Shown here in pieces: positions 1 through 64,000 of a DNA stretch of 64,000 bases (positions are counted from its first letter, which is position 1; each line of letters opens with the position of its first letter). Under the pieces are notes generated by a model, which saw only the letters and a program-made list of their open reading frames with translations, was not told the DNA's origin and searched no databases. The DNA comes from Salmo salar (lineage: Eukaryota): contig NC_059444.1 of the NCBI RefSeq assembly GCF_905237065.1, forward strand, positions 52,006,644 through 52,070,643, given 5' to 3'. The position numbers and the translations under genes are program-made.

Positions 1-2129
1 TAGCTGTATGGTTTTTTTGTGGCTAGGCGCTGACCTAACATAAATCGCATGGTGTGCTTTCACCGTAAAGCCTTTTTGAAAATCGGACACTGTGGTTGGA
101 TTAACGAGAAGTTTCTTTAAAATGGTGTATAATACTTGTATGTTTGAGGAATTTTAATTATGAGATTTCTGTTGTTTGAATTTGGCGCCCAGCAATTTCA
201 CTGGCTGTAGGCCAGGAGTTCTGCTAGCGGAACCCCCTTCCCAGAAAGGTTAACCAACATATTGGTGTTGAGAACAATGCGGTTGAGGCAGTAGCAGAGT
301 TAGAAGACGAGAAAACAGACCTTGCCTTAATTGTCTAAGAAAAGTGAGGAGAGAGGAACCCCAACTTAATTAAATCTATAAATCAATAGCCTAACTTTTA
401 AATGTGCCTTATAAATCATCAATAGATCTACAGAAATAAGACAGATCCTACTTCTGTTGCCAGTTTGAGTGTTTAATAGCCTACCGATTCTGTGAGCAGC
501 AAGCGTCACAATAATTTCACAAATTCAGCTCCTTTTAATCTTTGCTTTGTCATTATTATTAGTATGCTTAGTACAGCAGCCTTGTATAACCACCACTGTT
601 TAGTCTTAACACTAACTTACTTAGGCCTATATTTCAATACTTATGTAGCCTACTGTATCAATCAATAATTTATTTGTTCATGTCAGACAGCATGAGACAT
701 TCATGATGTAAAATGCAACCCAGCATTTTAGTTTTCAAATAAAATAAAGCAAGCCTTGAATAATTAGCTTAAACAACAAACCATTCCATTTACGAATGAA
801 TGCGACTGTTTAGTCTTTACTGTAAAAAAATAAAAAAATAAAATAAAAAGTAGACTCTGGTACGCTTAATTTATTTAGTGTTCTTTACATTGCTCCAAAC
901 AGTCAAATTATATTGTTATCTAACACCTGTTTGGCAAACAATATTTATGCAGCGCTGGCTCCTTACCTTATTTTTATTAATCTCCAGTATTTTCCACAAC
1001 TAGTCACATTTATTCCACACATCTGACTTCCCCTTTACCACCTGAGCAACCAGTAGCCTAAACATATCCCCCTTTCGAGTTTGTCACATCCTCTGCATCC
1101 ATTTTGCTATTACGTGTTCAGAGTTTGTTAACCAATTTAATGATGTGATTATGATATGCTATAGGTCAGGCACTATTGGTCACGTGCATGCGATGCATAC
1201 ATGTGTCACGTAACAAGAGCAAGGTTTGAGGTAATAGGGAATGTTTCTCCTAAACGGATGAGGGATTTCTGTAACAGAACTTTTCAGTCAGAAATGGCTG
1301 TAATTGTGTTGCAGCATCAGCAACACGGACAGAGCGATAAACACTGTGGTGGCCACTGCAGTAGGGAGGAGAGAGAGACAACGGTTGCTAGTCACACAGT
1401 CACTGTCTTTTTTTAACACAGCAAGTCTGAGCCTGGCACAAATCAATTCAATTGCTGGTCGGACTCCCTCTAGTCATTTATTAATCATTTAATCGGTGTG
1501 CTTAAAGCATCAGACAAACTCAGTGAATATAGTTGATTTGATCAAATACAGAATGTGTCTACATATTGAAGAACACACGTTTTAAAATTTACACCAAAGG
1601 ATTGGTTGAAAGAACAGAACTCTTGGTCGACTAAGATTCTCTTTAGTTGGGGACAGCTCTAGTGGTTTTAAAGTAAGGGGTAGTACGCTGTTTAGCTAAA
1701 ATATGACTCCACCTAGGATTTGAACTCACAACCTCTGGATTTGAAGTACACTGATTTATCTGCTGCACCACAGTTTGTAGCACTTCCCTACACATTAATA
1801 ACCTATAATAAAGTACATCTCTGCACTTAACAAGAGTGCCATCTGCACTGCTATTTTAGTCATCAGTTAATCTGACTATTCTCTCATCATTGATTCCATT
1901 GACTTATTTCAGTAATTTGAGGGTGCTCTGTGTTTGTGTGGCATATTATTCTGTTATGTTACTCCTGAATAACTATGTTAAATATAATCGTTTTTCCTTG
2001 AGTGTATTTTAAACAAAGCTGAGATTCACTTTGATGTCCAAAGTGTAGAAATACAGGTGAAATCAGTTGACACCGACGTAATGACGTAGCACAAAGATCG
2101 GAACGCCGTGAACCAAGAGTTTGTGAGTT

Positions 2130-2700
2130 CAAATCCCAGGTTAGGACACATTGAATAATAATGACTGTGTCAATAAACATACACAATGTAGTCCTGCACA
2201 CAGTGTACAAAACATTAGGAACACCTGCTCTTTCCATGACAGACTGACCAGGGGAATCCAGGTGAAAGCTGTGATCTCTTAATGATGTCACTTGTTAAAT
2301 CTACTTCACTTACTGTAGATGAAGGGGAGGAGACAGGTTAAAGAAGGATTTTTAAACCTTCAGACAATTGAGACATGGATCGAGTATGTGTGCCATTCAG
2401 AGGGTTAATGGGCAAGATTTATTTTTAAAAATTTGCCTTTGAACGGGGGTATGGTATTAGGTGCCAGATGCACCGGTTTGAGTGTGTCAAGAACTGCAAT
2501 GCTGCTGGGTTTTTCACACAACAGTTTTCTGTGTGTATCAAGAATGGTCCACCACCCAAAAGACATCCAGCCCACTTGACAACTGTGGGAAGCAATGGAG
2601 TCAACATGGACCAGCAAATTAAACCTTTGTCCTCAGAACAGGGGGGGAGCAACTTGATATTAGGAAGGTGTCCCTAATCTTTTGTACACGCAGTATGTCA
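2130..2700 (+). mobile_element. Salmonid Tc1-derived non-autonomous repeat (remnant of the transposase 3' part)
   Basis: Consensus-like sequence acaaaacattaggaacacctgctctttccatgacagactgaccagg...ggtgccaggtgcaccggtttgagtgtgtcaagaactgcaa...aggaaggtgtccctaatc. Other copies at 30857-30983/32470-32880 and 50810-51220. Confidence 0.75.
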
Positions 2701-2769
2701 AAGTGTGTCAAATACGTAAGTTGAAAACACTGTTAAAAGCACTGTGAAACATAACGACTCATGTTCCAA

Positions 2770-5720
2770 AAACACATGTTTTTACAGTTGGGAACAGACA
2801 AGCACTCAGACAGAAAAAGACAGCCAAAATCAAACTTTGTCACATGCGCCGAATACAACAAGTGTAGACCTTACCGTGAAATGCTTACTTACAAGCCCTT
2901 AACCAACAGTGCAGTTCAAGAAGTGTTAAGAAAATATTTACCAAATAAACTAAAGTAAAAAAATAAAACAATAACGAGGCTATATACAGGGGGTACCGGT
3001 ACCGAGTCAATGTGCGGGGGTACAGGTTAGTTGAGGTAATTTGTAGATGTAGGTAGGGGTGAAGTGACTATGCATAGATGATAAACAGCGAGTAGCAGCC
3101 GTGTACAAAGCTAATGGAGGTGGTGTCAATGTAAATAGTCCTGTGACCATTTGATTAATTATTCAGCAGTCTTATGGCTTGGGGGTAAAAGCTGCTAAGG
3201 AGCCTTTTGGCCCTAGACTTGGTGCTCCGGTCCCTCTTGCTGTGCGGTAGCAGAGAAAACAGTCTCTGGGTGACTGGAGTCTGACAATTTTATGGGCTTT
3301 CCTCTGACACCGCCTGGTATATAGGTCCTGGATGGCAGGAAGCTTGGTCCCAGTGATGTACTGGGCCATACACACTATCCTCTGTAGCGCCTTACAGATG
3401 TTGAGCAGTTGCCGTACAAGAAGGTGATGTAACCGGTCAGGATGGTACAGCTGTAGAACTTTGAGGATCTAGTGGACCCATGCCAAATCTCTTCAGTCTC
3501 CTGAGGGGGAAAAGGTTTTGTCGTGCCCTCTTCACGACTGTCTTGACCGCCTCCCTATAGGCGGTCTCATCGTTGTCGTCAATCAGGCCACATTGTGTCG
3601 TCAGCATTGTTAAGCAAACTTAAATGATGGTGTTGGAGTCGTGTTTGGCCACGCAGTTGTGCGTGAACAGGGAGTACAGGAGGGGACTAAGTTCACAACC
3701 CTGACGGGCCCCAGTGTTGAGAATCAGTGTGGCAGACTTGTTGTTGCCTACCCTTACCACCTGGTGGCGGGCCGTCAGGAAGTCCAGGATCCAGTTGCAG
3801 AGGGAGGTGTTCAGTCCCAGGGTCCTTAGTCCCAGGCTTAGTGATGAGCTTCGTGTGCACTATGGTTTTGAACACTGAGCTGTCGTCAATGAACAGCATT
3901 CTCACAGGTGTTCCTTTTCTCCAGGTGGGAAAGGGCAGTGTGGAGTGCGATTGAGATTGCGTCATCTGTGGATCTGTTGCGGCGGTATGCGAATTGGAGT
4001 GGGTCTAGGGCAGGGGTGGGCAAGTCCAGACCTCGAGGGCCTGATTGGTGTCACAGTTTTGCCCCAGCTCCAGCTAGCACACCTGACTCTAATCACGATC
4101 TTCAGTTTAGAATGCAATTTCATTAAATCAGCTGTGTTTGCTAGGGATGGAGAAAAAGTGTGACACCAAATCAGGCCCCCGAGGCCTGGAGTTGCCCACC
4201 CCTGGTCTAGGGTATCCGGGAGGATGTTGTTGACGTGAGCCATGACCAGCCTTTCAAAGCACTTCATGGCTACCGACGTGAGTGCTACAGGGCGGTAATC
4301 ATTTAGGCAGGTTACCTTTGCTTCCTTGGGCACAGGGACTATGGTGGTCTGCTTGAAACATGTAGGTATTACAGACTCGGTCAGGGAGAGGTTGAAGATG
4401 TCAGTGAAGACTCTTGCCAGTTGGTCCACGCATGCTTTGAGTAAACGTCCTGGTAATCCGTCTGGCCCCGTGGCTTTGTGAATGTTCACCCGTTTAAAAG
4501 GTTTTTCCTCACAATGGCTACCGAGAGCGTGATCACACGGTTATCCAGAACAGCTGTTGCTCTCGTGCATGCTTCAGTGTTGCTTGCATCGAGGCGAGCA
4601 TAAAAGACATTTAGCTTGTCTGGTAAGCTCGTTCACTGTGCAGCTCGCGTCTGGGTTTCCCTTTGTAGTCCGTAATAGTTTGCAAGCCCTGCCACATCCG
4701 ACGAGCGTCAGAGCCGGTGTAGTAGGATTCAATCTTAATCCTGTATTGACGCTTTGCTTGTTTGATGGTTCGTCTGAGAGCATAGCGGGATTTCTTATAA
4801 GTGTCTGGATTAGTGTCCCGCTCCTTGAAAGCGGCAGCTCTAGCCTTAAGCTCGATGCGGATGTTGCCTGTAATCCATGGCTTCTGGTTGGGATATGCAT
4901 GTACAGTCACTGTTGGGGCGACGTCGTCGATGGACTTATTGATGAAGCTGATGACTGAGGTGGTATACTCCAATGCCATTGGATGAATCCCGGAACATAT
5001 TCCAATCTGTGCTAGCAAAACAGTCCTGTAGCGTAGCGTCTGCGTCATCTGACCACTTCCGTATTGAGCGAGTCACTGGTACTTCTGGCTTTAGTTTTTG
5101 CTTTTAAGCAGGAATCAGGAGGATAGAATTATGGTCAGATTTGCCAAATGGAGAGCGGGGTAGAACTTTGTATGCATCTCTGTGTGTGGAGTAAAGTTGG
5201 TGTAGAGTTTTTTTCCCCCCTCTGGTTGCACATGTGACATGCTGGTAAAAATGTGGTAAAACATAAAAAGTTAGCCTGCATTAAAGTCCCCGGCCACTAG
5301 GAGCGCCGCTTCTGGATGAGCATTTTCTTGTTTGCTTATGGCCTTATAGAGTTGGTTGTGTGCAGTCTTAGTGCCAGCATCGGTCTGTGGTGGTAAATAG
5401 ACAGCTACGAATAATATAGATGAGAACTCTTGGTAGATAGTGTGGTCTACAGCTTATCATGAAGTACTCTACCCTCAGGCGAGCAATACCTCGAGACTTC
5501 TTTAATATTAGACATTGCGCAACAGCTATTATTGACAAATAGACACACACCCCACCCCTCGTCTTACCAGATGTAGCTTCTCTGTTCTGCCAGCGCATGG
5601 TAAATCCCGCCTGTTCTACATTATCCGCATCGTCGTTCAGCCACGACTCGGTGAAACATAAGATATTACAGTTTAATGTCCCATTGGAAGGATAATCTTA
5701 AATCGTAGGTCATCAATTTT
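2770..5720 (-). mobile_element. Non-LTR retrotransposon (LINE) with endonuclease and RT domains, degenerate, with 3' UTR
   Basis: Minus-strand pieces: CFTESWLNDDADNVEQAGFTMRWQNREATSGKTRGGGVC (endonuclease N-terminus near 5600-5720), ORF 4611..5048, RT ORF 3962..4489 (...[18 protein letters not shown]), and C-terminal ORF 3172..3375 (KLPAIQDLYTRRCQRKA). The 3' UTR at 2770-3170 is shared with the copy at 54090-54480. Multiple frameshifts. Confidence 0.8.
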
Positions 5721-7559
5721 ATTGCACGTTAGCCAATAGAATGGATTGGCAGTGGGAGTTGACTCGCTCCACCTACGAATTCTCAGAAGGCAGCCCAACC
5801 TGCGCCCCCCTTTACTCCCATATTCACGCAAATGACGGGGATTTGGGCCTGTTCCTGAGAAAGCAGCATATCCTTCTCGTCGGACTAGTTAACCTCTATG
5901 GGCTAGGTGGGACGCTAGCGTGCCACCCGTGGTGCACTCCATCAACAGCAGGTGCATTTCAAGAGCGGCAAATTTGAATCCAAATAAATGTCAAAATTCA
6001 AATTTTTCAAACATACAACTATTTTACACCCTTTGAAAGATAAACATCTCCTTAATCTAACCACGTTTTACGATTTCAAAAAGGTTTTACGGCGAAAGCA
6101 TAAATTTAGAGTATGTTAGGACAGTACATTTACAAGAGTTGTGTGTAATGTTTTGTCAATTCAAAGACAGGGTCACCAAAACCATAAAACCAGCTAAAAT
6201 GATGCACTAACCTTTTACAATCTCCATCAGATGACACTCCTAGGACATTATGTTAGACAATGCATGCATTTTTAGTTCTATCAAGTTCATATTTATATCC
6301 AAAAACAGCGTTTTACTATGGCATTGATGTTGAGGAAATCGTGTCCCTCCAATAACCGGCAGTCAAGTCAGCGTCACAAATTAAATAATTAAAATTAGAA
6401 AACATTGGTAAAATATTATATTGTCATTTAAAGAATTATAGATTTACATCTCTTGAACGCAATCAACTTGCCAGATTTAAAAATAACCTTACTGGGAAAT
6501 CACACTTTGCAATAATCTGAGCACTGCGCCCAGAAAAATACGCGTTGCGATACAGACTAGACGTCATGTTGGGGAGATCTAAAATCGAAAATACTATGTA
6601 AATAATCCATTACCTTTGATTCTCTTCATCAGATGTCACTTCCAGGTATCACAGGTCCATAACGAATGTAGTTTTGTTCAAAAAAGCTCATCATTTATGT
6701 CCAAAAATCTCCGTCTTGTTAGCACATGATCTAAGCCAGCCGGACTTCTCGTCATGAACGAGGGGAAAAAATATATTTACGTTCGTTCAAACATGTCAAA
6801 CGTTGTATAGCATAAATCATTAGGGCCTTTTTAACCAGAACATGAATAATATTCAAGGTGGACGAATGCATACTCTTTTATAACGTATTGGAACGAGGGT
6901 ACCCAACATGAACTCGCGCGCCAGGTGTCTAATGGGCCATCATCGTTCCATGGCTCTTGTTCGGTCAGATCTCCCTCCAGAAGACTCAAAACACTTTGTA
7001 AAGGCTGGTGACATCTAGTGGAAGCAATAGGAAGTGCCAAAATATTCCTCAGCCCCTGTGTTTTTCAATGGGATAGGTTTAAAGGTAATACAACACATCA
7101 GGTATCCACTTCCTGTCAGAAAATGTCTCAGGGTTTTGCCTGCCAAATGAGTTCTGTTATACTCACAGACACCATTCAAACAGTTTTAGAAAATGTAGGG
7201 TGTTTTCTATCCATATGTAATAAGTATATGCATATTCTAGTTACTGGGTAGGAGTGGTAACCAGATTAAATCGGGTATGTTTTTTTTATCCAGCCGTGTC
7301 AATACTGCCCCCTAGCCCTAACAGGTTAAAGGAAAACGTTTCTTCCAGTTCGAGGTGAGTAAACGCTGTTCTGATGTCCAGAAGTTATTTTCAGTCATAA
7401 GAGACGGTAACAGCAACATTATGTAAAAAATAAGTTAAACGCAAAAGAAAAACATACAAAATAGCAGTTTGGTTAGGAGCATGTAAAACGTCAGCCATCC
7501 TCTTCGGCGCCATCTTATCAAAGATATGTTGTATTCGGCGCATGTGAACGAATAAAGGT

Positions 7560-7740
7560 TGATTTGAGACAGAGACAGGCAGACAGAGACAGGCAGACAG
7601 AGACAGGCAGACAGACAGAGACAGGCAGACAGAGAGACAGGCAGACAGACAGAGACAGGCAGACAGACAGACAGAGACAGGCAGACAGACAGACAGAGAC
7701 AGGCAGACAGACAGAGACAGGCAGACAGAGACAGGTAGAG
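7560..7740. repeat. GACA/GAGA-type minisatellite ((GAGACAGGCAGACA)n)
   Basis: Direct tandem repeats are visible in the sequence. The plus and minus ORFs across it (7564..8004, 7518..7829) are low-complexity artifacts. Confidence 0.9.
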
Positions 7741-7752
7741 TTCAGTATGTTA

Positions 7753-7971
<219 letters not shown>

Positions 7972-8224
7972 TTAACCCAAAATCACAGGAGACAAGAATG
8001 TTAACATGAAAGCTAGTAAGTGAGCACTTCAAAATTTGAGAGACTCAAGGTTCTTAGACTGCTGCCAGGAGAGTAAGAGACTGAGGAAGAAGAGGTGCAG
8101 AGAGACAAAGCGGGAAGAAAGAGATAGAAAGAGCAAGGGAAGGAGAGAGAAAGAGCAAGAGAAAGAGCGGAAGAAAGAACAGGGGTTAAAAGAGGAGGGG
8201 GAGAGGTAGAGGAGTGAGTATTAC

Positions 8225-8320
8225 CTGGATGAGGATTTTCCCCAGGCAGACGGACGGAGTGCTGAGTTCAGCCATGAACATGACACCCTGGAAGTAATCC
8301 CCCTTTCCCTGCCTCCAGAA
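8225..8320 (-). CDS. tlcd3b: tlcd3b coding exon 4
   Basis: Acceptor gttAG|TTCTGG and donor CAG|GTAATAC. Encodes FWRQGKGDYFQGVMFMAELSTPSVCLGKILIQ, in phase with exons 3 and 5. Confidence 0.7.
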
Positions 8321-8778
8321 CTAACATAAAGAGAGCGAGAAAGAGGGGAGTGGGGGGAGAAAGAGGGGAAGAGTGAGATGAGAGAGGGCCATGATATGGC
8401 TGATAAAGTTTATAGACAGACCATTGAAAGAAAATCTCAAACACGCACACCTCATCTCCCCTTAAAAACACGTGTCCATAGAAGGGATGTTAAACATTGG
8501 CTGCCCATGCCGCTGCCAGTAGCAACGGGAGGCAGATGGGGATTGGAGCAAGAGAGAGTCTAGTCTGCAGATGGCTGCCGGTTAGGGACAATTTTAGCGA
8601 TCAGAAACCAAATCACCAACGGTTCATGTCTTTCTATCAAGACTTAAAGGGTTAGTGTGTGTACATGTATATAATTTACAATGAGTTATTTTTTCCCCTT
8701 TTAGACACAAGACAGACCATGCCACGGTAGACTAACAAAATAGTCCGCTAAAGCCACCCTAGTTACAGCGATAGTTAC

Positions 8779-9004
8779 CACGGAGACGGGAAAGCAGATG
8801 GTCACCATGACGACGTGGTGCAGCACCATGAGGAACTCTCTGCGCAGGTAGCTGGCCACTGCCGAGCCCATTGGCTTAGGCCTGCCGCCCTCTTCCTCGT
8901 GCCCTTTGACCTGCAGCTTGTGCCAGTAGCACAGGAACATGGCGTAGATGTCATACGCAAAGTAGGGCACCGCAAACAGGATGTAGGTACTGGTAAGCCA
9001 GTGT
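8779..9004 (-). CDS. tlcd3b: tlcd3b coding exon 3 (TLC domain core)
   Basis: Acceptor tttccAG|ACACTGG and donor GTG|GTAACT. Encodes HWLTSTYILFAVPYFAYDIYAMFLCYWHKLQVKGHEEEGG...EFLMVLHHVVMVTICFPVSV, the TLC-domain motifs of FAM57B/TLCD3B. Confidence 0.75.
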
Positions 9005-12000
9005 CTGGAAAGGTGGGGCGCAACGGGGGAGAGAGACAGAGAAAGTGAGAAAGGAGAGAACGAAAGAAAGAGAAGGTGCAACAGTTTATTTTCTATGCAA
9101 CAATGTGTACACTGTAGCTGCCTATGTGACTACCATATAAATACACTATTGCCTATTTCAGTGAGGCTCCAGCCTAGACATCAGGGGGTTAAGTGACTGG
9201 CCAGGATGCACCGCTCTGGGCACGTGCGTGATTTGGATGGGTTCGTGATTTGGTAGTCAAATGAGCCGGCACTCGCACCTCCCGACTTTGACTGGCAAAT
9301 GAGGGCGGAGGGAGGGAGTCGGTGACTGGCAGTGTCTCCCTCCTCTCTCTCCTCCTCCTAATTGATGGAGAGCTGAGGGGGAAGAGGAGCGAGGGAGGGA
9401 GGGAGGGGGGTTAAGAAGAGCAGCTGTGTCACATTGTGAGTTCTTAGGACAACAGTGTCTGACTCAGAGAATCACAGCATCTCACTAGTCTAAAGAATCT
9501 TCCTTTCCTACTCTCCTTTTCCTCTCCTCCAATCCTCCTCTTCCTTCAACCAAAAACAAACCTTCCTCCTCTAACCAAAAACATGACACTGTGTGCATTT
9601 CATATAGTTTTTCTGTAGTCCACCGTTAACAAAGTTGCATTTGTAAAACCAGTGGAGACAAGTTTGAGTAGCTACTCCTACAGTTCCATAGCAGCATGCT
9701 GCAGTCTAGGTTTCTGGCTTCTGAGTGACTGCATTACAGATACTAAAATAGTGCTGCTGGCTTTGGGACAAAGAGAGGTTAATTGGGTTTAAATACTAAT
9801 TTGGTTAACAAGGACAAGGTGAGCAGGGAGAGAATGACAGATTATCTCACACACACACTTTATTTGGATCGAAAGTTAAACATGCACAGTAAATTGGCCA
9901 GAGTTAAAATGTAGATTTTTCAATGTCACATTTCTAGTGTTGATTGTGGAGTTAAATTAACTCTGTTAGGTCGCAAAAGAAACTCTGGGGGTGGAGAAAC
10001 ACAGATGTAAGTTTCCATTTTCTTCCTAGAAATGTTGCTCTAACTTTTAAATGGTTGAAGCTACAAAATATTATGACCCCTGAAAACATAAGACTTTCAA
10101 AAACACACGTGTTTTCTGTGTCCCACAGAATAGAGTGGACAGGACCAGGCAGTAAATCAGACTGGTGAAAAAAAAAACATGATCAATGATGGTTCTTTTC
10201 TAGAGGATTTCGCGTGCATTTTAAACCCTACTTCAGATTGTTTTAGACTGAAACCTTATTACAAATCAATGTTTGACAGACTGTCATAGCGCCAATTAAA
10301 GAAGTTAACATTGGTCGCTGATTACATCACTTTTTTACATGGTGGGGTTGCGAAACATTTTTAATATCAAAATGGGGTCACGGACCAAAAAAGTTTGTTA
10401 CTAACCCTAACAGTCATTCTGAATGCAGCTGCGGGTGAATAAAAATTCCAAATGTTGGATGTCCTAACTGGCTGAATTCCAATAGGAATCATATCACTTT
10501 GCAAGCCAGCAGAATGTGACTTGGCCTGATGTGGCCTGTAAACCAAGAGGTTTCTAACACCACTGTGGTAGGGTAAAACTTGGCTATCAAACTAAGTCCT
10601 TTTGATATATGTATTGTCCTAAAGAGCTTAATTTTAATGATAACATTTGTCTACAGTAGGAACTCATTTGGTGAAGTCCACAGGACTGAAAATGAACAAA
10701 TTCAACCACCATGTCTCTGTCACCAACAAATACAGTCATGGGTGTAACTCTACAACTCACTCGAAAAGGCAAGGCACACTGAGAAATTATATTGGAGGAG
10801 TGGCTAAGTGGGGGTGCAGCTTTCAATTTGTTGCTTTTGGCCACCCGTGAGTGGAAGTGTTGTACCAGTTTAATTGGCCTACGGTTATGTTAAAGTTCGA
10901 GCATGTCTGCTGCCAGTCCTGAAGTCTGGAAATGCTTACATAAGAGCATGTGGCATTAAAAGACTTGTAATGTCCTTAATCCAACACGAGCGACCTTGTC
11001 AAAAGATTTGGACCTCTTTGCGTAATGGTTAAAAATACTATAGGGGGTGTTATTGCATAACACTAAAAGTGTTAATTCCCTAACACTGACAAAGTGTAAC
11101 AGCGTCAGCACTAAGCAGTGTTAATTTAACACTGAAAAGTGTAGACCCGTATAGACACTAGTCCAGTGTTAAATTTAACACTGTCAGTAACCACGTTTCC
11201 ATCCACAGGTTTATGCGAGTAAAGTCATACCGTATAAAAAAAAAAATAATGATTGCTGTGATGGAAATAGGTAGTTTAGGTAGAATTTTATAAATGCCGA
11301 AAGAATTTGTTCGTTGGACATCGTGTAATCTTTTTGTGTTGGTAAAAATAATTTTGTGAGAAATGGTGGTGGAAACTGCTTTATGTGCAAATATTTATAT
11401 AATAACCATCATATCAAAGTAAACTTGGAGTCACGCGATGATATGGTGTGTGGTCCTCAGGAAATCATGCAGTTTATTAAGCTTCAGATTAAATAAATGA
11501 TGCTTAACTTCACAGGTTGGTGAAAGTACATGGTTATCTTGATGCTCCTTCCCAATAAATATCAAGGGTCTTATTCTGGTGACATGAGGCCGTCTGACAA
11601 ATAAAATAATAAATCTCACTGTATCTGCAAGCTGTTGGCTAGAGCGCACGTGCCAAGACCGGTCTTTTTTTGTGACAAAACTATCCGTAGAGTTTAAAAT
11701 ACGATGGAAAAACATTGAACTTTAGACTTATTCGGTACATGAAAACTTAAGTGAAAAATCACATTTTGTGTGCACTACGTCATCACACACTGACTTTTAT
11801 CTGCAACAAGTCCATTTGGTGGAAACACACTATTGGTGGGAAAACATGCATATTTTTATTTATGCAGATTTTAGAATATTCGCATGAAAAATCTGTCGCC
11901 AATTGGATGGAAACCTAGCTAGTGTCGTTTTAACACTGGAGAATTTGCTGTGTAGTTAAGGACCCAAATATTTTAGAGGTCACACCTCTGACAGACACAC

Positions 12001-12369
12001 ACAGGGCCGTGCACAGACTTTTTTTTTGGGGGGGGGGCAAGTGCTCAAAAAAACTAAAAAAACATTCGTAACTGCGGTTAATGACTCGTTGAGCAATTAT
12101 GACTGATTATTTAGTTACATAAAAGATGGCCACATCTTAATGGCTAATTAAATGACATATTTAACAATGACATGCGGGCAGTGGGTTCAGAACAACAATG
12201 ACAAAGACTGTACACCCAAAACAAAGGGCACTTCAGAGACTGGAAGGGCAAAGAGGCATGTGCTCTGCACAAGTAGAGCCCATCTGTGCAGGTGCCTGCA
12301 AACACACACACACACCTGGAACACAACTTTACAGCAACTACTACTGCCTTATCATTATTTTGTACTTAC

Positions 12370-12453
12370 TGATCCTCGATGATGTCCTCACAGGAGGATG
12401 CGATGATGTAGCCAGCTGAGGAAGCCATGATGGCTTGGATGGATGACACCAGC
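12370..12453 (-). CDS. tlcd3b: tlcd3b coding exon 2
   Basis: Acceptor cccactAG|G and donor CA|GTAAGT. Encodes (R)LVSSIQAIMASSAGYIIASSCEDIIED(Q). Anchored to minus ORF 12366..12590. Confidence 0.7.
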
Positions 12454-12629
12454 CTAGTGGGGAGAGAGAGGTCAGAGAGTGGGGTTTCAATTGACATATT
12501 TTTACCCATAACACAGAATAGTATTAAAAATGTCAAGCAAAGCAGAATAGCATAAGATAAAAAGGTACCATAGGTAGGCATAGTCCTCACATTGACTCAT
12601 GTATCTGACTTGTAAGTGTGTGTGTGTAC

Positions 12630-12751
12630 CTGGCAGACACGATGGTGGCGTCTCCCTCGCTCAAGCCCAGGCCTGGGGCCTGTTTCAGGCATCTCTTAGA
12701 CAGCAGGAACAGGCCCGGGAAGAAGATGGAGCCGGCAGCCAGGATGCTCAG
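12630..12751 (-). CDS. tlcd3b: TLC domain-containing protein 3B (FAM57B-like), first coding exon (ATG at 12749-12751)
   Basis: Minus-strand translation MLSILAAGSIFFPGLFLLSKRCLKQAPGLGLSEGDATIVSA(R) resembles the TLCD3B N-terminus. An in-frame stop lies upstream of the ATG. Splice donor AG|GTACAC at 12630/12629. Confidence 0.7.
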
Positions 12752-12759
12752 CATGGTCC

Positions 12760-12761
<2 letters not shown>

Positions 12762-12810
<49 letters not shown>
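12762..12810. repeat. (GT)24 / (AC)24 microsatellite immediately 5' of the tlcd3b start codon
   Basis: gtgtgt... runs from 12762 to about 12810. The tlcd3b ATG (minus strand) is at 12749-12751. Confidence 0.9.
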
Positions 12811-12812
<2 letters not shown>

Positions 12813-15539
12813 TCAACAGGTGCCTCACTACTGCCCTAAAACCACTTGACAAGTGGGAAAGGTTGAATGACTGATCTATGCAGGGTACTTTCAAAGCTAT
12901 TGCAGCAGAGTTTCCAACTATCACTTGCTGCTAGATGGCTGAAGGTATAGCATTAAAATGCGTGGCAGCGTGTAAGTATTGTCAATAGAACACAAATGTT
13001 AGTAATGTTATGCTAATAATACTGTTATGCTGGTAGTAATGTTATGCTAATGCAGTATGTGGTCAAATGCTGCATTTGTTTTTAAGCAGGCTAGTTTTGG
13101 GGATATTCTGGGAATGAAAATGGACTTGCTAGTGGTTACGGTCAATGTTAATAAAACAGATACATAAGGAAAGAGAGGGCTACGATACAGCCGTGGGTGG
13201 TATGTTTGTTAACTCCCCACACCTCCCTCCCAACCCCCTGCTCATAACCAGCAGAGGCCTGGGTGGCTTCTGGGTCAACAGACAGACAGAGACAGGCAGA
13301 GAGACAGAGAGAGAGAGAGAGAGAGAGCAAACAGACAGAGATGATGGGGGGATGAGGAACAGAGGGAGAAAAAAAATAGAAAAATCAATCAAATCCGTTT
13401 CACAGACCTTGATTAAGAGTGCAGTAAATGTACAAGAAATCAGGTATGTGTAACAGGGTTGGTTGTTCCCACTTGCCTCTAAAGAAATGTGTATTTAATG
13501 TTCAAGCACTCTTATTGGTTGGTTCAATTCCGATAACAATAAGGCGTGTTGTTATTGGCCCTGCTTGCAGATAGGGGGAGATCGTGAATGTCAGGTCTCC
13601 CTAGTATGAAAATGTGATGCAAGGGGTAGGTCACGTTCTGAATACCGTATAATATTTTACAATGTGTACATTCCTGATTTATATGTGTGGGTATATGGTA
13701 CCTGTTAGGGATTGAGGGGCTTTCTGGGATATGATTGCTGTATATAAGTGCGTTAGCCAGCATGCACCGATGTAATGGTCACATAAATTCACTGCTAAAA
13801 CAGTTGTTTTCGTGCTACAGATTTTACCATCGACAGCCATCAACATCATTAAGCCCTGCACAACTAACGTGCCGTTTCCTGTTTAATCACAGATAATAAA
13901 TAACGGTCAACTGGGACCACTGGCAGGGATGATTTCTATGAACTAAACATGACGCAAGGATAGTACGATTAACATCGTTAGATATCCACATATACAACTG
14001 TCCGCGTAGTGTTTCTATGAATGTCACATTTATTCAGTGTCATCATACAGCCTTTAAAACATGATGAAAATCGTACTTAAATAATTACCCTGCGTGTAGA
14101 CAGCCCTACACTACACTCTAATCTCACAAACGCTGACAAATCCATTGACTACGCTGTAGGCGTCATGTGTCGCTCGCTGGCTGTACCAGCTATACACTGA
14201 CTCCATTGGGGAACGAATTCATTTAGGTTTTCCACTGTCATTGCTCTCTAGGTAAATGCATGTACTCACAGAGGGACCGGAGAGAGACAGGATGAATAGG
14301 TGGAGAAGAAAAAGGTGGCTGAAACCAAAATAGATTTAAAAAGGGATTAGAAAAGCAGGAGATTTAGACAGATTACAGCTGGGAGAGAGGGAATTAGAGA
14401 GAGAGGTGATGGAAGGACAGTTGACAATGGGGAGTACCTACAGTACAGATGGGATATGAGGGGTTGGGTGGAAGAGGATGTTGGGGCGGGGCCTATTGTT
14501 CCATCCTAGGCTGTTGGACAATTGGGGAAGGTGATGCACAATCACAACAGGTTCATCCCATAACCAACAAATGGGTGCACTTGCATGCGGTTTTAATAAA
14601 AGCCTATCTGGGCATAATATAACAACTTTCAGATTTATCTTGGCTAGCTGTGTTCTTTTGTTCAGCGCAGCAGTGCATAGACTGCACCTCCTGACGGTAG
14701 ACTACCAGCAATTTACATGGGGGGGGATAAAACCACTGGCCCCCTAAATAACCCCAAGCATATCTTGACGTTGCTATATCGCTAACTTGGCAGAAAACAC
14801 AGGCTCGTTTGCGTCAAAACCTAGCTGGCAGGCCCATGCAAAAACGTGTCTCAGACTTAATTGTCAAAATACGCAATGCGCGTAAGTAGCCAAAGTAACA
14901 CGGTCCTCTATTAAAAAATATCGGGACAAGTCTGTTTTGCACTAAATAAGAGTAAACTCAACAACAATACGCAACATATTGTTTTGAAAAATGGGAGACT
15001 TGTGCCGGTCTTGGCACGGCTCCAAATCTGCATAGGCTAACCTTTGTCATGTTTGCTTGCTAGCTACTGTAGGCCAGTGTAGACTACAAAAAAAAACGGA
15101 CAAATCAATGTAACGATGAGTGTGACTGCGAGCTCGCTAGATTTGCATTCGATACATTTTTACCTTACAGTCGTTTCATGCACAAGAGTGATTGAAGCTT
15201 GTAACAGGTTGTGTGGCACGCGGTTCGTGTATTAACAACACACGCACGCAAGGGATAAATTGTCTAGCCTGGCTTCAGTTTTTTACAGACAATGCATGCT
15301 TGCTTACCAACCAACATGCGATGGATGACAGATTATTCAGGCCTGTATAGGCTAAAACGTGACCGTTGCGACACACACAGACAACATTTATTACAGACAT
15401 ATGGTGTTTCTTAGTTTAACCTCGGAGCAGGGTTGGTGAGAATGAAGAAGAGTTGGGTGTTGGGGGGTTACTAAAAGGGAGAGTAAAACAAGAAGAGATG
15501 GATAGGCTAAATTTACATTTGGTTGTTGCGGCGTCCCGT

Positions 15540-16300
15540 TCTGCGGCCCGGTCGGTCGGATCAAGGGGAAATCAATGTGTTTGGTCCTGGTGGTAGCCTT
15601 CAAGTCGAGAATTGTTCCACATTCTCTTTGCGTTTTGTCTTATTCCGTATTCGGGATATCTGCAAGAAATGAGAACGTGCGTCAAGCAAGACAAATTGAT
15701 GTGTGTGTGTCCTCCCCGCTTCTGCCGTATGGTCCTCTGTCTTGGTCCGAATCAGAATATGACTCCCGCCCGACGTGCTGCCTGTCGGTTCGCTGCTTCA
15801 GCAATTTTATTTCCGAGAGGCGAAATGCTTTTGAAGTCGATGGTTCGCTTGAGTGTTTTGATTTATATTGCGAGGGCAACGCTCTTCTCGCCTTTGGCCG
15901 CCGTACTAACCTACTGATATCTGAACCGTTACGCCATATCGACCGACCCTATTGCCTGGCCGATAATATTCGATACATTCACTGTGAAGTCTTCGCTGCA
16001 GATTATTTTAGGACCTGTCCTACAACTAATTTCAGCAAACAGTCTAGAGGAAGAAAAATCCTAGTGTATGCATGATACAGTCACGCTGTGGCTAAAGTGT
16101 TGCCATTAAGCCGGCTACATAGCCAGCTCGCTACCACCTCTATCTCCTCCCCCTTGCTCCGGGGTATGGTCGGCTAATATCCAAGTGGAATTGGCGGATG
16201 AGGTCGCCTCATTGGCTATGACTCCTAGGACAAGCCGTGTTGTGATAGACTACAGCTGTCCCTGGATAAAATATTTTGCTTTTCAAGGGCAACGGACTAA
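15540..16300. promoter_or_regulatory. CpG island, likely the tlcd3b promoter and non-coding first exon
   Basis: CpG density is far above the surrounding AT-rich DNA (gcggcgtcccgttctgcggcccggtcggtcgg..., cgccgtatggtc..., ccgaccgaccc). It lies about 3 kb 5' of the tlcd3b ATG exon on the gene strand. Confidence 0.45.
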
Positions 16301-17269
16301 TAATAGCCCGAGTCACTTTCAGATCAAGCTGGCTAGGGAAAAAAGTCCTTCGTTTTTATAAGACATCAAACTGCAAGTTGTCAAACCATGGGTTTGAATT
16401 ATTAATTTAACTATTTTGAGAATGAACGTAGCTATGCTCAATCAGATAAGACTGTAAAAGTTCCACAAACAGTGGGGTCCGCTAAACAAGTCAGCCTACA
16501 GCGCTTAAATAGGTCTATAGCTCCCTAAACATGTCTGATCTTGGAAATGTTTTAGCACCTGGATAGAAAATACAGAAGCAATCTAATTTGCACAACCTCT
16601 GCAGTTGGGGTCAACCTGAAACGGATAAGCTGTACAATAATGTGTGATAAATTGGATAACACTTTACTGAAGGATAATACACATTTGTCATATGTATAAA
16701 CTGATTATAATATCTCAGTATCATATAATTAGGGCTATAATGCAATAGGCATAATAACCAGTTATCAAGCACGTTGAAATTGAACCTGTTGAAAAATTGC
16801 CATAGAGAAAGAACATTACAACCAACCTTTCTGAACGCGAGAAAAATACAACCCTAAAAAATAAAACACGAGGCAAAACAATAGCTAGTAATTTGAGGCA
16901 GCAGCCCTTAAGTCAACAACCTGACACAATACAATGTAACGTTGCCCTTTGAGCCCCCTCCCCATTGATAAGCGGACAGACACCATACAGGAATATTATC
17001 CAGTGACTATCCATTTATTCATTCACTACTTTACTCTAGTTGTTTTCTTAAGAAATTCAAGTATTTGTTGGGAACACAAGTCAAAGACGTTTCCTAAAAT
17101 ATGGCAAAAAAATAAGACATCAGTTTCATATTCAGAACAATCAAAAACACAAGTTACAGTTTTTTCTCCCGCTTTTCTAAACATCTACATTCCCAGGTGT
17201 AGTCTTCTCTCTCCCGTGCCTATTGATGGCACAAAACGAAGGACAAAGACTTGCTTCCTTTCCTTCAGT

Positions 17270-17400
17270 AGGGTGGGTACGTCCCAAACGGACACCCTAT
17301 TCCCTACATAGTGCACTACTTTTGACCAGACCTTCAAAAGTAGTGCACTGGAAAGGGAATGGGGTGCCATTTGGGACGGATCCTAGATCTGGCCTGAAGA
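17270..17400. mobile_element. Palindromic hairpin (MITE-like) salmonid repeat; other copies at 48395-48520, with a partial copy at 34225-34265
   Basis: ccctattccctacatagtgcactacttttgaccag...aaagtagtgcactggaaagggaatggggtgccatttgggac, i.e. inverted arms of the common 'tagtgcactacttttgacc' family. Confidence 0.7.
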
Positions 17401-19864
17401 GAACTGGACATGTGAAAGCAAATCCCCAACTGAGCTTCTCTCTACTACGTTGCTTTAACCCGTCTTCTCCTGTCAGTGCCAATAAAAGGAAAGGAGAGGA
17501 TGAAAAGCTGCTTTAAACTATTTAAACTGCCAGAGGAGGCTCCTCCAATGAGGAAGATGTCCTTATTGGCTTCTACCTCAAAACATAGCTGGGTCATATT
17601 CCTTAGTCCACACTGTAGGAAAACATTTTGCGTCAAGTTTCTTATTGGACAAGTTCAAGTAGTCCCTCACATTTCTAGCCTTTTCTTCTTGGTGACTAGT
17701 GAATATGACCCTACTATAAAAGGCAAACAGTGACGAGAGGACAGTGCGAGGGGGATAGAGAGAAGAAAGGAGGGTGTAAGGGAGAGAGAGCGACGGACCC
17801 CGGTGATCTCTTCTAAAACCCAGCCTGCTTGGGCTCTCCACTAAAGACAATAGCCAAGTTGTGAAACCCAAAAAACTTCTTTAAAATGAATCACATCACA
17901 AAACAGTACTAAATAAAAACACATTAAAACAAATAATATTTCCTAAAATCTAATTAACATCACCACAAGGAAGGTTTGTCCATGGCGACAACTCCCATTG
18001 CACTGCATCCAAATCCTCTTCCTTCCTTTTTTTTTTTAATCATAAATACACACATGCAGGTTTAAGTGAAACATTTTGGCAATCCCCATCACCCCCTAGC
18101 CTACACTGCCAATAGCACCATCAAGTGGCGGGGCAAGGGCCTGACCACTGCCATGACGGCAATGCCAACAAGCACAGTACAGAGTCTTCAGGAGCCTCAT
18201 TTTAGTTAGTACTAGCTCCAGTCAGAGCTTCAGCGCACAGAGCTTTGCGGTTCCTCTTTGTGGGTAAAAACCATTTTTTTTTTTAGGCACAATGTTATTG
18301 GTGAATAATATCTGTGTGTATTTGTGTGGTCGGGTCCACAGTATTTGCAATGGAACACCTGAGCCGTGAACTCAACTGGAAATAAACCAACAACCAATAA
18401 AAGGAAAACCCAAAACACAGCAGCATTTCACCAATACATTTCAACAAGCTGTTCTTCCTGCCATCGGTCCCTCATCCTCCACCCCTCTCTCCAAGAGGGA
18501 GAAAGGAGGGGAGTGACAGAGAGGTTAAGGACAGTGATTTAGTACAAAGGAATGACATCACGTTACAGTACATAGTAGTTGAGTTGGGTCTATGTACACT
18601 GTACCAAGTAGACTCTCTCTGGGTTCCCTTTTTGACTCCCAACTGTTTGAGGTAATGAGATCATTGAAGTAGAAAACTGCACATTCCCTTAAACTCTACA
18701 CACGTGAGCGCACACACACACACCGAAATGGCTGACTACTCAGTACATGGGCACAACAAGCTCAAACCGCCACTCACAGAGAAGCTAAATCAAACAATAA
18801 ATTAAAATATAAAATAATATGATTTTAAAAACATGGACGAGGCTCCATCTACCTCGAGTCCCAGAAGCTCCTCCCCTGCTGTGGCCCCACCCAATCAAAG
18901 AACCCGGTCAATTTTTGTCTTGGAAATGGTTTGGGCTTATGGACAGGGGCAGATTGGGAGGGAAGATTCAAAAGTAGCACGGAGCGATGCTAAAGGCCAG
19001 AGGTTGCATTGAAGCTCAGATCTAAGACCAGTTTACCGAAGATATTGAGAATGGGTCCAGTGAAACTATCAAACCAAATCAATAGAACGAATCAATGATA
19101 AAGGTAGGGTCATCAATGTGACATTAACATGCCTAAGTCACCGAGCGCACAGGTAAAGAGTATGGTATCGCCGGGAGCACGTTGCTTTTCATCACATTGC
19201 ACGCGGCTGGAATGACTTAACAGAGCAGAACAATTATTCAACATAAATAATAAAACAGCTATTCCTTTGTCTCCGCCATCAACCACGTTGGAGCAGAACA
19301 ACCAACTACAACTCTTCTAGTAATAAATGTTTCCAATAATTTTCCTCTTCTGCCACTCTTCGCTTTCTTTATTCCTTTTTTTAAATTCAGCAGCACATTT
19401 TAGTTTTCAGAAATGCCTATAGCGTTGGTGTCGTCAAGTCTTCACCAGTGTCAATAGTAGTTTTCATAGTTGGGAACGGTAGTTTTCATTGAAGGGAAAT
19501 GTAGTCTTTAGTAAAAGTGAGCATTTCCCCTGACAGACACTGTTCTTCTCTCGGAGAGGCTGGCGTGCGGTTTCATTCACACCTCCCATTCATCCAGAGA
19601 AACCCAAGCCTATCTCTATTATATGGACCAAAGCAAGTCTTGTTCTTTTTATCAAACTGAATTTCCCACGATTCCTCTTGTACATGAACGACACTCCCCT
19701 TCATCTCTCCTCCTTCCTGGAGACTTTGGAGGAATGCCACGCAGTAGACCTGAGAGAGATCGAGAAAGATAAACAAAGAGAGACATGGGACATAGTACAT
19801 GGCAAAATAGTATTTTAAGCTGCATGTATGTTAGTCCCTCCCTCCCTCCCTCCCTCGGTGTTCC

Positions 19865-19962
19865 TCACCTGATGAAGGTCTTGAAGGCGGCACTCTGGGG
19901 GTTGATGCACAGCGGCACTCGTTTCCCCTGCTGGTGCTCTGTTATGAAGTGATGGATGAGCT
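19865..19962 (-). CDS. nlk: nlk exon 10 (possibly the terminal coding exon; see findings)
   Basis: Acceptor tctcAG|AGCTCATCC. Encodes (E)LIHHFITEHQQGKRVPLCINPQSAAFKTFI. The sequence reads ...TTCATCAG|GTGAGG, so reading through gives AGG TGA, i.e. ...FIR followed by a stop. Coordinates are good to within a couple of bases. Confidence 0.6.
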
Positions 19963-20098
19963 CTGAGAGAGAGAGGAGAGATTGCGAGAACGAGATCGCA
20001 ACAGGCCAACAACTTCAATAACAAGCTGGGTTGGGAAAAAAACAGAAGAGAACTGACGAGAAACAGCAGTAGAGGGAAGAGCACCAGATAGCTCCTAC

Positions 20099-20297
20099 CT
20101 TTGCCCTGCCAGACAGAGAGCAGGCTGTTATCGTAGCTGTGGCTGAAGTTGCGGTCGGCGGGCGGTTCAAAGTCCCGCGTGTACACGCGCCCACTGGGCA
20201 CCGAGTAGCAGCACTGGCACATGCACGTGTGGTAGCGCAGACGGCCCTCGTCCAGGTAGGGGTGGGAGAGGGCGTCGCCGCCCGAGATCCGTTTGGC
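20099..20297 (-). CDS. nlk: nlk exon 9
   Basis: Acceptor gactcAG|GCCAAA and donor AAAG|GTAGGA. Encodes AKRISGGDALSHPYLDEGRLRYHTCMCQCCYSVPSGRVYTRDFEPPADRNFSHSYDNSLLSVWQGK. Anchored to minus ORF 19815..20312. Confidence 0.85.
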
Positions 20298-20464
20298 CTG
20301 AGTCACACACACACGGAGAGAAAGTTGGTCCCTCTCTAATCTTGTATTTTCTCCCTTACTGTAGCTAACTACATTTTTCAGCTCTTGCTTAAACTAAAAA
20401 ACGCCCCTATGAAGGAGGAAGCCTTTAGAGTGACAGTTCTCTATAGACTTCTGTCTGTACTCAC

Positions 20465-20551
20465 CGGATCAAACACCAGCATACGACACAACAGGTGCAC
20501 GGCCTCGTGGGTCGCCCCGTCCGACAGCATGTATAACACAGAGAGTGACGG
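20465..20551 (-). CDS. nlk: nlk exon 8
   Basis: Acceptor cctcAG|CCGTCA and donor CCG|GTGAGT. Encodes PSLSVLYMLSDGATHEAVHLLCRMLVFDP. Confidence 0.8.
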
Positions 20552-21454
20552 CTGAGGGGGGGGGGTAGAGATTTTACTTCATGAACTGTTGCACTTAGTT
20601 TTAGATAAGGATTGTGGGTAGGATATAGAACATATCTGGGCCCGGTTTCCCAAAAGCATCTTAAGGCTAAGTTCACCAGGGAACTTAGTCATTCAAGATG
20701 CTTTTGGGAAACTGGGCCATGAGCAGTAATATTTTGGCACCCTTGCACGCATCTCTATTTCTTCCAAAATATATTTTTTGGGTATTAACAAACACTTTTG
20801 GCATCTCCTGGCTTGCACGCATACCCTACAATCCAAGTACAAAAAGTACAAGAAATTAATTTAATATAGCGTACATCACAATAAATCCATTATTTATTTT
20901 AGACGAGTCTAAAGAAACATGAAGAAAACGTAGCCTACTTCAGAAGAACAGAATAGCATATTCTGAGTAGTCCTTATGTTAGGCCCTGATCTGGCTATGG
21001 GCTAGACTAGCTCATTTAGCAGACAAGATTTGCTTAGAATTCTGTGGCATTATTTTATAGTATGAAGAATATAATTGAACATAGCTAAATATCATAGAAA
21101 GCATATTTTCCACCCCAAACAATTTCAGAGGGAGTGACACATGCAGCTATTCTGTGTTGAGCAGTTAAAGAAACGGGTGCTCCTATATGTTTAATTTAGA
21201 GTTATTTATGCAACTTTAGTTGTGATAAACTTTGAATGGATTACAAATCTAAACAAACAGCCTAAGGCTGAATGATGGGACTAATGATGATTTGAAAAAA
21301 GTTGCATGAAAAGGCATGAGCTCTGCTCCTTGCGCAGGCTGCACATACTTCATCAGTCTCTCATTCCCAATGTGACAAGCACTTCATAATATTCTGACCC
21401 ATCAGACTATTCTTCATTTAAATCTGGTCTTTACATATAGCCAACTAATATACA

Positions 21455-21900
21455 CTACATGATCAAAAGTATGTGGACACAATGCTGTAGCGTTAAGATT
21501 TTCCCTTCACTGGAACGAAGGGGCCTAGCCCAAACCATGAAAAACACCCCTAGACCATTATTCCTCCTCCACCAAACTTAACAGTTGGCACTATGCATTG
21601 GGGCAGGTAGCGTTCTCCTGGCATCCGCCAAACCTGGATTAGTCCGTCGGACTGCCAGATGGTGAAGCGTGATTCATCACTCCAGAGTAGGCATTTCCAC
21701 TGCTCCAGAGTCCAATGGCGGTAAGCTTTACAACACTCCAGCCGACGCTTGGCGTTGCGCATGGTGATCTTAGGCTTGTGTGCGGCTACTTGGCCGTGGA
21801 AACCCATTTCACGATGCTCCTGAAGAACAGTTATTGTGCTGACGTATATATATAAAAAAACATGTGGAATTACTTTTGATTTAGAATGGCCCACAAAAAA
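21455..21900 (-). mobile_element. Tc1-like transposase fragment (DDE region)
   Basis: Minus ORF 21550..21894 gives ...[71 protein letters not shown], a typical Tc1 transposase. Confidence 0.8.
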
Positions 21901-23297
21901 ATATAATACATGTAATCCGTTGCCTGCACTTGAATAGCAAATGGACGTTACGTTTTATTATGCAAGAACATGTGGCGCGTCCATAAGACTAGGGGATGCT
22001 AAGCTTTCCCGAAAGTAAATTGGCAAAATTATATAGAGAAATAAATAAAATAATTAAAACTAGGATACTAAAGCACCGATTTGCCATGCATTGAACATTA
22101 TTTTTTGCTAACACTGATTTGAGTTATATTGTTATCCTAAACTATGACTATCCAATCTATTCATCACATTACCAATAGTAGGCTCTCTTACATAAGTCTG
22201 CAAATGCGATTATGCATGTAATGCTCTTAATATAAAAAGGTGCATTTTTATGGGGGAAATGATCTTCCCCAAAGTTAACTCACACGCCGTCTATGCATGC
22301 CAGGTAGGCTACACTGCTTGTAAAGCAGATTAATATGCGTCATTTTAAGAAGTGAGCAAGAAATACAGCATCACAAGAAAGCTGGGATCCTCTTTTAAAT
22401 AGTGGCCAGTCAAAAGTCTTTACACACGCAATTGCGCAACGGCCGGGCTTATAAGAACACGTTTCACTAGGCTCTGTATGTAGGCTATGGGCTCTCCAAC
22501 CGTGTTCCAGGGCTCCTATGCCTAGGCTATAGGCTAGGTTTGGAGGTATTTGGCCACTTTAGTTGTGACACAAACCTTAAAACATATAGGCCTATGGACT
22601 AGGCTACATGGTGTGTGATTATGACCATCACGTACCTGTCGGAACAGGCGGGGGGGGGGAATCAATAATACATGTCATCATATGCACAAATAGCAAATGG
22701 AGGACACTTTTCCTACGGTTCATTTTCATACCAGCCAGGTAGGCCATACACCTGTTGTAAAGTGAAGCAATGTGCTTAATATTAGGAAAGATGAGAAATA
22801 AATAGGCTTAGCTTACAGAAATCTGATGGGATCCTCCCTCGTCGTTTTAATAGAGACCTTCAAAACTCAAATTTTCCTCACGCAATTGCATAGCCTATAG
22901 AAATGTTCATGGGCTCTCATGAAGTGTTCGATTTGATTTTTGATGGCATTTGCATTGAAGTCAGAGTGATAAGAAGAACAATAAGTGCCAGGCCATTAGT
23001 GACCGGCAGTTAGCAAGTTCGGTAGCCTACTGATGACCATCAGCGGCACCAGAGCTCAGTTTTGGAGAAGCCTAGTTATCGTGACTAAACAGTCACATGG
23101 AATTTGATTGCAGTCATGACTCGTGACCACAGGTGTGGTGATAATACGGTCACAGTAACAACCCTAGTTGGAAGTAAGGTGTTTTCATTTGTAAAGTGCA
23201 AGTAGGGCAATATTTGACCACATCTGTCTCATAGTAATACAAAAGGAAGGTCAGATCAGTTAGTGAGTAGTGAGGAGGTTCAGTGAGGAGGTAGTAC

Positions 23298-23399
23298 CGG
23301 TTTGTGAGGTCCTCTCAGGATGTGAGCTCTGGCCCCCTCACAGGCAGATGCCATGGCAGAGAGAGGAGGGGTACCCAGCAGGTCAGTGATCAGATCCAA
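23298..23399 (-). CDS. nlk: nlk exon 7
   Basis: Acceptor ccccgcAG|TTGGATC and donor CCG|GTACTA. Encodes LDLITDLLGTPPLSAMASACEGARAHILRGPHKP (34 codons, phase 0). Confidence 0.75.
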
Positions 23400-25184
23400 C
23401 TGCGGGGTAGAGGGAGAGAGTGAGGGTGGGTGGGAGAGAGAGAAGATTTAATTTCACAACACACCTAAATAAATAAAAACCGACCATCCACAAGTGCCAA
23501 AAATTTGATACATTATTTGATTATTAATTGTTAGATAAAAGTAAAAGAAAATTGCCCAGACAGATTACACCTTTAGATGGCTTTCCCTCCTTCCTCCCTC
23601 CCAGGGTTCTATGCCCCCCACCCCTCTACTACGGCTGTGGCGGTCACAAAATGTTGTCAGCCGGTGACTGTCAAGCAAATAACTGTCGGTCTCACGGTAA
23701 TTGACCGTTAATTAACATAAACACATTTAGCATCTCCTGGCTTCCACACAAGCCACTGATGCAGATCTGGAGCATCTACATTTTAAAACGTTTAGAAATC
23801 CATGTAATATAGCCTACACCTTCACAATAAATCAATTATTTATTTTAGACAGGTCTAAAGAAGCATGATATTTTGTCTATTTCAGAAGAATAGAATAGCA
23901 TACTCCGAGTTGTCCTTATGTTAGGTCCTGATCTAGCTATGCCATATGGCTGTGGGCTGCACTAGTTCATTTAGCAGACAAGATTTGCTTAGAATTCCGC
24001 GGCATTATTTTATATTATGAAGAATACAATTGAACAAAGCTGAATAAAATAGAAAGGATATTTTCTCCAAACGATTTGAGGGAGTACCCATACATGCGGC
24101 TATTCTGTGTTGAACGGTTAACAAGGCAATATACTCCTATATGTTTAATTTAGAGTTAAATGTAACTTTAGTTGTTCTACAAACATTGGGCTAAATATTT
24201 AGATTTTTAATACATTGCAAGGCTGCATGATGCAAATAATGATTTGAAAAAAGTTGCTAGAAAAAAGGAATGCGCACCATTGTTTTTTTCCGCAGGCTAC
24301 ACACTTCATCAGTCTCTCATTCACAATTTGACAGGCCCTTAATAATGCCTCAAATTTCACGGCGGCATCCCCTTTGTTTGGCCGTAATACACCCTAAAAA
24401 AATCCATGCCTTTAGCGGTCATTGTGCCCTTGGCCCGGAGTGCTGCGTTGTGCCCTTCTCCCCGAGTGCTACTTGCGCCGATGCACCTCTCACTCACATT
24501 GCTCTCCATCACGTGATCGGGTCTTTCTCACAGGCTACAAGTGAAGACCGACACTTTGGGGACGCAACTGCGCACGTCATTATCCAATTCCGAGGTGCAT
24601 ATTAAAGATATTGGAAGAACTGTCCACATTTACTTTGTCAGCCAATAAGATGAGTAGCCCTAACGAACAACAAAAGCACTAGCCTATGCCAATCTGCTAT
24701 ACCCCCATAGTACAAAACCATTCTATTCGTGCGAGAAATACATAAATAATAATGTTTTACTCAATGTGGCTGACACAACAGATCAGAACATTTAGCCTAA
24801 TAGTTTATCAACATTTTAAGCTATTTCTTCGCACACGGCAGTAGGCTATAAGCGCGAATGTTCCATTAGCGGGAAAACACCATTCTCAAAAGTGACCGCA
24901 AATGCGATTATGCATGTAATGCTTTTATGTATGCCAGTTAGGCTCCATACCCCTTGTAAAATGAATTAATGTGCTTAAATTTAAGAAGTTATTTAGCCAC
25001 TTTAGTTGTGACACAAACCGTATCAAAACATATAGGCCTATGGGCTAAGCTACATGCGGTGTGCGACTATGATTCGAAAAAGTGGCATCATTCACAAGTG
25101 ATAATATATAATTCACAAGTGATAATATTGTCACCCATCAGACTATTCTTAATTAAATCTTGTCTTTACATATATTAAATAATA

Positions 25185-25440
25185 TACAGTACCCGTCAAA
25201 AGTTCGAACACCTACTCATTCAAGAGTTTATTTTTTGCCATTTTCTACATTGTAGAATAATAGTGAAGACATCAAAACTATTAAATAACACACATGGAAT
25301 CATGTAGGAACCAAAAAAAGTGATAGATTTCTTTAAATACATATTTTATATATGAGATACTTCAAAGTAGCCACCCTAGGCCTTGACAGGTTTGCACACT
25401 ACGTATTCTCTCAACCAGCTTCATGAGGTAGTCTTAGCTC
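25185..25440 (-). mobile_element. Tc1-like element, terminal fragment with inverted repeat
   Basis: Starts with the inverted repeat cagtacccgtcaaaagttcgaacacctactcattc, followed by the conserved Tc1 3'-end sequence in reverse complement (ttctacattgtagaataatagtgaagacatcaaaac). Confidence 0.75.
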
Positions 25441-26340
25441 CGGTTTGGAGCGAGCAGTCGCACTACTCTTCGCTCCACAGGTAATATTACACTTCACTAC
25501 ATTACAACAGCTTGATTTGTTTGATCTGAGCAATTCTTCTTAGCTAGCTACATAGCCGTCTTTGTATCAAAGATAATTGTGTAGTTTTAGAGTAATTGAG
25601 TAATTATCGAGGCTAGCTATCTTCGTCCTCCTAACGTAGCAACACTCCTAGCTGCTAGCTAGCTAGTCATCACTCCTAGCTAGCCAACTTCTACCGACTA
25701 GCAGCACTGTAGATACTATTACATTACAACGTAACGACTTGATTAGTGTGGTGTTAGTGTTAGTTAGCCAGCTACATAGTTGTCCTTGCTGTCTCTGTAT
25801 CTAAGATAGTTGTGTAGTTTGAGTAATTATCGAGGTGAGCTAGCCAGCCGCGACGCGGCGCCAGACTTAGTCAACACACCTAGTCATCATTAACCCACTG
25901 CTAGCTAGCCAACCGTTACCGACTAGCAGCGCTGTAGATACTAATACTTTACAACGGAACGATTTGACTAGTGCAGTGTTAGCTAGCTAGCTACTTAGTT
26001 GTCTTTGTCATAGCTTGATAATTGTGTAGTTTAGTAATTACCGAGGTCAGCTAGCCAGCTATTTCCGTCCCCCGCGACGCCATTTTTCCTAACCCAGCCA
26101 ACTATTACCGACGAGCAGCATTGTAGAAACTAAATACATACAAGGAACGTCTTGATTAGTGTTATGTTAGCTAGCTAGCTACAAAGTTGCTTTGTATCAT
26201 GACAAGGTGTAGTACTGAAACTATCGAGGTTACCTAGCCAGCTACACGTTCAAAGTCAACAACGCAGCCACTGCTAGCTAGCCTACTCCACCAGCCAGCA
26301 GTACTGTATCATTTTAGTCAATAAGATTTTTGCAACGTAA
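25440..26340. repeat. Tandem array of about 4 units of roughly 200-235 bp, rich in gctagctagc motifs
   Basis: The repeated unit contains ...gctagctagc...ccaac(t/c)tctaccgactagcagc(a/g)ctgtagatacta(t/a)tac(a/t)ttacaacg(t/g)aacga(c/t)ttga(t/c)tagtg...gttag...agctac(a/t)tagttgtc(c/t)ttg...agtaattatcgaggt(g/c)agctagccagc. Copies start near 25640, 25870, 26060 and 26250. Lies immediately 5' of LINE copy A. Confidence 0.7.
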
Positions 26341-29300
26341 GCTTAACTTTCTGAACATTCGAGACGTGTGGTCCACTTGTCAGTCCAATCTCCTTTGCAT
26401 TAGCGTAGCCTCTTCTGTAGCTTGTCTACTATGTGTCTGTCTATCCCTGTTCTCTCCCCTCTGCTCAGGCCATACAAACGCTCCACACCGCGTGGCCGCT
26501 GCCACTCTAACCTGGTGGTCCCAGCGCGCACGACCCACATGGAGTTCCAGGTCTCCGGCAGCCTCTGGAACTGCCGGTCTGCGGCCAACAAGGCTGAGTT
26601 CATCTCAGCCTATGCTACCCTCCAGTCCCTAGACTTCCTGGCGCTGACGGAAACATGGATTACCACAGATAACACTGCTACTCCTACTGCTCTCTCCTCG
26701 TCTGACTACGTGTTCTCACATACCCCTAGAGCATCGAGCCAGCGGGGTGGTGGCACTGGAATCCTCATCTCTCCCAAGTGGACATTCTCTCTTTCTCCCC
26801 TGACCCATCTGTCTATCTCCTCATTTGAATTCCATGCTGTCACAGTTACCAGCCCTTTCAAGCTTAACATCCTTATCATTTATCGCCCTCCAGGTTCCCT
26901 TGGAGAGTTCATCAATGAGCTTGACGCCTTGATAAGTTCCTTTCCTGAGGATGGCTCACCTCTCACAGTTCTGGGTGACTTTAACCTCCCCACGTCTACC
27001 TTCGACTCATTCCTCTCTGCCTCCTTCTTTCCACTCCTCTCCTCTTTTGACCTCACCCTCTCACCTTCCCCCCTACTCACAAGGCAGGCAATACGCTTGA
27101 CCTCATCTTTACTAGATGCTGTTCTTCCACTAATCTCATTGCAACTCCCCTCCAAGTCTCCGACCACTACCTTGTATCCTTTTCCCTCTCGCTCTCATCC
27201 AACACTTCTCACTCTGCCCCTACTCGGATGGTATTGCGCCGTCCCAACCTTCGCTCTCTCTCTCCCGCTACTCTCTCCTCTTCCATCCTATCATCTCTTC
27301 CCTCTGCTCAAACCTTCTCCAACCTATCTCCTGATTCTGCCTCCTCAACCCTCCTCTCCTCCCTCTCTGCATCCTTTGATTTCCTCTGTCCCCTATCCTC
27401 CAGGCCGGCTCGGTCCTCCCCTCCTGCTCCGTGGCTCGACGACTCACTGCGAGCTCACAGAACAGGGCTCCGGGCAGCCGAGCGGAAATGGAGGAAAACT
27501 CGCCTCCCTGCGGACCTGGCATCCTTTCACTCCCTCCCCTCTACATTTTCCTCTTCTGTCTCTGCTGCTAAAGCCACTTTCTACCACTCTAAACTCCAAG
27601 CATCTGCCTCTAACCCTAGGAAGCTCTTTGCTACCTTCTCCTCCCTCCTGAATCCTCCTCCCCCTCCCCCCTCCTCCCTCTCTGCGGATGACTTCGTCAA
27701 CCATTTTGAAAAGAAGGTTGACGACATCCGATCCTCGTTTGCTAAGTCAAACGACACCGCTGGTCCTGCTCACACTGCCCTACCCTGTGCTTTGACCTCT
27801 TTCTCCCCTCTCTCTCCAGATGAAATCTCGCGTCTTGTGACGGCCGGCCGCCCAACAACCTGCCCACTTGACCCTATCCCCTCCTCTCTTCTCCAGACCA
27901 TTTCCGGAGACCTTCTCCCCTACCTCACCTCGCTCATCAACTCATCCTTGACCGCTGGCTACGTCCCTTCCGTCTTCAAGAGAGCGAGAGTTGCACCCCT
28001 TCTGAAAAAACCTACACTCGATCCCTCCGATGTCAACAACTACAGACCAGTATCCCTTCTTTCCTTTCTCTCCAAAACTCTTGAACGTGCCGTCCTTGGC
28101 CAGCTCTCTTGCCATCTCTCAGAATGACCTTCTTGATCCTAATCAGTCAGGTTTCAAGACTGGGCATTCAACTGAGACTGCTCTTCTCTGTGTCACGGAG
28201 GCTCTCCGCACTGCTAAAGCTAACTCTCTCTCCTCTGCTCTCATCCTTCTAGACCTATCTGCTGCCTTTGATACCGTGAACCATCAGATCCTCCTCTCCA
28301 CCCTCTCCGAGCTGGGCATCTCCGGCGCGGCCCACGCTTGGATTGCGTCCTACCTGACAGGTCGCTCCTACCAGGTGGCGTGGCGAGAATCTGTCTCCGC
28401 ACCACGTGCTCTCACCACTGGTGTCCCCCAGGGCTCTGTTCTAGGCCCACTCCTATTCTCGCTATACACCAAGTCACTTGGCTCTGTCATATCCTCACAT
28501 GGTCTCTCATATCATTGCTATGCAGATGACACACAATTAATCTTCTCCTTTCCCCCTTCTGACAACCAGGTGGCGAATCGCATCTCTGCATGTCTGGCAG
28601 ACATATCAGTGTGGATGACGGATCACCACCTCAAGCTGAACCTCGGCAAGATGGAGCTGCTCTTCCTCCCGGGGAAGGACTGCCCGTTCCATGATCTCGC
28701 CATCACGGTTGACAACTCCCTTGTGTCCTCCTCCCAGAGTGCTAAGAGCCTTGGCGTGACCCTGGACAACACCCTGTCGTTCTCCACTAACATCAAGGCG
28801 GTGACCCGATCCTGTAGGTTCATGCTCTACAACATTCGCAGAGTACGACCCTGCCTCACACAGGAAGCGGCGCAGGTCCTAATCCAGGCACTTGTCATCT
28901 CCCGTCTGGATTACTGCAACTCGTTGTTGGCTGGGCTCCCTGCCTGTGCCATTAAACCCCTACAACTCATCCAGAACGCCGCAGCCCGTCTGGTGTTCAA
29001 CCTTCCCAAGTTCTCTCACGTCACCCCGCTCCTCCGCTCTCTCCACTGGCTTCCAGTCGAAGCTCGCATCCGCTACAAGACCATGGTGCTTGCCTACGGA
29101 GCTGTGAGGGGAACGGCACCTCCGTACCTTCAGGCTCTGATCAGGCCCTACACTCAAACAAGGGCACCGCGTTCATCCACCTCTGGCCTGCTCGCCTCCC
29201 TACCTCTGAGGAAGCACAGTTCCCGCTCAGCCCAGTCAAAACTGTTCGCTGCTCTGGCACCCCAATGGTGGAACAAGCTCCCTCACGACGCCAGGACAGC

Positions 29301-29520
29301 GGAGTCAATCACCACCTTCCGGAGACACCTTAAACCCCACCTCTTTAAGGAATACCTAGGATAGGATAAAGTAATCCTTCTAACCCCGCCCCCCCTTAAA
29401 AGATTTAGATGCACTATTGTAAAGTGGTTGTTCCACTGGATATTATAAGGTGAATGCACCAATTTGTAAGTCGCTCTGGATAAGAGCGTCTGCTAAATGA
29501 CTTAAATGTTAAATGTAAAT
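26340..29520 (+). mobile_element. L2/RSg-1-like LINE, copy A (endonuclease + RT, frameshifted), with 3' tail ...gtaagtcgctctggataagagcgtctgctaaatgac
   Basis: Plus-strand ORFs 26422..27651, 27228..28127 and 28030..29364 in three frames. Endonuclease motifs (SLWNCRSAANKAEFISAYA...ALTETW) and RT motifs (LLDPNQSGFKTGHSTETAL, LLDLSAAFDTVNH, YADDTQL). Roughly 97-98% identical to copy B. Confidence 0.85.
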
Positions 29521-30105
29521 GTACTTTAAGACATGAAGATCAGTCATTCCAGAAAATGTCAAGAACTTTGAAAGTTTCTGCAAGTGCAGTCGCAAAAACT
29601 ATCAAGCGCTATGATGAAACTGGCTCTCATGAGGACCGCCACAGGAATGGAAGACCCAGAGTTACCTCTGCTGCAGAGGATAAGTTCATTAGGAGTTACC
29701 AGCGTCAGAAATTGCAGCCCAAATAAATGCTTCACAGAGTTCAAGTAACAGACACATCTCAACAACTGTTCAGAGGAGACTGCGTGAATCAGGCCTTTAT
29801 GGTCAAATTGCTGCAAAGAAACCACTACTAAAGGACACCAATAAGAAGCATTCCTCATGAAGCTGGTTGAGAGAATACCAAGTGTGCAAAGCTGTCAACA
29901 AGGCAAAGGGTGGCTACTTTGAAGAATATAAAATATATTTTTGATTTGTTTAACACTTTTTGGGTTTCTACATGATTCCATACGTGTTATGTCATAGTTT
30001 TGGTGTCTTATTATTCTACAATGTAGAAAATAGTTAAAAAAATAAATAAAAACCCTGGAATGAGTAAGTGAGTGCAAACTTCTAATTGGTACTGTTTGTA
30101 TCAAA
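29521..30105 (+). mobile_element. Tc1-like element, internally deleted copy; LINE copy A abuts its 5' side
   Basis: Plus-strand transposase N-terminal remnant (...[40 protein letters not shown]), then the conserved 3' end ttctacaatgtagaaaatag...cttctaattggtactg inverted repeat. Confidence 0.7.
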
Positions 30106-30564
30106 ACAGGGGCAGGGGGGAAAATGCATGTCATCTTTGCACTTAAATAGCAAATGGCGGACACTTTTCCCGTGGTTCATTTTCATGCCAACCAACGATA
30201 AGCAATTGGCTTATTATTAGGAAAGTTGAGAAATAAATAATATAGTAGGCCTAGCCTATAGAAAGCGGATGGGATCCTCTTTTTATTAGAGGCCATCAAT
30301 GTTGCGCAACACGAGCTCATGAAGTGTTTGATTAGATTTTCGATTACATTTGCATTGATGTCAGAGTGATTAGAGGGACAATAGAGTGCCGAGTACCAGG
30401 CAGTTAGCAAGTTTGGTAGGCTACTAATGACCATCAGCAGCATCAGAGCTTGGAGAAGCCTAACTACCGTGACCAAACGGTCACATGGAATTCGACTGCC
30501 GTCATGACTTGTGACCGCCGATGTGGCGGTAATACCGTTACCGCAACAGCCCTACCCTCTCTAC

Positions 30565-30774
30565 CTGTTGTATGGGGCTCTGGGCCTGGAACAGGATGCG
30601 TCGACCCAGTAGTTCAGCGAAGATGCAGCCCACCGACCAGACGTCTATGGCAGAGCCATAATGGCGGCTGCCCATCAGCACCTCAGGAGCCCGGTAGTAC
30701 TGAGTCACCACCTCCTGGGTCATGTGACGAGACTGGTCCGGCTCCTCCACACGTGCCAGCCCAAAGTCACAGAT
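30565..30774 (-). CDS. nlk: nlk exon 6 (activation loop, TQY motif, APE)
   Basis: Acceptor gctcAG|ATCTGTGAC and donor CAG|GTAGAG. Encodes ICDFGLARVEEPDQSRHMTQEVVTQYYRAPEVLMGSRHYGSAIDVWSVGCIFAELLGRRILFQAQSPIQQ. Anchored to minus ORF 30538..30750. Confidence 0.9.
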
Positions 30775-30856
30775 CTGAGCGAGAGAGAGGGGGCGGGAAG
30801 GAGAGAGAGAAAGAGGTGAGTGGAAGAGGGGGAAATTTAGTTACATCCACGGAGTA

Positions 30857-32880
30857 TACAAAACATTAAGAACACCTGCTCTTTCCATGACAGACTGCCC
30901 AGGTGAAAACTACCTTTGATGTCACTTGTTAAATCCACTTCAAATCCGTGTAGATGAAGGAGAAGATTTTTAAGCCTTGAAACATGGATTGTGTATGTGA
31001 GAGACTAGTCAAGGACCATATCACCTCCACCCTACCTGACACCCTAGACCCACTCCAATTTGCTTACCACCACAATAGGTCCACAGACGACGCAATCGCC
31101 ATCACACTGCACACTGCCCTAACCCATCTGGACAAGAGGAATACCTATGTAAGAATGCTGTTCATCGATTACAGCTCAGCATTTAACACCATAGTACCCT
31201 CCAAACTCGTCATTAAGCTCGAGAACCTGGGTCTCGACCCCGCCCTTTGCAACTGGGTCCTGGACTTCCTGACAGGCCGCCCCCAGGTGGTGAGGGTAGG
31301 TAACAGCATCTCCACCCCGCTGATCCTCAACACTGGGTCCCCACAAGGGTGCGTTCTCAGCCCTCTCCTGTACTCCCTGTTCACTCATGACTGCGTGGCC
31401 ATGCACGCCTCCAACTCAATCATCAAGTTTGCAGATGACACTACAGTGCTAGGCTTGATTACCAACAACGACGAGATGGCCTACAGGGAGGAGGTGAGGG
31501 CCCTCGGAGTGTGGTGTCAGGAAAATAACCTCTCACTCAATGTCAACAAAACAAAGGAGATGATCGTGGACTTCAGGAAACAGCAGAGGGATCAGCCCCC
31601 TATCCAGATCGACGGGACAGTATTGGAGAAGGTGGAGAGTTTTAAGTTCCTCGGCGTACACATCACAGACAAACTGAAATGGTCCACCCACACAGACAGC
31701 GCGGTGAAGAAGGCGCAGCAGCGCCTCTTCAACCTCAGAAGGCTGAAGAAATTCGGCTTGTCACCAAAAACACTCAAACTTTTACAGATGCACAATCGAG
31801 AGCATCCTGTCGGGCTGTATCACCGCCTGGTACGGCAGCTGCTCCGCCCATAACCGGAAGACTCTCCAGAGGGTAGTGAGGTCTGCACAACACATCACCG
31901 GGTGCAAACTACCTGCCCTCCAGGACACCTACACCACCCGATGTCACAGGAAGGCCAAAAAGATCATCAAGGACAACAACCACCCGAGCCACGGCCTGTT
32001 CACCCCGCTACCATACAGAAGGCGAGGTCAGTACAAGTGCATCAAAGCGGGGACCGAGAGACTGAAAAACAGCTTCTATCTCAAGGCCATCAGACTGTTA
32101 AACAGCCATCACTAACATTGAGTGGCTGCTGCCAACATACTGACTCAACTCCACCCACTTTAATAATGGTAAAATTGATGTAATCAATTTATCACTAGTC
32201 ACTTTATATTATATAATGTTCTCATACCCTACATTGCTCATCTCATATGTATATACTGTACTCTATACCATCTACTGCATCTTGCCTATGCCGTTTGGCC
32301 ATCACTCATTTATATATTTTTATGTACATATTCATATTCATTCCTTTACACTTGTGTGTACAAGGTAGTTGTTGTGAAATTGTTAGGTTATATTACTTGT
32401 TAGATATTACTGCATGGTCGGAACTAGAAACACAAGCATTTCGCTACACTTGCATTAACACCTGCTAACCATGTGTATGTGACAAATAAATTTGATATTT
32501 TGATTTGTGCCATTCAGAGGCTGAATAAATGGGCAAGACAAACTATTTAAGTGCCTTTGAACAAGGTATGGTAGTAGGTGCCAGGTGCAACAGTTTCAGT
32601 GTGTCAAGAACTGCAAAGGTGCTGGGTTTTTCACACTCAACAGTTTCCCATGTGTGTCAAGAATGGTCGACCATCCTAAGGACATCCAGCCAACGAGACA
32701 ACTGTGGGAAGCATTGGAGTCAACAAGGGCCAGCATCGCTGTGGAATGCATTCAACACCTTGTAGAGTGCATGCCCTGATGAACTGAGGCTGTTTTGAGG
32801 GCAAAAGGTGTGGGGGGCAACTCAATATTAGGAAGGTGTTTGTAATGTTTGGTGTACCCAGTGTAGGTTGACCACTGTAA
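30857..32880 (+). mobile_element. Nested insertion: Tc1-derived repeat (30857-30983 and 32470-32880) split by a 5'-truncated LINE RT fragment (30984-32470)
   Basis: The two flanks are the left and right halves of the same repeat as 2130-2700. The insert encodes plus-strand RT ORF 30984..31853 ([13 protein letters not shown]...FADDTTV) and C-terminal ORF 31876..32115 (KLPALQDTYTTRCHRKAKKII), then a 3' UTR. Lies in nlk intron 5. Confidence 0.8.
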
Positions 32881-32944
32881 TTACAGCATAATACACTTGT
32901 ATGTTTGTCAAAAGGTGTATAGATTATATTCTTCAGTCCAGTCA

Positions 32945-33106
<162 letters not shown>

Positions 33107-33285
33107 TCATAACGGTCCAAATATAGCCCCTTGCCAATTCCCCTTCAGTGTTTGCAGTCAATGTCAACATGAATCCATCAATATGGCTCCATCACATGAA
33201 ACAAGCTGGCTCCTTTAAACCTGCAAACCAAGAAAGGCTGGGGGGGGGGACTCACAAATGGGTTGTTTTTGGGGCTCAGGAGTTA

Positions 33286-33498
<213 letters not shown>

Positions 33499-33795
33499 TT
33501 ATAGGATGTGGCCGGAGCACATAGAAGAAAGATGGATTATTAAGCTATCTATAGTAAAGTTAAAAATGTAGTTATCTATCATAACAAAAGACTATCCCTA
33601 ATGGTATCATCTCGGTTGAGGTTTATCTTGATGTATAATGTATTATGTTGATTCAGACTGTTTTGAAAGGAGGAGGACATGATAATATATAGACAGAGAA
33701 ACTGGGACAGAGAAAGTGCACAAGTGAATAATGGCTGACACATAAGTCATGTGTGCAAGTGTGTGTGCGCACGTGAATGTGCATGTGAAGGATAC

Positions 33796-33851
33796 ATTTC
33801 CTCGAAGCAGTCGATCTGCGGAGGCTGCAGAATGTCCAGCGCTGACAACAC
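33796..33851 (-). CDS. nlk: nlk exon 3
   Basis: Acceptor gtttacAG|GTGTTG and donor AT|GTATCC. Encodes VLSALDILQPPQIDCFEE(I). Confidence 0.75.
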
Positions 33852-34326
33852 CTGTAAACACACATCATCATCATCATCATCACCCTTCTCGTTGTTTTAA
33901 TGATTAGAGCTCTAAAAGACAAAACAGACAGGCGAACGGTTAAAAGCAGTGAGTGGCCATCCTATCGTTGGCCGTCATTTCGTGTTCATTTTCTGATGAT
34001 TGTACACGTTGAAATCGCCACCGTTTTGTCAACACTCAGCAAGTGATCTAGCGTTCACAGCCGACATTTGATAAGGCACTTCTCGTCCTTAAGTGGCTAA
34101 ACTATAACAAACCTCTACCTTCACAGTGCTATTTGTAGAGCTAGCCTCTGTATGGAAACATATCAATGAGCAGTGTCTTATGCCTCTATTATGGATGCAA
34201 TACTGTATGAAAATGTCTCAAAATGGCACCTTACTCCAGAGTGTAGGAAATAGGGTGCCATTTAGGACGCAGCCTGTGTGTGCGTTGCGCAGTCCTGTGT
34301 ATAGATGCATCGCTGTCCATTCTTAC

Positions 34327-34456
34327 GTTGTCGTGTTTGAAGAAGCAGAGCATCCTCAGCTCTCTGAAGACCCTCTTACAGGAGACTAGGTTCTGGAAGA
34401 CATTGGGCATCTTCTTCAGGGCTACCTTACGCCCGTCACGAGGGTCTGTCACTGAC
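34327..34456 (-). CDS. nlk: nlk exon 2
   Basis: Acceptor ctgcAG|GTCAGTGAC and donor AAC|GTAAGA. Encodes SVTDPRDGRKVALKKMPNVFQNLVSCKRVFRELRMLCFFKHDN. Confidence 0.85.
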
Positions 34457-34636
34457 CTGCAGGGGCAAGACGGAGGGGTCTGTTATCACTGGTCACCAAT
34501 GGGGAGGGCACGTGCACACACAGTATGTCCATCTCATTCCCTTGTTAGATACACACCCTTTTTTGGAAAGGAAAAAAAAATGCAAAAACTCACATGGAAA
34601 TCAGTCTTCATTCTTATTTGAAATGGCACAACTTAC

Positions 34637-34950
34637 CAGACTACACCAAATGCGCCATAACCGATAGGTCGATCAGGCTCCATCTCAGCGGGGCTTGGCA
34701 CTTCACTGGCAGGACTACTGTGATGCTGTGGTACAGCGGCCCCGCCCCCGGTGCTTCCCCCAAGAGACGTAGGGTGTCGAGGCGTCCCCGCCGGGGCAGT
34801 GGGTCCAGTTAGGCTCGGTGTTGCACTGAGGCCCGTGGAAGTGGATCCAGTTGAGGTGTTGGCGCAAAAATACTTGTTATGCCCCAACTCAGATCCGGGG
34901 AACAGGTTACCACATACTGTCTGCTGCAGGCCTGTACCATGGAATGCCAT
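34637..34950 (-). CDS. nlk: Nemo-like kinase, first coding exon (ATG at 34948-34950)
   Basis: Minus ORF 34633..34950 ends ...EMEPDRPIGYGAFGVVW, the start of the NLK kinase domain. There is an in-frame stop just 5' of the ATG. Donor TG|GTAAGT. Confidence 0.8.
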
Positions 34951-37096
34951 TCTATTTCAAACTTCTATCAGAAGGGTTCGTTTGGGAGCTATGTCTAATA
35001 CTGTACTCGCTTTGAGCGTTGCATGCATCACAAATACATGAACCGAGAGCTTGACTTCAGTATTCTATGCAGGCATGATTATGACTCTGTTCCTTGCTTG
35101 TAGAACATGCAACAGAGAATGTAAACCATGTCTGATATGGTTAGCAGCTATCTTTTTAGCTATATAATAACAGGAGCAGTGTTATTTAGCTTGCTATTAG
35201 ACTATTGTCGTGGAATCACCATTATTGGCTTTAGTGAGGTAGGTAATGTTAGGTCACGACAGAAAACCAAAAGTATAACGTCAGCAGTGTGATCGAAAAC
35301 ACTGTCGGGTCCAGAAATTCCTGAGCTATATCGACACAAACGCTATGTAATTGGCCAGAGATCACATAATCAATCAGTCTGGCTGGGGAAAGCAATGCCT
35401 ATCACTGTTAATACATTTGTGCTTTCTGTTTTGTGGCCTAATTTTACGATGAGTAAGAAGTCTCCCCTTATCTAGCAATGCTATGTTACATTAACTGGCT
35501 ACCAGCTCGCGCTACATTAGTTTCTTGCCCGGGCTCAGATAGCTACCTTTGTCTGGTTGATGTTAACGAGCTAGCTAAACCGAAAAGTACACACACCGGT
35601 GTTTGCATATAGTTAGCGGAGTAATTCCACTAGCTTATTATATAGCGAACCAGTTGCAGAGGTAGCTAAATAAAAAAGGTAGCAAACGCCCGGTTCTTCC
35701 AGCTCGAGATGTCGGTCAATGAAATTCAGATTCGTAGAACGTTAGCTAGCTGGCATTAGCCCGAATGCTAACCAGCTGTTCCATGGCCCAGATAGACAGC
35801 CGGGTATTTAGCTAGCAGACTGTCGTGACCTATATATTTGCTTTGACCAAAAACACTTTCAGTAGACGAAACGAAATGAAAGAAAAATCAACCAGCGTAA
35901 TTCGCAGCGCGAGGAAGTCCTCTTTTGATTTCACACAACGAAAGTCAGTTTTGCATCACTAACGTTAGCTGAATAACGTTAGCCGGGGTTGCTAGCTAGC
36001 TAAGTTGCTAACAAGCTAGCCCTATCATACCCAATGATAAAAATGAAAAGTGCCAAGAGAGATTAAACCAGCAACTGTGTGATATATTTCATCGCTCTTC
36101 TCTATATCATCTGCTAACCATGTCTTCCGAATGATCCCTTTCTTTCTTGGAAATCAGCTGTTTGAAATAGTGGAATAGTGAGTAGGAGGAGTTGGGGGGT
36201 GGATAGCAAAGGACAGGAGAAAAGGTGGGGGAGGGTTAGACCACTGGTGTAAACAATGCCATGGACAATAGATCAACGGTTCATAGAATCTCTATTCAGA
36301 TTATCATAACTACATCTATATAGAGACAACAACAAAAAAAATGTTAAATAAGATTTACATTTTTCTCCAGAGAAATAATCATTTTCTATTCTACTGCATC
36401 TCTGATATCAGATGCTGTACATGTTCACAGATAAAGTGCATATAGGTTATACATACTACTGCTTTAATACAGTGACATTAACAGAGGAGATTCTAAATCA
36501 ACAGAAGAACAGTCTAGAATGCAATCTCACAAAAACGTGTCACAAAAGTACAAATACTTTTCAGACCAATTCAACTTTGAGAGAATTAAAAATCAGAGCA
36601 TCCAGAATAATAACAACAAGATCATAGGAAGCAAAGAAAGACGAGCATTCAGTAGCCAAATATACAGACAAATAAATACCCATTTGATGCTATCTGTCTA
36701 TAAGTGATAGGGTAAAGTTACATGGTGATGACATGTTTCTGTTGAAAAGGCAACAGTCCTTTCTTGCGAATACTGTTCATCTTAAAAAGCAAAAAGCCAA
36801 TGTAGGACCACAGCTCAAACTACGTCTGGGTGATCATATACTGTATAATCAATATTTCCAAAGAAAATAAATAGTGATGCATTTGTAAAATCCCAAACAT
36901 CGTTATGGGAGTTTGGGTTCTATGTGAATGGAAAAGTGGCATATTGAACCGGAAAACGTTCTCTTTCGTTCAGTAGAATTTCATTTAAAAAAAAGGGGAT
37001 TCCACGATCTCTCCTTTCCTCTTCTCTCTCGTGTCCACCAATGGCAGTTGATAAAGTGACTGTTGCGTAAACAACAGCAACATCTTAAATAGGATC

Positions 37097-37330
37097 GAAT
37101 ACAAAGGGCTCCCAAGTGGCGCAGCGGTCTAAGACACTGCATCTCAGTCCTACTGACCCTGGTTTGATTCCAGGCTGTATCACAACCAGCTGTGATTGGG
37201 AGTTCCATAGGGCGGCCCACAATTGGCCCAGTGTTGCCTGGGTTAGGGTTTGGTCGGGGTAGGCCGTCATTGTAAAATAAGATTTTGTTCTTAACTGACT
37301 TGCCTAGTAAAATAAAGGTAAAAAAAGAAA
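37097..37330 (+). mobile_element. tRNA-derived SINE (salmonid HpaI/SmaI-type)
   Basis: tRNA-like head gggctcccaagtggcgcagcggtctaagacactgcatctcagt...ggtttgattcc, then the conserved tail ggccgtcattgtaaaataagattttgttcttaactgacttgcctagtaaaataaaggtaaaaaaa. Confidence 0.8.
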
Positions 37331-37572
37331 TGGGGCCCTGGGGGGTGAATGCCCCTATATGCTGATCCGGGGCCAGTATTTAACTTTCCCCATTAATGGT
37401 TAGGATTGGGGGAGGGGAAACTGATCCTACAGTACATCTGTACTTAGGATAAATTTCACCCCGAGCCACATCCACTCCTCTTTCAAGCTGTCCTGACTGC
37501 AGTCTCCACGGCATCCATTTACCTCCATCCCCTCTCCCCCTTCCCCCTCCCTCTCTCCAATGGGCCTGGCTG

Positions 37573-37904
37573 CTAGCTGAGAGGCTGGGGGGCGATGCTG
37601 GAGCAGTCAGTGACCAGCAGGCCCACGGTTGAGCTGCCTGACAGAGACACGGCCACAGCCATGGTACCGGTCCCCGCGGGGCTACTGCTGGGGCTGGGGG
37701 CGCCCTGGACCTGGGTGACGGCGTGGGTGCCCATGTGGCCCTGGAGCTGGGTGGGTGTCTTGCACTGCACCCCACACAGTTGGCACAGCAGCACCCCGCC
37801 AGCACCGGCCCCGCCGAACATGCCCCGCGTCCCGCCGCTCTCCTTCCACTCCTGGCCGTGATGTTTCTGAGCGTGGACACGCAGATAGGTGAGGGTGGTG
37901 AAGC
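37573..37904 (-). CDS. maz: MAZ-like last coding exon (stop TAG at 37573-37575)
   Basis: Acceptor ctccAG|GCTTCACC. Encodes (S)FTTLTYLRVHAQKHHG...LLCQLCGVQCKTPTQLQGHMGTHA...SIAPQPLS then stop. The last finger matches the MAZ C-terminus. Confidence 0.8.
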
Positions 37905-38114
37905 CTGGAGGGAGATGAGAGGGAGAGGGAGGAAGAGAGAGGGAGGGAGAGCATTGAGAAATAAGAAAAGGCGAGGAACAAAAGATGAGGAACAAAAGAG
38001 AAGGACATATGAGAGATGAGAAATGAGAGAGGGATAACTGTGTAACCACCTCCGTTACACAGGTATTCTCCTCTCCTTTCACAAATTTAAAAAAGAACAT
38101 GGAAGTCCACTCAC

Positions 38115-38286
38115 TGCGGTTGCACAGGTGGCAGGCGTGGTGCTGTGATTGGTTGTGGACCCTCATATGATCGGTGATGTAGGCGGCAGAGAGGAGCTTG
38201 CCACAGATGTGGCACGGCACCTTCTCCTCGTGGCGAATCAGGTGGGCACGGAGACGGTCCCGAGTGGCGAAGGCAGACGTGCAGGT
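38115..38286 (-). CDS. maz: MAZ-like exon with C2H2 fingers 5-6
   Basis: Acceptor tacacAG|ACC and donor A|GTGAGTGG. Encodes TCTSAFATRDRLRAHLIRHEEKVPCHICGKLLSAAYITDHMRVHNQSQHHACHLCNR. Anchored to minus ORF 37573..38325. Confidence 0.85.
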
Positions 38287-38889
38287 CTGTGTAGCACACA
38301 CGCCCGCACACACACACAAAACCATTGTTCAATCTTGGACATTTTGACAATTTTCTTCGCCATTATATTTTAGAAGCTAGGCAGGTCAATGTCATTAAAT
38401 TGCCTATAAAAAAATTCATACAGTGTACACAGAGAAGCAAGGAACATATGACAGGAAACAAGTTTGAAAATAGGGAGAAAGAACAAGGCAAGAGTTAAAA
38501 TGTTGTCCCCCACGAATGATGCAGTTTCGTGCAGATCGGTTATTCAGTGCCAGAGGAGTAGCAGCAGCAGCAGCTGAAAAATGAGCTCCTACAAATATTG
38601 AAATTTACATGGTTTTTAGAGTGAAGTACATCGGAAAAAAGCAAAAGAAAACTGCAAGACTGAATAGGAGAAAAAACAAGCAACAAACAAAGACGATAGG
38701 CTTTTGAAAAATAACTATTTTTCATAAAATTGTAGTTATCTTAGCAAGCTGAATTGTTTACCAGTTGCTAAGCAGTTGCTAGGGACTCTTTTGGAAGAAG
38801 CTAGCTAGCTAACGAAGAACAACAAAGAATATCTAGTTAACAGAAGAAAAGAAAGAGAAAATCAGGACAGAAGAAAAAGGATATCAAAG

Positions 38890-41830
38890 TGAAACAGTTC
38901 TCTAAAGACACAGGAGACAATAATACAAGAAACAACACTTCTGTAGCTTGTCAACTATGTGTCTGTCTATCCCTGTTCTCTCCTCTCTGCACAGGCCATA
39001 CAAACGCTTCACACCGCGTGGCCGCTGCCACTCTAACCTGGTGGTCCCAGCGCACACGACCCACGTGGAGTTCCAGGTCTCCGGCAGCCTCTGAAACTGC
39101 CGGTCTGCAGCCAACAAGGCTGAGTTCATCTCAGCCTATGCTACCCTCCAGTCCCTAGACTTCCTGGCGCTGACGGAAACATGGATTACCACAGATAACA
39201 CTGCTACTCCTACTGCTCTCTCTTCGTCTGCCCACGTGTTCTCGCATACCCCTAGAGCATCGAGCCAGCGGGGTGGTGGCACTGGAATCCTCATCTCTCC
39301 CAAGTGGACATTCTCTCTTTCTCCCCTGACCCATCTGTCTATCTCCTCATTTGAATTCCATGCTGTCACAGTTACCAGCCCTTTCAAGCTTAACATCCTT
39401 ATCATTTATCGCCCTCCAGGTTCCCTTGGAGAGTTCATCAATGAGCTTGACGCCTTGATAAGTTCCTTTCCTGAGGATGGCTCACCTCTCACAGTTCTGG
39501 GTGACTTTAACCTCCCCACGTCTACCTTTGACTCATTCCTCTCTGCCTCCTTCTTTCCACTCCTCTCCTCTTTTGACCTCACCCTCTCACCTTCCCCCCC
39601 TACTCACAAGGCAGGCAATACGCTTGACCTCATCTTTACTAGATGCTGTTCTTCCACTTATCTCATTGCAACTCCCCTCCAAATCTCCGACCACTACCTT
39701 GTATCCTTTTCCCTCTTGCTCTCATCCAACACTTCTCACTCTGCCCCTACTCGGATGGTATTGCGCCGTCCCAACCTTCGCTCTCTCTCTCCCGCTACTC
39801 TCTCCTCTTCCATCCTATCATCTCTTCCCTCTGCTCAAACCTTCTCCAACCTATCTCCTGATTCTGCCTCCTGAACCCTCCTCTCCTCCCTTTCTCCTCC
39901 AAGCATCTGCCTCTAACCCTAGGAAGCTCTTTGCTACCTTCTCCTCCCTCCTGAATCCTCCTCCCCCTCCCCCCCCCTCCTCCCTCTCTGCGGATGACTT
40001 CGTCAACCATTTTGAAAAGAAGGTTGACGATATCCGATCCTCGTTTGCTAAGTCAAACGACACCGCTGGTCCTGCTCACACTGCCCTACCCTGTGCTTTG
40101 ACCTCTTTCTCCCCTCTCTCTCCAGATGAAATCTCGCGTCTTGTGACGGCCGGCCGCCCAACAACCTGCCCACTTGACCCTATCCCCTCCTCTCTTCTCC
40201 AGACCATTTCCGGAGACCTTCTCCCCTTCCTCACCTCGCTCATCAACTCATCCTTGACCGCTGGCTATGTCCCTTCCGTCTTCAAGAGAGCGAGAGTTGC
40301 ACCCCTTCTGAAAAAACCTACACTCGATCCCTCCGATGTCAACAACTACAGACCAGTATCCCTTCTTTCTTTTCTCTCCAAAACTCTTGAACGTGCCGTC
40401 CTTGGCCAGCTCTCCTGCTATCTCTCTCAGAATTACCTTCTTGATCCTAATCAGTCAGGTTTCAAGACTGGGCATTCAACTGAGACTGCTCTTCTCTGTG
40501 TCACGGAGGCTCTCTGCACTGCTAAAGCTAACTCTCTCTCCTCTGCTCTCATCCTTCTAGACCTATCTGCTGCCTTTGATACTGTGAACCATCAGATCCT
40601 CCTCTCCACCCTCTCCGAGTTGGGCATCTCCGGCGTGGCCCACGCTTGGATTGCGTCCTACCTGACAGGTCGCTCCTACCAGGTGGCGTGGCGAGAATCT
40701 GTCTCCGCACCATGCGCTCTCACCACTGGTGTCCCCCAGGGCTCTGTTCTAGGCCCTCTCCTATTCTCGCTATACACCAAGTCACTTGGCTCTGTCATAT
40801 CCTCACATGGGCTCTCCTATCATTGCTATGCAGACGACACACAATTAATCTTCTCCTTTCCCCCTTCTGATAACCAGGCGGCGAATCACATCTCTGCATG
40901 TCTGTCAGACATATCAGTGAGGATGACGGATCACCAGCTCAAGCTGAACCTCGGCAAGACGGAGCTGCTCTTCCTCCCGGGGAAGGACTGCCCGTTCCAT
41001 GATCTCGCCATCACGGTTGACAACTCCCTTGTGTCCTCCTCCCAGAGTGCTAAGAACCTTGGCGTGATCCTGGACAACACCCTGTCGTTCTCCACTAACA
41101 TCAAGGCGGTGACCCGATCCTGTAGGTTCATGCTCTACAACATTCGCAGAGTACGACCCTGCCTCACACAGGAAGCGGCGCAGGTCCTAATCCAGGCACT
41201 TGTCATCTCCCGTCTGGATTACTCCAACTCGCTGTTGGCTGGGCTCCCTGCCTGTGCCATTAAACCCCTACAACTCATCCAGAACGCCGCAGCCCGTCTG
41301 GTGTTCAACCTTCCCAAGTTCTCTCACGTCACCCCGCTCCTCCGCTCTCTCCACTGGCTTCCAGTTGAAACTCGCATCCGCTACAAGACCATGGTGATTG
41401 CCTACGGAGCTGTGAAGGGAACGGCACCTCCATACCTTCAGGCTCTGATCAGGCCCTACACCCAAACAAGGGCACTGCGTTCATCCACCACTGGCCTGCT
41501 GGCCCCCCTACCTCTGAGGAAGCACAGTTCCCGCTCAGCCCAGTCAAAACTGTTCGCTGCTCTGGCACCCCAATGGTGGAACAAGCTCCCTCACGACGCC
41601 AGGACAGCGGAGTCAATCACCACCTTCCGGAGACACCTGAAACCCCACCTCTTTAAGGAATACCTAGGATAGGATAAAGTAATCCTTCTAACCCCCCCCT
41701 TAAAAGATTTAGATGCACTATTGTAAAGTGGTTGTTCCACTGGATATCATAAGGTGAATGCACCATTTTGTAAGTCGCTCTGGATAAGAGCGTCTGCTAA
41801 ATGACTTAAATGTAATGTAATGTAATGAGT
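38890..41830 (+). mobile_element. L2/RSg-1-like LINE, copy B (5'-truncated; 731-aa RT ORF intact; about 220 bp shorter than copy A)
   Basis: Plus-strand ORFs 39236..39874 (endonuclease part) and 39477..41672 (RT through to the C-terminus ...HLFKEYLG), with the same 3' tail as copy A. Antisense within a maz intron. Confidence 0.85.
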
Positions 41831-42130
41831 AGTGTTTTTCACAAAATTCAAAATAGCGTAAAATCCATCATGACGGACCTTATGCGTCCCTGAGTAAAAT
41901 GTGTTCCTTGTGAGCCGGGACCTATGTACCGAATGTAATGACTTTAGGTCAAACGGGTTGAGGGGCATGACCTTTCAAAGTTAGCATTTTAATCGCTTGT
42001 TATAGCGCCACCATCTGGCCAATCATTGCAATTTTGTAAACAGCTGATCTTTATGGCGAGACCCATCTGAGATATCGCAAGTGACTTATTAACTGTGACA
42101 AATGGATCGAGACAGATTCATTGCGGGGGG
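41826..42130. repeat. Unclassified interspersed repeat (second copy at 59522-59850)
   Basis: The two stretches align at about 80% identity over roughly 300 bp (...ttttcacaaaat(t/c)caaaat(a/g)gcg(t/g)aaaatccatc(a/t)tgacgga...gcttgttatagcgccaccatctggccaat...). Confidence 0.6.
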
Positions 42131-42201
42131 TCAATAATACACACAGAGAGTAGAAAAAGAGAGTGAAAGAGTTAAAAGTGAGTTAGAAAGAAGAGGATTA
42201 C

Positions 42202-42265
42202 CGGGCACTTGAAGGGTCTCTCAGTGGAGTGCACCTGTCTGACGTGACTGTTGAGGTGGTCGGGT
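42202..42265 (-). CDS. maz: MAZ-like exon
   Basis: Acceptor tgttccAG|ACCC and donor CCG|GTAATC. Encodes (R)PDHLNSHVRQVHSTERPFKCP, matching MAZ RPDHLNSHVRQVHSTERPFKC. Confidence 0.8.
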
Positions 42266-42427
42266 CTGGAACAGACAGGAGAAAGGATTAAGACCCCACG
42301 TGTGTCTTATCTGTGTCTTATCGGTAATTTCTCGTCGATAGATCTACCCTTGCACAACAGACGTCAGTTAGAACTGAATTCTATTAGAACTCCAGACTAA
42401 TTTCACAAATGTGTGCATGTACATATA

Positions 42428-43905
42428 CAGTACCAGTCAAAAGTTTGAACACATCTACTCATTCAAGGGTTTTTCTTTATTTTTACTATTTTCTACATTG
42501 TAGAATAATAGTGAAGACATCAAAACTATGAAATAACACATATGGAACCATGTAGTAAGCAAAAAAGTGTTAAACAAATCGAAATATATTTTATATGAGA
42601 TTCTTCAAAGTAGCCACCCTTTGCCTTGATGACAGCTTTGCACACTCTTGGTATTCTCTCAACCAGCTTCACCTGGAATGCTTTTCCAACAGTCTTGAAG
42701 GAGTTCCCACATATGCTGAGCATTTGCTGGCTGCTTTTCCTTCACTCTGCGGTCCAACTCATCCCAAACCATTTCAATTGGGTTGAGGTCAGGTGATTGT
42801 GGAGGCCAGGTCATCTGATGCAGCACTCCATCTTGGTCAAATAGCCCTTACACATCCTGGAGGTGTGTTTTGGGTCATGGTTCTGTTAAGAAACAAATTA
42901 TAGTCCCACTAAGCGCAAAACAGATGGGATGGCGTATCGCTGCAGAATGCTGTGGTAGCCATGCTGTTAAGTGTGCCTTGAATTCTAAATAAATCACAGA
43001 CAGTGTCACCAGCAAAGCACCCCCACACCATCTCCTCCATGCTTTACGGTGGGAACCACACATGCGGAGATCATTCGTTCACCTACTCTGCATCTCACAA
43101 AGACACGGCGGTTGGAAACAAAATCTCATCAGACCAAATTACCGATTTCCACCAGTCTAATGTCCATTGCTAGCAAGTCTCTTCTTCTTATTGGTCTCTT
43201 TTAGTAGTGCTTTCTTTGCATCAATTCGACCATGAAGGCCTGATTCACGCAGTCTCCTCTGAACAGTTGATGTTGAGATGTGTCTGTTACTTGAACTCTG
43301 TGAAGCATTTATTTGGGCTGCAATTTCTGACGCTGGTAACCCTAATGAACTCATTCTCTGCAGCAGAGGTAACTCTGGGTCTTCCTTTCCTGTGGCTGTC
43401 CTCATGAGAGCCAGTTTATCATAGCGCTTGATGGTTTTTGCAACTGCACTTGAAATGTTCAAAGTTCTTGACATTTTCCGGATTGACCTGTCTTAAAGTA
43501 ATGACGGACTGTTGTTTCTTGCCATAATATGGACTTGGTATTTTACCAAATAGGGCTATCTTCTGTATACCACCCCTACGTTGTCACAACACAACTGATT
43601 GGCTCAAATTAACTTTTAACAAGGCACACCTGTTAATTGAAATGCATTCCAGGTGACTACCTCATGTAGCGGTTGAGAGAATGCCAAGTGTGCAAAGCTG
43701 TCAACAAGGCAGAGGGTGGCTACTTTGAAGAATCTCAAATATAAAATATATTTTTATTTGTTTCACACTTTTTTAGTGACTACATGATTCCATATGTGTT
43801 ATTTCATAGTTTTGATGTCTTCACTATTATTCTACAATGTAGAAAATAGAAAAAATAAAGAAAATCCTGGAATGAGTAGGTGTGTCCAAACTTTTAATTG
43901 GTACT
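42428..43905 (-). mobile_element. Tc1-like DNA transposon, near full length, inactivated transposase
   Basis: Terminal inverted repeats cagtaccagtcaaaagtttgaacacatctactcattc (42428-) and gaatgagtaggtgtgtccaaacttttaattggtactg (-43905). Minus ORF 43157..43474 is the helix-turn-helix N-terminus of the transposase, and the C-terminal DDE region lies in 42526-43100, both with frameshifts. Confidence 0.85.
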
Positions 43906-43972
43906 GTTTGTGCATGTGTGTATACTTGTTACACAATTGAACCCCCCACAACCCAGTCATCCCCCTTCTCAC

Positions 43973-44193
43973 CGTGAGAATCCCTTGGCGCAGTGGGGGC
44001 AGACGTAAGGTTTCTCCACCCCTCCTTGGTGTGAGCGTACATGGTAGCTCATGCGGTCTTTCCTCTTGAAGCGCTGCTGGCAGATGGGGCAGTGGTAGGG
44101 CTTTTCGTCCGAGTGGGAAAGCCGGTGGCGGTTCAGGTGGTACACGTCTCGGAAGGCCTTCCCACAGGCCTCACATGCATGGTTCTTCCTCAC
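43973..44193 (-). CDS. maz: MAZ-like exon with C2H2 fingers 2-4
   Basis: Minus ORF 43969..44193 gives VRKNHACEACGKAFRDVYHLNRHRLSHSDEKPYHCPICQQRFKRKDRMSYHVRSHQGGVEKPYVCPHCAKGFSR, near-identical to the MAZ fingers. Acceptor ccaaccAG|GTG and donor CG|GTGAGA. Confidence 0.85.
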
Positions 44194-44406
44194 CTGGTTG
44201 GGGCTAGGGTTGGGGTAGGGTTGAGGCCCCTGGTTCTGGTTCTAGGTTTGATGAGAAGAAAGGGACAGTTGGCTAGTGCTGGCTGTGGGGTACGTATAGC
44301 TACTCTGGCTACATTGCGCAATATAGTAGGCGAGGAGAGAGCGAGAACGGCATAGGGAGCAGCAAATGATTCTTCAATAATTATGAGAAAACAGGCACCA
44401 ACCAAC

Positions 44407-44777
44407 CTGTACCATTGTCCCGGCAACCACAACTGCAGCTTGGAGCACCTGGGGCGCAGCCATGGTGACGGTCGCTGGGGCGATGGACACCGCAACAGGT
44501 TGGCTCTCCTGGTTTCCGAGTGGGGAGGGTTGGGGGAGGGATTCTGCGGGAGGAGGATGAGAGGGCAGAGAGAGGTGGAGGAGGGAGAGAGGGATTGTTT
44601 GCCGCCCCCCTCCTCCTCCTCCCTTGCTCCCGTCCTCCCTCTCTCTGGCTGCTCTGTCCTTCATTTTGATGCCAGTGTGCACCGACTGATGGCGCCGGAG
44701 GTTGTAGTTGTTCTTAAACTGCTTGTTACATGTGGCGCAGATGTGTGTCGGCCGGCCAGGCTTGGAGACGGCCTTCT
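44407..44777 (-). CDS. maz: MAZ-like exon with first C2H2 finger
   Basis: Acceptor ctttAG|AGAAGG and donor CAG|GTTGGT. Encodes (E)KAVSKPGRPTHICATCNKQFKNNYNLRRHQSVHTGIKMK... followed by a low-complexity Gly/Pro linker. Anchored to minus ORF 44374..44682. Confidence 0.7.
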
Positions 44778-45789
44778 CTAAAGGACAGATGGGAAATAAA
44801 GAGAGCGGAAAGAGAGAGAGAGAAAGATAGAGGGGAAAGAGAGGAAAACAAAAGTGTGAGAGAACGTAACTCCTGAAAGGGAACTAAGGGTAGAGTTTGT
44901 GGGTTGGATTCCTACATGGGTCCCACATACTGAATAAGTAAGCTATTGGGTCCCTCTACATTTGTATACTGTAAGTTGTTTAGGATGAAAGTATCTGGTG
45001 AATGACCACCCAGCTAGCACATTTGGTTCTTTGGAAGTTGTGGGAATGTACGTTTTTTATTTCCCATTGGTTCTGGGAATGAAGCCATAAGTTTCTTGAC
45101 CCCTGACCGGTAAAACGCAAAGCTTTCTAAACGTTTTGAGAACAGAAGTGAACATTTTGCCTGTTCTGTGAACGTTAATTTTTACATTGCAGGGAGGTTC
45201 TAAGAACATTTTACTATGGTTTCCTTAAGGTTTTTCTGGAAGGTTTTATTAACGTTCTGAGAAGGGAAATTATTGGTCATTTGATGGTAATTAAATAACG
45301 TTCTGAGAACATGTTTCTGTAAAACTTTTAATGCTAACTTAGTTTGGGTTAACTGTTTTGAAATCCAAACATAGATAGGACACATGGAAGTAAATTTGCT
45401 TAGGCATTAAACATGCAAACACATTTCTTTTTGATTATGGCACAACGTCAGTGAGGTTCAAACCTATGATCTTCTGTTCTCTATCTATAGAATTAGTCCA
45501 CTGTGCCACCAGGATGAACTAGAATGGAATTTTTTTTCAAAATGTTGTCTTTTCAAACAGACCCCATTTCAAAGGAAACAAGCACTCATTAAGATCAGGT
45601 GTGGCCAATTAGTTGGTGCGGCCAACACACTTAATAAGATAGAGGATAGAAAGAGTTTTGTTTATTCTGAGAACGGAATGTATATGGTTTTAAATAACGT
45701 TCTCTGAACGTTACTAAAGTTTTCTTGTGTTTTTTTTATGGAAAGTTTTCTTAATATTCTCGGAAACAATTTGAGAACATGACTTTAAA

Positions 45790-46680
45790 TAGAACCATGA
45801 GGAAACCTGTAGCAAATGTTATGCTGAAGTACTGAAATTGAATAATGTGTCCCTGAAAAAAGGGGGGTCAAAATCAAAAGTAACAGTCAGTATCTGGTGT
45901 GGCCACCCATTGCATTAAGTACTGCAGTGCATCTCCTCCTCATGAACTGCACCAGATTTGCTAGTTCTTGCTGTGAGATGTTACCCCACTTTTCCACCAA
46001 AGCACCTGCAAGTTCCCGGACATTTCTGGGGGGAATGGCCCTAGCCCTCACCCTCCGATCCAACAGGTCCCAGACCTGCTCAATGGGATTGAGATCCGGG
46101 CTCTTCGCTGGCTATGGCAGAACACTGACATTCCTGTCTTGCAGGAAATCACGCACAGAACGAGCAGTATAGCTGGTGGCATTGTCTGCAGGAAGGGTAC
46201 CACATGAGGGAGGAGGATGTCTTCCTTTTAACGCACAGCGTTGAGAATGCCTGCAATGACAACAAACTCATTCCGATGATGCTGTGACACACCACCCCAG
46301 ACCATTACGGACCCTCCACCTCCAAATCGATCCCGCTCCAGAGTACAGGCCTCGGTGTAACGCTCATTCCTTCAACGATAAACGCGAATCCGACCATCAC
46401 CCCTGGTGAGACAAAACCGTGACTCGTCAGTGAAGAGCACTTTTTGCCAGTCCTGTCTGGTCCAGCGACAGTGGGTTTGTGCCCATAGGCGACGTTGTTG
46501 CCGGTGATGTCTGGTGAGGAACTGCCTTACAACAGGCCTACAAGCCCTCAGTGCAGCCTCTCTCAGCCTATTGCGGACAGTCTGAGCACTGATGGAGGGA
46601 TTGTGCATTCCTGGTGTAACTCGGGCAGTTGTTGTTGCCATCCAAGATTAAAGGTATATACTGGGCAACTTTCATAAGGT
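45790..46680 (-). mobile_element. Tc1-like transposon fragment
   Basis: Minus ORF 46372..46641 gives MATTTARVTPGMHNPSISAQTVRNRLREAALRACRPVVRQ...WQKVLFTDESRFCLTRGDGRIRVYR, a Tc1 transposase N-terminus. The downstream DDE region is degenerate. Confidence 0.8.
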
Positions 46681-46789
46681 CTGCATGCCTTATATGGAAT
46701 ACAGTATGACAAAAGGAGTCGGTATTGAAAACATGCCCACGTCAGGGGAGATACCTATTTAGGCAATCCTAGGTGCTGGACTGCTCAGT

Positions 46790-47715
46790 CCTGGCCCTGG
46801 GGGTCAACCGTCCTGTGGGTTGTCACACTGGCCTTGGCATAACACACCCAAAACCAATAATGAATGGGATTCTGGCCTTCTAGGCAGAGTTCCTCTGTCC
46901 AGTGTCTGTGTTCTTTTGCCCATCTTAATCTTTTAAGATATGGCTTTTTCTTTGCAACTCTGCCTAGAAGGCCAGCATACCAGAGTCGCCTCTTCACTGT
47001 TGACGTTGAGACTAGTGTTTTGAAGGGTACTATTTAATGAAGCTAACAGTAAAGGACTTGTGAGGCGTCTGTTTCTCAAACTAGACACTCTAATGTACTT
47101 GTCCTCTTGCTCAGTTGTGCACTGGGGCCTCCCACTCCTCTTTCTATTCTGGTTAGAGACAGTTTGCGCTGTTCTGTGAAGCGACTAGTACACAGCATTG
47201 TACGAGATCTTCAGTTTCTTGGCAATTTCTCACATGGAATAGCCTTCATTTCTCAGAACAAGAATAGACTGACAAGTTTCAGAAGAAAGTTCTTTGTTTC
47301 TAGACATTTTTGAGCCTGTAATCGAACACACAAATGCTGATGCTCCAGATACTCAACTAGTCCAAAGAAGGACAGTTTTATTGCTTCTTTAATCAGAACA
47401 ACAGTTTTCAGCTGTGCTAACATAATTGCAAATGGGTTTTCTAATGATCAATTAGCCTTTTAAAATAATGAACTTGGATTAGCTAACACAACGTGCCATT
47501 GGAACACAGGAGTGATGGTTGCTGATAATGGGCCTCTACGCCTATATAGATATCCATAAAAAAATCTGCCGTTTCCAGCTACAATAGTCATTTACAACAT
47601 TAACACTGTCTACACTGTATTTCTGGTCAATTTGATGTCATTTTAATGGGTAAAACATGTACTTTTATTTCAAAAACAAGGACATTTCTAAGTGACCCCA
47701 AACTTTTGAACGGTA
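46790..47715 (-). mobile_element. Second Tc1-like element (different family), partial
   Basis: Minus ORF 46785..46997 (...RRLWYAGLLGRVAKKKPYLKRLRWAKEHRHWTEE) and the terminal inverted repeat ...caaaagtttggggtcacttagaaatgtcc at 47690-47715. Confidence 0.7.
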
Positions 47716-48187
47716 GTGTGTGGTTCTCAGAACATTATGTGCGTGCTGGGCAGAAACTGTGATGTAGCATTGTTGCACTGCTCTCACCATCACAGATGTA
47801 GACGATTCACTCAGTATTTTTTTATTACATTTCTTTGTCTTTTCATCTCTCTCACAACCTCTCTCTTTAGTCCTCCTCTCTCTCTCCGCCCCTCTCTGTC
47901 TGTCACAAACATATGCAACAGACACAGGGAGTGTGAAAAGGACATTATTTCCTGAGGTAAGAAATCCCATGGTTCAGGGTGGGGCTGAAGAGATATCAGA
48001 TTGTATGTGCTTGTTTTCAGCTTTGATATGTAAAGAGAGGACATCAAGGTGCTTCCGCTGAGTCTGCAGCAGCTGTGACTCCTGACAACAAGTAAAACTC
48101 TCTCTGCCCCTCCACTCCCCTCCTATCCAATAGTTTATTGTGGATTCCATGTGTTTATTGAATTAGAATAATATTGAATAAACATAG

Positions 48188-48330
48188 TGGTCCTCCGTGT
48201 CTCAGTCAGTAGAGCATGACGCTTGCAATGCCAGGATTCGATTTCCGCTGGGACCACGCATACAAAAATGTATGCGTGTCGCTTTGGTTAAAAGTGTCTT
48301 ATAAATGGCATATATTATTATTCTAATATT
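48188..48330 (+). mobile_element. tRNA-derived SINE fragment
   Basis: The tRNA-like segment tagtggtcctccgtgtctcagtcagtagagcatgacgcttgcaatgccaggattcgatttcc... resembles the heads of salmonid SINEs. Confidence 0.6.
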
Positions 48331-48521
48331 ATCATTATAGACTGTAGAATTGATCAATTGAGTAAATTGTACCTGATCCTGGCTGTATCTCAAATGGCAA
48401 CCGCCACCCTATTCCATACACAGTGCACTACTTTTGACCCGAGCCGTATGGCTGCTGGTCAAAAGTGGTGTACTATATAAGGAATAGGGTGCCTTTTGGG
48501 ATATAGAACCTGCATGCTCAC

Positions 48522-48672
48522 CAGGTAAAGGCTCTTCATTCAGGGCGGCTGTGTCCACTGTGGATGGGGGCGGGGCTATGTGCTCTGTAGGGGGGTTCTG
48601 GGCGGAGCCAGTCATGTCCGGAAGCAGCTCTGATTGGAGGGCTGTCTCGGATTGGGTCTGTGAGGGCGGAGT
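48522..48672 (-). CDS. maz: MAZ-like zinc-finger protein, N-terminal coding exon (5' boundary and start codon uncertain)
   Basis: Minus ORF 48409..48690 gives ...PPSTVDTAALNEEPLP, resembling the MAZ stretch STVDTAALKQ that precedes the first finger. Donor CCTG|GTGAGCAT is in phase with the next exon, giving E-KAVSKPG.... Possible internal ATG at 48613-48615, or an acceptor ccccAG|ACT near 48672. Confidence 0.5.
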
Positions 48673-49559
48673 CTGGGGAAATGAGAGCAAGAATTAGCTG
48701 CTGAGGCTTGAAATACACATCATTGGGTGATCATGCCACCTTTGACCCCAGTCAGAACACACACAAGCTCTCACTCTTGCCCTCATAATCAATACTACAA
48801 CAAATCTGTAAGGGGCACAGTTGGCAAATTGTCAGCTTAAGACTTATGTGACATCACAAACATAATAAGCATGTGTATGATCCCAGGATCCCAAGTGCAT
48901 TCACTTCTGCATCCATAGCACTCTAATGAGTGAGACACTAAACACAATTTATATCTTTCTTAGACACACACAAACTTACCTGAAACAGAAAGTTACTCCA
49001 AGAAGAATCCATTTTGAAGCAGGATGATGTCAGATACTTTTAGTCCAAGAGTCAAAACTAGAAATATATATCCGCCTGAGACTTAGGGGCCAACCAACCA
49101 TAGGCTGGGGCCAACTGATGAATCACTCCGCCTGCTATAATGTCTGCAGTCTACCTAGTTCCTCTCTGCAGTTTCAAATATCAAAGGTGAATATCTCCGG
49201 GGGAAAGTTTAAATCGCGGTGCATTCAATAGCATAAATTATTATTGAAGATGAATGATCAATTTTGAAAGGCTGTCAGCTATATGACAATATATGACAGT
49301 AATGATAATGTTCAACTAAAATGTTATATGGTGTGGGACGAAAGGATGCAACATGATATTATAACTAAAATGCGACAAAATGGTTGATGCATGCTTTTAA
49401 TGATGCATTTACAATGCAATTTACATTGTATATTTATATTATAGCCTAAGATTAAATCCTATTCTCAAATCCATGCAAAATTTGGTTATTACAAATAACG
49501 AAAAATGTATAAAAAGTAATAATAATAAGTCCGCAGTTGTTTGTAAATACGTGGACGAA

Positions 49560-49960
49560 GAGTTATTTATTTCGATAGCTCCGAGAGGCCAAAGCGGTGG
49601 TGAATTCCAAAGCCTCGGTGTTGCGTAAAATCGTGTCCCTAACTAGAGAGTCCCCGATCGGCCGCAATCCAAAGCTTCGCCTCGGCTTTTCAAACGAGAG
49701 GACGACATCTTTCTTTTTTTTTTTCTATTTCTCTCTCCCTCCCACCCTCGCTGTCTTTCTTCCTTTTATTTTTTTAAATCTCTTCTCCTCTCCCCTCTCT
49801 ATCTATCCCCCGCCGCCGTGTCCCCTGTTTAAAGGGAACGTATTTAGTGTAGCTTATGCACCCTCCTCTCTGTTCCCGTCTCCTCCGTGGCGTGCGCTGT
49901 TTTCAATAGACCTGTGCATCCGTCTTCTTGCCCCCGCGAGTTCGGCCGACATAAATACAT
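49560..49960. promoter_or_regulatory. CpG island with GA/CT-rich tract, likely the maz promoter and 5' UTR
   Basis: CpG-rich (ccgatcggccgc, cccgccgccgtgtcccc, cccccgcgagttcggccgac) next to a long polypyrimidine/polypurine run. Lies about 1 kb 5' of the first recognised MAZ-like coding exon on the gene strand. Confidence 0.45.
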
Positions 49961-50809
49961 ATTTTATCAACAGCTAGTAATGCAATAGAATTGCGTAAGA
50001 TTGCCCAACTCCAAACTTACATATCACAACAACCTTATAGTGAGATAATATTGAGAATACCCAACTGTGTGACATCAATAGAAATGTATTAAGGCAATAA
50101 AACAAGATCACACGCATCTTAAAGGTAAATATACATGCTTCAGGTGCAACAGCTTCATAGTAATAGGAATATACATCAAAATGACAAAAATGTTTTTGTT
50201 TTCAATAGATCGTTAAGGCTAGAAGTGAGGTAGGCTAATGCTCCAGAGATACTGGACTTCTTACTCATATCTGCATCTCTGGCCGTAAAATAATGCTGCT
50301 GCAAATTTGACTGTTGTAGGAGAGTTACAATGGTTATTCCATCAAACTTCAAATTACTGGAACAGTACACAAGCAGAACAGAACATCTAGGTTAATGGTC
50401 AGTGGCCCAAGCCCCGTTTAGACAGGATGGGGAATCAGATTGCTATTATCTCCAGGAACTTAACTTTTGGTTTATATTTTCATTTGTTGCACTACTGGTA
50501 GTGCCAATTGATGTTTAGGAGGCAGCTACAGTAGCTGGAAGATACCTTCTTCTGTTTTTAGTTCATTTAATGTATTTTATTTAATCTGGGTGCTTACATC
50601 ACCTGCTAGCACCCTGGTACTATTCGTAGCCCCCTTTCTTCTCAGTCCTTGAAAACACTGAGCAAGAAAGAACAACTTGTGCATTGAAGACTGATGTGTT
50701 CCTGTCCTGTCTTTTCATAATATCATTGCAGAGCTACATAAAAGCCCTAAAAGACAGCCTTGATGTCACTCTTCATTTCTTGGTGGTTCTGTGATAAATA
50801 CACTGAGTG

Positions 50810-52110
50810 TACAAAACATTATGAACAATGTTCTTTCCATGACATAGACTGACCAGGTGAATCTAGGTGAAAGCTATGATCCCTTATTGATGTCACTTGT
50901 TAAATCCAGTTCAATCAGTGTAGAGGAAGGGGAGGAGACAGGTTATAGAAGGATTTTTAAGCCTTGAGACAATTGAGACATGGATTGTGTATGTGTGCCA
51001 TTTAGATGGTGAATAATGGGCAAGACAAAATATTTAAGTTCCTATGAACGGGGTATGGTAGTAGGTGCCAGGTGCACCGATTTGTGTCAAAACCTGCAAC
51101 ACTTCTAGGTTTTTCCACACTCAACAGTTTCCAGTGTGCATCAAGAATGCAAGAATGGTCCACAATCCAAGGGACATCCAGCCAACTTGACACAACTGTG
51201 GGAAACATTGGAGTCAACATGGACCAGCATCCCTGTGGAATGCTTTCGTCACTTGGGGGTTGCTGTGCGAAGTTGCTGGAATTAGAACACGCTGTCATAC
51301 ACGTCGACTCAGAGCATCCCAAACATGCTCAATTGATAACATGTCTGGTGAGTATGCAGGCCATGAAAGTACTGTGACGATTTCAGATTCCAGGAATTGT
51401 GTACAGATCCTTGAAACATGGAGCCGTGCATTATCATACTGAAACATGAGGTGATGGCGGTGAATGAATGGCACGACAATGTGTCTCATGATCGCGTCAC
51501 GGTATCTCTGTGCAGTCAAATTGCAATTGCGTTATTTTTCCATAGTTTATACCTGTCCATACCATAACCCCACCACCACCATCTGTTCACAACGATGACG
51601 TCAGCAAACCGCTTGCCCACACAACGCCATACATGTGTTCTGCGGTTGTGAGGCCGGTTGGACGTACTGCCAAATTCTCTAAAACAACGTTGGAGGCGGC
51701 TTATCGTAGAGAAATTAACATGACATTTCTCTGGCAACAGCTCTGGTGTACATTCCTGCAGTCGGCATGCCAATTGCACACTCCCTCAAAATTTGAGACA
51801 TCTGTGGTATTATGTGTGACAAAACTGCACATTTTAGAGCCTTTTACTGTACCCAGCACAAGGTGCACCTGTGTAATGATCATGCTGTTTAACCAGATTC
51901 TTGATATGCCACACCTGTCAGGTGGATGGATTATCTTGGCAAAAGGGAAAACACGCACAAACAGGGATGTAAAAAAATGTGCACACAAAATTCGAGAGAA
52001 ATAAGCCTTTTGTGCATATGGAACATTTCTGGGATATTTTATTTCAGCTCATGAAACATGGGACCAATACTTTACATGTTGTGATTATATTTTTGTTCAG
52101 TGTACATCTT
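50810..52110. mobile_element. Composite: Tc1-derived repeat (50810-51220, plus strand) fused to a Tc1-like family-B element (51220-52110, minus strand)
   Basis: The first part matches the 2130-2700 repeat. Minus ORFs 51295..51519 and 51516..51779 are Tc1 transposase. It ends with the terminal sequence ...cacaacatgtaaagtattggtcccatgtttcatgagctgaaataaaat. Confidence 0.7.
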
Positions 52111-52389
52111 TTCCAGGACGCTGAAAAGGTATCTTTCCGGACGTTAAAAAAATAAGTATTTTCCGGACGTTGAAACCGTGTTCATTTTCAGTTCTAAATG
52201 AAAGTTGAAAATACTTATTTTTCCAGAATAGCCTACGAATAGGAGTTTTACCTGACCAGGACATCAGATCAGGAGAAAACTCCAGGCCCCAGAAAATACA
52301 TACTTTTGAACCTGTGGTGCCACCTCTGGATCATATTGTAGTTCATAAGGTAAAGTTTTATTTGTTGTGAATTAATCTTTCACTTGTTT

Positions 52390-53533
52390 TGCCGTCCTCA
52401 GAGAGGATGAATCTGGGATTTGCTGTATCAGGGTCCAGAGTCACATCCACTGCATCTTCTTCAGCATCAAATCAGGAAACTTCCCCATTCGGTTAAGACA
52501 TTTCTCCTCAAGCTCAGAAAAAGCCCCCCTCACTTTTTCCTCCAGCTGAGACAAAGAGCTCCTCACTCCTCTGTTCACACCCCTTCCACACAGAGCACTG
52601 TGAAAACTGATCTCAGACAAGTCCTGGACCTGGGTGAGTGGGGGGGGGCACAGGGATGACATGTTCGGTAGGTCCTCAGTGTGAGAGCTGCTCCAGCTCA
52701 GTGCGTCTCCTCTGTAGCTCAGTGATTTCCTGCTCCAGCTCTTCGATACACACTCCACACTGCACTTTTCTTCTTCTCGTTAACATTCTAAATGTAGTTA
52801 GCCTGGCTTCTCTCAACGGAGCACACGAGAGCAGTGAGCACCTGTACGCCGTCTGCTATGTCAAGTTCTGTGTTTCTGTTGCTGAGCTCTACGGAGTGTT
52901 TGAACTCCTCAACCTTCAGCTATCGCTCCTGAATCATCTTCTGCACCTGTGCTTCCAGCTGAGCCCTCCTTTCTCCATACTCTTCCTAGAGGGACGGTGT
53001 GGTGAGCCTTGTAGTGTGTCTCAGTGCAGAACGGATACACATACGCCTGGGCAGTCCTACAGAACATCTCCAGGAGTCTGTCATGCTTCTTACACATCCT
53101 GTCGTCCAGGCTCTCCACGGGGCCGATCAGCTTGTGTCTCTTCAGGGCTAGGGCTGAGGCTGCAGGTGAGTCTCACAGAAAGACACCAGGAAAGAAAGTA
53201 GTGCCTTGCGCTTCGTCCCAGTGCAGACGTCACAGGCCACTTCTCCAGACTTAGTAGGGTGCTGGTCTGGGCTGCTGATAGCTTTCCATTGAACTGATTT
53301 CCTGAACTGAGCGGCCATCTCAGAAATAAAAGGTATCGACACAGATCTGGTCTCCTATCAAAAGTATTTTTACACAGTGGACACTGGCACACGTAATTGC
53401 TATTCAAGTACTTTCTGATGCAGGTCTTGCAGAAGTTGTGTCCACATGAAGTGGTGACTGGCTCAGTGAACACGTCCAGATAGATAGAGCACTGGAACTG
53501 CTCTTCAGACAGCAGACTGCTGCAGGTAGCCAT
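52390..53533 (-). pseudogene. TRIM/finTRIM-like gene (RING, B-box, coiled-coil, start of PRY), intronless and frameshifted; probably a processed pseudogene
   Basis: Minus ORFs 53090..53533 (MATCSSLLSEEQFQCSIYLDVFTEPVTTSCGHNFCKTCIRKYL...CPLCK, a RING), 53148..53342 and 52909..53118 (B-box Cys/His), and 52441..52758 (coiled-coil), followed by VTLDPDTANPRFILSEDGKQVK (PRY start). They lie contiguously but in three different frames. No introns separate the domains, and the SPRY part is missing or degenerate. Confidence 0.6.
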
Positions 53534-53649
53534 GTCTAGACAGAGACCAAAGATGAAATGATAAAACTATATTATACAATTATAATGCATTTACTGGAAT
53601 TATTGGTATAACTTGTGATAATACTTTATGAATAGACACATCCAGCCTA

Positions 53650-53850
53650 GTTGAAGTGATCAATACATTAAACTGGATACCAGTGGAGGCTGCTGAGGGG
53701 AGGACGGCTCATAATAATGGCTGAAATGAAATGGAGTGAATGGAATGATACCAAACACATGAACCCCCCCCCCCCCAAAAAGATGTGTTTGATACCATTC
53801 CATTCCGGCCATTATTATGAGCCGTTCTCCCCTCAGCAGCCTCCACTACT
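53650..53850. mobile_element. MITE-like hairpin element with about 85-bp near-perfect inverted arms
   Basis: The arm ccagtggaggctgctgaggggaggacggctcataataatggctg...aatggaatg is mirrored by cattccattccggccattattatgagccgttctcccctcagcagcctccactact. Confidence 0.75.
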
Positions 53851-53996
53851 GGTTACCAACATTTCGGTGAAGCTCGTTTAGTTTAGTAAAACTTCTTTGA
53901 AACATTTTGCCTGCTTGACATTTCAAACTGAATAGTGACCAAACTTGAAATTTTATTTTATATTCAACACTCTTTGGCTATGATAAAGTTTCCGAT

Positions 53997-55450
53997 GTTA
54001 GATCTACTGAACAAAAATTTAAACGCAACATGCAATAATTTCAAAGATTTTACTGAGTTACAGTTCATATAAGGTCAATTTAAATAAATCAAATTGTATT
54101 AGTCACATGCATCGAATACAACAGGTGTAGACCTTACAGTGAAATGCCTACTTACGAGCCCCTAACCAACAATGCAGTTAAAAAAAGAAAGAAAAACAAA
54201 TAAAAGTAACAAGTCATTAAAGAGCAGCAGTAAAATAACAATAGCGAGACTATATACAGGGGGGTACCGGTACAGAGTCAATGTGCGAGGGCACCGGTTA
54301 GTCGAGGTAATTCAGGTAATATCTACATGTAGGTAGAGTTATTAAAGTGACTATGCATAGATGATAACAACAGGGAATAGCAGTGGTGTAAAAGGGGGGG
54401 GGGGGGTTGCAAATAGTCAGGTTAGCCATTTGATTAGATGCTAAAAGAGTCTTATGGCTTGGGGGTAGAAGCTATTTAGAAGCCTCTTGGACCTAGACTT
54501 GGCGCTCCGGTACCGCTTGCTGTGCAGTAGCAGAGAGAACAGTCTATGACTAGGGTGGCTGGAGTCTTTGACAATTTTTAGGGCCTTCCTCTGACACCCC
54601 CTGGTATAGAGGTCCTGGCTGGCAGGAAGCTTGGCCCCAGTGATGTACTGGGCGGTACGCACTACTTTCTGTAGTGCCTTGTGGTCGGAGGCCGAGCAGT
54701 TGCCATACCAGGCAGTGATGCAACCAGTCAGGATGCTCTCGATGGTGCAGCTGTAGAAACTTTTGAGGATCTGAGGACCCATGCCAAATTTTTTCAGTCT
54801 CCTGAATAGGCGTTGTCGTGCCCTCTTCGCGACTGTCTTGGTGTGCTTGGACCATGTGAGTTTGTTGATGATGTGGACACCAAGGATCTTGAAGCTCTCA
54901 ACCTGCTCCACTACAGCCCCGTCAATGAGAATGGGGGCGTGCTTGGTCCTCTTTTTCCTGTAGGCCACAATCATCTCCTTTGTCTTGATCACGTTGAGGG
55001 AGAGGTTGTTGTCCTGGCACCACACGGCCAGGTCTCTGACCTCCTCCCCATAGGCTGTCTCGTCATTGTCGGTGATCATGCCTACCACTGCTGTGTCATC
55101 TGCAAACTTAATGATGGTGTTGCAATAAATGCATTAGGCTCTAATGTATGGATTTCACATGACTGGGCAGGGGTGCAGCCGTGGGATGGCCTTGGAGGGC
55201 ATAGGCCCACCCACTTGGCAGCCAGGCCTACCCACTGGGGAGCCAGACCCAGCCAATCAGAATGAGTTTTTCCCCACAAAAGTGCTTTATTAAACACAGA
55301 AATACTCCTCAGCCCCCCCCCACCCATCCCCCATCAGACGATCCCACAGGTGAAGAAGCCCGATGTGGAGGTCCTGCGCTGGTGTGGTTCCACGTGGTCT
55401 GCTGTTGTGAGGCCGGTTGGATGTACTGCCAAATTCTCTAAAATGACGTT
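53997..55450 (-). mobile_element. Nested insertion: Tc1-like family-B element interrupted by a 5'-truncated LINE (54090-55100, minus strand)
   Basis: Tc1 ends at 53997-54090 and 55100-55450 (...gtgaggccggttggatgtactgccaaattctctaaaatgacgttggaggc...). The insert encodes minus RT ORF 54441..55088 (...[62 protein letters not shown]...), plus a 3' UTR matching 2770-3170. Confidence 0.8.
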
Positions 55451-55454
55451 GGAG

Positions 55455-58060
55455 GCAGCTTACAGTGCATTCGGGAAGTTTTCAGACCCCTTGACTTGTT
55501 CCACATTTTGTTTCGTTACAGCTTAATTTTTCCCTCATTAATCTACACACAATGACAAAGCAAAAATTGGTTTTTAGAAACGTTTGCAAATGTATTAAAA
55601 ATTAAAAACTGAAATATCACATTTACGTAAGTATTCAGACCCTTTAATCAGTACTTTGTTCAAGCACAATTGGCAGCAATTACAGCCTCGAGTCTTCTTG
55701 GGTATGACGCTACAAGCTTGGCACACCTGTATTTGGGGAGTTTCTACCATTCTTCTTTGCAGATTCTCTCAAACTCTGTCAGGTTGAATGGGGAGCGTCG
55801 CTGCAAAGCTATTTTCAGGTCTCTGCAAAGATGTCCGATCGGGTTGAAGTCATGGCTCTGGCTGGGCCACTCAAGGACATTCAGAGACTTGTCCTGAAGC
55901 TACTCCTGCATTGTCTTGGCTGTGTGCTTAGGGTCGTTGTCCTGTTGGAAGGTGAACCTTCGGCCCAGTCTGAGGTCCTGAGTGCTCTGGAGCAGGTTTT
56001 CATCAAGGATCTCTCTGTACTTTGCTCCGTTCATCTTTCTCTCGATCCTGACTAGTCTCCCAGTCCCTGTCGCTGAAAACCATCCCCACTGTCACTGAGC
56101 CTGCCTGCTGTCCTGTGACTTTGCCCCTACACTGAATTACCGACCTCTGCCTGACCTGACCCTGGACCTACCTGCCTGTCGTCCTGTACCTTGGCACCAC
56201 TATTATGGATTATCGACCACTGCCTGCCTTGACCTGTTGTCTGCCTGCCCCTGTTATTGCAATAAACATTGTTACTACAACACAGTCTGCACTTGGGTCT
56301 TACCTGAAACCTGATACCCACAGCATGATGCTGCCACCACGCTTCACCGTAGGGATGGTGCCAGGTTTCCTCCAGACGTGACGCTTGCATTCAGGCCAAA
56401 GAGTTCAATCTTGGTTTCATCAGACCAGAGAATCTTGTTTCTCATGGTCTGAGAGTTCTTTAGGTGCCTTTTGTCAAACTCCAAGCAGGCTGTCATGTGC
56501 CTTTTACGGAGTGGCTTCCGTCTGGCCACTCTACCATAAAGGCCTGATTGGTGGATTGTTGCAGAGATGGTTGTCCTTCTGGAAGGTTCTCCCATTTCCA
56601 CAGAGGAACTCCGGAGCTCTGTAAAAGTCACCATCAGATTCTTGGTCACCTCCCTAACCAAGGAATTCCCCAGGCTAGTTGTTTTGGACCCTTGCTTTTT
56701 TTTACTGACGACATGTCACTGACTTTGAGTAAAGCCAGAGTTTCTATGTATGCGGTTGACTCAACACTATACACGTCAGATACTACAGCGACTGAAATGA
56801 CTGCAACACTCAACAAAGAGCTGCAGTTAGTTTCAAAGTGGGTGGCAAGGAATACTTTAGCCTTAAATATTACTAAAACTAAAAGCATTGTATTTGGAAC
56901 AAAACACTCACCAAACCCTAAACCTCAACTAAATCTTGTAATAAATAATGTGGAAATTGAGCAAGTTGAGATGACTAAACTGCTTGGAGTGACACTAGAT
57001 TGTAAACTGTCATGGTCAAAACATATTGATGCAGCAGTAGCTAAGATGGGGAGAAGTCTGTCTATAATAAAGCGATGCTTTGCCTTAACAACACTATCAA
57101 CAAGGCAGGTCCTACAGGCCATAGTTTTGTCGCACCTTGACTACTGTTCAGTCGTGTGGTCAAGTGCCACAGAAAAGGACTTTGCAGTTGGAAAATTGCA
57201 GTTGGTTCAGAACAGGGCAGCACGGCTGGCCCTTGGATGTACACAGAGAGGTAATATTAATAATTTGCATGTCAATCTCTCCTGGCTGAAAGTGGAGGAG
57301 AGATTGACTTCATCACTACTTTGATTTATGAGAGGTATTGACATGTTGAATGCACCGAGCTGTCTGTCTAAACTACTGGCACACAGCTCGGACACCCATG
57401 CATACCCCACAAGAGGTCTCTTTACAGTCCCCAAGTCCAGAACAGACTATGGGAGGCACACAGTACTACATAGAGTCATGACTACATGGAACTCTATTCC
57501 ACATCAAGTAACTGACGTAAGCAGTAAAATTAGATTTAAAAACAGATAAACATTGAACCAGACACATGCATACACACACAATAACATATGCACTATACAG
57601 ACACATGGATTTAGTAATGTAGATATGTGGTAGTGGTAGAGTAGGGGCCTGAGGGCATACAGTGTGTTGTGAAATCTGTGAATATATTTTAAAATTGTAT
57701 AAACTGCCTTAAACTTTGCTGGACCCCAGGAAGAGTGGGGATCCATAATAAATACAAATGCTGAAGAACTTCTTTGGTACCCTTCCCAAGAGGTTTGCCT
57801 TGACACAATCCTGTCTCGGAGCTCTACGGACAATTCCTTCAACCACATGGCTTGGTTTTTGCTCTGACATGCACTTTCAACTGTGGGACCTTATATAGAC
57901 AGGTATGTGCCTTTTCAAATCATGTCCAATCAATTGAATTTACCACAGGTGGACTTCAATCAAGTTGTAGAAACAAGGATGGTCAATGGAAACAGGATGC
58001 ACCTGAGTTCAATTTCGGATCTCGTAGTAAAGGGTCTGAATAGTTATGTAAATTAGGCAT

Positions 58061-58115
<55 letters not shown>

Positions 58116-58245
58116 GGGCTTTTATGTGTAGATTGAGGAGGATGTTTATTTTTTTTTATCCATTGTAGAATAAGGCTGTAATTTAACAAAATGTGGAAAA
58201 AGTCAAGGGGTCTGAATACTTTTCGAATGCACTGTATGATAGAGA
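55455..58245 (-). mobile_element. Nested insertion: Tc1-like element with a LINE RT fragment (56640-57770, plus strand) inserted
   Basis: Inverted repeats cagtgcattcgggaagttttcagaccccttgac (55455-) and gggtctgaatacttttcgaatgcactg (-58245). Minus ORF 56344..56661 is Tc1 transposase. Plus ORF 56548..57324 is an RT C-terminal domain (...MYAVDSTLYTS...LGVTLDCKLSWSKHID...). Confidence 0.8.
58063..58105. repeat. (AT)n microsatellite
   Basis: atatatatat... run, located inside the Tc1 terminal region. Confidence 0.9.
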
Positions 58246-58855
58246 AATTAACATTGAATTATCTGGCAACAGCTCTGGTGGACATTCCTGCAGTCAGCAT
58301 GCCAATTGCATGCTCCCTCAAAACTTGAGACATCTGTGGCATTGTGTTTTGTGAAAAACTGCACATTTTAAAGTGGCCTTTTATTGTCCCCAGCACAAGG
58401 TGCACCTGTGTAATGATCATGCTGTTTAACCAGCTTTTTTTTTCTTTTTTTTTTTAACAGGGCAAGTCAGTTAAGAACAAATTCTTATTTACAATGACGG
58501 CCTACCGGGGAACAGTGGGTTAACTGCCTTGTTCAGGGACAGAATGACAGATTTTTACCTTGTCAACTCGGGAATTCGATCCAGCAAGCTCTTTCGGTTA
58601 CTGGCCCAATGCTCTAACCAGTAGGCTACCTGCCACCCCCAAGCTTCTTGATATGCCACACCTGTCAGGTGGATGGATTATCTTGGCAAAGAAGAAATGC
58701 TCACTAACAGGGATGTAAACAAATTTGTGCACAAAATTTGAGAGAAATAAGCTTTTTGTACATTTGGAAAATGTCTTGATATTTTTTACTTCAGCTCATG
58801 AGACATGGAACCAACACTTTACATGTTGCATTTGTATTTTTGTTCAGTGTAGTTA
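58245..58855. mobile_element. Tc1-like family-B 3' half (same family as 51620-52110); contains nested SINE
   Basis: ...ctggcaacagctctggtggacattcctgcagtcagcatgccaattgca...cttgatatgccacacctgtcaggtggatggattatcttggcaaag...tgttcagtgta. A SINE lies at 58445-58640. Confidence 0.7.
58445..58640 (-). mobile_element. tRNA-derived SINE of a second salmonid family
   Basis: The reverse complement shows a tRNA-like head (ggggtggcaggtagcctactggttagagcattgggccagtaaccgaaag...gatcgaattcccgag) and the tail ...gtaggccgtcattgtaaataagaatttgttcttaactgacttgccc. Confidence 0.7.
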
Positions 58856-61800
58856 ACTAGCCGAAGCCTGAACCAGTATCTGGGCAGAGAAGATTATGAA
58901 TATGACAAAATCTCCTCTCTGCCCAGAAAGCTACCATTCACCAGCTCTGTCAAAATATGTTTGTTACTAACCAGATATGCTTGCCATGCCTGCAACTATC
59001 GTCACATACTGCCGCTATGTACTTCCAAAAAATGTGTCATGTATTGTTTTTGACCGGAAGAGGCACCATTAGAGGCCCCTCTTCCATGTGACTAATATAC
59101 GTACAGTTGATTATGATAGGCCCCTTGGGGCTTAATTTAGTAAATGGCAGATCTCTATGGTAAGACACATCCATTCACCCAAGTTTTTTCAAAATTGGGA
59201 CAGTGGTATCTGAGATATTGCGTGAGTTAGCTAGACTTATATACCTGAGAATTTCTTCAAAATTTCATCACTCCGAGTCAAACAGATAAACATGTGCCTG
59301 TTATTTCGCCACCTTGTGGACAATATGAATGTTCTTACATATGTGGAGTCTCGACAGTGTTCGCAGCATGTCTACCAAACTTTGTTACAAAACAAGTATC
59401 CTTGACTGATTTATAAGCTTATATTTATGTGGCATACCACATCCATGTTTATTGGTCAATAGTCTGGAAAATATAGAGAGACCTTAGATGCCACACATCA
59501 AGTTTAGTGCAGATTGGTCATTTGGTGCCAGAGTAGCGTTTAAGAGTTTTTCACAAAATCCAAAATGGCGGAAAATCCATCTTGACGGACATTATGGATC
59601 CCTGAGGAAAAAGGTCCCTCACAAGGAACTCAATGTACCAAATGTCATGACTTTAGATCAAAAGGGCGTGACCTTTCATAGTTTGCATTTTTAAAATGCT
59701 TGTTATAGCGCCACCATCTGGCCAATTTTGTAAATGCCGGATCTAAATGGCGTGCCGCCTCATTCGCCAAAGTTTCGTCAAAATCAGGCCAGTGGGGTCA
59801 GATATCGCATGTGACATAAGTATGTACGCACGGAGACAGATAAACAGTCCCCTCCCAGATTTCATCGTGGAGGACAACGACGACATTGCTAATGCCGCGA
59901 GTTGTCATGAAAGCAGCATCAGAACTCAGAGTAAAAGTCTGCATGTTTTTTGCTTAGAAATTCCTATTGGTTGATTCTGAAAAAAATAAGGAATTATTAG
60001 AATTTAATAGGATCTCTACAAGTCCTTCCTATTACCCATGGCGCAGGCTTGCACAATAACGACTCTGGACCTCTACTCTGACAACACTACCTAGAAACTC
60101 AACGGCCACCGTACAAGGTGGGACCTGTGTGGTCCAGCGGTTGCAGCCGCTCACCTTGGCACGCATTTGTGCCAGAGTCGGCATGGGTTCGAGTCCGGCC
60201 CCACTGCCTTTTAGCTCGCCCTCGCCGTTTCCTCTGCCTTTCCAGCACTTTACGGTCTCTGGGGCGGAACTAGAGACTGGGATTGGTCCTTTGAAAAAGG
60301 ACACTGTACAAGAAGCCATGCGCATAATAACGGAAGATACTGGCATAGGAGAGCAAACTGGTAGGTTCAAAGACATCTTTATTACCTTTTCATCTATTGC
60401 CATTGACAAAGACATTCTCCACAATATCTGCAAGCCGGAGGCACTGCATGGAAATAAAACTTACAACACCTTTCTTACACTGACACCCACAATGTATTTT
60501 CAGATATTATCATAGATCTTACATGGCTTGGGTTTTTTGCTCCTCCCTCTCACAGCACATTCTCCCAAAAGTCTTGTTGAAACTCAAACGAACTAGAGAT
60601 CTTTGATGCCATCTGGCTGATAGCAACGTCGCCACACTCCAAACATAGTTTCTAATGGTTGACAATAAAACAGATCAGCCACAGTATATCAATACACACG
60701 GTCACATAGTGATGATAGAAAAGCTTGTCGAATAATAGTTATAAGAACACTCAAAACATAATACTCAGGTGGTCTTCACTTGAGCTCAGGAATGTGCCCA
60801 ATATAGATGAATGCATGTCTGCAAGCGTGTGAGTATGTGTGTGGCAAGCGTGTTTGTGTGTGTGTATATGTGTCTGCAAAAAAAAAAAAAGTGTGCGCAT
60901 ATATCTAAGTGTGTGCGTCTTCCCCATCCACTCATCACTGCAACGTAAAAGTCCAACACCACCTCTACAGTCACCACTACCCAGGGGCGCAACTTTGGTT
61001 TTAGAAGTGGGGGGGACAATTATTATTATATATATATTTTCTTATCCAGTCGGATAAACACTCCAAACAGCCTACCCGACCGCTCGGAGGCGTCCGCATG
61101 GTCCTAAAGCACATCATTGCCTCGTTTTATAATCACATTCCAATGATAAAACTGGGGGCGACAAAAATGACATTTCAGAATGTGGTGGGGGGGCGACATG
61201 TCCCAAGTGAAAGTTGTGCAACTTCAAATCATTACTGATGACGGCGACAGATAATAATAAAAACAACCATAGGAATTGAAATATGAATAGGAACAGCAAT
61301 AATAGTGACATGGACATTACCACTTAAGAGTATTTCAAGATAACACGTATCGCTCAAACCCTTGGTTATGAAGTCTACTAAATAAGGTCTGGTGAAAAGT
61401 GATTCATGTTGGCTAGTTAGCTAGACAATATTAAAGCCCGCAATGATTTGCTAGCATACAAAAATATAGCATTACTGTTTACTTTTTCAAGTTTTGACAC
61501 CAGTTATTATGTCAGGCTTATAAGACTATACAAGTAGGCTTAATAACAGAAGGTTTAAGTTGTTTCAATCTTCTAACTAAAATAAATAGCCATCATCAGT
61601 TTGGTTTTTAAAAAAGGTCCCCTGACTAAGCTTCACCTCCATCTTTGCTACATCACACAATAATATTTGTTCTCACACCTTCAACTCTATTCTACAAACA
61701 CAGCAACTGACTCTGCTTTCTGTGTGTCCCAATCCTCTCAAATATCCTAATTTCCTTGCTTAATTTTCTTGTCTCCTTCCCTTCGATATCACTAACGTTA

Positions 61801-62342
61801 TTTTCCCCCAATGATTTCACGTCCTTTCCTATCAGTGCTCAAGCGGCGACTAAGAAAAGTGGGTTATTTGAGACTTTTGGGACACAGGGTGCATCTCAAT
61901 AGTCTAGTGGCTTCCTCTCCTCATCTCCAATCCTTTTTCTCGTCTGATGTGAATTAACTGGATGGGTAAGCAGTGTTGACTAGTAGGCATCCACCATACT
62001 ATTTTCACCAATCTCTTGTTTTCAGATCAGTGCAGATGGAAGGAAAGGACATGAGGAAAGGAAGCCACTTTAGACTATTGAGAAGCACCCATCTACAGCC
62101 TCCTATACCCTCCCTCTCTCTCTCTCCCCCTCTTCTTTGCCTTATCCTAACTCGACCTCTAGCCCCTAGGCATTCAAGTAGATCCTAGAGGATTGGGTCG
62201 GTGTAAAATGTAGGAGAAAAAAAAAAGCCTGACCTAGCCTATCAGAGGACAAGGTGGATTGGTTTACCAAATTGTTACACCCATCCTCTCAGATCTACAC
62301 ACATACCAAGGGATTAAGAGCCCCCCCCTCCCTCTCCTTCTC

Positions 62343-62488
62343 TCACTCGGCCTTGCTCCTCTCCCTCTCACGGTCGTACACGTCGATGGCAGCCATGTTC
62401 CTGGAGGCGGTGATCAGGTGCAGAACGCTGATGGCAGACTTCAGCACACACACCACGGCGCAGACATGAAGCAGCCACTGCAGCCACA
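62343..62488 (-). CDS. cdipt: cdipt last coding exon (stop TGA at 62343-62345)
   Basis: Acceptor ctccAG|TGTGG. Encodes (V)WLQWLLHVCAVVCVLKSAISVLHLITASRNMAAIDVYDRERERSKAE then stop, matching the CDIPT C-terminus LKSLISVIHLITAARNMAALD. Upstream exons lie beyond the window end. Confidence 0.8.
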
Positions 62489-62802
62489 CTGGAGAAGAGA
62501 AAAGAAGAAGTCCGTTGTTTCCACAGTGCCCCTTGCTAATGCATAGGACCTGCTGTACAAACCAGCTATTTAGCATAGGATTACTATGCTTCTGTGAGGG
62601 AATATGAGCCAACGTCTTTAGACAGAGGCAAGAAGGGAGGGATATTACAGAGGGAGATTGAGAGAGATTTGAAGAGAGGGAGAGAACGGAGAATGGAAGA
62701 TATGCAAAGTTAGAGAAAAGAGAATGGGGATATGAAAAGAGAGGGAGAAACTAAGAAAAGAAGGTGGGGGGGGGAAAAAGAGAGTAGAGTGAAGAGACTT
62801 AC

Positions 62803-62884
62803 CATGGGGTTCCTCAATGTAGTAGGAGACGTAGAGCAGGCAGAAGAAGAGCTCGTTCCCCATACACATGACAAATAGCACCGG
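62803..62884 (-). CDS. cdipt: cdipt internal exon
   Basis: Acceptor ccatAG|CCGGTG and donor CATG|GTAAGTC. Encodes PVLFVMCMGNELFFCLLYVSYYIEEPH, matching CDIPT PALFTLCAGNELFYCLLYLF. Confidence 0.8.
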
Positions 62885-62989
62885 CTATGGAAGACAGCAG
62901 TTAGATCAGCCTGTTGGCACGCGAGTGTGTGTGAGTGAGTTAGAGTGAGAGTGAATGTAAGAATTGTGTGTGCATGGGCACATGCTAAC

Positions 62990-63140
62990 AGTTAAAAGCG
63001 TTGGGCCAGTAACTGGTTCGAATCCCCGAACTGATTAGGTGAAAAATCTGTTGCTGTGCCCTTGAGCAAGACACTTAATCCTAATTGCTCATGTAAGTCG
63101 CTCTGGATAAGAGCGTCTCCTAAATGACTAAAATGTAAAT
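62990..63140 (+). mobile_element. SINE 3' portion in a cdipt intron
   Basis: ...gggccagtaactggttcgaatccccgaactgatta...gctcatgtaagtcgctctggataagagcgtctcctaaatgactaaaatgtaaatgt. Confidence 0.7.
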
Positions 63141-63214
63141 GTGAAAGGACATTTTTTTGGGTGGTGTGTGTATGACCATGTTGGTGTGTGTGTGTGTATG
63201 ACTGTATTTCTTAC

Positions 63215-63296
63215 CCGGGAAGTGTAGTAGAGGCGAAGAATGGGGTTTCCAGACAGATCAATGGCCTTGTGGCTGGTGGATCCCTTCATCATTGAG
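63215..63296 (-). CDS. cdipt: CDP-diacylglycerol--inositol 3-phosphatidyltransferase, internal exon
   Basis: Acceptor gtctcAG|CTCAATG and donor CGG|GTAAGA. Encodes SMMKGSTSHKAIDLSGNPILRLYYTSR, matching human CDIPT ...SESHKMIDLSGNPVLRIYYTSR. Confidence 0.8.
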
Positions 63297-63398
63297 CTGA
63301 GACAGAGAGAGCGAGAGAGACAGACAGAGTGAGAGCGAGACAGAGAGAGCGAGAGAGACAGAGAGAGCGAGAGAGACAGAGAGAGAAAGAGAGCGCGC

Positions 63399-63435
<37 letters not shown>

Positions 63436-64000
63436 CGAGACAGAGAGAGCGCGCGAGACAGAGAGAGAGAGCGCGCGAGACAGAGAGAGAGAGAGCGCGC
63501 GAGACAGAGAGAGAGAGAGCGCGAGAGAGAGAGAGAGAGAGAGCGCGAGACAGAGAGAGAGAGAGCGCGAGACAGAGAGAGAGAGAGCGCGAGACAGAGA
63601 GAGCGCGGAGACAGAGAGAGCGCGAGACAGAGAGAGCGCGAGACAGAGAGAGACGCGAGACAGAGAGAGCGCGAGACAGAGAGAGCGCGCAGACAGAGAG
63701 AGAGAGAGCGCGAGACAGAGAGAGCGCGAGACAGAGCAGAGAGAGAGCGCGAGACAGAGAGCGCGCGAGACAGAGAGAGCGCGCGAGACAGACAGAGAGA
63801 GAGCGCGAGACAGACAGAGAGACGCGCGAGACAGACAGAGAGAGAGCGCGAGACAGACAGAGAGAGAGCGCGAGACAGACAGAGAGAGAGCGCGCGAGAC
63901 AGACAGAGAGAGAGCGCGCGAGACAGACAGAGAGAGAGCGCGCGAGACAGACAGAGAGAGAGCGCGCGAGACAGACAGAGAGAGAGCGCGCGAGACAGAC
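63290..64000. repeat. Complex GA-rich minisatellite ((GAGAGAGCGCGAGACAGA)n) running to the window end
   Basis: Direct repeats of gagagagcgcgagacagacagagag variants. Lies in a cdipt intron. Confidence 0.9.

Follow-up and report, generated by a model that had tools for sequence, protein, structure and literature searches.

Two decayed copies of a UnaL2/SalL2-type LINE in introns of neighbouring Salmo salar genes very probably arose as independent insertions

Near-identical repeats lying close together in neighbouring genes raise the question of whether they arrived separately or arrived once and were copied afterwards, and a long open reading frame (ORF) surviving in one of them raises the further question of whether it is a gene. 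We address both for a 64,000-nt stretch of the Salmo salar genome (NC_059444.1, positions 52,006,644 to 52,070,643; hereafter the window, numbered from its first letter), in which an earlier note, made from the letters alone, had described two near-identical L2-like LINE copies, antisense within introns, and had taken their likeness as a sign of recent retrotransposition.

Repeat searching and blastn recovered two direct copies on the + strand, A (26412-29523) and B (38938-41824), sharing ~2.9 kb and lying near the positions at which the pair had been described. The gapped global alignment that the earlier note had proposed gave 97.9% identity over aligned columns (2821 matches, 60 mismatches), i.e., not below the ~95% that it had named as telling against its reading, and contained one large indel together with several of 1-4 nt. 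The large indel, a 224-bp segment of A that B lacks (27369-27592), confirms the ~220 bp reported missing from B at A 27360-27600, while the supposed near base-for-base match including the 3′ tails holds for the shared sequence but not for the terminal microsatellites, which are TAAATG-type in A and (TAATG)3 in B. The extents first given (26340-29520 and 38890-41830) are about right for B, but A starts at ~25439, as judged from six full-length copies of the element in Arctic charr (S. alpinus) with which A is colinear from a common 5′ end (TCCGG...) through the tail. Because the 5′ flanks of these copies match the sequence upstream of 26412 in A, A reaches 25439 and B, which is without the first 973 bp of the element, is the shorter of the two; 26412/38938 was accordingly rejected as the true 5′ end of the family, that common start being an artefact of a query that began there.

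The anatomy of both copies is that of a LINE (Table 1). Neither LTRs nor ITRs were found at the element ends, and among the eight copies compared (A, B, and the six from Arctic charr) the 5′ ends vary while the 3′ end is common to all. Both copies and the intact charr ORF gave Pfam matches to Exo_endo_phos/Exo_endo_phos_2 and RVT_1, as in APE-type LINEs; in A, Exo_endo_phos falls in the ORF at 26422-27651 and RVT_1 in that at 28030-29364. Over 26221-29522, A is 95.5% identical to the six charr copies, and its 5′UTR, in which TRF reports a period of 188 at 25907-26244, is homologous to their two 209-bp monomers at 76-79% identity. Upstream of the ATG of A we found no ORF1, nor any ORF of at least 100 aa except an out-of-frame overlap. 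Against the charr consensus, the ORF of A carries two frameshifts (-1 nt after 27067, -2 nt after 28114), an in-frame loss of 3 nt after 27665, and no nonsense substitutions, and restoring its missing bases from B yields a single open frame of 985 codons. B is disabled in other ways: it is without a 5′UTR, and its endonuclease frame carries a stop codon at W46 and is ended by the frameshifting 224-bp deletion. Both copies are incapable of autonomous retrotransposition.

Table 1. Features of the two LINE copies, their insertion sites, and the flanking host exons (window coordinates)
Feature	Position	Strand	Details and basis
nlk1 coding exon 7, downstream of A in gene orientation	23298..23402	-	tblastn, fish NLK1/NLK2 proteins
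Tc1-like transposon, left part	25182..25438		Insertion target of A
LINE copy A, full-length, L2-clade (UnaL2/SalL2-type)	25439..29523	+	4,085 bp; nested in Tc1-like transposon, nlk1 intron 6
Copy A 5′UTR	25439..26430	+	~3 tandem monomers of ~190-225 bp at 25513-26244; direct-repeat families
Copy A single ORF, disrupted	26431..29364	+	Ancestrally 979 codons (endonuclease + RT); lesions mapped against charr consensus
224-bp EN-RT linker segment	27369..27592	+	In A and all charr copies, deleted in B; global and multiple alignment
Copy A UnaL2-type 3′ stem-loop, GGAUA loop	29453..29506	+	Rfam RF00436, 73.3 bits; hairpin recovered by ViennaRNA
Copy A terminal short tandem repeats	29507..29523	+	TAAATG-type; direct sequence reading
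Tc1-like transposon, right part	29524..30100		Insertion target of A
nlk1 coding exon 6, upstream of A in gene orientation	30553..30783	-	tblastn, fish NLK1/NLK2 proteins
maz-like zinc-finger exon downstream of B	38092..38289	-	tblastn; Pfam zf-C2H2
Purine-rich 375 bp joined to 5′ end of B	38563..38937	+	Missing together with B from empty sites
LINE copy B, without canonical 5′UTR	38938..41824	+	2,887 bp; starts 19 nt before ATG 38957; in maz-like intron
Copy B nonsense mutation, codon 46 (W46 stop)	39092..39094	+	TGG to TGA, endonuclease frame
Copy B 731-aa ORF	39477..41672	+	Pfam RVT_1 whole at aa 281-531 (40317-41069)
Copy B UnaL2-type 3′ stem-loop	41757..41810	+	Rfam RF00436, 73.2 bits; all consensus pairs standard; folding
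Copy B terminal repeats, (TAATG)n = (TGTAA)n	41811..41824	+	(TAATG)3
maz-like zinc-finger exon upstream of B	42205..42270	-	tblastn, 22/22 residues identical to human MAZ

Several lines of evidence bear on the family to which this element belongs. Both 3′ ends match the Rfam model of the UnaL2 LINE 3′ element above its gathering cut-off of 55 bits and, together with the endonuclease and RT domains of the ORF, bear out the L2-like label of the earlier note. The tails consist of short repeats instead of poly(A), with TAAATG units in A and (TAAATG)2-3 in the charr copies. LINE protein homologues number in the hundreds among salmonids at 89-99% identity; identity falls to 53-66% for the L2-like ORFs of other teleosts and is 61% for an Anguilla protein. 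The nearest named relatives are uncharacterised teleost proteins, and a single relative of the A/B sub-lineage (P0026) was found. As judged from the 3′ RNA element, tail repeats, and homologues, A and B are classed as UnaL2/SalL2-type L2 LINEs, and the family is most probably SalL2 or a subfamily of it. According to PMC3747384 and PMC2653535, SalL2 of salmon belongs to the L2 clade, groups with UnaL2, and has a tail in common with the SmaI/FokI SINEs. An RSg-1/HpaI-type tail was considered and rejected, as Rfam and a literature table (PMC3747384) both give the UnaL2/SalL2 (SmaI/FokI) type. A tRNA-derived SINE at ~63000-63146 in the window shares the UnaL2-type tail (52.8 bits), which accords with membership of SalL2. 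ARAGORN detected no tRNA genes within the 64-kb window.

Among described systems, UnaL2 of the eel Anguilla japonica (L2 clade) resembles A and B in being a single-ORF LINE with endonuclease and RT, in a 3′ stem-loop whose loop reads GGAUA and which matches the Rfam model built on UnaL2, and in its short terminal repeats, which are (TGTAA)n in B and part of a tail also borne by the SINE in the same window. It differs in that the best eel protein relative is only ~61% identical and in that the tail unit here is mostly TAAATG, not TGTAA; the comparison covers the protein, hairpin, and tail, the 5′UTRs of A and the charr copies being built of ~200-bp tandem monomers. The retrotransposition mechanism was worked out for UnaL2 (PMC1636434); the present copies are dead. 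SalL2, the partner of the SmaI/FokI SINEs (Ohshima & Okada 2005, as reported in PMC3747384 and PMC2653535), shares the salmonid host as well and, by the description given there, the L2-clade affiliation with UnaL2 and the UnaL2-like tail common to tRNA-derived SINEs. The cyprinid L2 elements HAmoL2, CR1-2_DR, and ZfL2-2 likewise combine TAAATG repeats at the terminus with a hairpin of the GGAUA kind (PMC2653535), but belong to other host lineages and are more distant in sequence (cyprinid proteins are 50-58% identical). Mouse L1 offers a parallel in its 5′UTR of tandem monomers, which vary in number between copies and evolve faster than the ORF, though it belongs to an unrelated clade and has two ORFs, a poly(A) tail, and relaxed 3′ recognition. 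The element and its mechanism are of an already described kind, with nothing unusual for a salmonid genome.

The insertion sites bear on the origin of the two copies. As had been noted, both are intronic and antisense to their hosts: the intron holding A separates coding exons 6 and 7 of nlk, and that holding B separates a pair of maz-like zinc-finger exons. Among intronic LINEs, such a bias towards antisense copies commonly results from survivorship. The concatenated nlk exons retrieved nemo-like kinase type 1 / NLK2, while exon 1 alone retrieved short unnamed ORFs only; the name maz is provisional and was taken from the tblastn match to human MAZ, and a PDB search with the zinc-finger exons gave generic C2H2 matches and no MAZ entry. 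Neither A nor B, nor any other copy of the LINE, was found in either of two related loci, the colinear orthologous locus of chinook (L007, 91.4% identical) and a paralogous locus of Arctic charr (L008, 86.6% identical). The target sequence of A, GTAGTCATTACTTTAA, is unbroken in chinook, and the empty site of B is contiguous in both loci. A loss of ~1 kb of target upon insertion of A was rejected, since the 1,023 bp that chinook has there belong to another insertion, which is flanked by TTAA and lies 4 bp from the site. No clean target-site duplication was found at A, while B has a tentative one in a GAGTAG direct repeat that brackets the whole block of leader and LINE (38563-41833). The flanks of A and B, which the earlier note had described as different, proved unrelated in blastn except for Tc1-like fragments in other orientations.

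Hence, A and B are very probably independent, lineage-specific insertions of one salmonid L2-clade (UnaL2/SalL2) subfamily, made by target-primed reverse transcription (TPRT) and since decayed, and the separate retrotransposition events proposed from the start find support in the absence of both copies from the chinook and charr loci. The ancestral element, as reconstructed from the copies, would have measured ~3.9-4.1 kb, with a 5′UTR of ~200-bp tandem monomers, one ORF of ~979 codons for a protein with APE-type endonuclease and reverse transcriptase, and a 3′UTR ending in a GGAUA-loop hairpin followed by TAAATG/TGTAA repeats. In UnaL2, the protein of the element recognises the hairpin, and the terminal repeats are where reverse transcription begins, accompanied by slippage of the template (PMC1636434); by analogy with the eel element, the same recognition and slippage may have operated here. 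On this account, A was copied in full length into the Tc1-like transposon that occupies part of nlk1 intron 6 and acquired its two frameshifts later, and B entered the maz-like intron without the canonical 5′UTR but with 375 bp of foreign sequence attached, and subsequently gained its stop codon and frameshifting deletion.

A different view of the 5′ end of B is that the copy is complete rather than 5′-truncated and represents a sub-lineage in which the 375-bp leader replaced the monomeric 5′UTR. L1 families swap 5′UTRs repeatedly, and here the junction lies 19 nt upstream of the ATG, neither the leader nor B is present at the two empty sites, the GAGTAG repeat flanks the combined block, and the 5′UTRs of the family evolve fast (76-79% identity, versus 95.5% elsewhere in the element). 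However, searches of the LINE, the window, and loci L001-L008 gave no significant match for the leader, no second copy carrying it was found in the sequences compared, A and all six charr copies have the monomeric 5′UTR, and TPRT is known to leave additional or chimeric sequence at the 5′ junctions of LINEs. We regard such a sub-lineage as unlikely.

Substitution patterns bear on the age of the copies and on whether B could descend from A. With the charr consensus as outgroup, 2,880 sites contained 76 changes common to A and B, 29 private to A, and 33 private to B. The common changes (49 synonymous, 23 non-synonymous) depart from neutrality (P = 6e-11) and thus arose in an active lineage, whereas those private to B look neutral (9 synonymous, 22 non-synonymous; 11/9/11 over codon positions). 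Those private to A include 15 synonymous and 11 non-synonymous changes, where neutrality would predict 0.30 (P = 0.004), an excess indicating that part of the A-B difference is older than the insertion and that the two had slightly different masters. Each copy is ~1% from the A/B common ancestor sequence, which, given this excess, is an upper bound on change since insertion for A. A and B are hence young, yet not brand new, and the recency claimed for them stands in relative terms only, as both have diverged and are dead. That B might be a direct daughter of A, i.e., that full-length A was transcribed and its RNA reinserted nearby, would suit the intact length and 5′UTR of A and the subfamily membership of B, with which A shares the 76 diagnostic sites. 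Yet the synonymous enrichment among the changes private to A points to a master lineage distinct from the source of B rather than to decay of A after the birth of B, and the family is abundant, with many other potential sources; direct descent is very improbable.

The 731-aa ORF of B invites the suggestion that it is maintained, either as a functional or domesticated RT-only protein or as an expressed antisense intronic product. The description of an uninterrupted 2.2-kb ORF over the RT domain is correct in that a frame at 39477-41672 contains RVT_1 whole, but its codons 1-140 (39477-39896) are low-complexity nonsense read in the +1 frame relative to ATG 38957, over the 3′ part of the endonuclease, and represent no LINE protein. 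Codons 141-731 (39897-41669), 591 uninterrupted codons of genuine linker, RT, and C-terminal region, are what could speak for maintenance. The ORF does stay open across the deletion (junction at 39895/39896), as had been claimed, but merely through a frame switch, because 224 bp, not being a multiple of 3, joins another frame to that of the RT. Further, B is without a canonical 5′UTR or promoter, its private substitutions are those of an apparently neutral sequence, the RT frame is kept open in 57% of neutral simulations, and absence of the insertion from related loci leaves no conservation to be seen. An exact-sequence look-up of the 731-aa protein found no record. Maintenance is thus highly improbable; the long ORF came about by accident, when an out-of-frame stretch became fused to an RT frame that is still open, and should not be named a gene in annotation.

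Finally, duplication of a single insertion, by segmental duplication or gene conversion, might be suggested by two copies of such high identity that share their orientation and are separated by only 12.5 kb, but is for practical purposes already refuted, as the similarity ends exactly at the element ends, A reaches further 5′ than B, the tail repeats differ, the flanks are unrelated, and A and B correspond to distinct empty sites at the chinook locus, with the charr locus lacking both.

Salmonid genomes normally contain decayed LINE copies lying antisense in introns, and independent insertion of A and B matters little in itself, although the two are clean presence/absence markers for the lineage carrying them. 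At least six full-length copies in Arctic charr (L001-L006), 99.8-99.9% identical, each have an intact 979-codon ORF, the monomeric 5′UTR, and the 3′ recognition element, i.e., the features of an autonomous copy, and are candidate active L2 elements. Literature searches on monomeric 5′UTRs in L2 elements and on recent salmonid L2 activity returned nothing useful. Tentatively, and at somewhat less than even chances, this L2 lineage may still retrotranspose in salmonids, with the fast-evolving 5′UTR, whose ~200-bp monomers vary in number, possibly a modular promoter like that of mouse L1, and copy B with its leader a possible record of 5′UTR replacement or of a template-switch chimera; if so, the lineage would include a vertebrate L2 that is naturally active, has a monomeric promoter, and is tractable for study. 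In current charr annotations, the LINE is mis-modelled as 914-aa spliced proteins, with RT fused to host genes.

Copies A and B, two L2-like LINE copies lying in introns of nlk and a maz-like gene, respectively, are direct copies on the + strand by repeat detection and blastn, and gapped global alignment placed them at 97.9% identity (2821 matches, 60 mismatches), a length and level of match that cannot be due to chance. The earlier note's description of two near-identical copies, with about 220 bp missing from B, was thus borne out, as the alignment contained a single large indel of 224 bp present in A only. Among the smaller differences, B has three short insertions that A lacks, one of 3 nt, one of 1 nt opposite A 27068, and one of 2 nt opposite A 28115; the 3'UTR of A has 4 nt more than that of B, and the terminal repeats differ slightly. 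Coordinates are collected in the table.

Features of the window and related loci
Feature	Coordinates	Strand	Remarks
Copy A, full length	25439-29523	+	4,085 bp
Copy A, 5'UTR monomers	25513-26244		about three, ~190-225 bp
Copy A, block shared with B	26412-29523	+	
Segment in A only	27369-27592		224 bp
Tc1-like copy hosting A	25182-25438, 29524-30100		spans 25182-30100
Leader joined to B	38563-38937	+	375 bp, purine-rich
Copy B, block shared with A	38938-41824	+	
Leader plus LINE B	38563-41833		GAGTAG direct repeat on both sides
Copy B, element's own ATG	38957	+	
Copy B, nonsense codon	39092		codon 46, TGG to TGA
Copy B, 731-aa ORF	39477-41672		
Other LINE fragment	30985-32508	+	ORF 30984-31853
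Tc1-like copy beside B	42420-43911		129-nt terminal inverted repeats
SINE	63000-63146	+	
nlk coding region	34950 (ATG) to 19704	-	11 coding exons
nlk coding exons 6 and 7	30783-30553, 23402-23298	-	flank A
Zinc-finger exons	42270-42205, 38289-38092	-	flank B
Three-gene block	~19700-44800	-	
Charr elements (L001-L006)	about 1687-5600		~3.9 kb
Charr 5'UTR monomers (L001)	1840-2253		two, 209 bp, tandem
Chinook-only insert (L007)	15788-16810		1,023 bp, TTAA-flanked

The description of the copies as L2-like was also upheld, both by their 3' ends and by their coding domains. Each 3' end matched Rfam RF00436, 'UnaL2 LINE 3' element' (73.3 and 73.2 bits; gathering score 55), with all consensus pairs standard and the GGAUA loop present, and Pfam placed endonuclease (EN, Exo_endo_phos) and reverse transcriptase (RT) domains in separate frames in both copies. 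With the B-only bases restored, A reads as one open frame of 985 codons that begins where the shared block begins and ends at the stop codon, so EN and RT shared one ORF in the ancestor. Searching proteins with this reconstructed ORF returned hundreds of salmonid proteins, mainly from Salvelinus alpinus (Arctic charr), at 89-99% identity, a Salmo trutta protein at 96%, other teleost L2-like ORFs at 50-66%, and an Anguilla protein at 61%. SalL2, an L2-clade LINE of salmon, clusters with UnaL2 of eel and is the source of the tail found on the SmaI and FokI SINEs (PMC3747384 Table 1; PMC2653535). Retrotransposition of UnaL2 needs both the GGAUA-loop hairpin, whose loop is the recognition site of the element's protein, and terminal (UGUAA)n repeats, on which reverse transcription begins with template slippage (PMC1636434). 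The present element shows all of these features, and on them and its homologues we take it to be very probably a UnaL2/SalL2-type L2 LINE, a known family behaving in a known way.

A SINE near the end of the window combines, as judged by eye, tRNA-like (box-B-like) and CORE-like sequence with a UnaL2-type hairpin and TAAATG repeats at its 3' end, the same as in the LINE. It scored 52.8 bits against RF00436, slightly under the cut-off of 55, with one mismatch in the 36-nt core; ARAGORN called no tRNA gene there. It is likely a non-autonomous partner of this LINE family. Separately, one match of 990 aa (P0027), 65% identical to the LINE ORF, bears the name 'MAG: reverse transcriptase family protein [Cyanobacteria bacterium J06582_2]'; it comes from a 3.5-kb contig, and contamination of a metagenome bin by fish DNA is the probable explanation.

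In Arctic charr, six loci (L001-L006; GCA_054100595.1) carry full-length copies that are 99.8-99.9% identical pairwise. All encode one identical annotated protein, and all six retain an intact 979-codon ORF (EN aa 46-246, RT aa 529-779) behind a 5'UTR of ~790 nt, suggesting that the family is active in this species now or was so very recently. Sequence upstream of 26412 in A is homologous to the charr 5'UTR back to a common 5' terminus, TCCGG; copy A is therefore full-length, and the boundaries first drawn for it were wrong. Identity between A and the charr copies was only 76-79% in the monomer region versus 95.5% over the rest of the element, and the monomers diverge much faster than the remainder. 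Copy B begins 19 nt upstream of its ATG, without any of the monomeric 5'UTR. GenBank annotates the six charr copies with one and the same 914-aa 'spliced' product, whose model leaves out the catalytic RT core, and further charr models (RefSeq XP and GenBank; P0067, P0071-P0076) join the LINE RT to host genes, among them ADP-dependent glucokinase X1, CoA synthase, and GDP-fucose O-fucosyltransferase 2; such fusions are either exonisation or annotation artefacts.

The nlk exons were located by tblastn, the queries being fish NLK proteins and a human NLK sequence, and the gene is nemo-like kinase type 1 / NLK2. The gene around B we take to be MAZ-like from tblastn with human MAZ, to which the two flanking zinc-finger exons were 100% (22 aa) and 62% (66 aa) identical and a further exon upstream 84% (74 aa). 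Both LINEs are, as had been claimed, intronic and antisense to these minus-strand genes; antisense bias of intronic LINEs is the expected survivorship pattern. NLK database proteins retrieved two related loci, one in chinook salmon (L007), colinear with the window at 91.4% identity, and one in Arctic charr (L008). The latter is about equally distant from the window (86.6%) and from the chinook locus (85.7%) and so is probably a salmonid whole-genome-duplication paralogue. Gene order is alike in both (zf-C2H2 gene, nlk, TLC-domain gene), conserving the window's order of maz-like zinc-finger gene, nlk1, and TRAM/LAG1/CLN8-domain gene.

These loci, together with the unrelated flanks of A and B (blastn), sustain the view that no segmental duplication was involved, as neither contains a copy of the LINE or an RF00436 match anywhere. 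At the site of B, the leader and the LINE are missing together from both loci, where the flanks are directly joined, and ~8 bp of target appear to have been lost. Copy A lies inside an internally deleted Tc1-like transposon copy that is also present in chinook, where the target GTAGTCATTACTTTAA is unbroken at the point of insertion. An unrelated chinook-only insert lies 4 bp from that point, so one Tc1 copy took two independent insertions within a few bases of each other. Another Tc1-like copy adjoins B in the maz-like intron. Antisense in nlk intron 5 is a different LINE fragment (RVT_1 and PF09004), whose protein is only 29% identical to the L2 ORF; it is absent from the chinook locus, and a 93.7%-identical copy occurs elsewhere in the charr L008 locus.

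Both copies are dead. Relative to the charr consensus, the frame of A is broken twice, by loss of 1 nt after 27067 and of 2 nt after 28114, and a further 3 nt are deleted in frame, with no nonsense codon in its ORF, while B has a nonsense codon, a further stop in the EN frame immediately ahead of the deletion junction, and the 224-bp deletion itself, which is not a multiple of 3. The 731-aa ORF singled out in B does exist and includes a complete Pfam RVT_1 domain, but the meaning given to it was wrong. Its ATG is offset by +1 from the frame of the element's own ATG, its first 140 codons are Pro/Ser/Leu-rich nonsense over the 3' part of the EN region, and it stays open across the deletion only because the deletion joins this +1 frame to the genuine RT frame for the final 591 codons. 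In those 1,773 nt, B carries 22 private substitutions, and 57% of 20,000 simulations with 22 random substitutions each kept the frame open, so its openness is no evidence of function.

Changes at 2,880 comparable sites were sorted by taking the charr consensus as outgroup (neutral synonymous fraction, 0.30): 76 were common to both copies, 29 were found in A alone, and 33 in B alone. The common changes (49 synonymous, 23 non-synonymous; codon positions 21/4/47; P = 6e-11) arose in a functional master lineage. Those private to B (9 synonymous, 22 non-synonymous) are neutral and thus reflect post-insertion decay. Among those private to A (15 synonymous, 11 non-synonymous; P = 0.004), part are older than its insertion; A and B thus stem from masters that differed slightly, and the 1% may overstate the age of A. 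Private divergence (1.0-1.15%), set against half (~4.3%) of the 8.6% window-chinook divergence, leads us to infer that both insertions date from about the most recent quarter of the period after the split, an age that is probably an upper limit given the GC- and CpG-rich sequence of the LINE. The proposed recent retrotransposition therefore holds insofar as the insertions are relatively young and independent, but each copy bears ~1% private change and neither is alive.

The leader fused to the 5' end of B had no significant match in the LINE, the window, or L001-L008; it may represent a chimera made by template switching, a different 5'UTR, or an insertion in its own right.

What the first reader, a model, noticed from the sequence alone, without database searches (positions are those of the whole stretch)
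52390..53533. Intronless TRIM/finTRIM-like gene with multiple frameshifts: likely retro-pseudogene
RING (C3HC4, ...CPLCK), B-box, coiled-coil and the first residues of a PRY/SPRY domain are colinear on the minus strand with no introns. Fish TRIM genes of the ftr/btr type are normally multi-exonic. Three frame changes and a truncated SPRY argue against a functional gene. A spliced mRNA reverse-transcribed by the abundant local LINE machinery would explain the structure.
Basis: partly seen in the sequence, partly recalled or inferred. Interest (0 to 1): 0.5.

Follow-up and report, generated by a model that had tools for sequence, protein, structure and literature searches.

The report
Decayed single-exon-family TRIM pseudogene fragment
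This is an ordinary dead, truncated copy of a fish immune-type TRIM gene. Its lack of introns is normal for its gene family in salmon-like fishes and is not evidence that it was copied back from an mRNA.

Summary
Window 52380-53533 (minus strand) does encode RING, B-box1, B-box2, coiled-coil and the first ~22 residues of PRY of a class-IV TRIM. It is clearly dead:
- 2 in-phase TAG stops
- lost zinc ligands
- no remainder of the B30.2 domain anywhere in the 64 kb

All 15 intact relatives I checked, from 7 euteleost sources, carry the whole CDS in one uninterrupted exon, and several sit in tandem arrays. By their B30.2 domains these relatives are bloodthirsty-related (btr/TRIM39-like), not finTRIM.

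All 15 also show a pyrimidine tract plus AG ending exactly 2 nt before the ATG. Twelve of them have consensus-like splice donors 160-304 nt upstream. I infer a conserved 5'UTR intron from this. The window copy keeps that acceptor block, so it was not made from a spliced mRNA. There is no poly-A tail and no target-site duplication. The copy is truncated at its 3' end, the opposite of what LINE-mediated copying usually leaves.

Its private substitutions show no third-codon-position excess, which fits neutral decay.

Verdict: an unprocessed or duplicated pseudogene fragment lying between two Tc1-like transposons. Low interest.

The parts
53534..53581 (-). Retained block just upstream of the ATG: pyrimidine tract plus CTAG ending 2 nt before the ATG. 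I infer this to be the 3' splice-acceptor end of the family's 5'UTR intron.
   Evidence: BLASTN homology to intact relatives extends to 53558-53581. The block ...TTTCAYCTYTGGTCTCTGTCTAGAY-ATG is nearly invariant in 6 salmonid genes and in the window. 16 of the 20 nt before the AG are pyrimidines, and the AG ends 2 nt before the ATG, as in all 15 intact relatives.
53372..53491 (-). RING finger remnant, with zinc ligand 2 mutated (Cys to Tyr, CSIYLD). The ATG is at 53531-53533.
   Evidence: Pfam zf-C3HC4 and related models, res. 14-54. Relative-guided translation. Coordinates.
53131..53234 (-). B-box1 remnant. A 9-nt in-frame deletion (at 53184) and a 7-nt frameshifting deletion (at 53156) remove Cys/His ligands.
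   Evidence: In the intact relative P0002 this stretch hits ANCHR-like_BBOX at res. 101-140.
52988..53103 (-). B-box2 remnant. Two Cys have become Tyr (TCVCQFC to AYVYPFC). A 2-nt deletion lies at its end (52988).
   Evidence: Pfam zf-B_box E=7.7e-4..
52507..52919 (-). Coiled-coil region remnant. Contains two in-phase TAG stops (52920-52922 at its edge, and 52788-52790), an 8-nt deletion (52758), a 2-nt deletion (52684) and several in-frame indels.
   Evidence: Pfam TRIM_CC E=7.6e-19..
52378..52444 (-). First ~22 residues of the PRY/B30.2 domain (AVDVTLDPDTANPRFILSEDGK), with a +1 insertion at 52391. Homology to all relatives stops at about 52375-52388.
   Evidence: Pfam PRY profile positions 1-20 of 49. 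Alignment A2. BLASTN end points. 82% identity over 22 aa to zebrafish BTY/BTR20.
52104..52377 (.). Unassigned AT-rich spacer between the truncation point and the Tc1-like element. It has small internal inverted and direct repeats. It has no homology to TRIM genes or to anything else in the window, and no poly-A run.
   Evidence: Self-BLAST finds it unique in the window. Repeats I4, I5 and D7. Sequence read directly.
51295..52103 (-). Context only: Tc1/mariner-type transposon remnant. Its terminal inverted repeat ends at about 52101-52103, facing the pseudogene.
   Evidence: DDE_3 hit for ORF 51295-51519. TIR match at 52075-52101.
54004..54085 (+). Context only: left end of a second Tc1-like element. 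Its partner TIR is at 58822-58848, and a LINE fragment interrupts the element.
   Evidence: TIR matches at 54006-54032 (+) and 58822-58848 (-), with none expected by chance. A LINE-tail repeat at 54099-54436 resembles 2836-3157. The LINE ORF at 54441-55088 is shown.

Best explanation
The feature is a non-functional, 3'-truncated, unprocessed pseudogene fragment of the euteleost bloodthirsty-related (btr / TRIM39-like) class-IV TRIM family.

In salmonids, Umbra, smelts and Polymixia, intact members of this family consist of an inferred short non-coding exon 1, an inferred 5'UTR intron of about 160-300 nt whose acceptor ends 2 nt before the ATG, and one exon holding the whole ~545-codon CDS. Members are commonly arranged in tandem arrays.

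The window copy inherited its colinear, intron-free coding region from that family architecture. It most likely arose by DNA-level duplication, or is the relic of a former array member. It keeps the intron-acceptor block but no recognisable exon 1 or promoter. It has lost everything downstream of PRY residue ~22. It has since drifted neutrally while Tc1-like and LINE elements accumulated around it. It makes no functional TRIM protein.

Shown: homology and extent, the disabling lesions, the single-exon CDS of relatives, btr affinity, and the absence of poly-A, TSD and remaining B30.2.

Inferred: the 5'UTR intron (comparative evidence only), the DNA-level origin, and neutral decay over most of its private history.
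For: - **Identity.** E=3e-125 to salmonid TRIM39-like proteins. 74-75% nucleotide identity by BLASTN, and 77-80% over ungapped aligned columns, to six salmonid genes.
- **Family structure.** 15 of 15 intact relatives have gene range = CDS = one ORF (ORFs re-translated). Tandem arrays occur in L002, L003, L005 and L008.
- **Acceptor signature.** In all 15, an AG ends exactly 2 nt before the ATG, preceded by 12-18 of 20 pyrimidines against a background of 0.44-0.52. The primary sequence diverges between orders but the pattern persists. Consensus-like donors such as CAG|GTGAGT lie 160-304 nt upstream in 12 of 15.
- **Window copy.** It keeps this block: 16 of 20 pyrimidines, AG at -2, and near-identity to the salmonid genes.
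- **Disablements.** 8 frameshifts, 2 in-phase stops and zinc-ligand losses.
- **Neutral pattern.** The copy has 106 private substitutions at 785 sites that are invariant in 8 functional genes. They split 45/34/27 over codon positions 1/2/3 (p=0.3). The smelt genes split 21/23/38 and 22/19/39 (p=0.006 and 0.001).
- **btr affinity.** B30.2 of relatives is 66-70% identical to zebrafish BTY/BTR20 and 29-31% to FTR. Some hits are named 'Bloodthirsty' by UniRef.
- **No retrocopy marks.** No poly-A run after the end of homology, no flanking direct repeats that qualify as TSDs, and no remaining B30.2 in the window.
Against: - The 5'UTR intron rests on comparative sequence patterns only. No transcript evidence could be obtained.
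- Homology upstream of the ATG extends only 25-48 nt. That coincides with the limit of conservation among the functional paralogs themselves, so the true 5' boundary of the copied segment is unknown.
- No exon-1 or promoter homology was detected.
- No other TRIM gene lies in the 64-kb window, so a local tandem origin is not visible.
- The NJ position of the copy is unresolved because of its long branch of 0.15. The actual donor paralog was not identified.
- The cause of the 3' truncation is not explained.
Confidence: 0.75

Rival explanations
1. One reading: a processed retro-pseudogene. A spliced mRNA of a multi-exon ftr/btr parent was reverse-transcribed and inserted by LINE machinery.
For: The RBCC and the start of PRY are colinear with no introns. 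Zebrafish ftr genes have 6 exons, and the zebrafish btr supplement mentions exons 4 and 6 and intron 5 (PMC2657112; PMC3137616 supplement). LINE EN/RT ORFs are abundant in the window.
Against: Every intact close relative tested (15 of 15, 7 sources) already has an uninterrupted CDS, so intron absence carries no information. The copy retains the acceptor-like intron end. There is no poly-A and no TSD. The copy is complete at the 5' end and truncated at the 3' end, whereas target-primed reverse transcription starts at the 3' end (established LINE biology, from my own knowledge).
Confidence: 0.03
2. A retrocopy of the family's own transcript, either unspliced or intron-retaining, or starting from an alternative TSS about 50 nt upstream of the ATG. 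Its 3' part and poly-A tail were later deleted.
For: Homology begins only 25-48 nt upstream of the ATG, which could mark a transcript start. No exon 1 or promoter is detectable upstream. The copy is isolated from any TRIM array, as dispersed retrocopies often are.
Against: It needs two extra assumptions: a non-canonical transcript and a secondary 3' deletion. The 5' limit of homology equals the limit of conservation among the functional paralogs, so it need not be a real boundary. There is no poly-A or TSD.
Confidence: 0.12
3. A gene fragment moved by a transposon (Tc1-like capture or LINE 3' transduction) rather than by ordinary segmental duplication.
For: The fragment sits in a 1.9-kb interval bounded by Tc1-like termini at 52101 and 54006. 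A same-strand LINE tail ends about 550 nt upstream. A 24-nt stretch at the truncation point (52357-52380) is 75% identical to the Tc1 TIR (D3).
Against: Both Tc1 termini face the fragment from outside. Their interiors point away from it, so it is inter-element DNA and not cargo. The 24-nt, 75% match is within chance for short two-copy repeats, per the tool's own caveat. No TSD brackets a composite unit.
Confidence: 0.08
4. An intact gene whose apparent lesions are sequencing or assembly errors.
For: None beyond the 147-codon ORF at the 5' end.
Against: 8 frameshifts, 2 in-phase stops, 6 in-frame indels, loss of at least 6 zinc ligands, 13.5% private substitutions spread evenly over codon positions, and a missing B30.2.
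Confidence: 0.01

Closest known systems
Bloodthirsty-related TRIMs (btr; teleost expansion related to TRIM39; Boudinot et al. 2011, PMC3137616)
   Same: RBCC-B30.2 architecture. B30.2 of the closest intact relatives is 66-70% identical to zebrafish BTY/BTR20, and the window's 22-aa PRY stub is 82% identical. It is a multigene family in tandem clusters with frequent pseudogenes and truncated members. Some hits are named 'Bloodthirsty' by their source.
   Different: Zebrafish btr genes span 4.7-12 kb and have several exons (supplement). The euteleost relatives here have the whole CDS in one exon. The window copy is dead and lacks almost all of B30.2.
finTRIM (ftr; van der Aa et al. 2009, PMC2657112)
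   Same: A teleost-specific, virus-inducible class-IV TRIM expansion. The RING/B-box1/B-box2 region of relative P0002 aligns colinearly with zebrafish ftr02 (39% identity, E=7e-39). That paper already reported that most medaka ftr-like genes (47 of 55) have the whole ORF in one exon and called them probable retrotransposed genes.
   Different: B30.2 of the relatives is only 29-31% identical to zebrafish FTR B30.2. The RING motifs differ: CGHNFC/CPxCK here against CGHSYC/CPQCR in zebrafish ftr. I therefore do not file it as ftr.
Processed (retro)pseudogenes made by LINE reverse transcriptase
   Same: The coding region is colinear and free of introns, it carries disabling mutations, and it lies in a LINE-rich neighbourhood.
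   Different: The parent family has no coding introns to lose. The one inferred intron (5'UTR) is retained at its 3' end. There is no poly-A and no TSD, and the truncation is at the 3' end rather than the 5' end.
Unprocessed (duplicated) pseudogenes and gene relics in birth-and-death immune gene families
   Same: A partial copy with non-mRNA flanking sequence retained, many frameshifts and stops, a neutral substitution pattern, and TE insertions around it.
   Different: No neighbouring paralog is visible within the 64 kb. The donor and the duplication boundaries could not be defined.

Membership tests
Processed retro-pseudogene | Lacks introns that the parent gene has | tested here: not met
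   15 of 15 intact relatives have an uninterrupted CDS, so there were no coding introns to lose. The family's inferred 5'UTR intron is partly retained in the copy.
Processed retro-pseudogene | Poly-A tract at the 3' end of the copy | tested here: not met
   Homology ends inside PRY at about 52380. The next 280 nt on the minus strand have no A-run longer than about 5. There is no 3'UTR or remaining B30.2 in the window.
Processed retro-pseudogene | Flanking target-site duplications | tested here: not met
   A repeat search over 51900-54200 found no direct repeat pair bracketing 52375-53581. It found only short, scattered, chance-level matches.
Processed retro-pseudogene | Homology confined to mature mRNA sequence | tested here: inconclusive
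   The copy includes the pyrimidine-tract plus AG block that I infer to be intronic. No transcript data were available to prove that the block is spliced out.
Class IV TRIM (RBCC-PRY/SPRY) | RING, B-box(es), coiled-coil, then PRY/SPRY in that order | tested here: met
   Pfam on the frame-corrected translation gives RING at 14-54, B-box at 145-183 (sub-threshold), TRIM_CC at 206-334, and PRY profile positions 1-20 of 49. SPRY is absent.
btr (bloodthirsty-related TRIM) | B30.2 and overall sequence group with zebrafish BTY/BTR rather than FTR or TRIM35-like | tested here: met
   Closest intact relatives are 66-70% identical to BTY/BTR20, 49-51% to BTR01, 29-31% to FTR12/22, and 45-48% to a TRIM35 stub. 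For the window itself only a 22-aa stub exists (82% to BTY). No full phylogeny was made.
btr (bloodthirsty-related TRIM) | Multi-exon gene structure as described for zebrafish btr | tested here: not met
   Zebrafish btr genes span 4.7-12 kb, and the supplement mentions exon 4, exon 6 and intron 5. Euteleost relatives have a single coding exon. This is a structural variant of the family, not an exclusion by sequence.
finTRIM (ftr) | B30.2 of the ftr / fish-NLR type, and the ftr RBB signature | tested here: not met
   Relatives are 29-31% identical to zebrafish FTR B30.2 but 66-70% to BTR. The RBB is only 39% identical to ftr02.
Unprocessed/duplicated pseudogene | Disabling mutations with relaxed constraint | tested here: met
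   8 frameshifts and 2 in-phase stops. Private substitutions split 45/34/27 over codon positions (p=0.3), while functional smelt genes show a third-position excess.
Unprocessed/duplicated pseudogene | Homology to the parent extends into non-transcribed or intronic DNA, or the parent lies in tandem | tested here: inconclusive
   The acceptor block is retained. Nothing further upstream aligns (z<=1.5). No second TRIM lies in the window.

The most novel reading that the evidence does not exclude
The whole euteleost btr-like subfamily (salmonids, Umbra, smelts, Polymixia; dozens of copies per genome) descends from one ancient retrogene of a multi-exon btr/TRIM39-type gene. That retrogene then recruited a non-coding exon 1 and a 5'UTR intron and expanded by tandem DNA duplication. 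On this reading, retroposition did happen, but once and deep in the family's history, not at this locus. The window copy is simply one dead descendant.
Probability: 0.5. Interest if true: 0.3.

Novelty: new member of a known kind. Interest (0 to 1): 0.08.

Why it matters
The value is mainly as a caution. Absence of introns is evidence for retroposition only when judged against the closest paralogs in the same lineage, not against the zebrafish gene model. For annotation, the locus should be labelled a btr-type TRIM pseudogene fragment, not a retrocopy. It adds one more example of birth-and-death turnover in a fish antiviral-type TRIM expansion. The side observation that this family has one coding exon plus a conserved 5'UTR intron across Euteleostei could help gene-model curation. 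One Polymixia model spanning 38.9 kb across several single-exon genes looks chimeric.

Tried and rejected
- **Rest of B30.2 or other TRIM pieces in the window.** tblastn to E=10 found none.
- **Exon 1 or promoter upstream of the copy.** A 21-nt exon-1 motif allowing up to 3 mismatches gave 0 hits. Local alignments of 53574-54100 against 9 relatives' upstream regions gave z<=1.5.
- **Transcript evidence for the 5'UTR intron.** A metagenome-collection scan with the conserved CDS start gave 0 hits. The only short contig, L004, is genomic and carries the acceptor.
- **Source genome or annotation.** The 147-aa ORF is not on record, and P0005 is not on record.
- **A closer parent.** I looked among the 120 hits by blastx and fetched L006 and L007. 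None is closer than about 79% nucleotide identity. NJ trees leave the copy on a long, unresolved branch.
- **Tc1 insertion as the cause of truncation.** The 24-nt, 75% match to the Tc1 TIR at the truncation point (D3) is too weak, so I rejected it.
- **Prokaryote-type promoter/terminator scan**. Irrelevant to a vertebrate locus, and it found nothing.
- **My own initial guess.** From memory I first took the motif to be finTRIM. Comparison with published zebrafish FTR and BTR sequences overturned this.

Full report
**What is there.** On the minus strand an ATG at 53533 opens a sequence that, read across several frames, gives RING, B-box1, B-box2, coiled-coil and the start of PRY. A frame-corrected translation matches 7,151 proteins. 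The best are salmonid 'TRIM39-like / TRIM21-like / RFP-like / Bloodthirsty' proteins of about 545 aa, at E=3e-125 and about 60% identity. Pfam finds RING (14-54), a weak B-box, TRIM_CC (E=7.6e-19) and only profile positions 1-20 of 49 of PRY. tblastn with intact relatives finds TRIM sequence only at 52388-53533. The remaining ~160 residues of B30.2 are nowhere in the 64 kb, even at E=10.

**How broken it is.** I aligned the locus to eight intact coding sequences.
- It carries 8 frameshifting indels: -2 at 53343, +1 at 53333, -7 at 53156, -2 at 52988, -8 at 52758, -2 at 52684, one in the variable linker at about 52455-52475, and +1 at 52391.
- It also has 6 in-frame indels and two in-phase TAG codons, at 52920-52922 and 52788-52790.
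- The second RING cysteine is now Tyr. B-box1 has lost its central Cys-x2-Cys and a His. B-box2 has two Cys-to-Tyr changes.
Sequencing error is not a credible explanation.
- At 785 sites invariant in all eight functional genes, the copy has 106 private substitutions. They fall 45/34/27 on codon positions 1/2/3 (no bias, p=0.3). The two smelt genes show the expected third-position excess (p=0.006 and 0.001). The copy has drifted without coding constraint for most of its private history.

I fetched the genomic loci of intact relatives. In every case the recorded gene range equals one uninterrupted ORF:
- Salvelinus namaycush: 1653 nt
- O. mykiss: 1638 and 1674 nt
- Coregonus clupeaformis: 1641, 1638 and 1641 nt, and 1650 nt at a second locus
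- Osmerus eperlanus: 1521 and 1632 nt
- O. nerka: 1233 nt
- Umbra pygmaea: 1644 nt
- Polymixia lowei: three genes of 1641, 1641 and 1638 nt
- One JGI contig

I re-translated all of them, and each has a single terminal stop. Several lie in tandem arrays 2-4 kb apart. Colinearity of RBCC and PRY is thus the native state of this family in Euteleostei. It says nothing about the origin of this particular copy.

**Which family.** Zebrafish FTR and BTR sequences are published in the supplements of PMC2657112 and PMC3137616. Against these, the B30.2 domains of the closest intact relatives are 66-70% identical to BTY/BTR20 and 29-31% identical to FTR12/22. The window's 22-residue PRY stub is 82% identical to BTY. 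The RBB region is 39% identical to ftr02. The family is therefore bloodthirsty-related (btr/TRIM39-like), not finTRIM. Zebrafish btr genes are multi-exon, spanning 4.7-12 kb, with supplement notes on exon 4, exon 6 and intron 5. Zebrafish ftr genes have six exons. The same 2009 paper, however, already noted that 47 of 55 medaka ftr-like genes have the whole ORF in one exon.

**Evidence against a processed origin for this copy.**
- In all 15 intact genes an AG ends exactly 2 nt before the ATG. It is preceded by 12-18 pyrimidines in 20 nt, against a background of 0.44-0.52.
- The primary sequence differs between orders but the pattern and position persist.
- Consensus-like donors (CAG|GTGAGT, CAG|GTGAAT, GAG|GTGAGT, TAG|GTGAGT, CGG|GTGAGA) lie 160-304 nt upstream in 12 of the 15.
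- I infer a conserved short 5'UTR intron from this comparative evidence, without transcripts.
- The window copy keeps the acceptor block almost unchanged...TTTCATCTTTGGTCTCTGTCTAG-AC-ATG. A copy of a spliced mRNA would have exon-1 sequence there instead.
- Homology to all relatives ends at about 52375-52388, inside PRY. Next comes 277 nt of unassigned AT-rich sequence without an A-run, and then a Tc1-like terminus at 52101.
- No direct repeats bracket the fragment.
- A copy that is complete at the 5' end and truncated at the 3' end is the reverse of what target-primed reverse transcription normally leaves (my own knowledge of LINE biology).

**Limits.**
- Upstream homology reaches only 25-48 nt. 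That is also where the functional paralogs stop being alignable with one another. The true 5' edge of the copied segment is therefore unknown, and no exon 1 or promoter could be found.
- A retrocopy of an unspliced or internally initiated transcript, later truncated at its 3' end, cannot be excluded. I give it about 0.12.
- The donor paralog is unidentified. The copy is 77-80% identical to the salmonid genes and 75-76% to the smelt genes. It sits on a long, unresolved NJ branch.
- I could not search salmonid genomes by DNA, so synteny, copy number and expression remain untested.

**Context.** The fragment occupies a 1.9-kb interval between two Tc1-like elements. One ends at 52101. The other spans 54006-58848 and is itself interrupted by a LINE fragment. 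A 166-nt palindromic element sits at 53682-53847. LINE EN/RT ORFs occur at 26.4-29.4, 31, 39.2-41.7 and 54.4-55.3 kb. The neighbourhood is a TE-rich, gene-poor stretch where a gene relic is unsurprising.

**Verdict.** This is an ordinary unprocessed pseudogene fragment of the single-coding-exon btr-type TRIM family. Calling it a pseudogene is right, but the retro-pseudogene mechanism is not supported. Interest is low. The only mildly interesting by-product is at family level: the euteleost btr-like genes look like descendants of one ancient intron-loss event, probably a retrogene, that later gained a 5'UTR intron and amplified by DNA duplication.

Noticed in passing
window 53682-53847: A palindromic element of about 166 nt, roughly 150 nt upstream of the pseudogene's ATG. 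It has 53-nt arms that are 92% complementary, a nested 31-nt arm pair, and a central G/C homopolymer run. It looks like a MITE or hairpin repeat.
   Followed up: partly
window 51295-52103; 54006-58848: Two Tc1/mariner-type elements flank the pseudogene interval. The first has a DDE_3 ORF remnant. The second is delimited by TIR matches at 54006-54032 (+) and 58822-58848 (-) and is interrupted by a LINE fragment. The tail of that LINE fragment (54099-54436) is 75% identical to 2836-3157.
   Followed up: partly
window 26422-29364, 30984-31853, 39236-41672, 54441-55088: Several LINE-type ORFs (endonuclease plus reverse transcriptase). One is a 731-aa ORF at 39477-41672 that may be nearly intact.
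   Followed up: no
window 37573-38325 (-): A 250-aa ORF with weak C2H2 zinc-finger hits. It is unclear whether it belongs to a gene or to a repeat.
   Followed up: no
L001 ~5600-5720; L002 ~5600-5700; L005 ~870-900 and ~3580-3600: Upstream of the inferred non-coding exon 1, intact relatives carry tandem GAAAC-type motifs that resemble ISRE/IRF sites (e.g. GCGAAACTGAAGT, TGAAACGAAACTAAAG). This hints at interferon-inducible promoters.
   Followed up: no
L002 and L003 (whole loci); L007: The intact TRIM arrays lie inside the recorded range of larger host genes. In O. mykiss and Coregonus the host is a Sulfotransfer_2 gene. At a second Coregonus locus it is an Eph-receptor gene. The arrays are therefore nested in host-gene introns.
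   Followed up: no
L008 3001-41858: The Polymixia gene model for P0060 spans 38.9 kb across at least three complete single-exon TRIM genes. A 1091-aa model at 20809-28799 carries two full TRIM domain sets. Both look like chimeric annotations of a tandem array.
   Followed up: no
P0102 (L006 5001-6233), P0109, P0042: Annotated intact-ORF relatives of 408-453 aa lack most or all of SPRY. Naturally short RBCC-only members therefore recur in this family. Their end points differ from the window copy's truncation point.
   Followed up: partly
window 52638-53201 (+): A 187-aa ORF antisense to the pseudogene. It is probably a by-product of the codon composition of the former coding strand. I did not search it against any database.
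   Followed up: no
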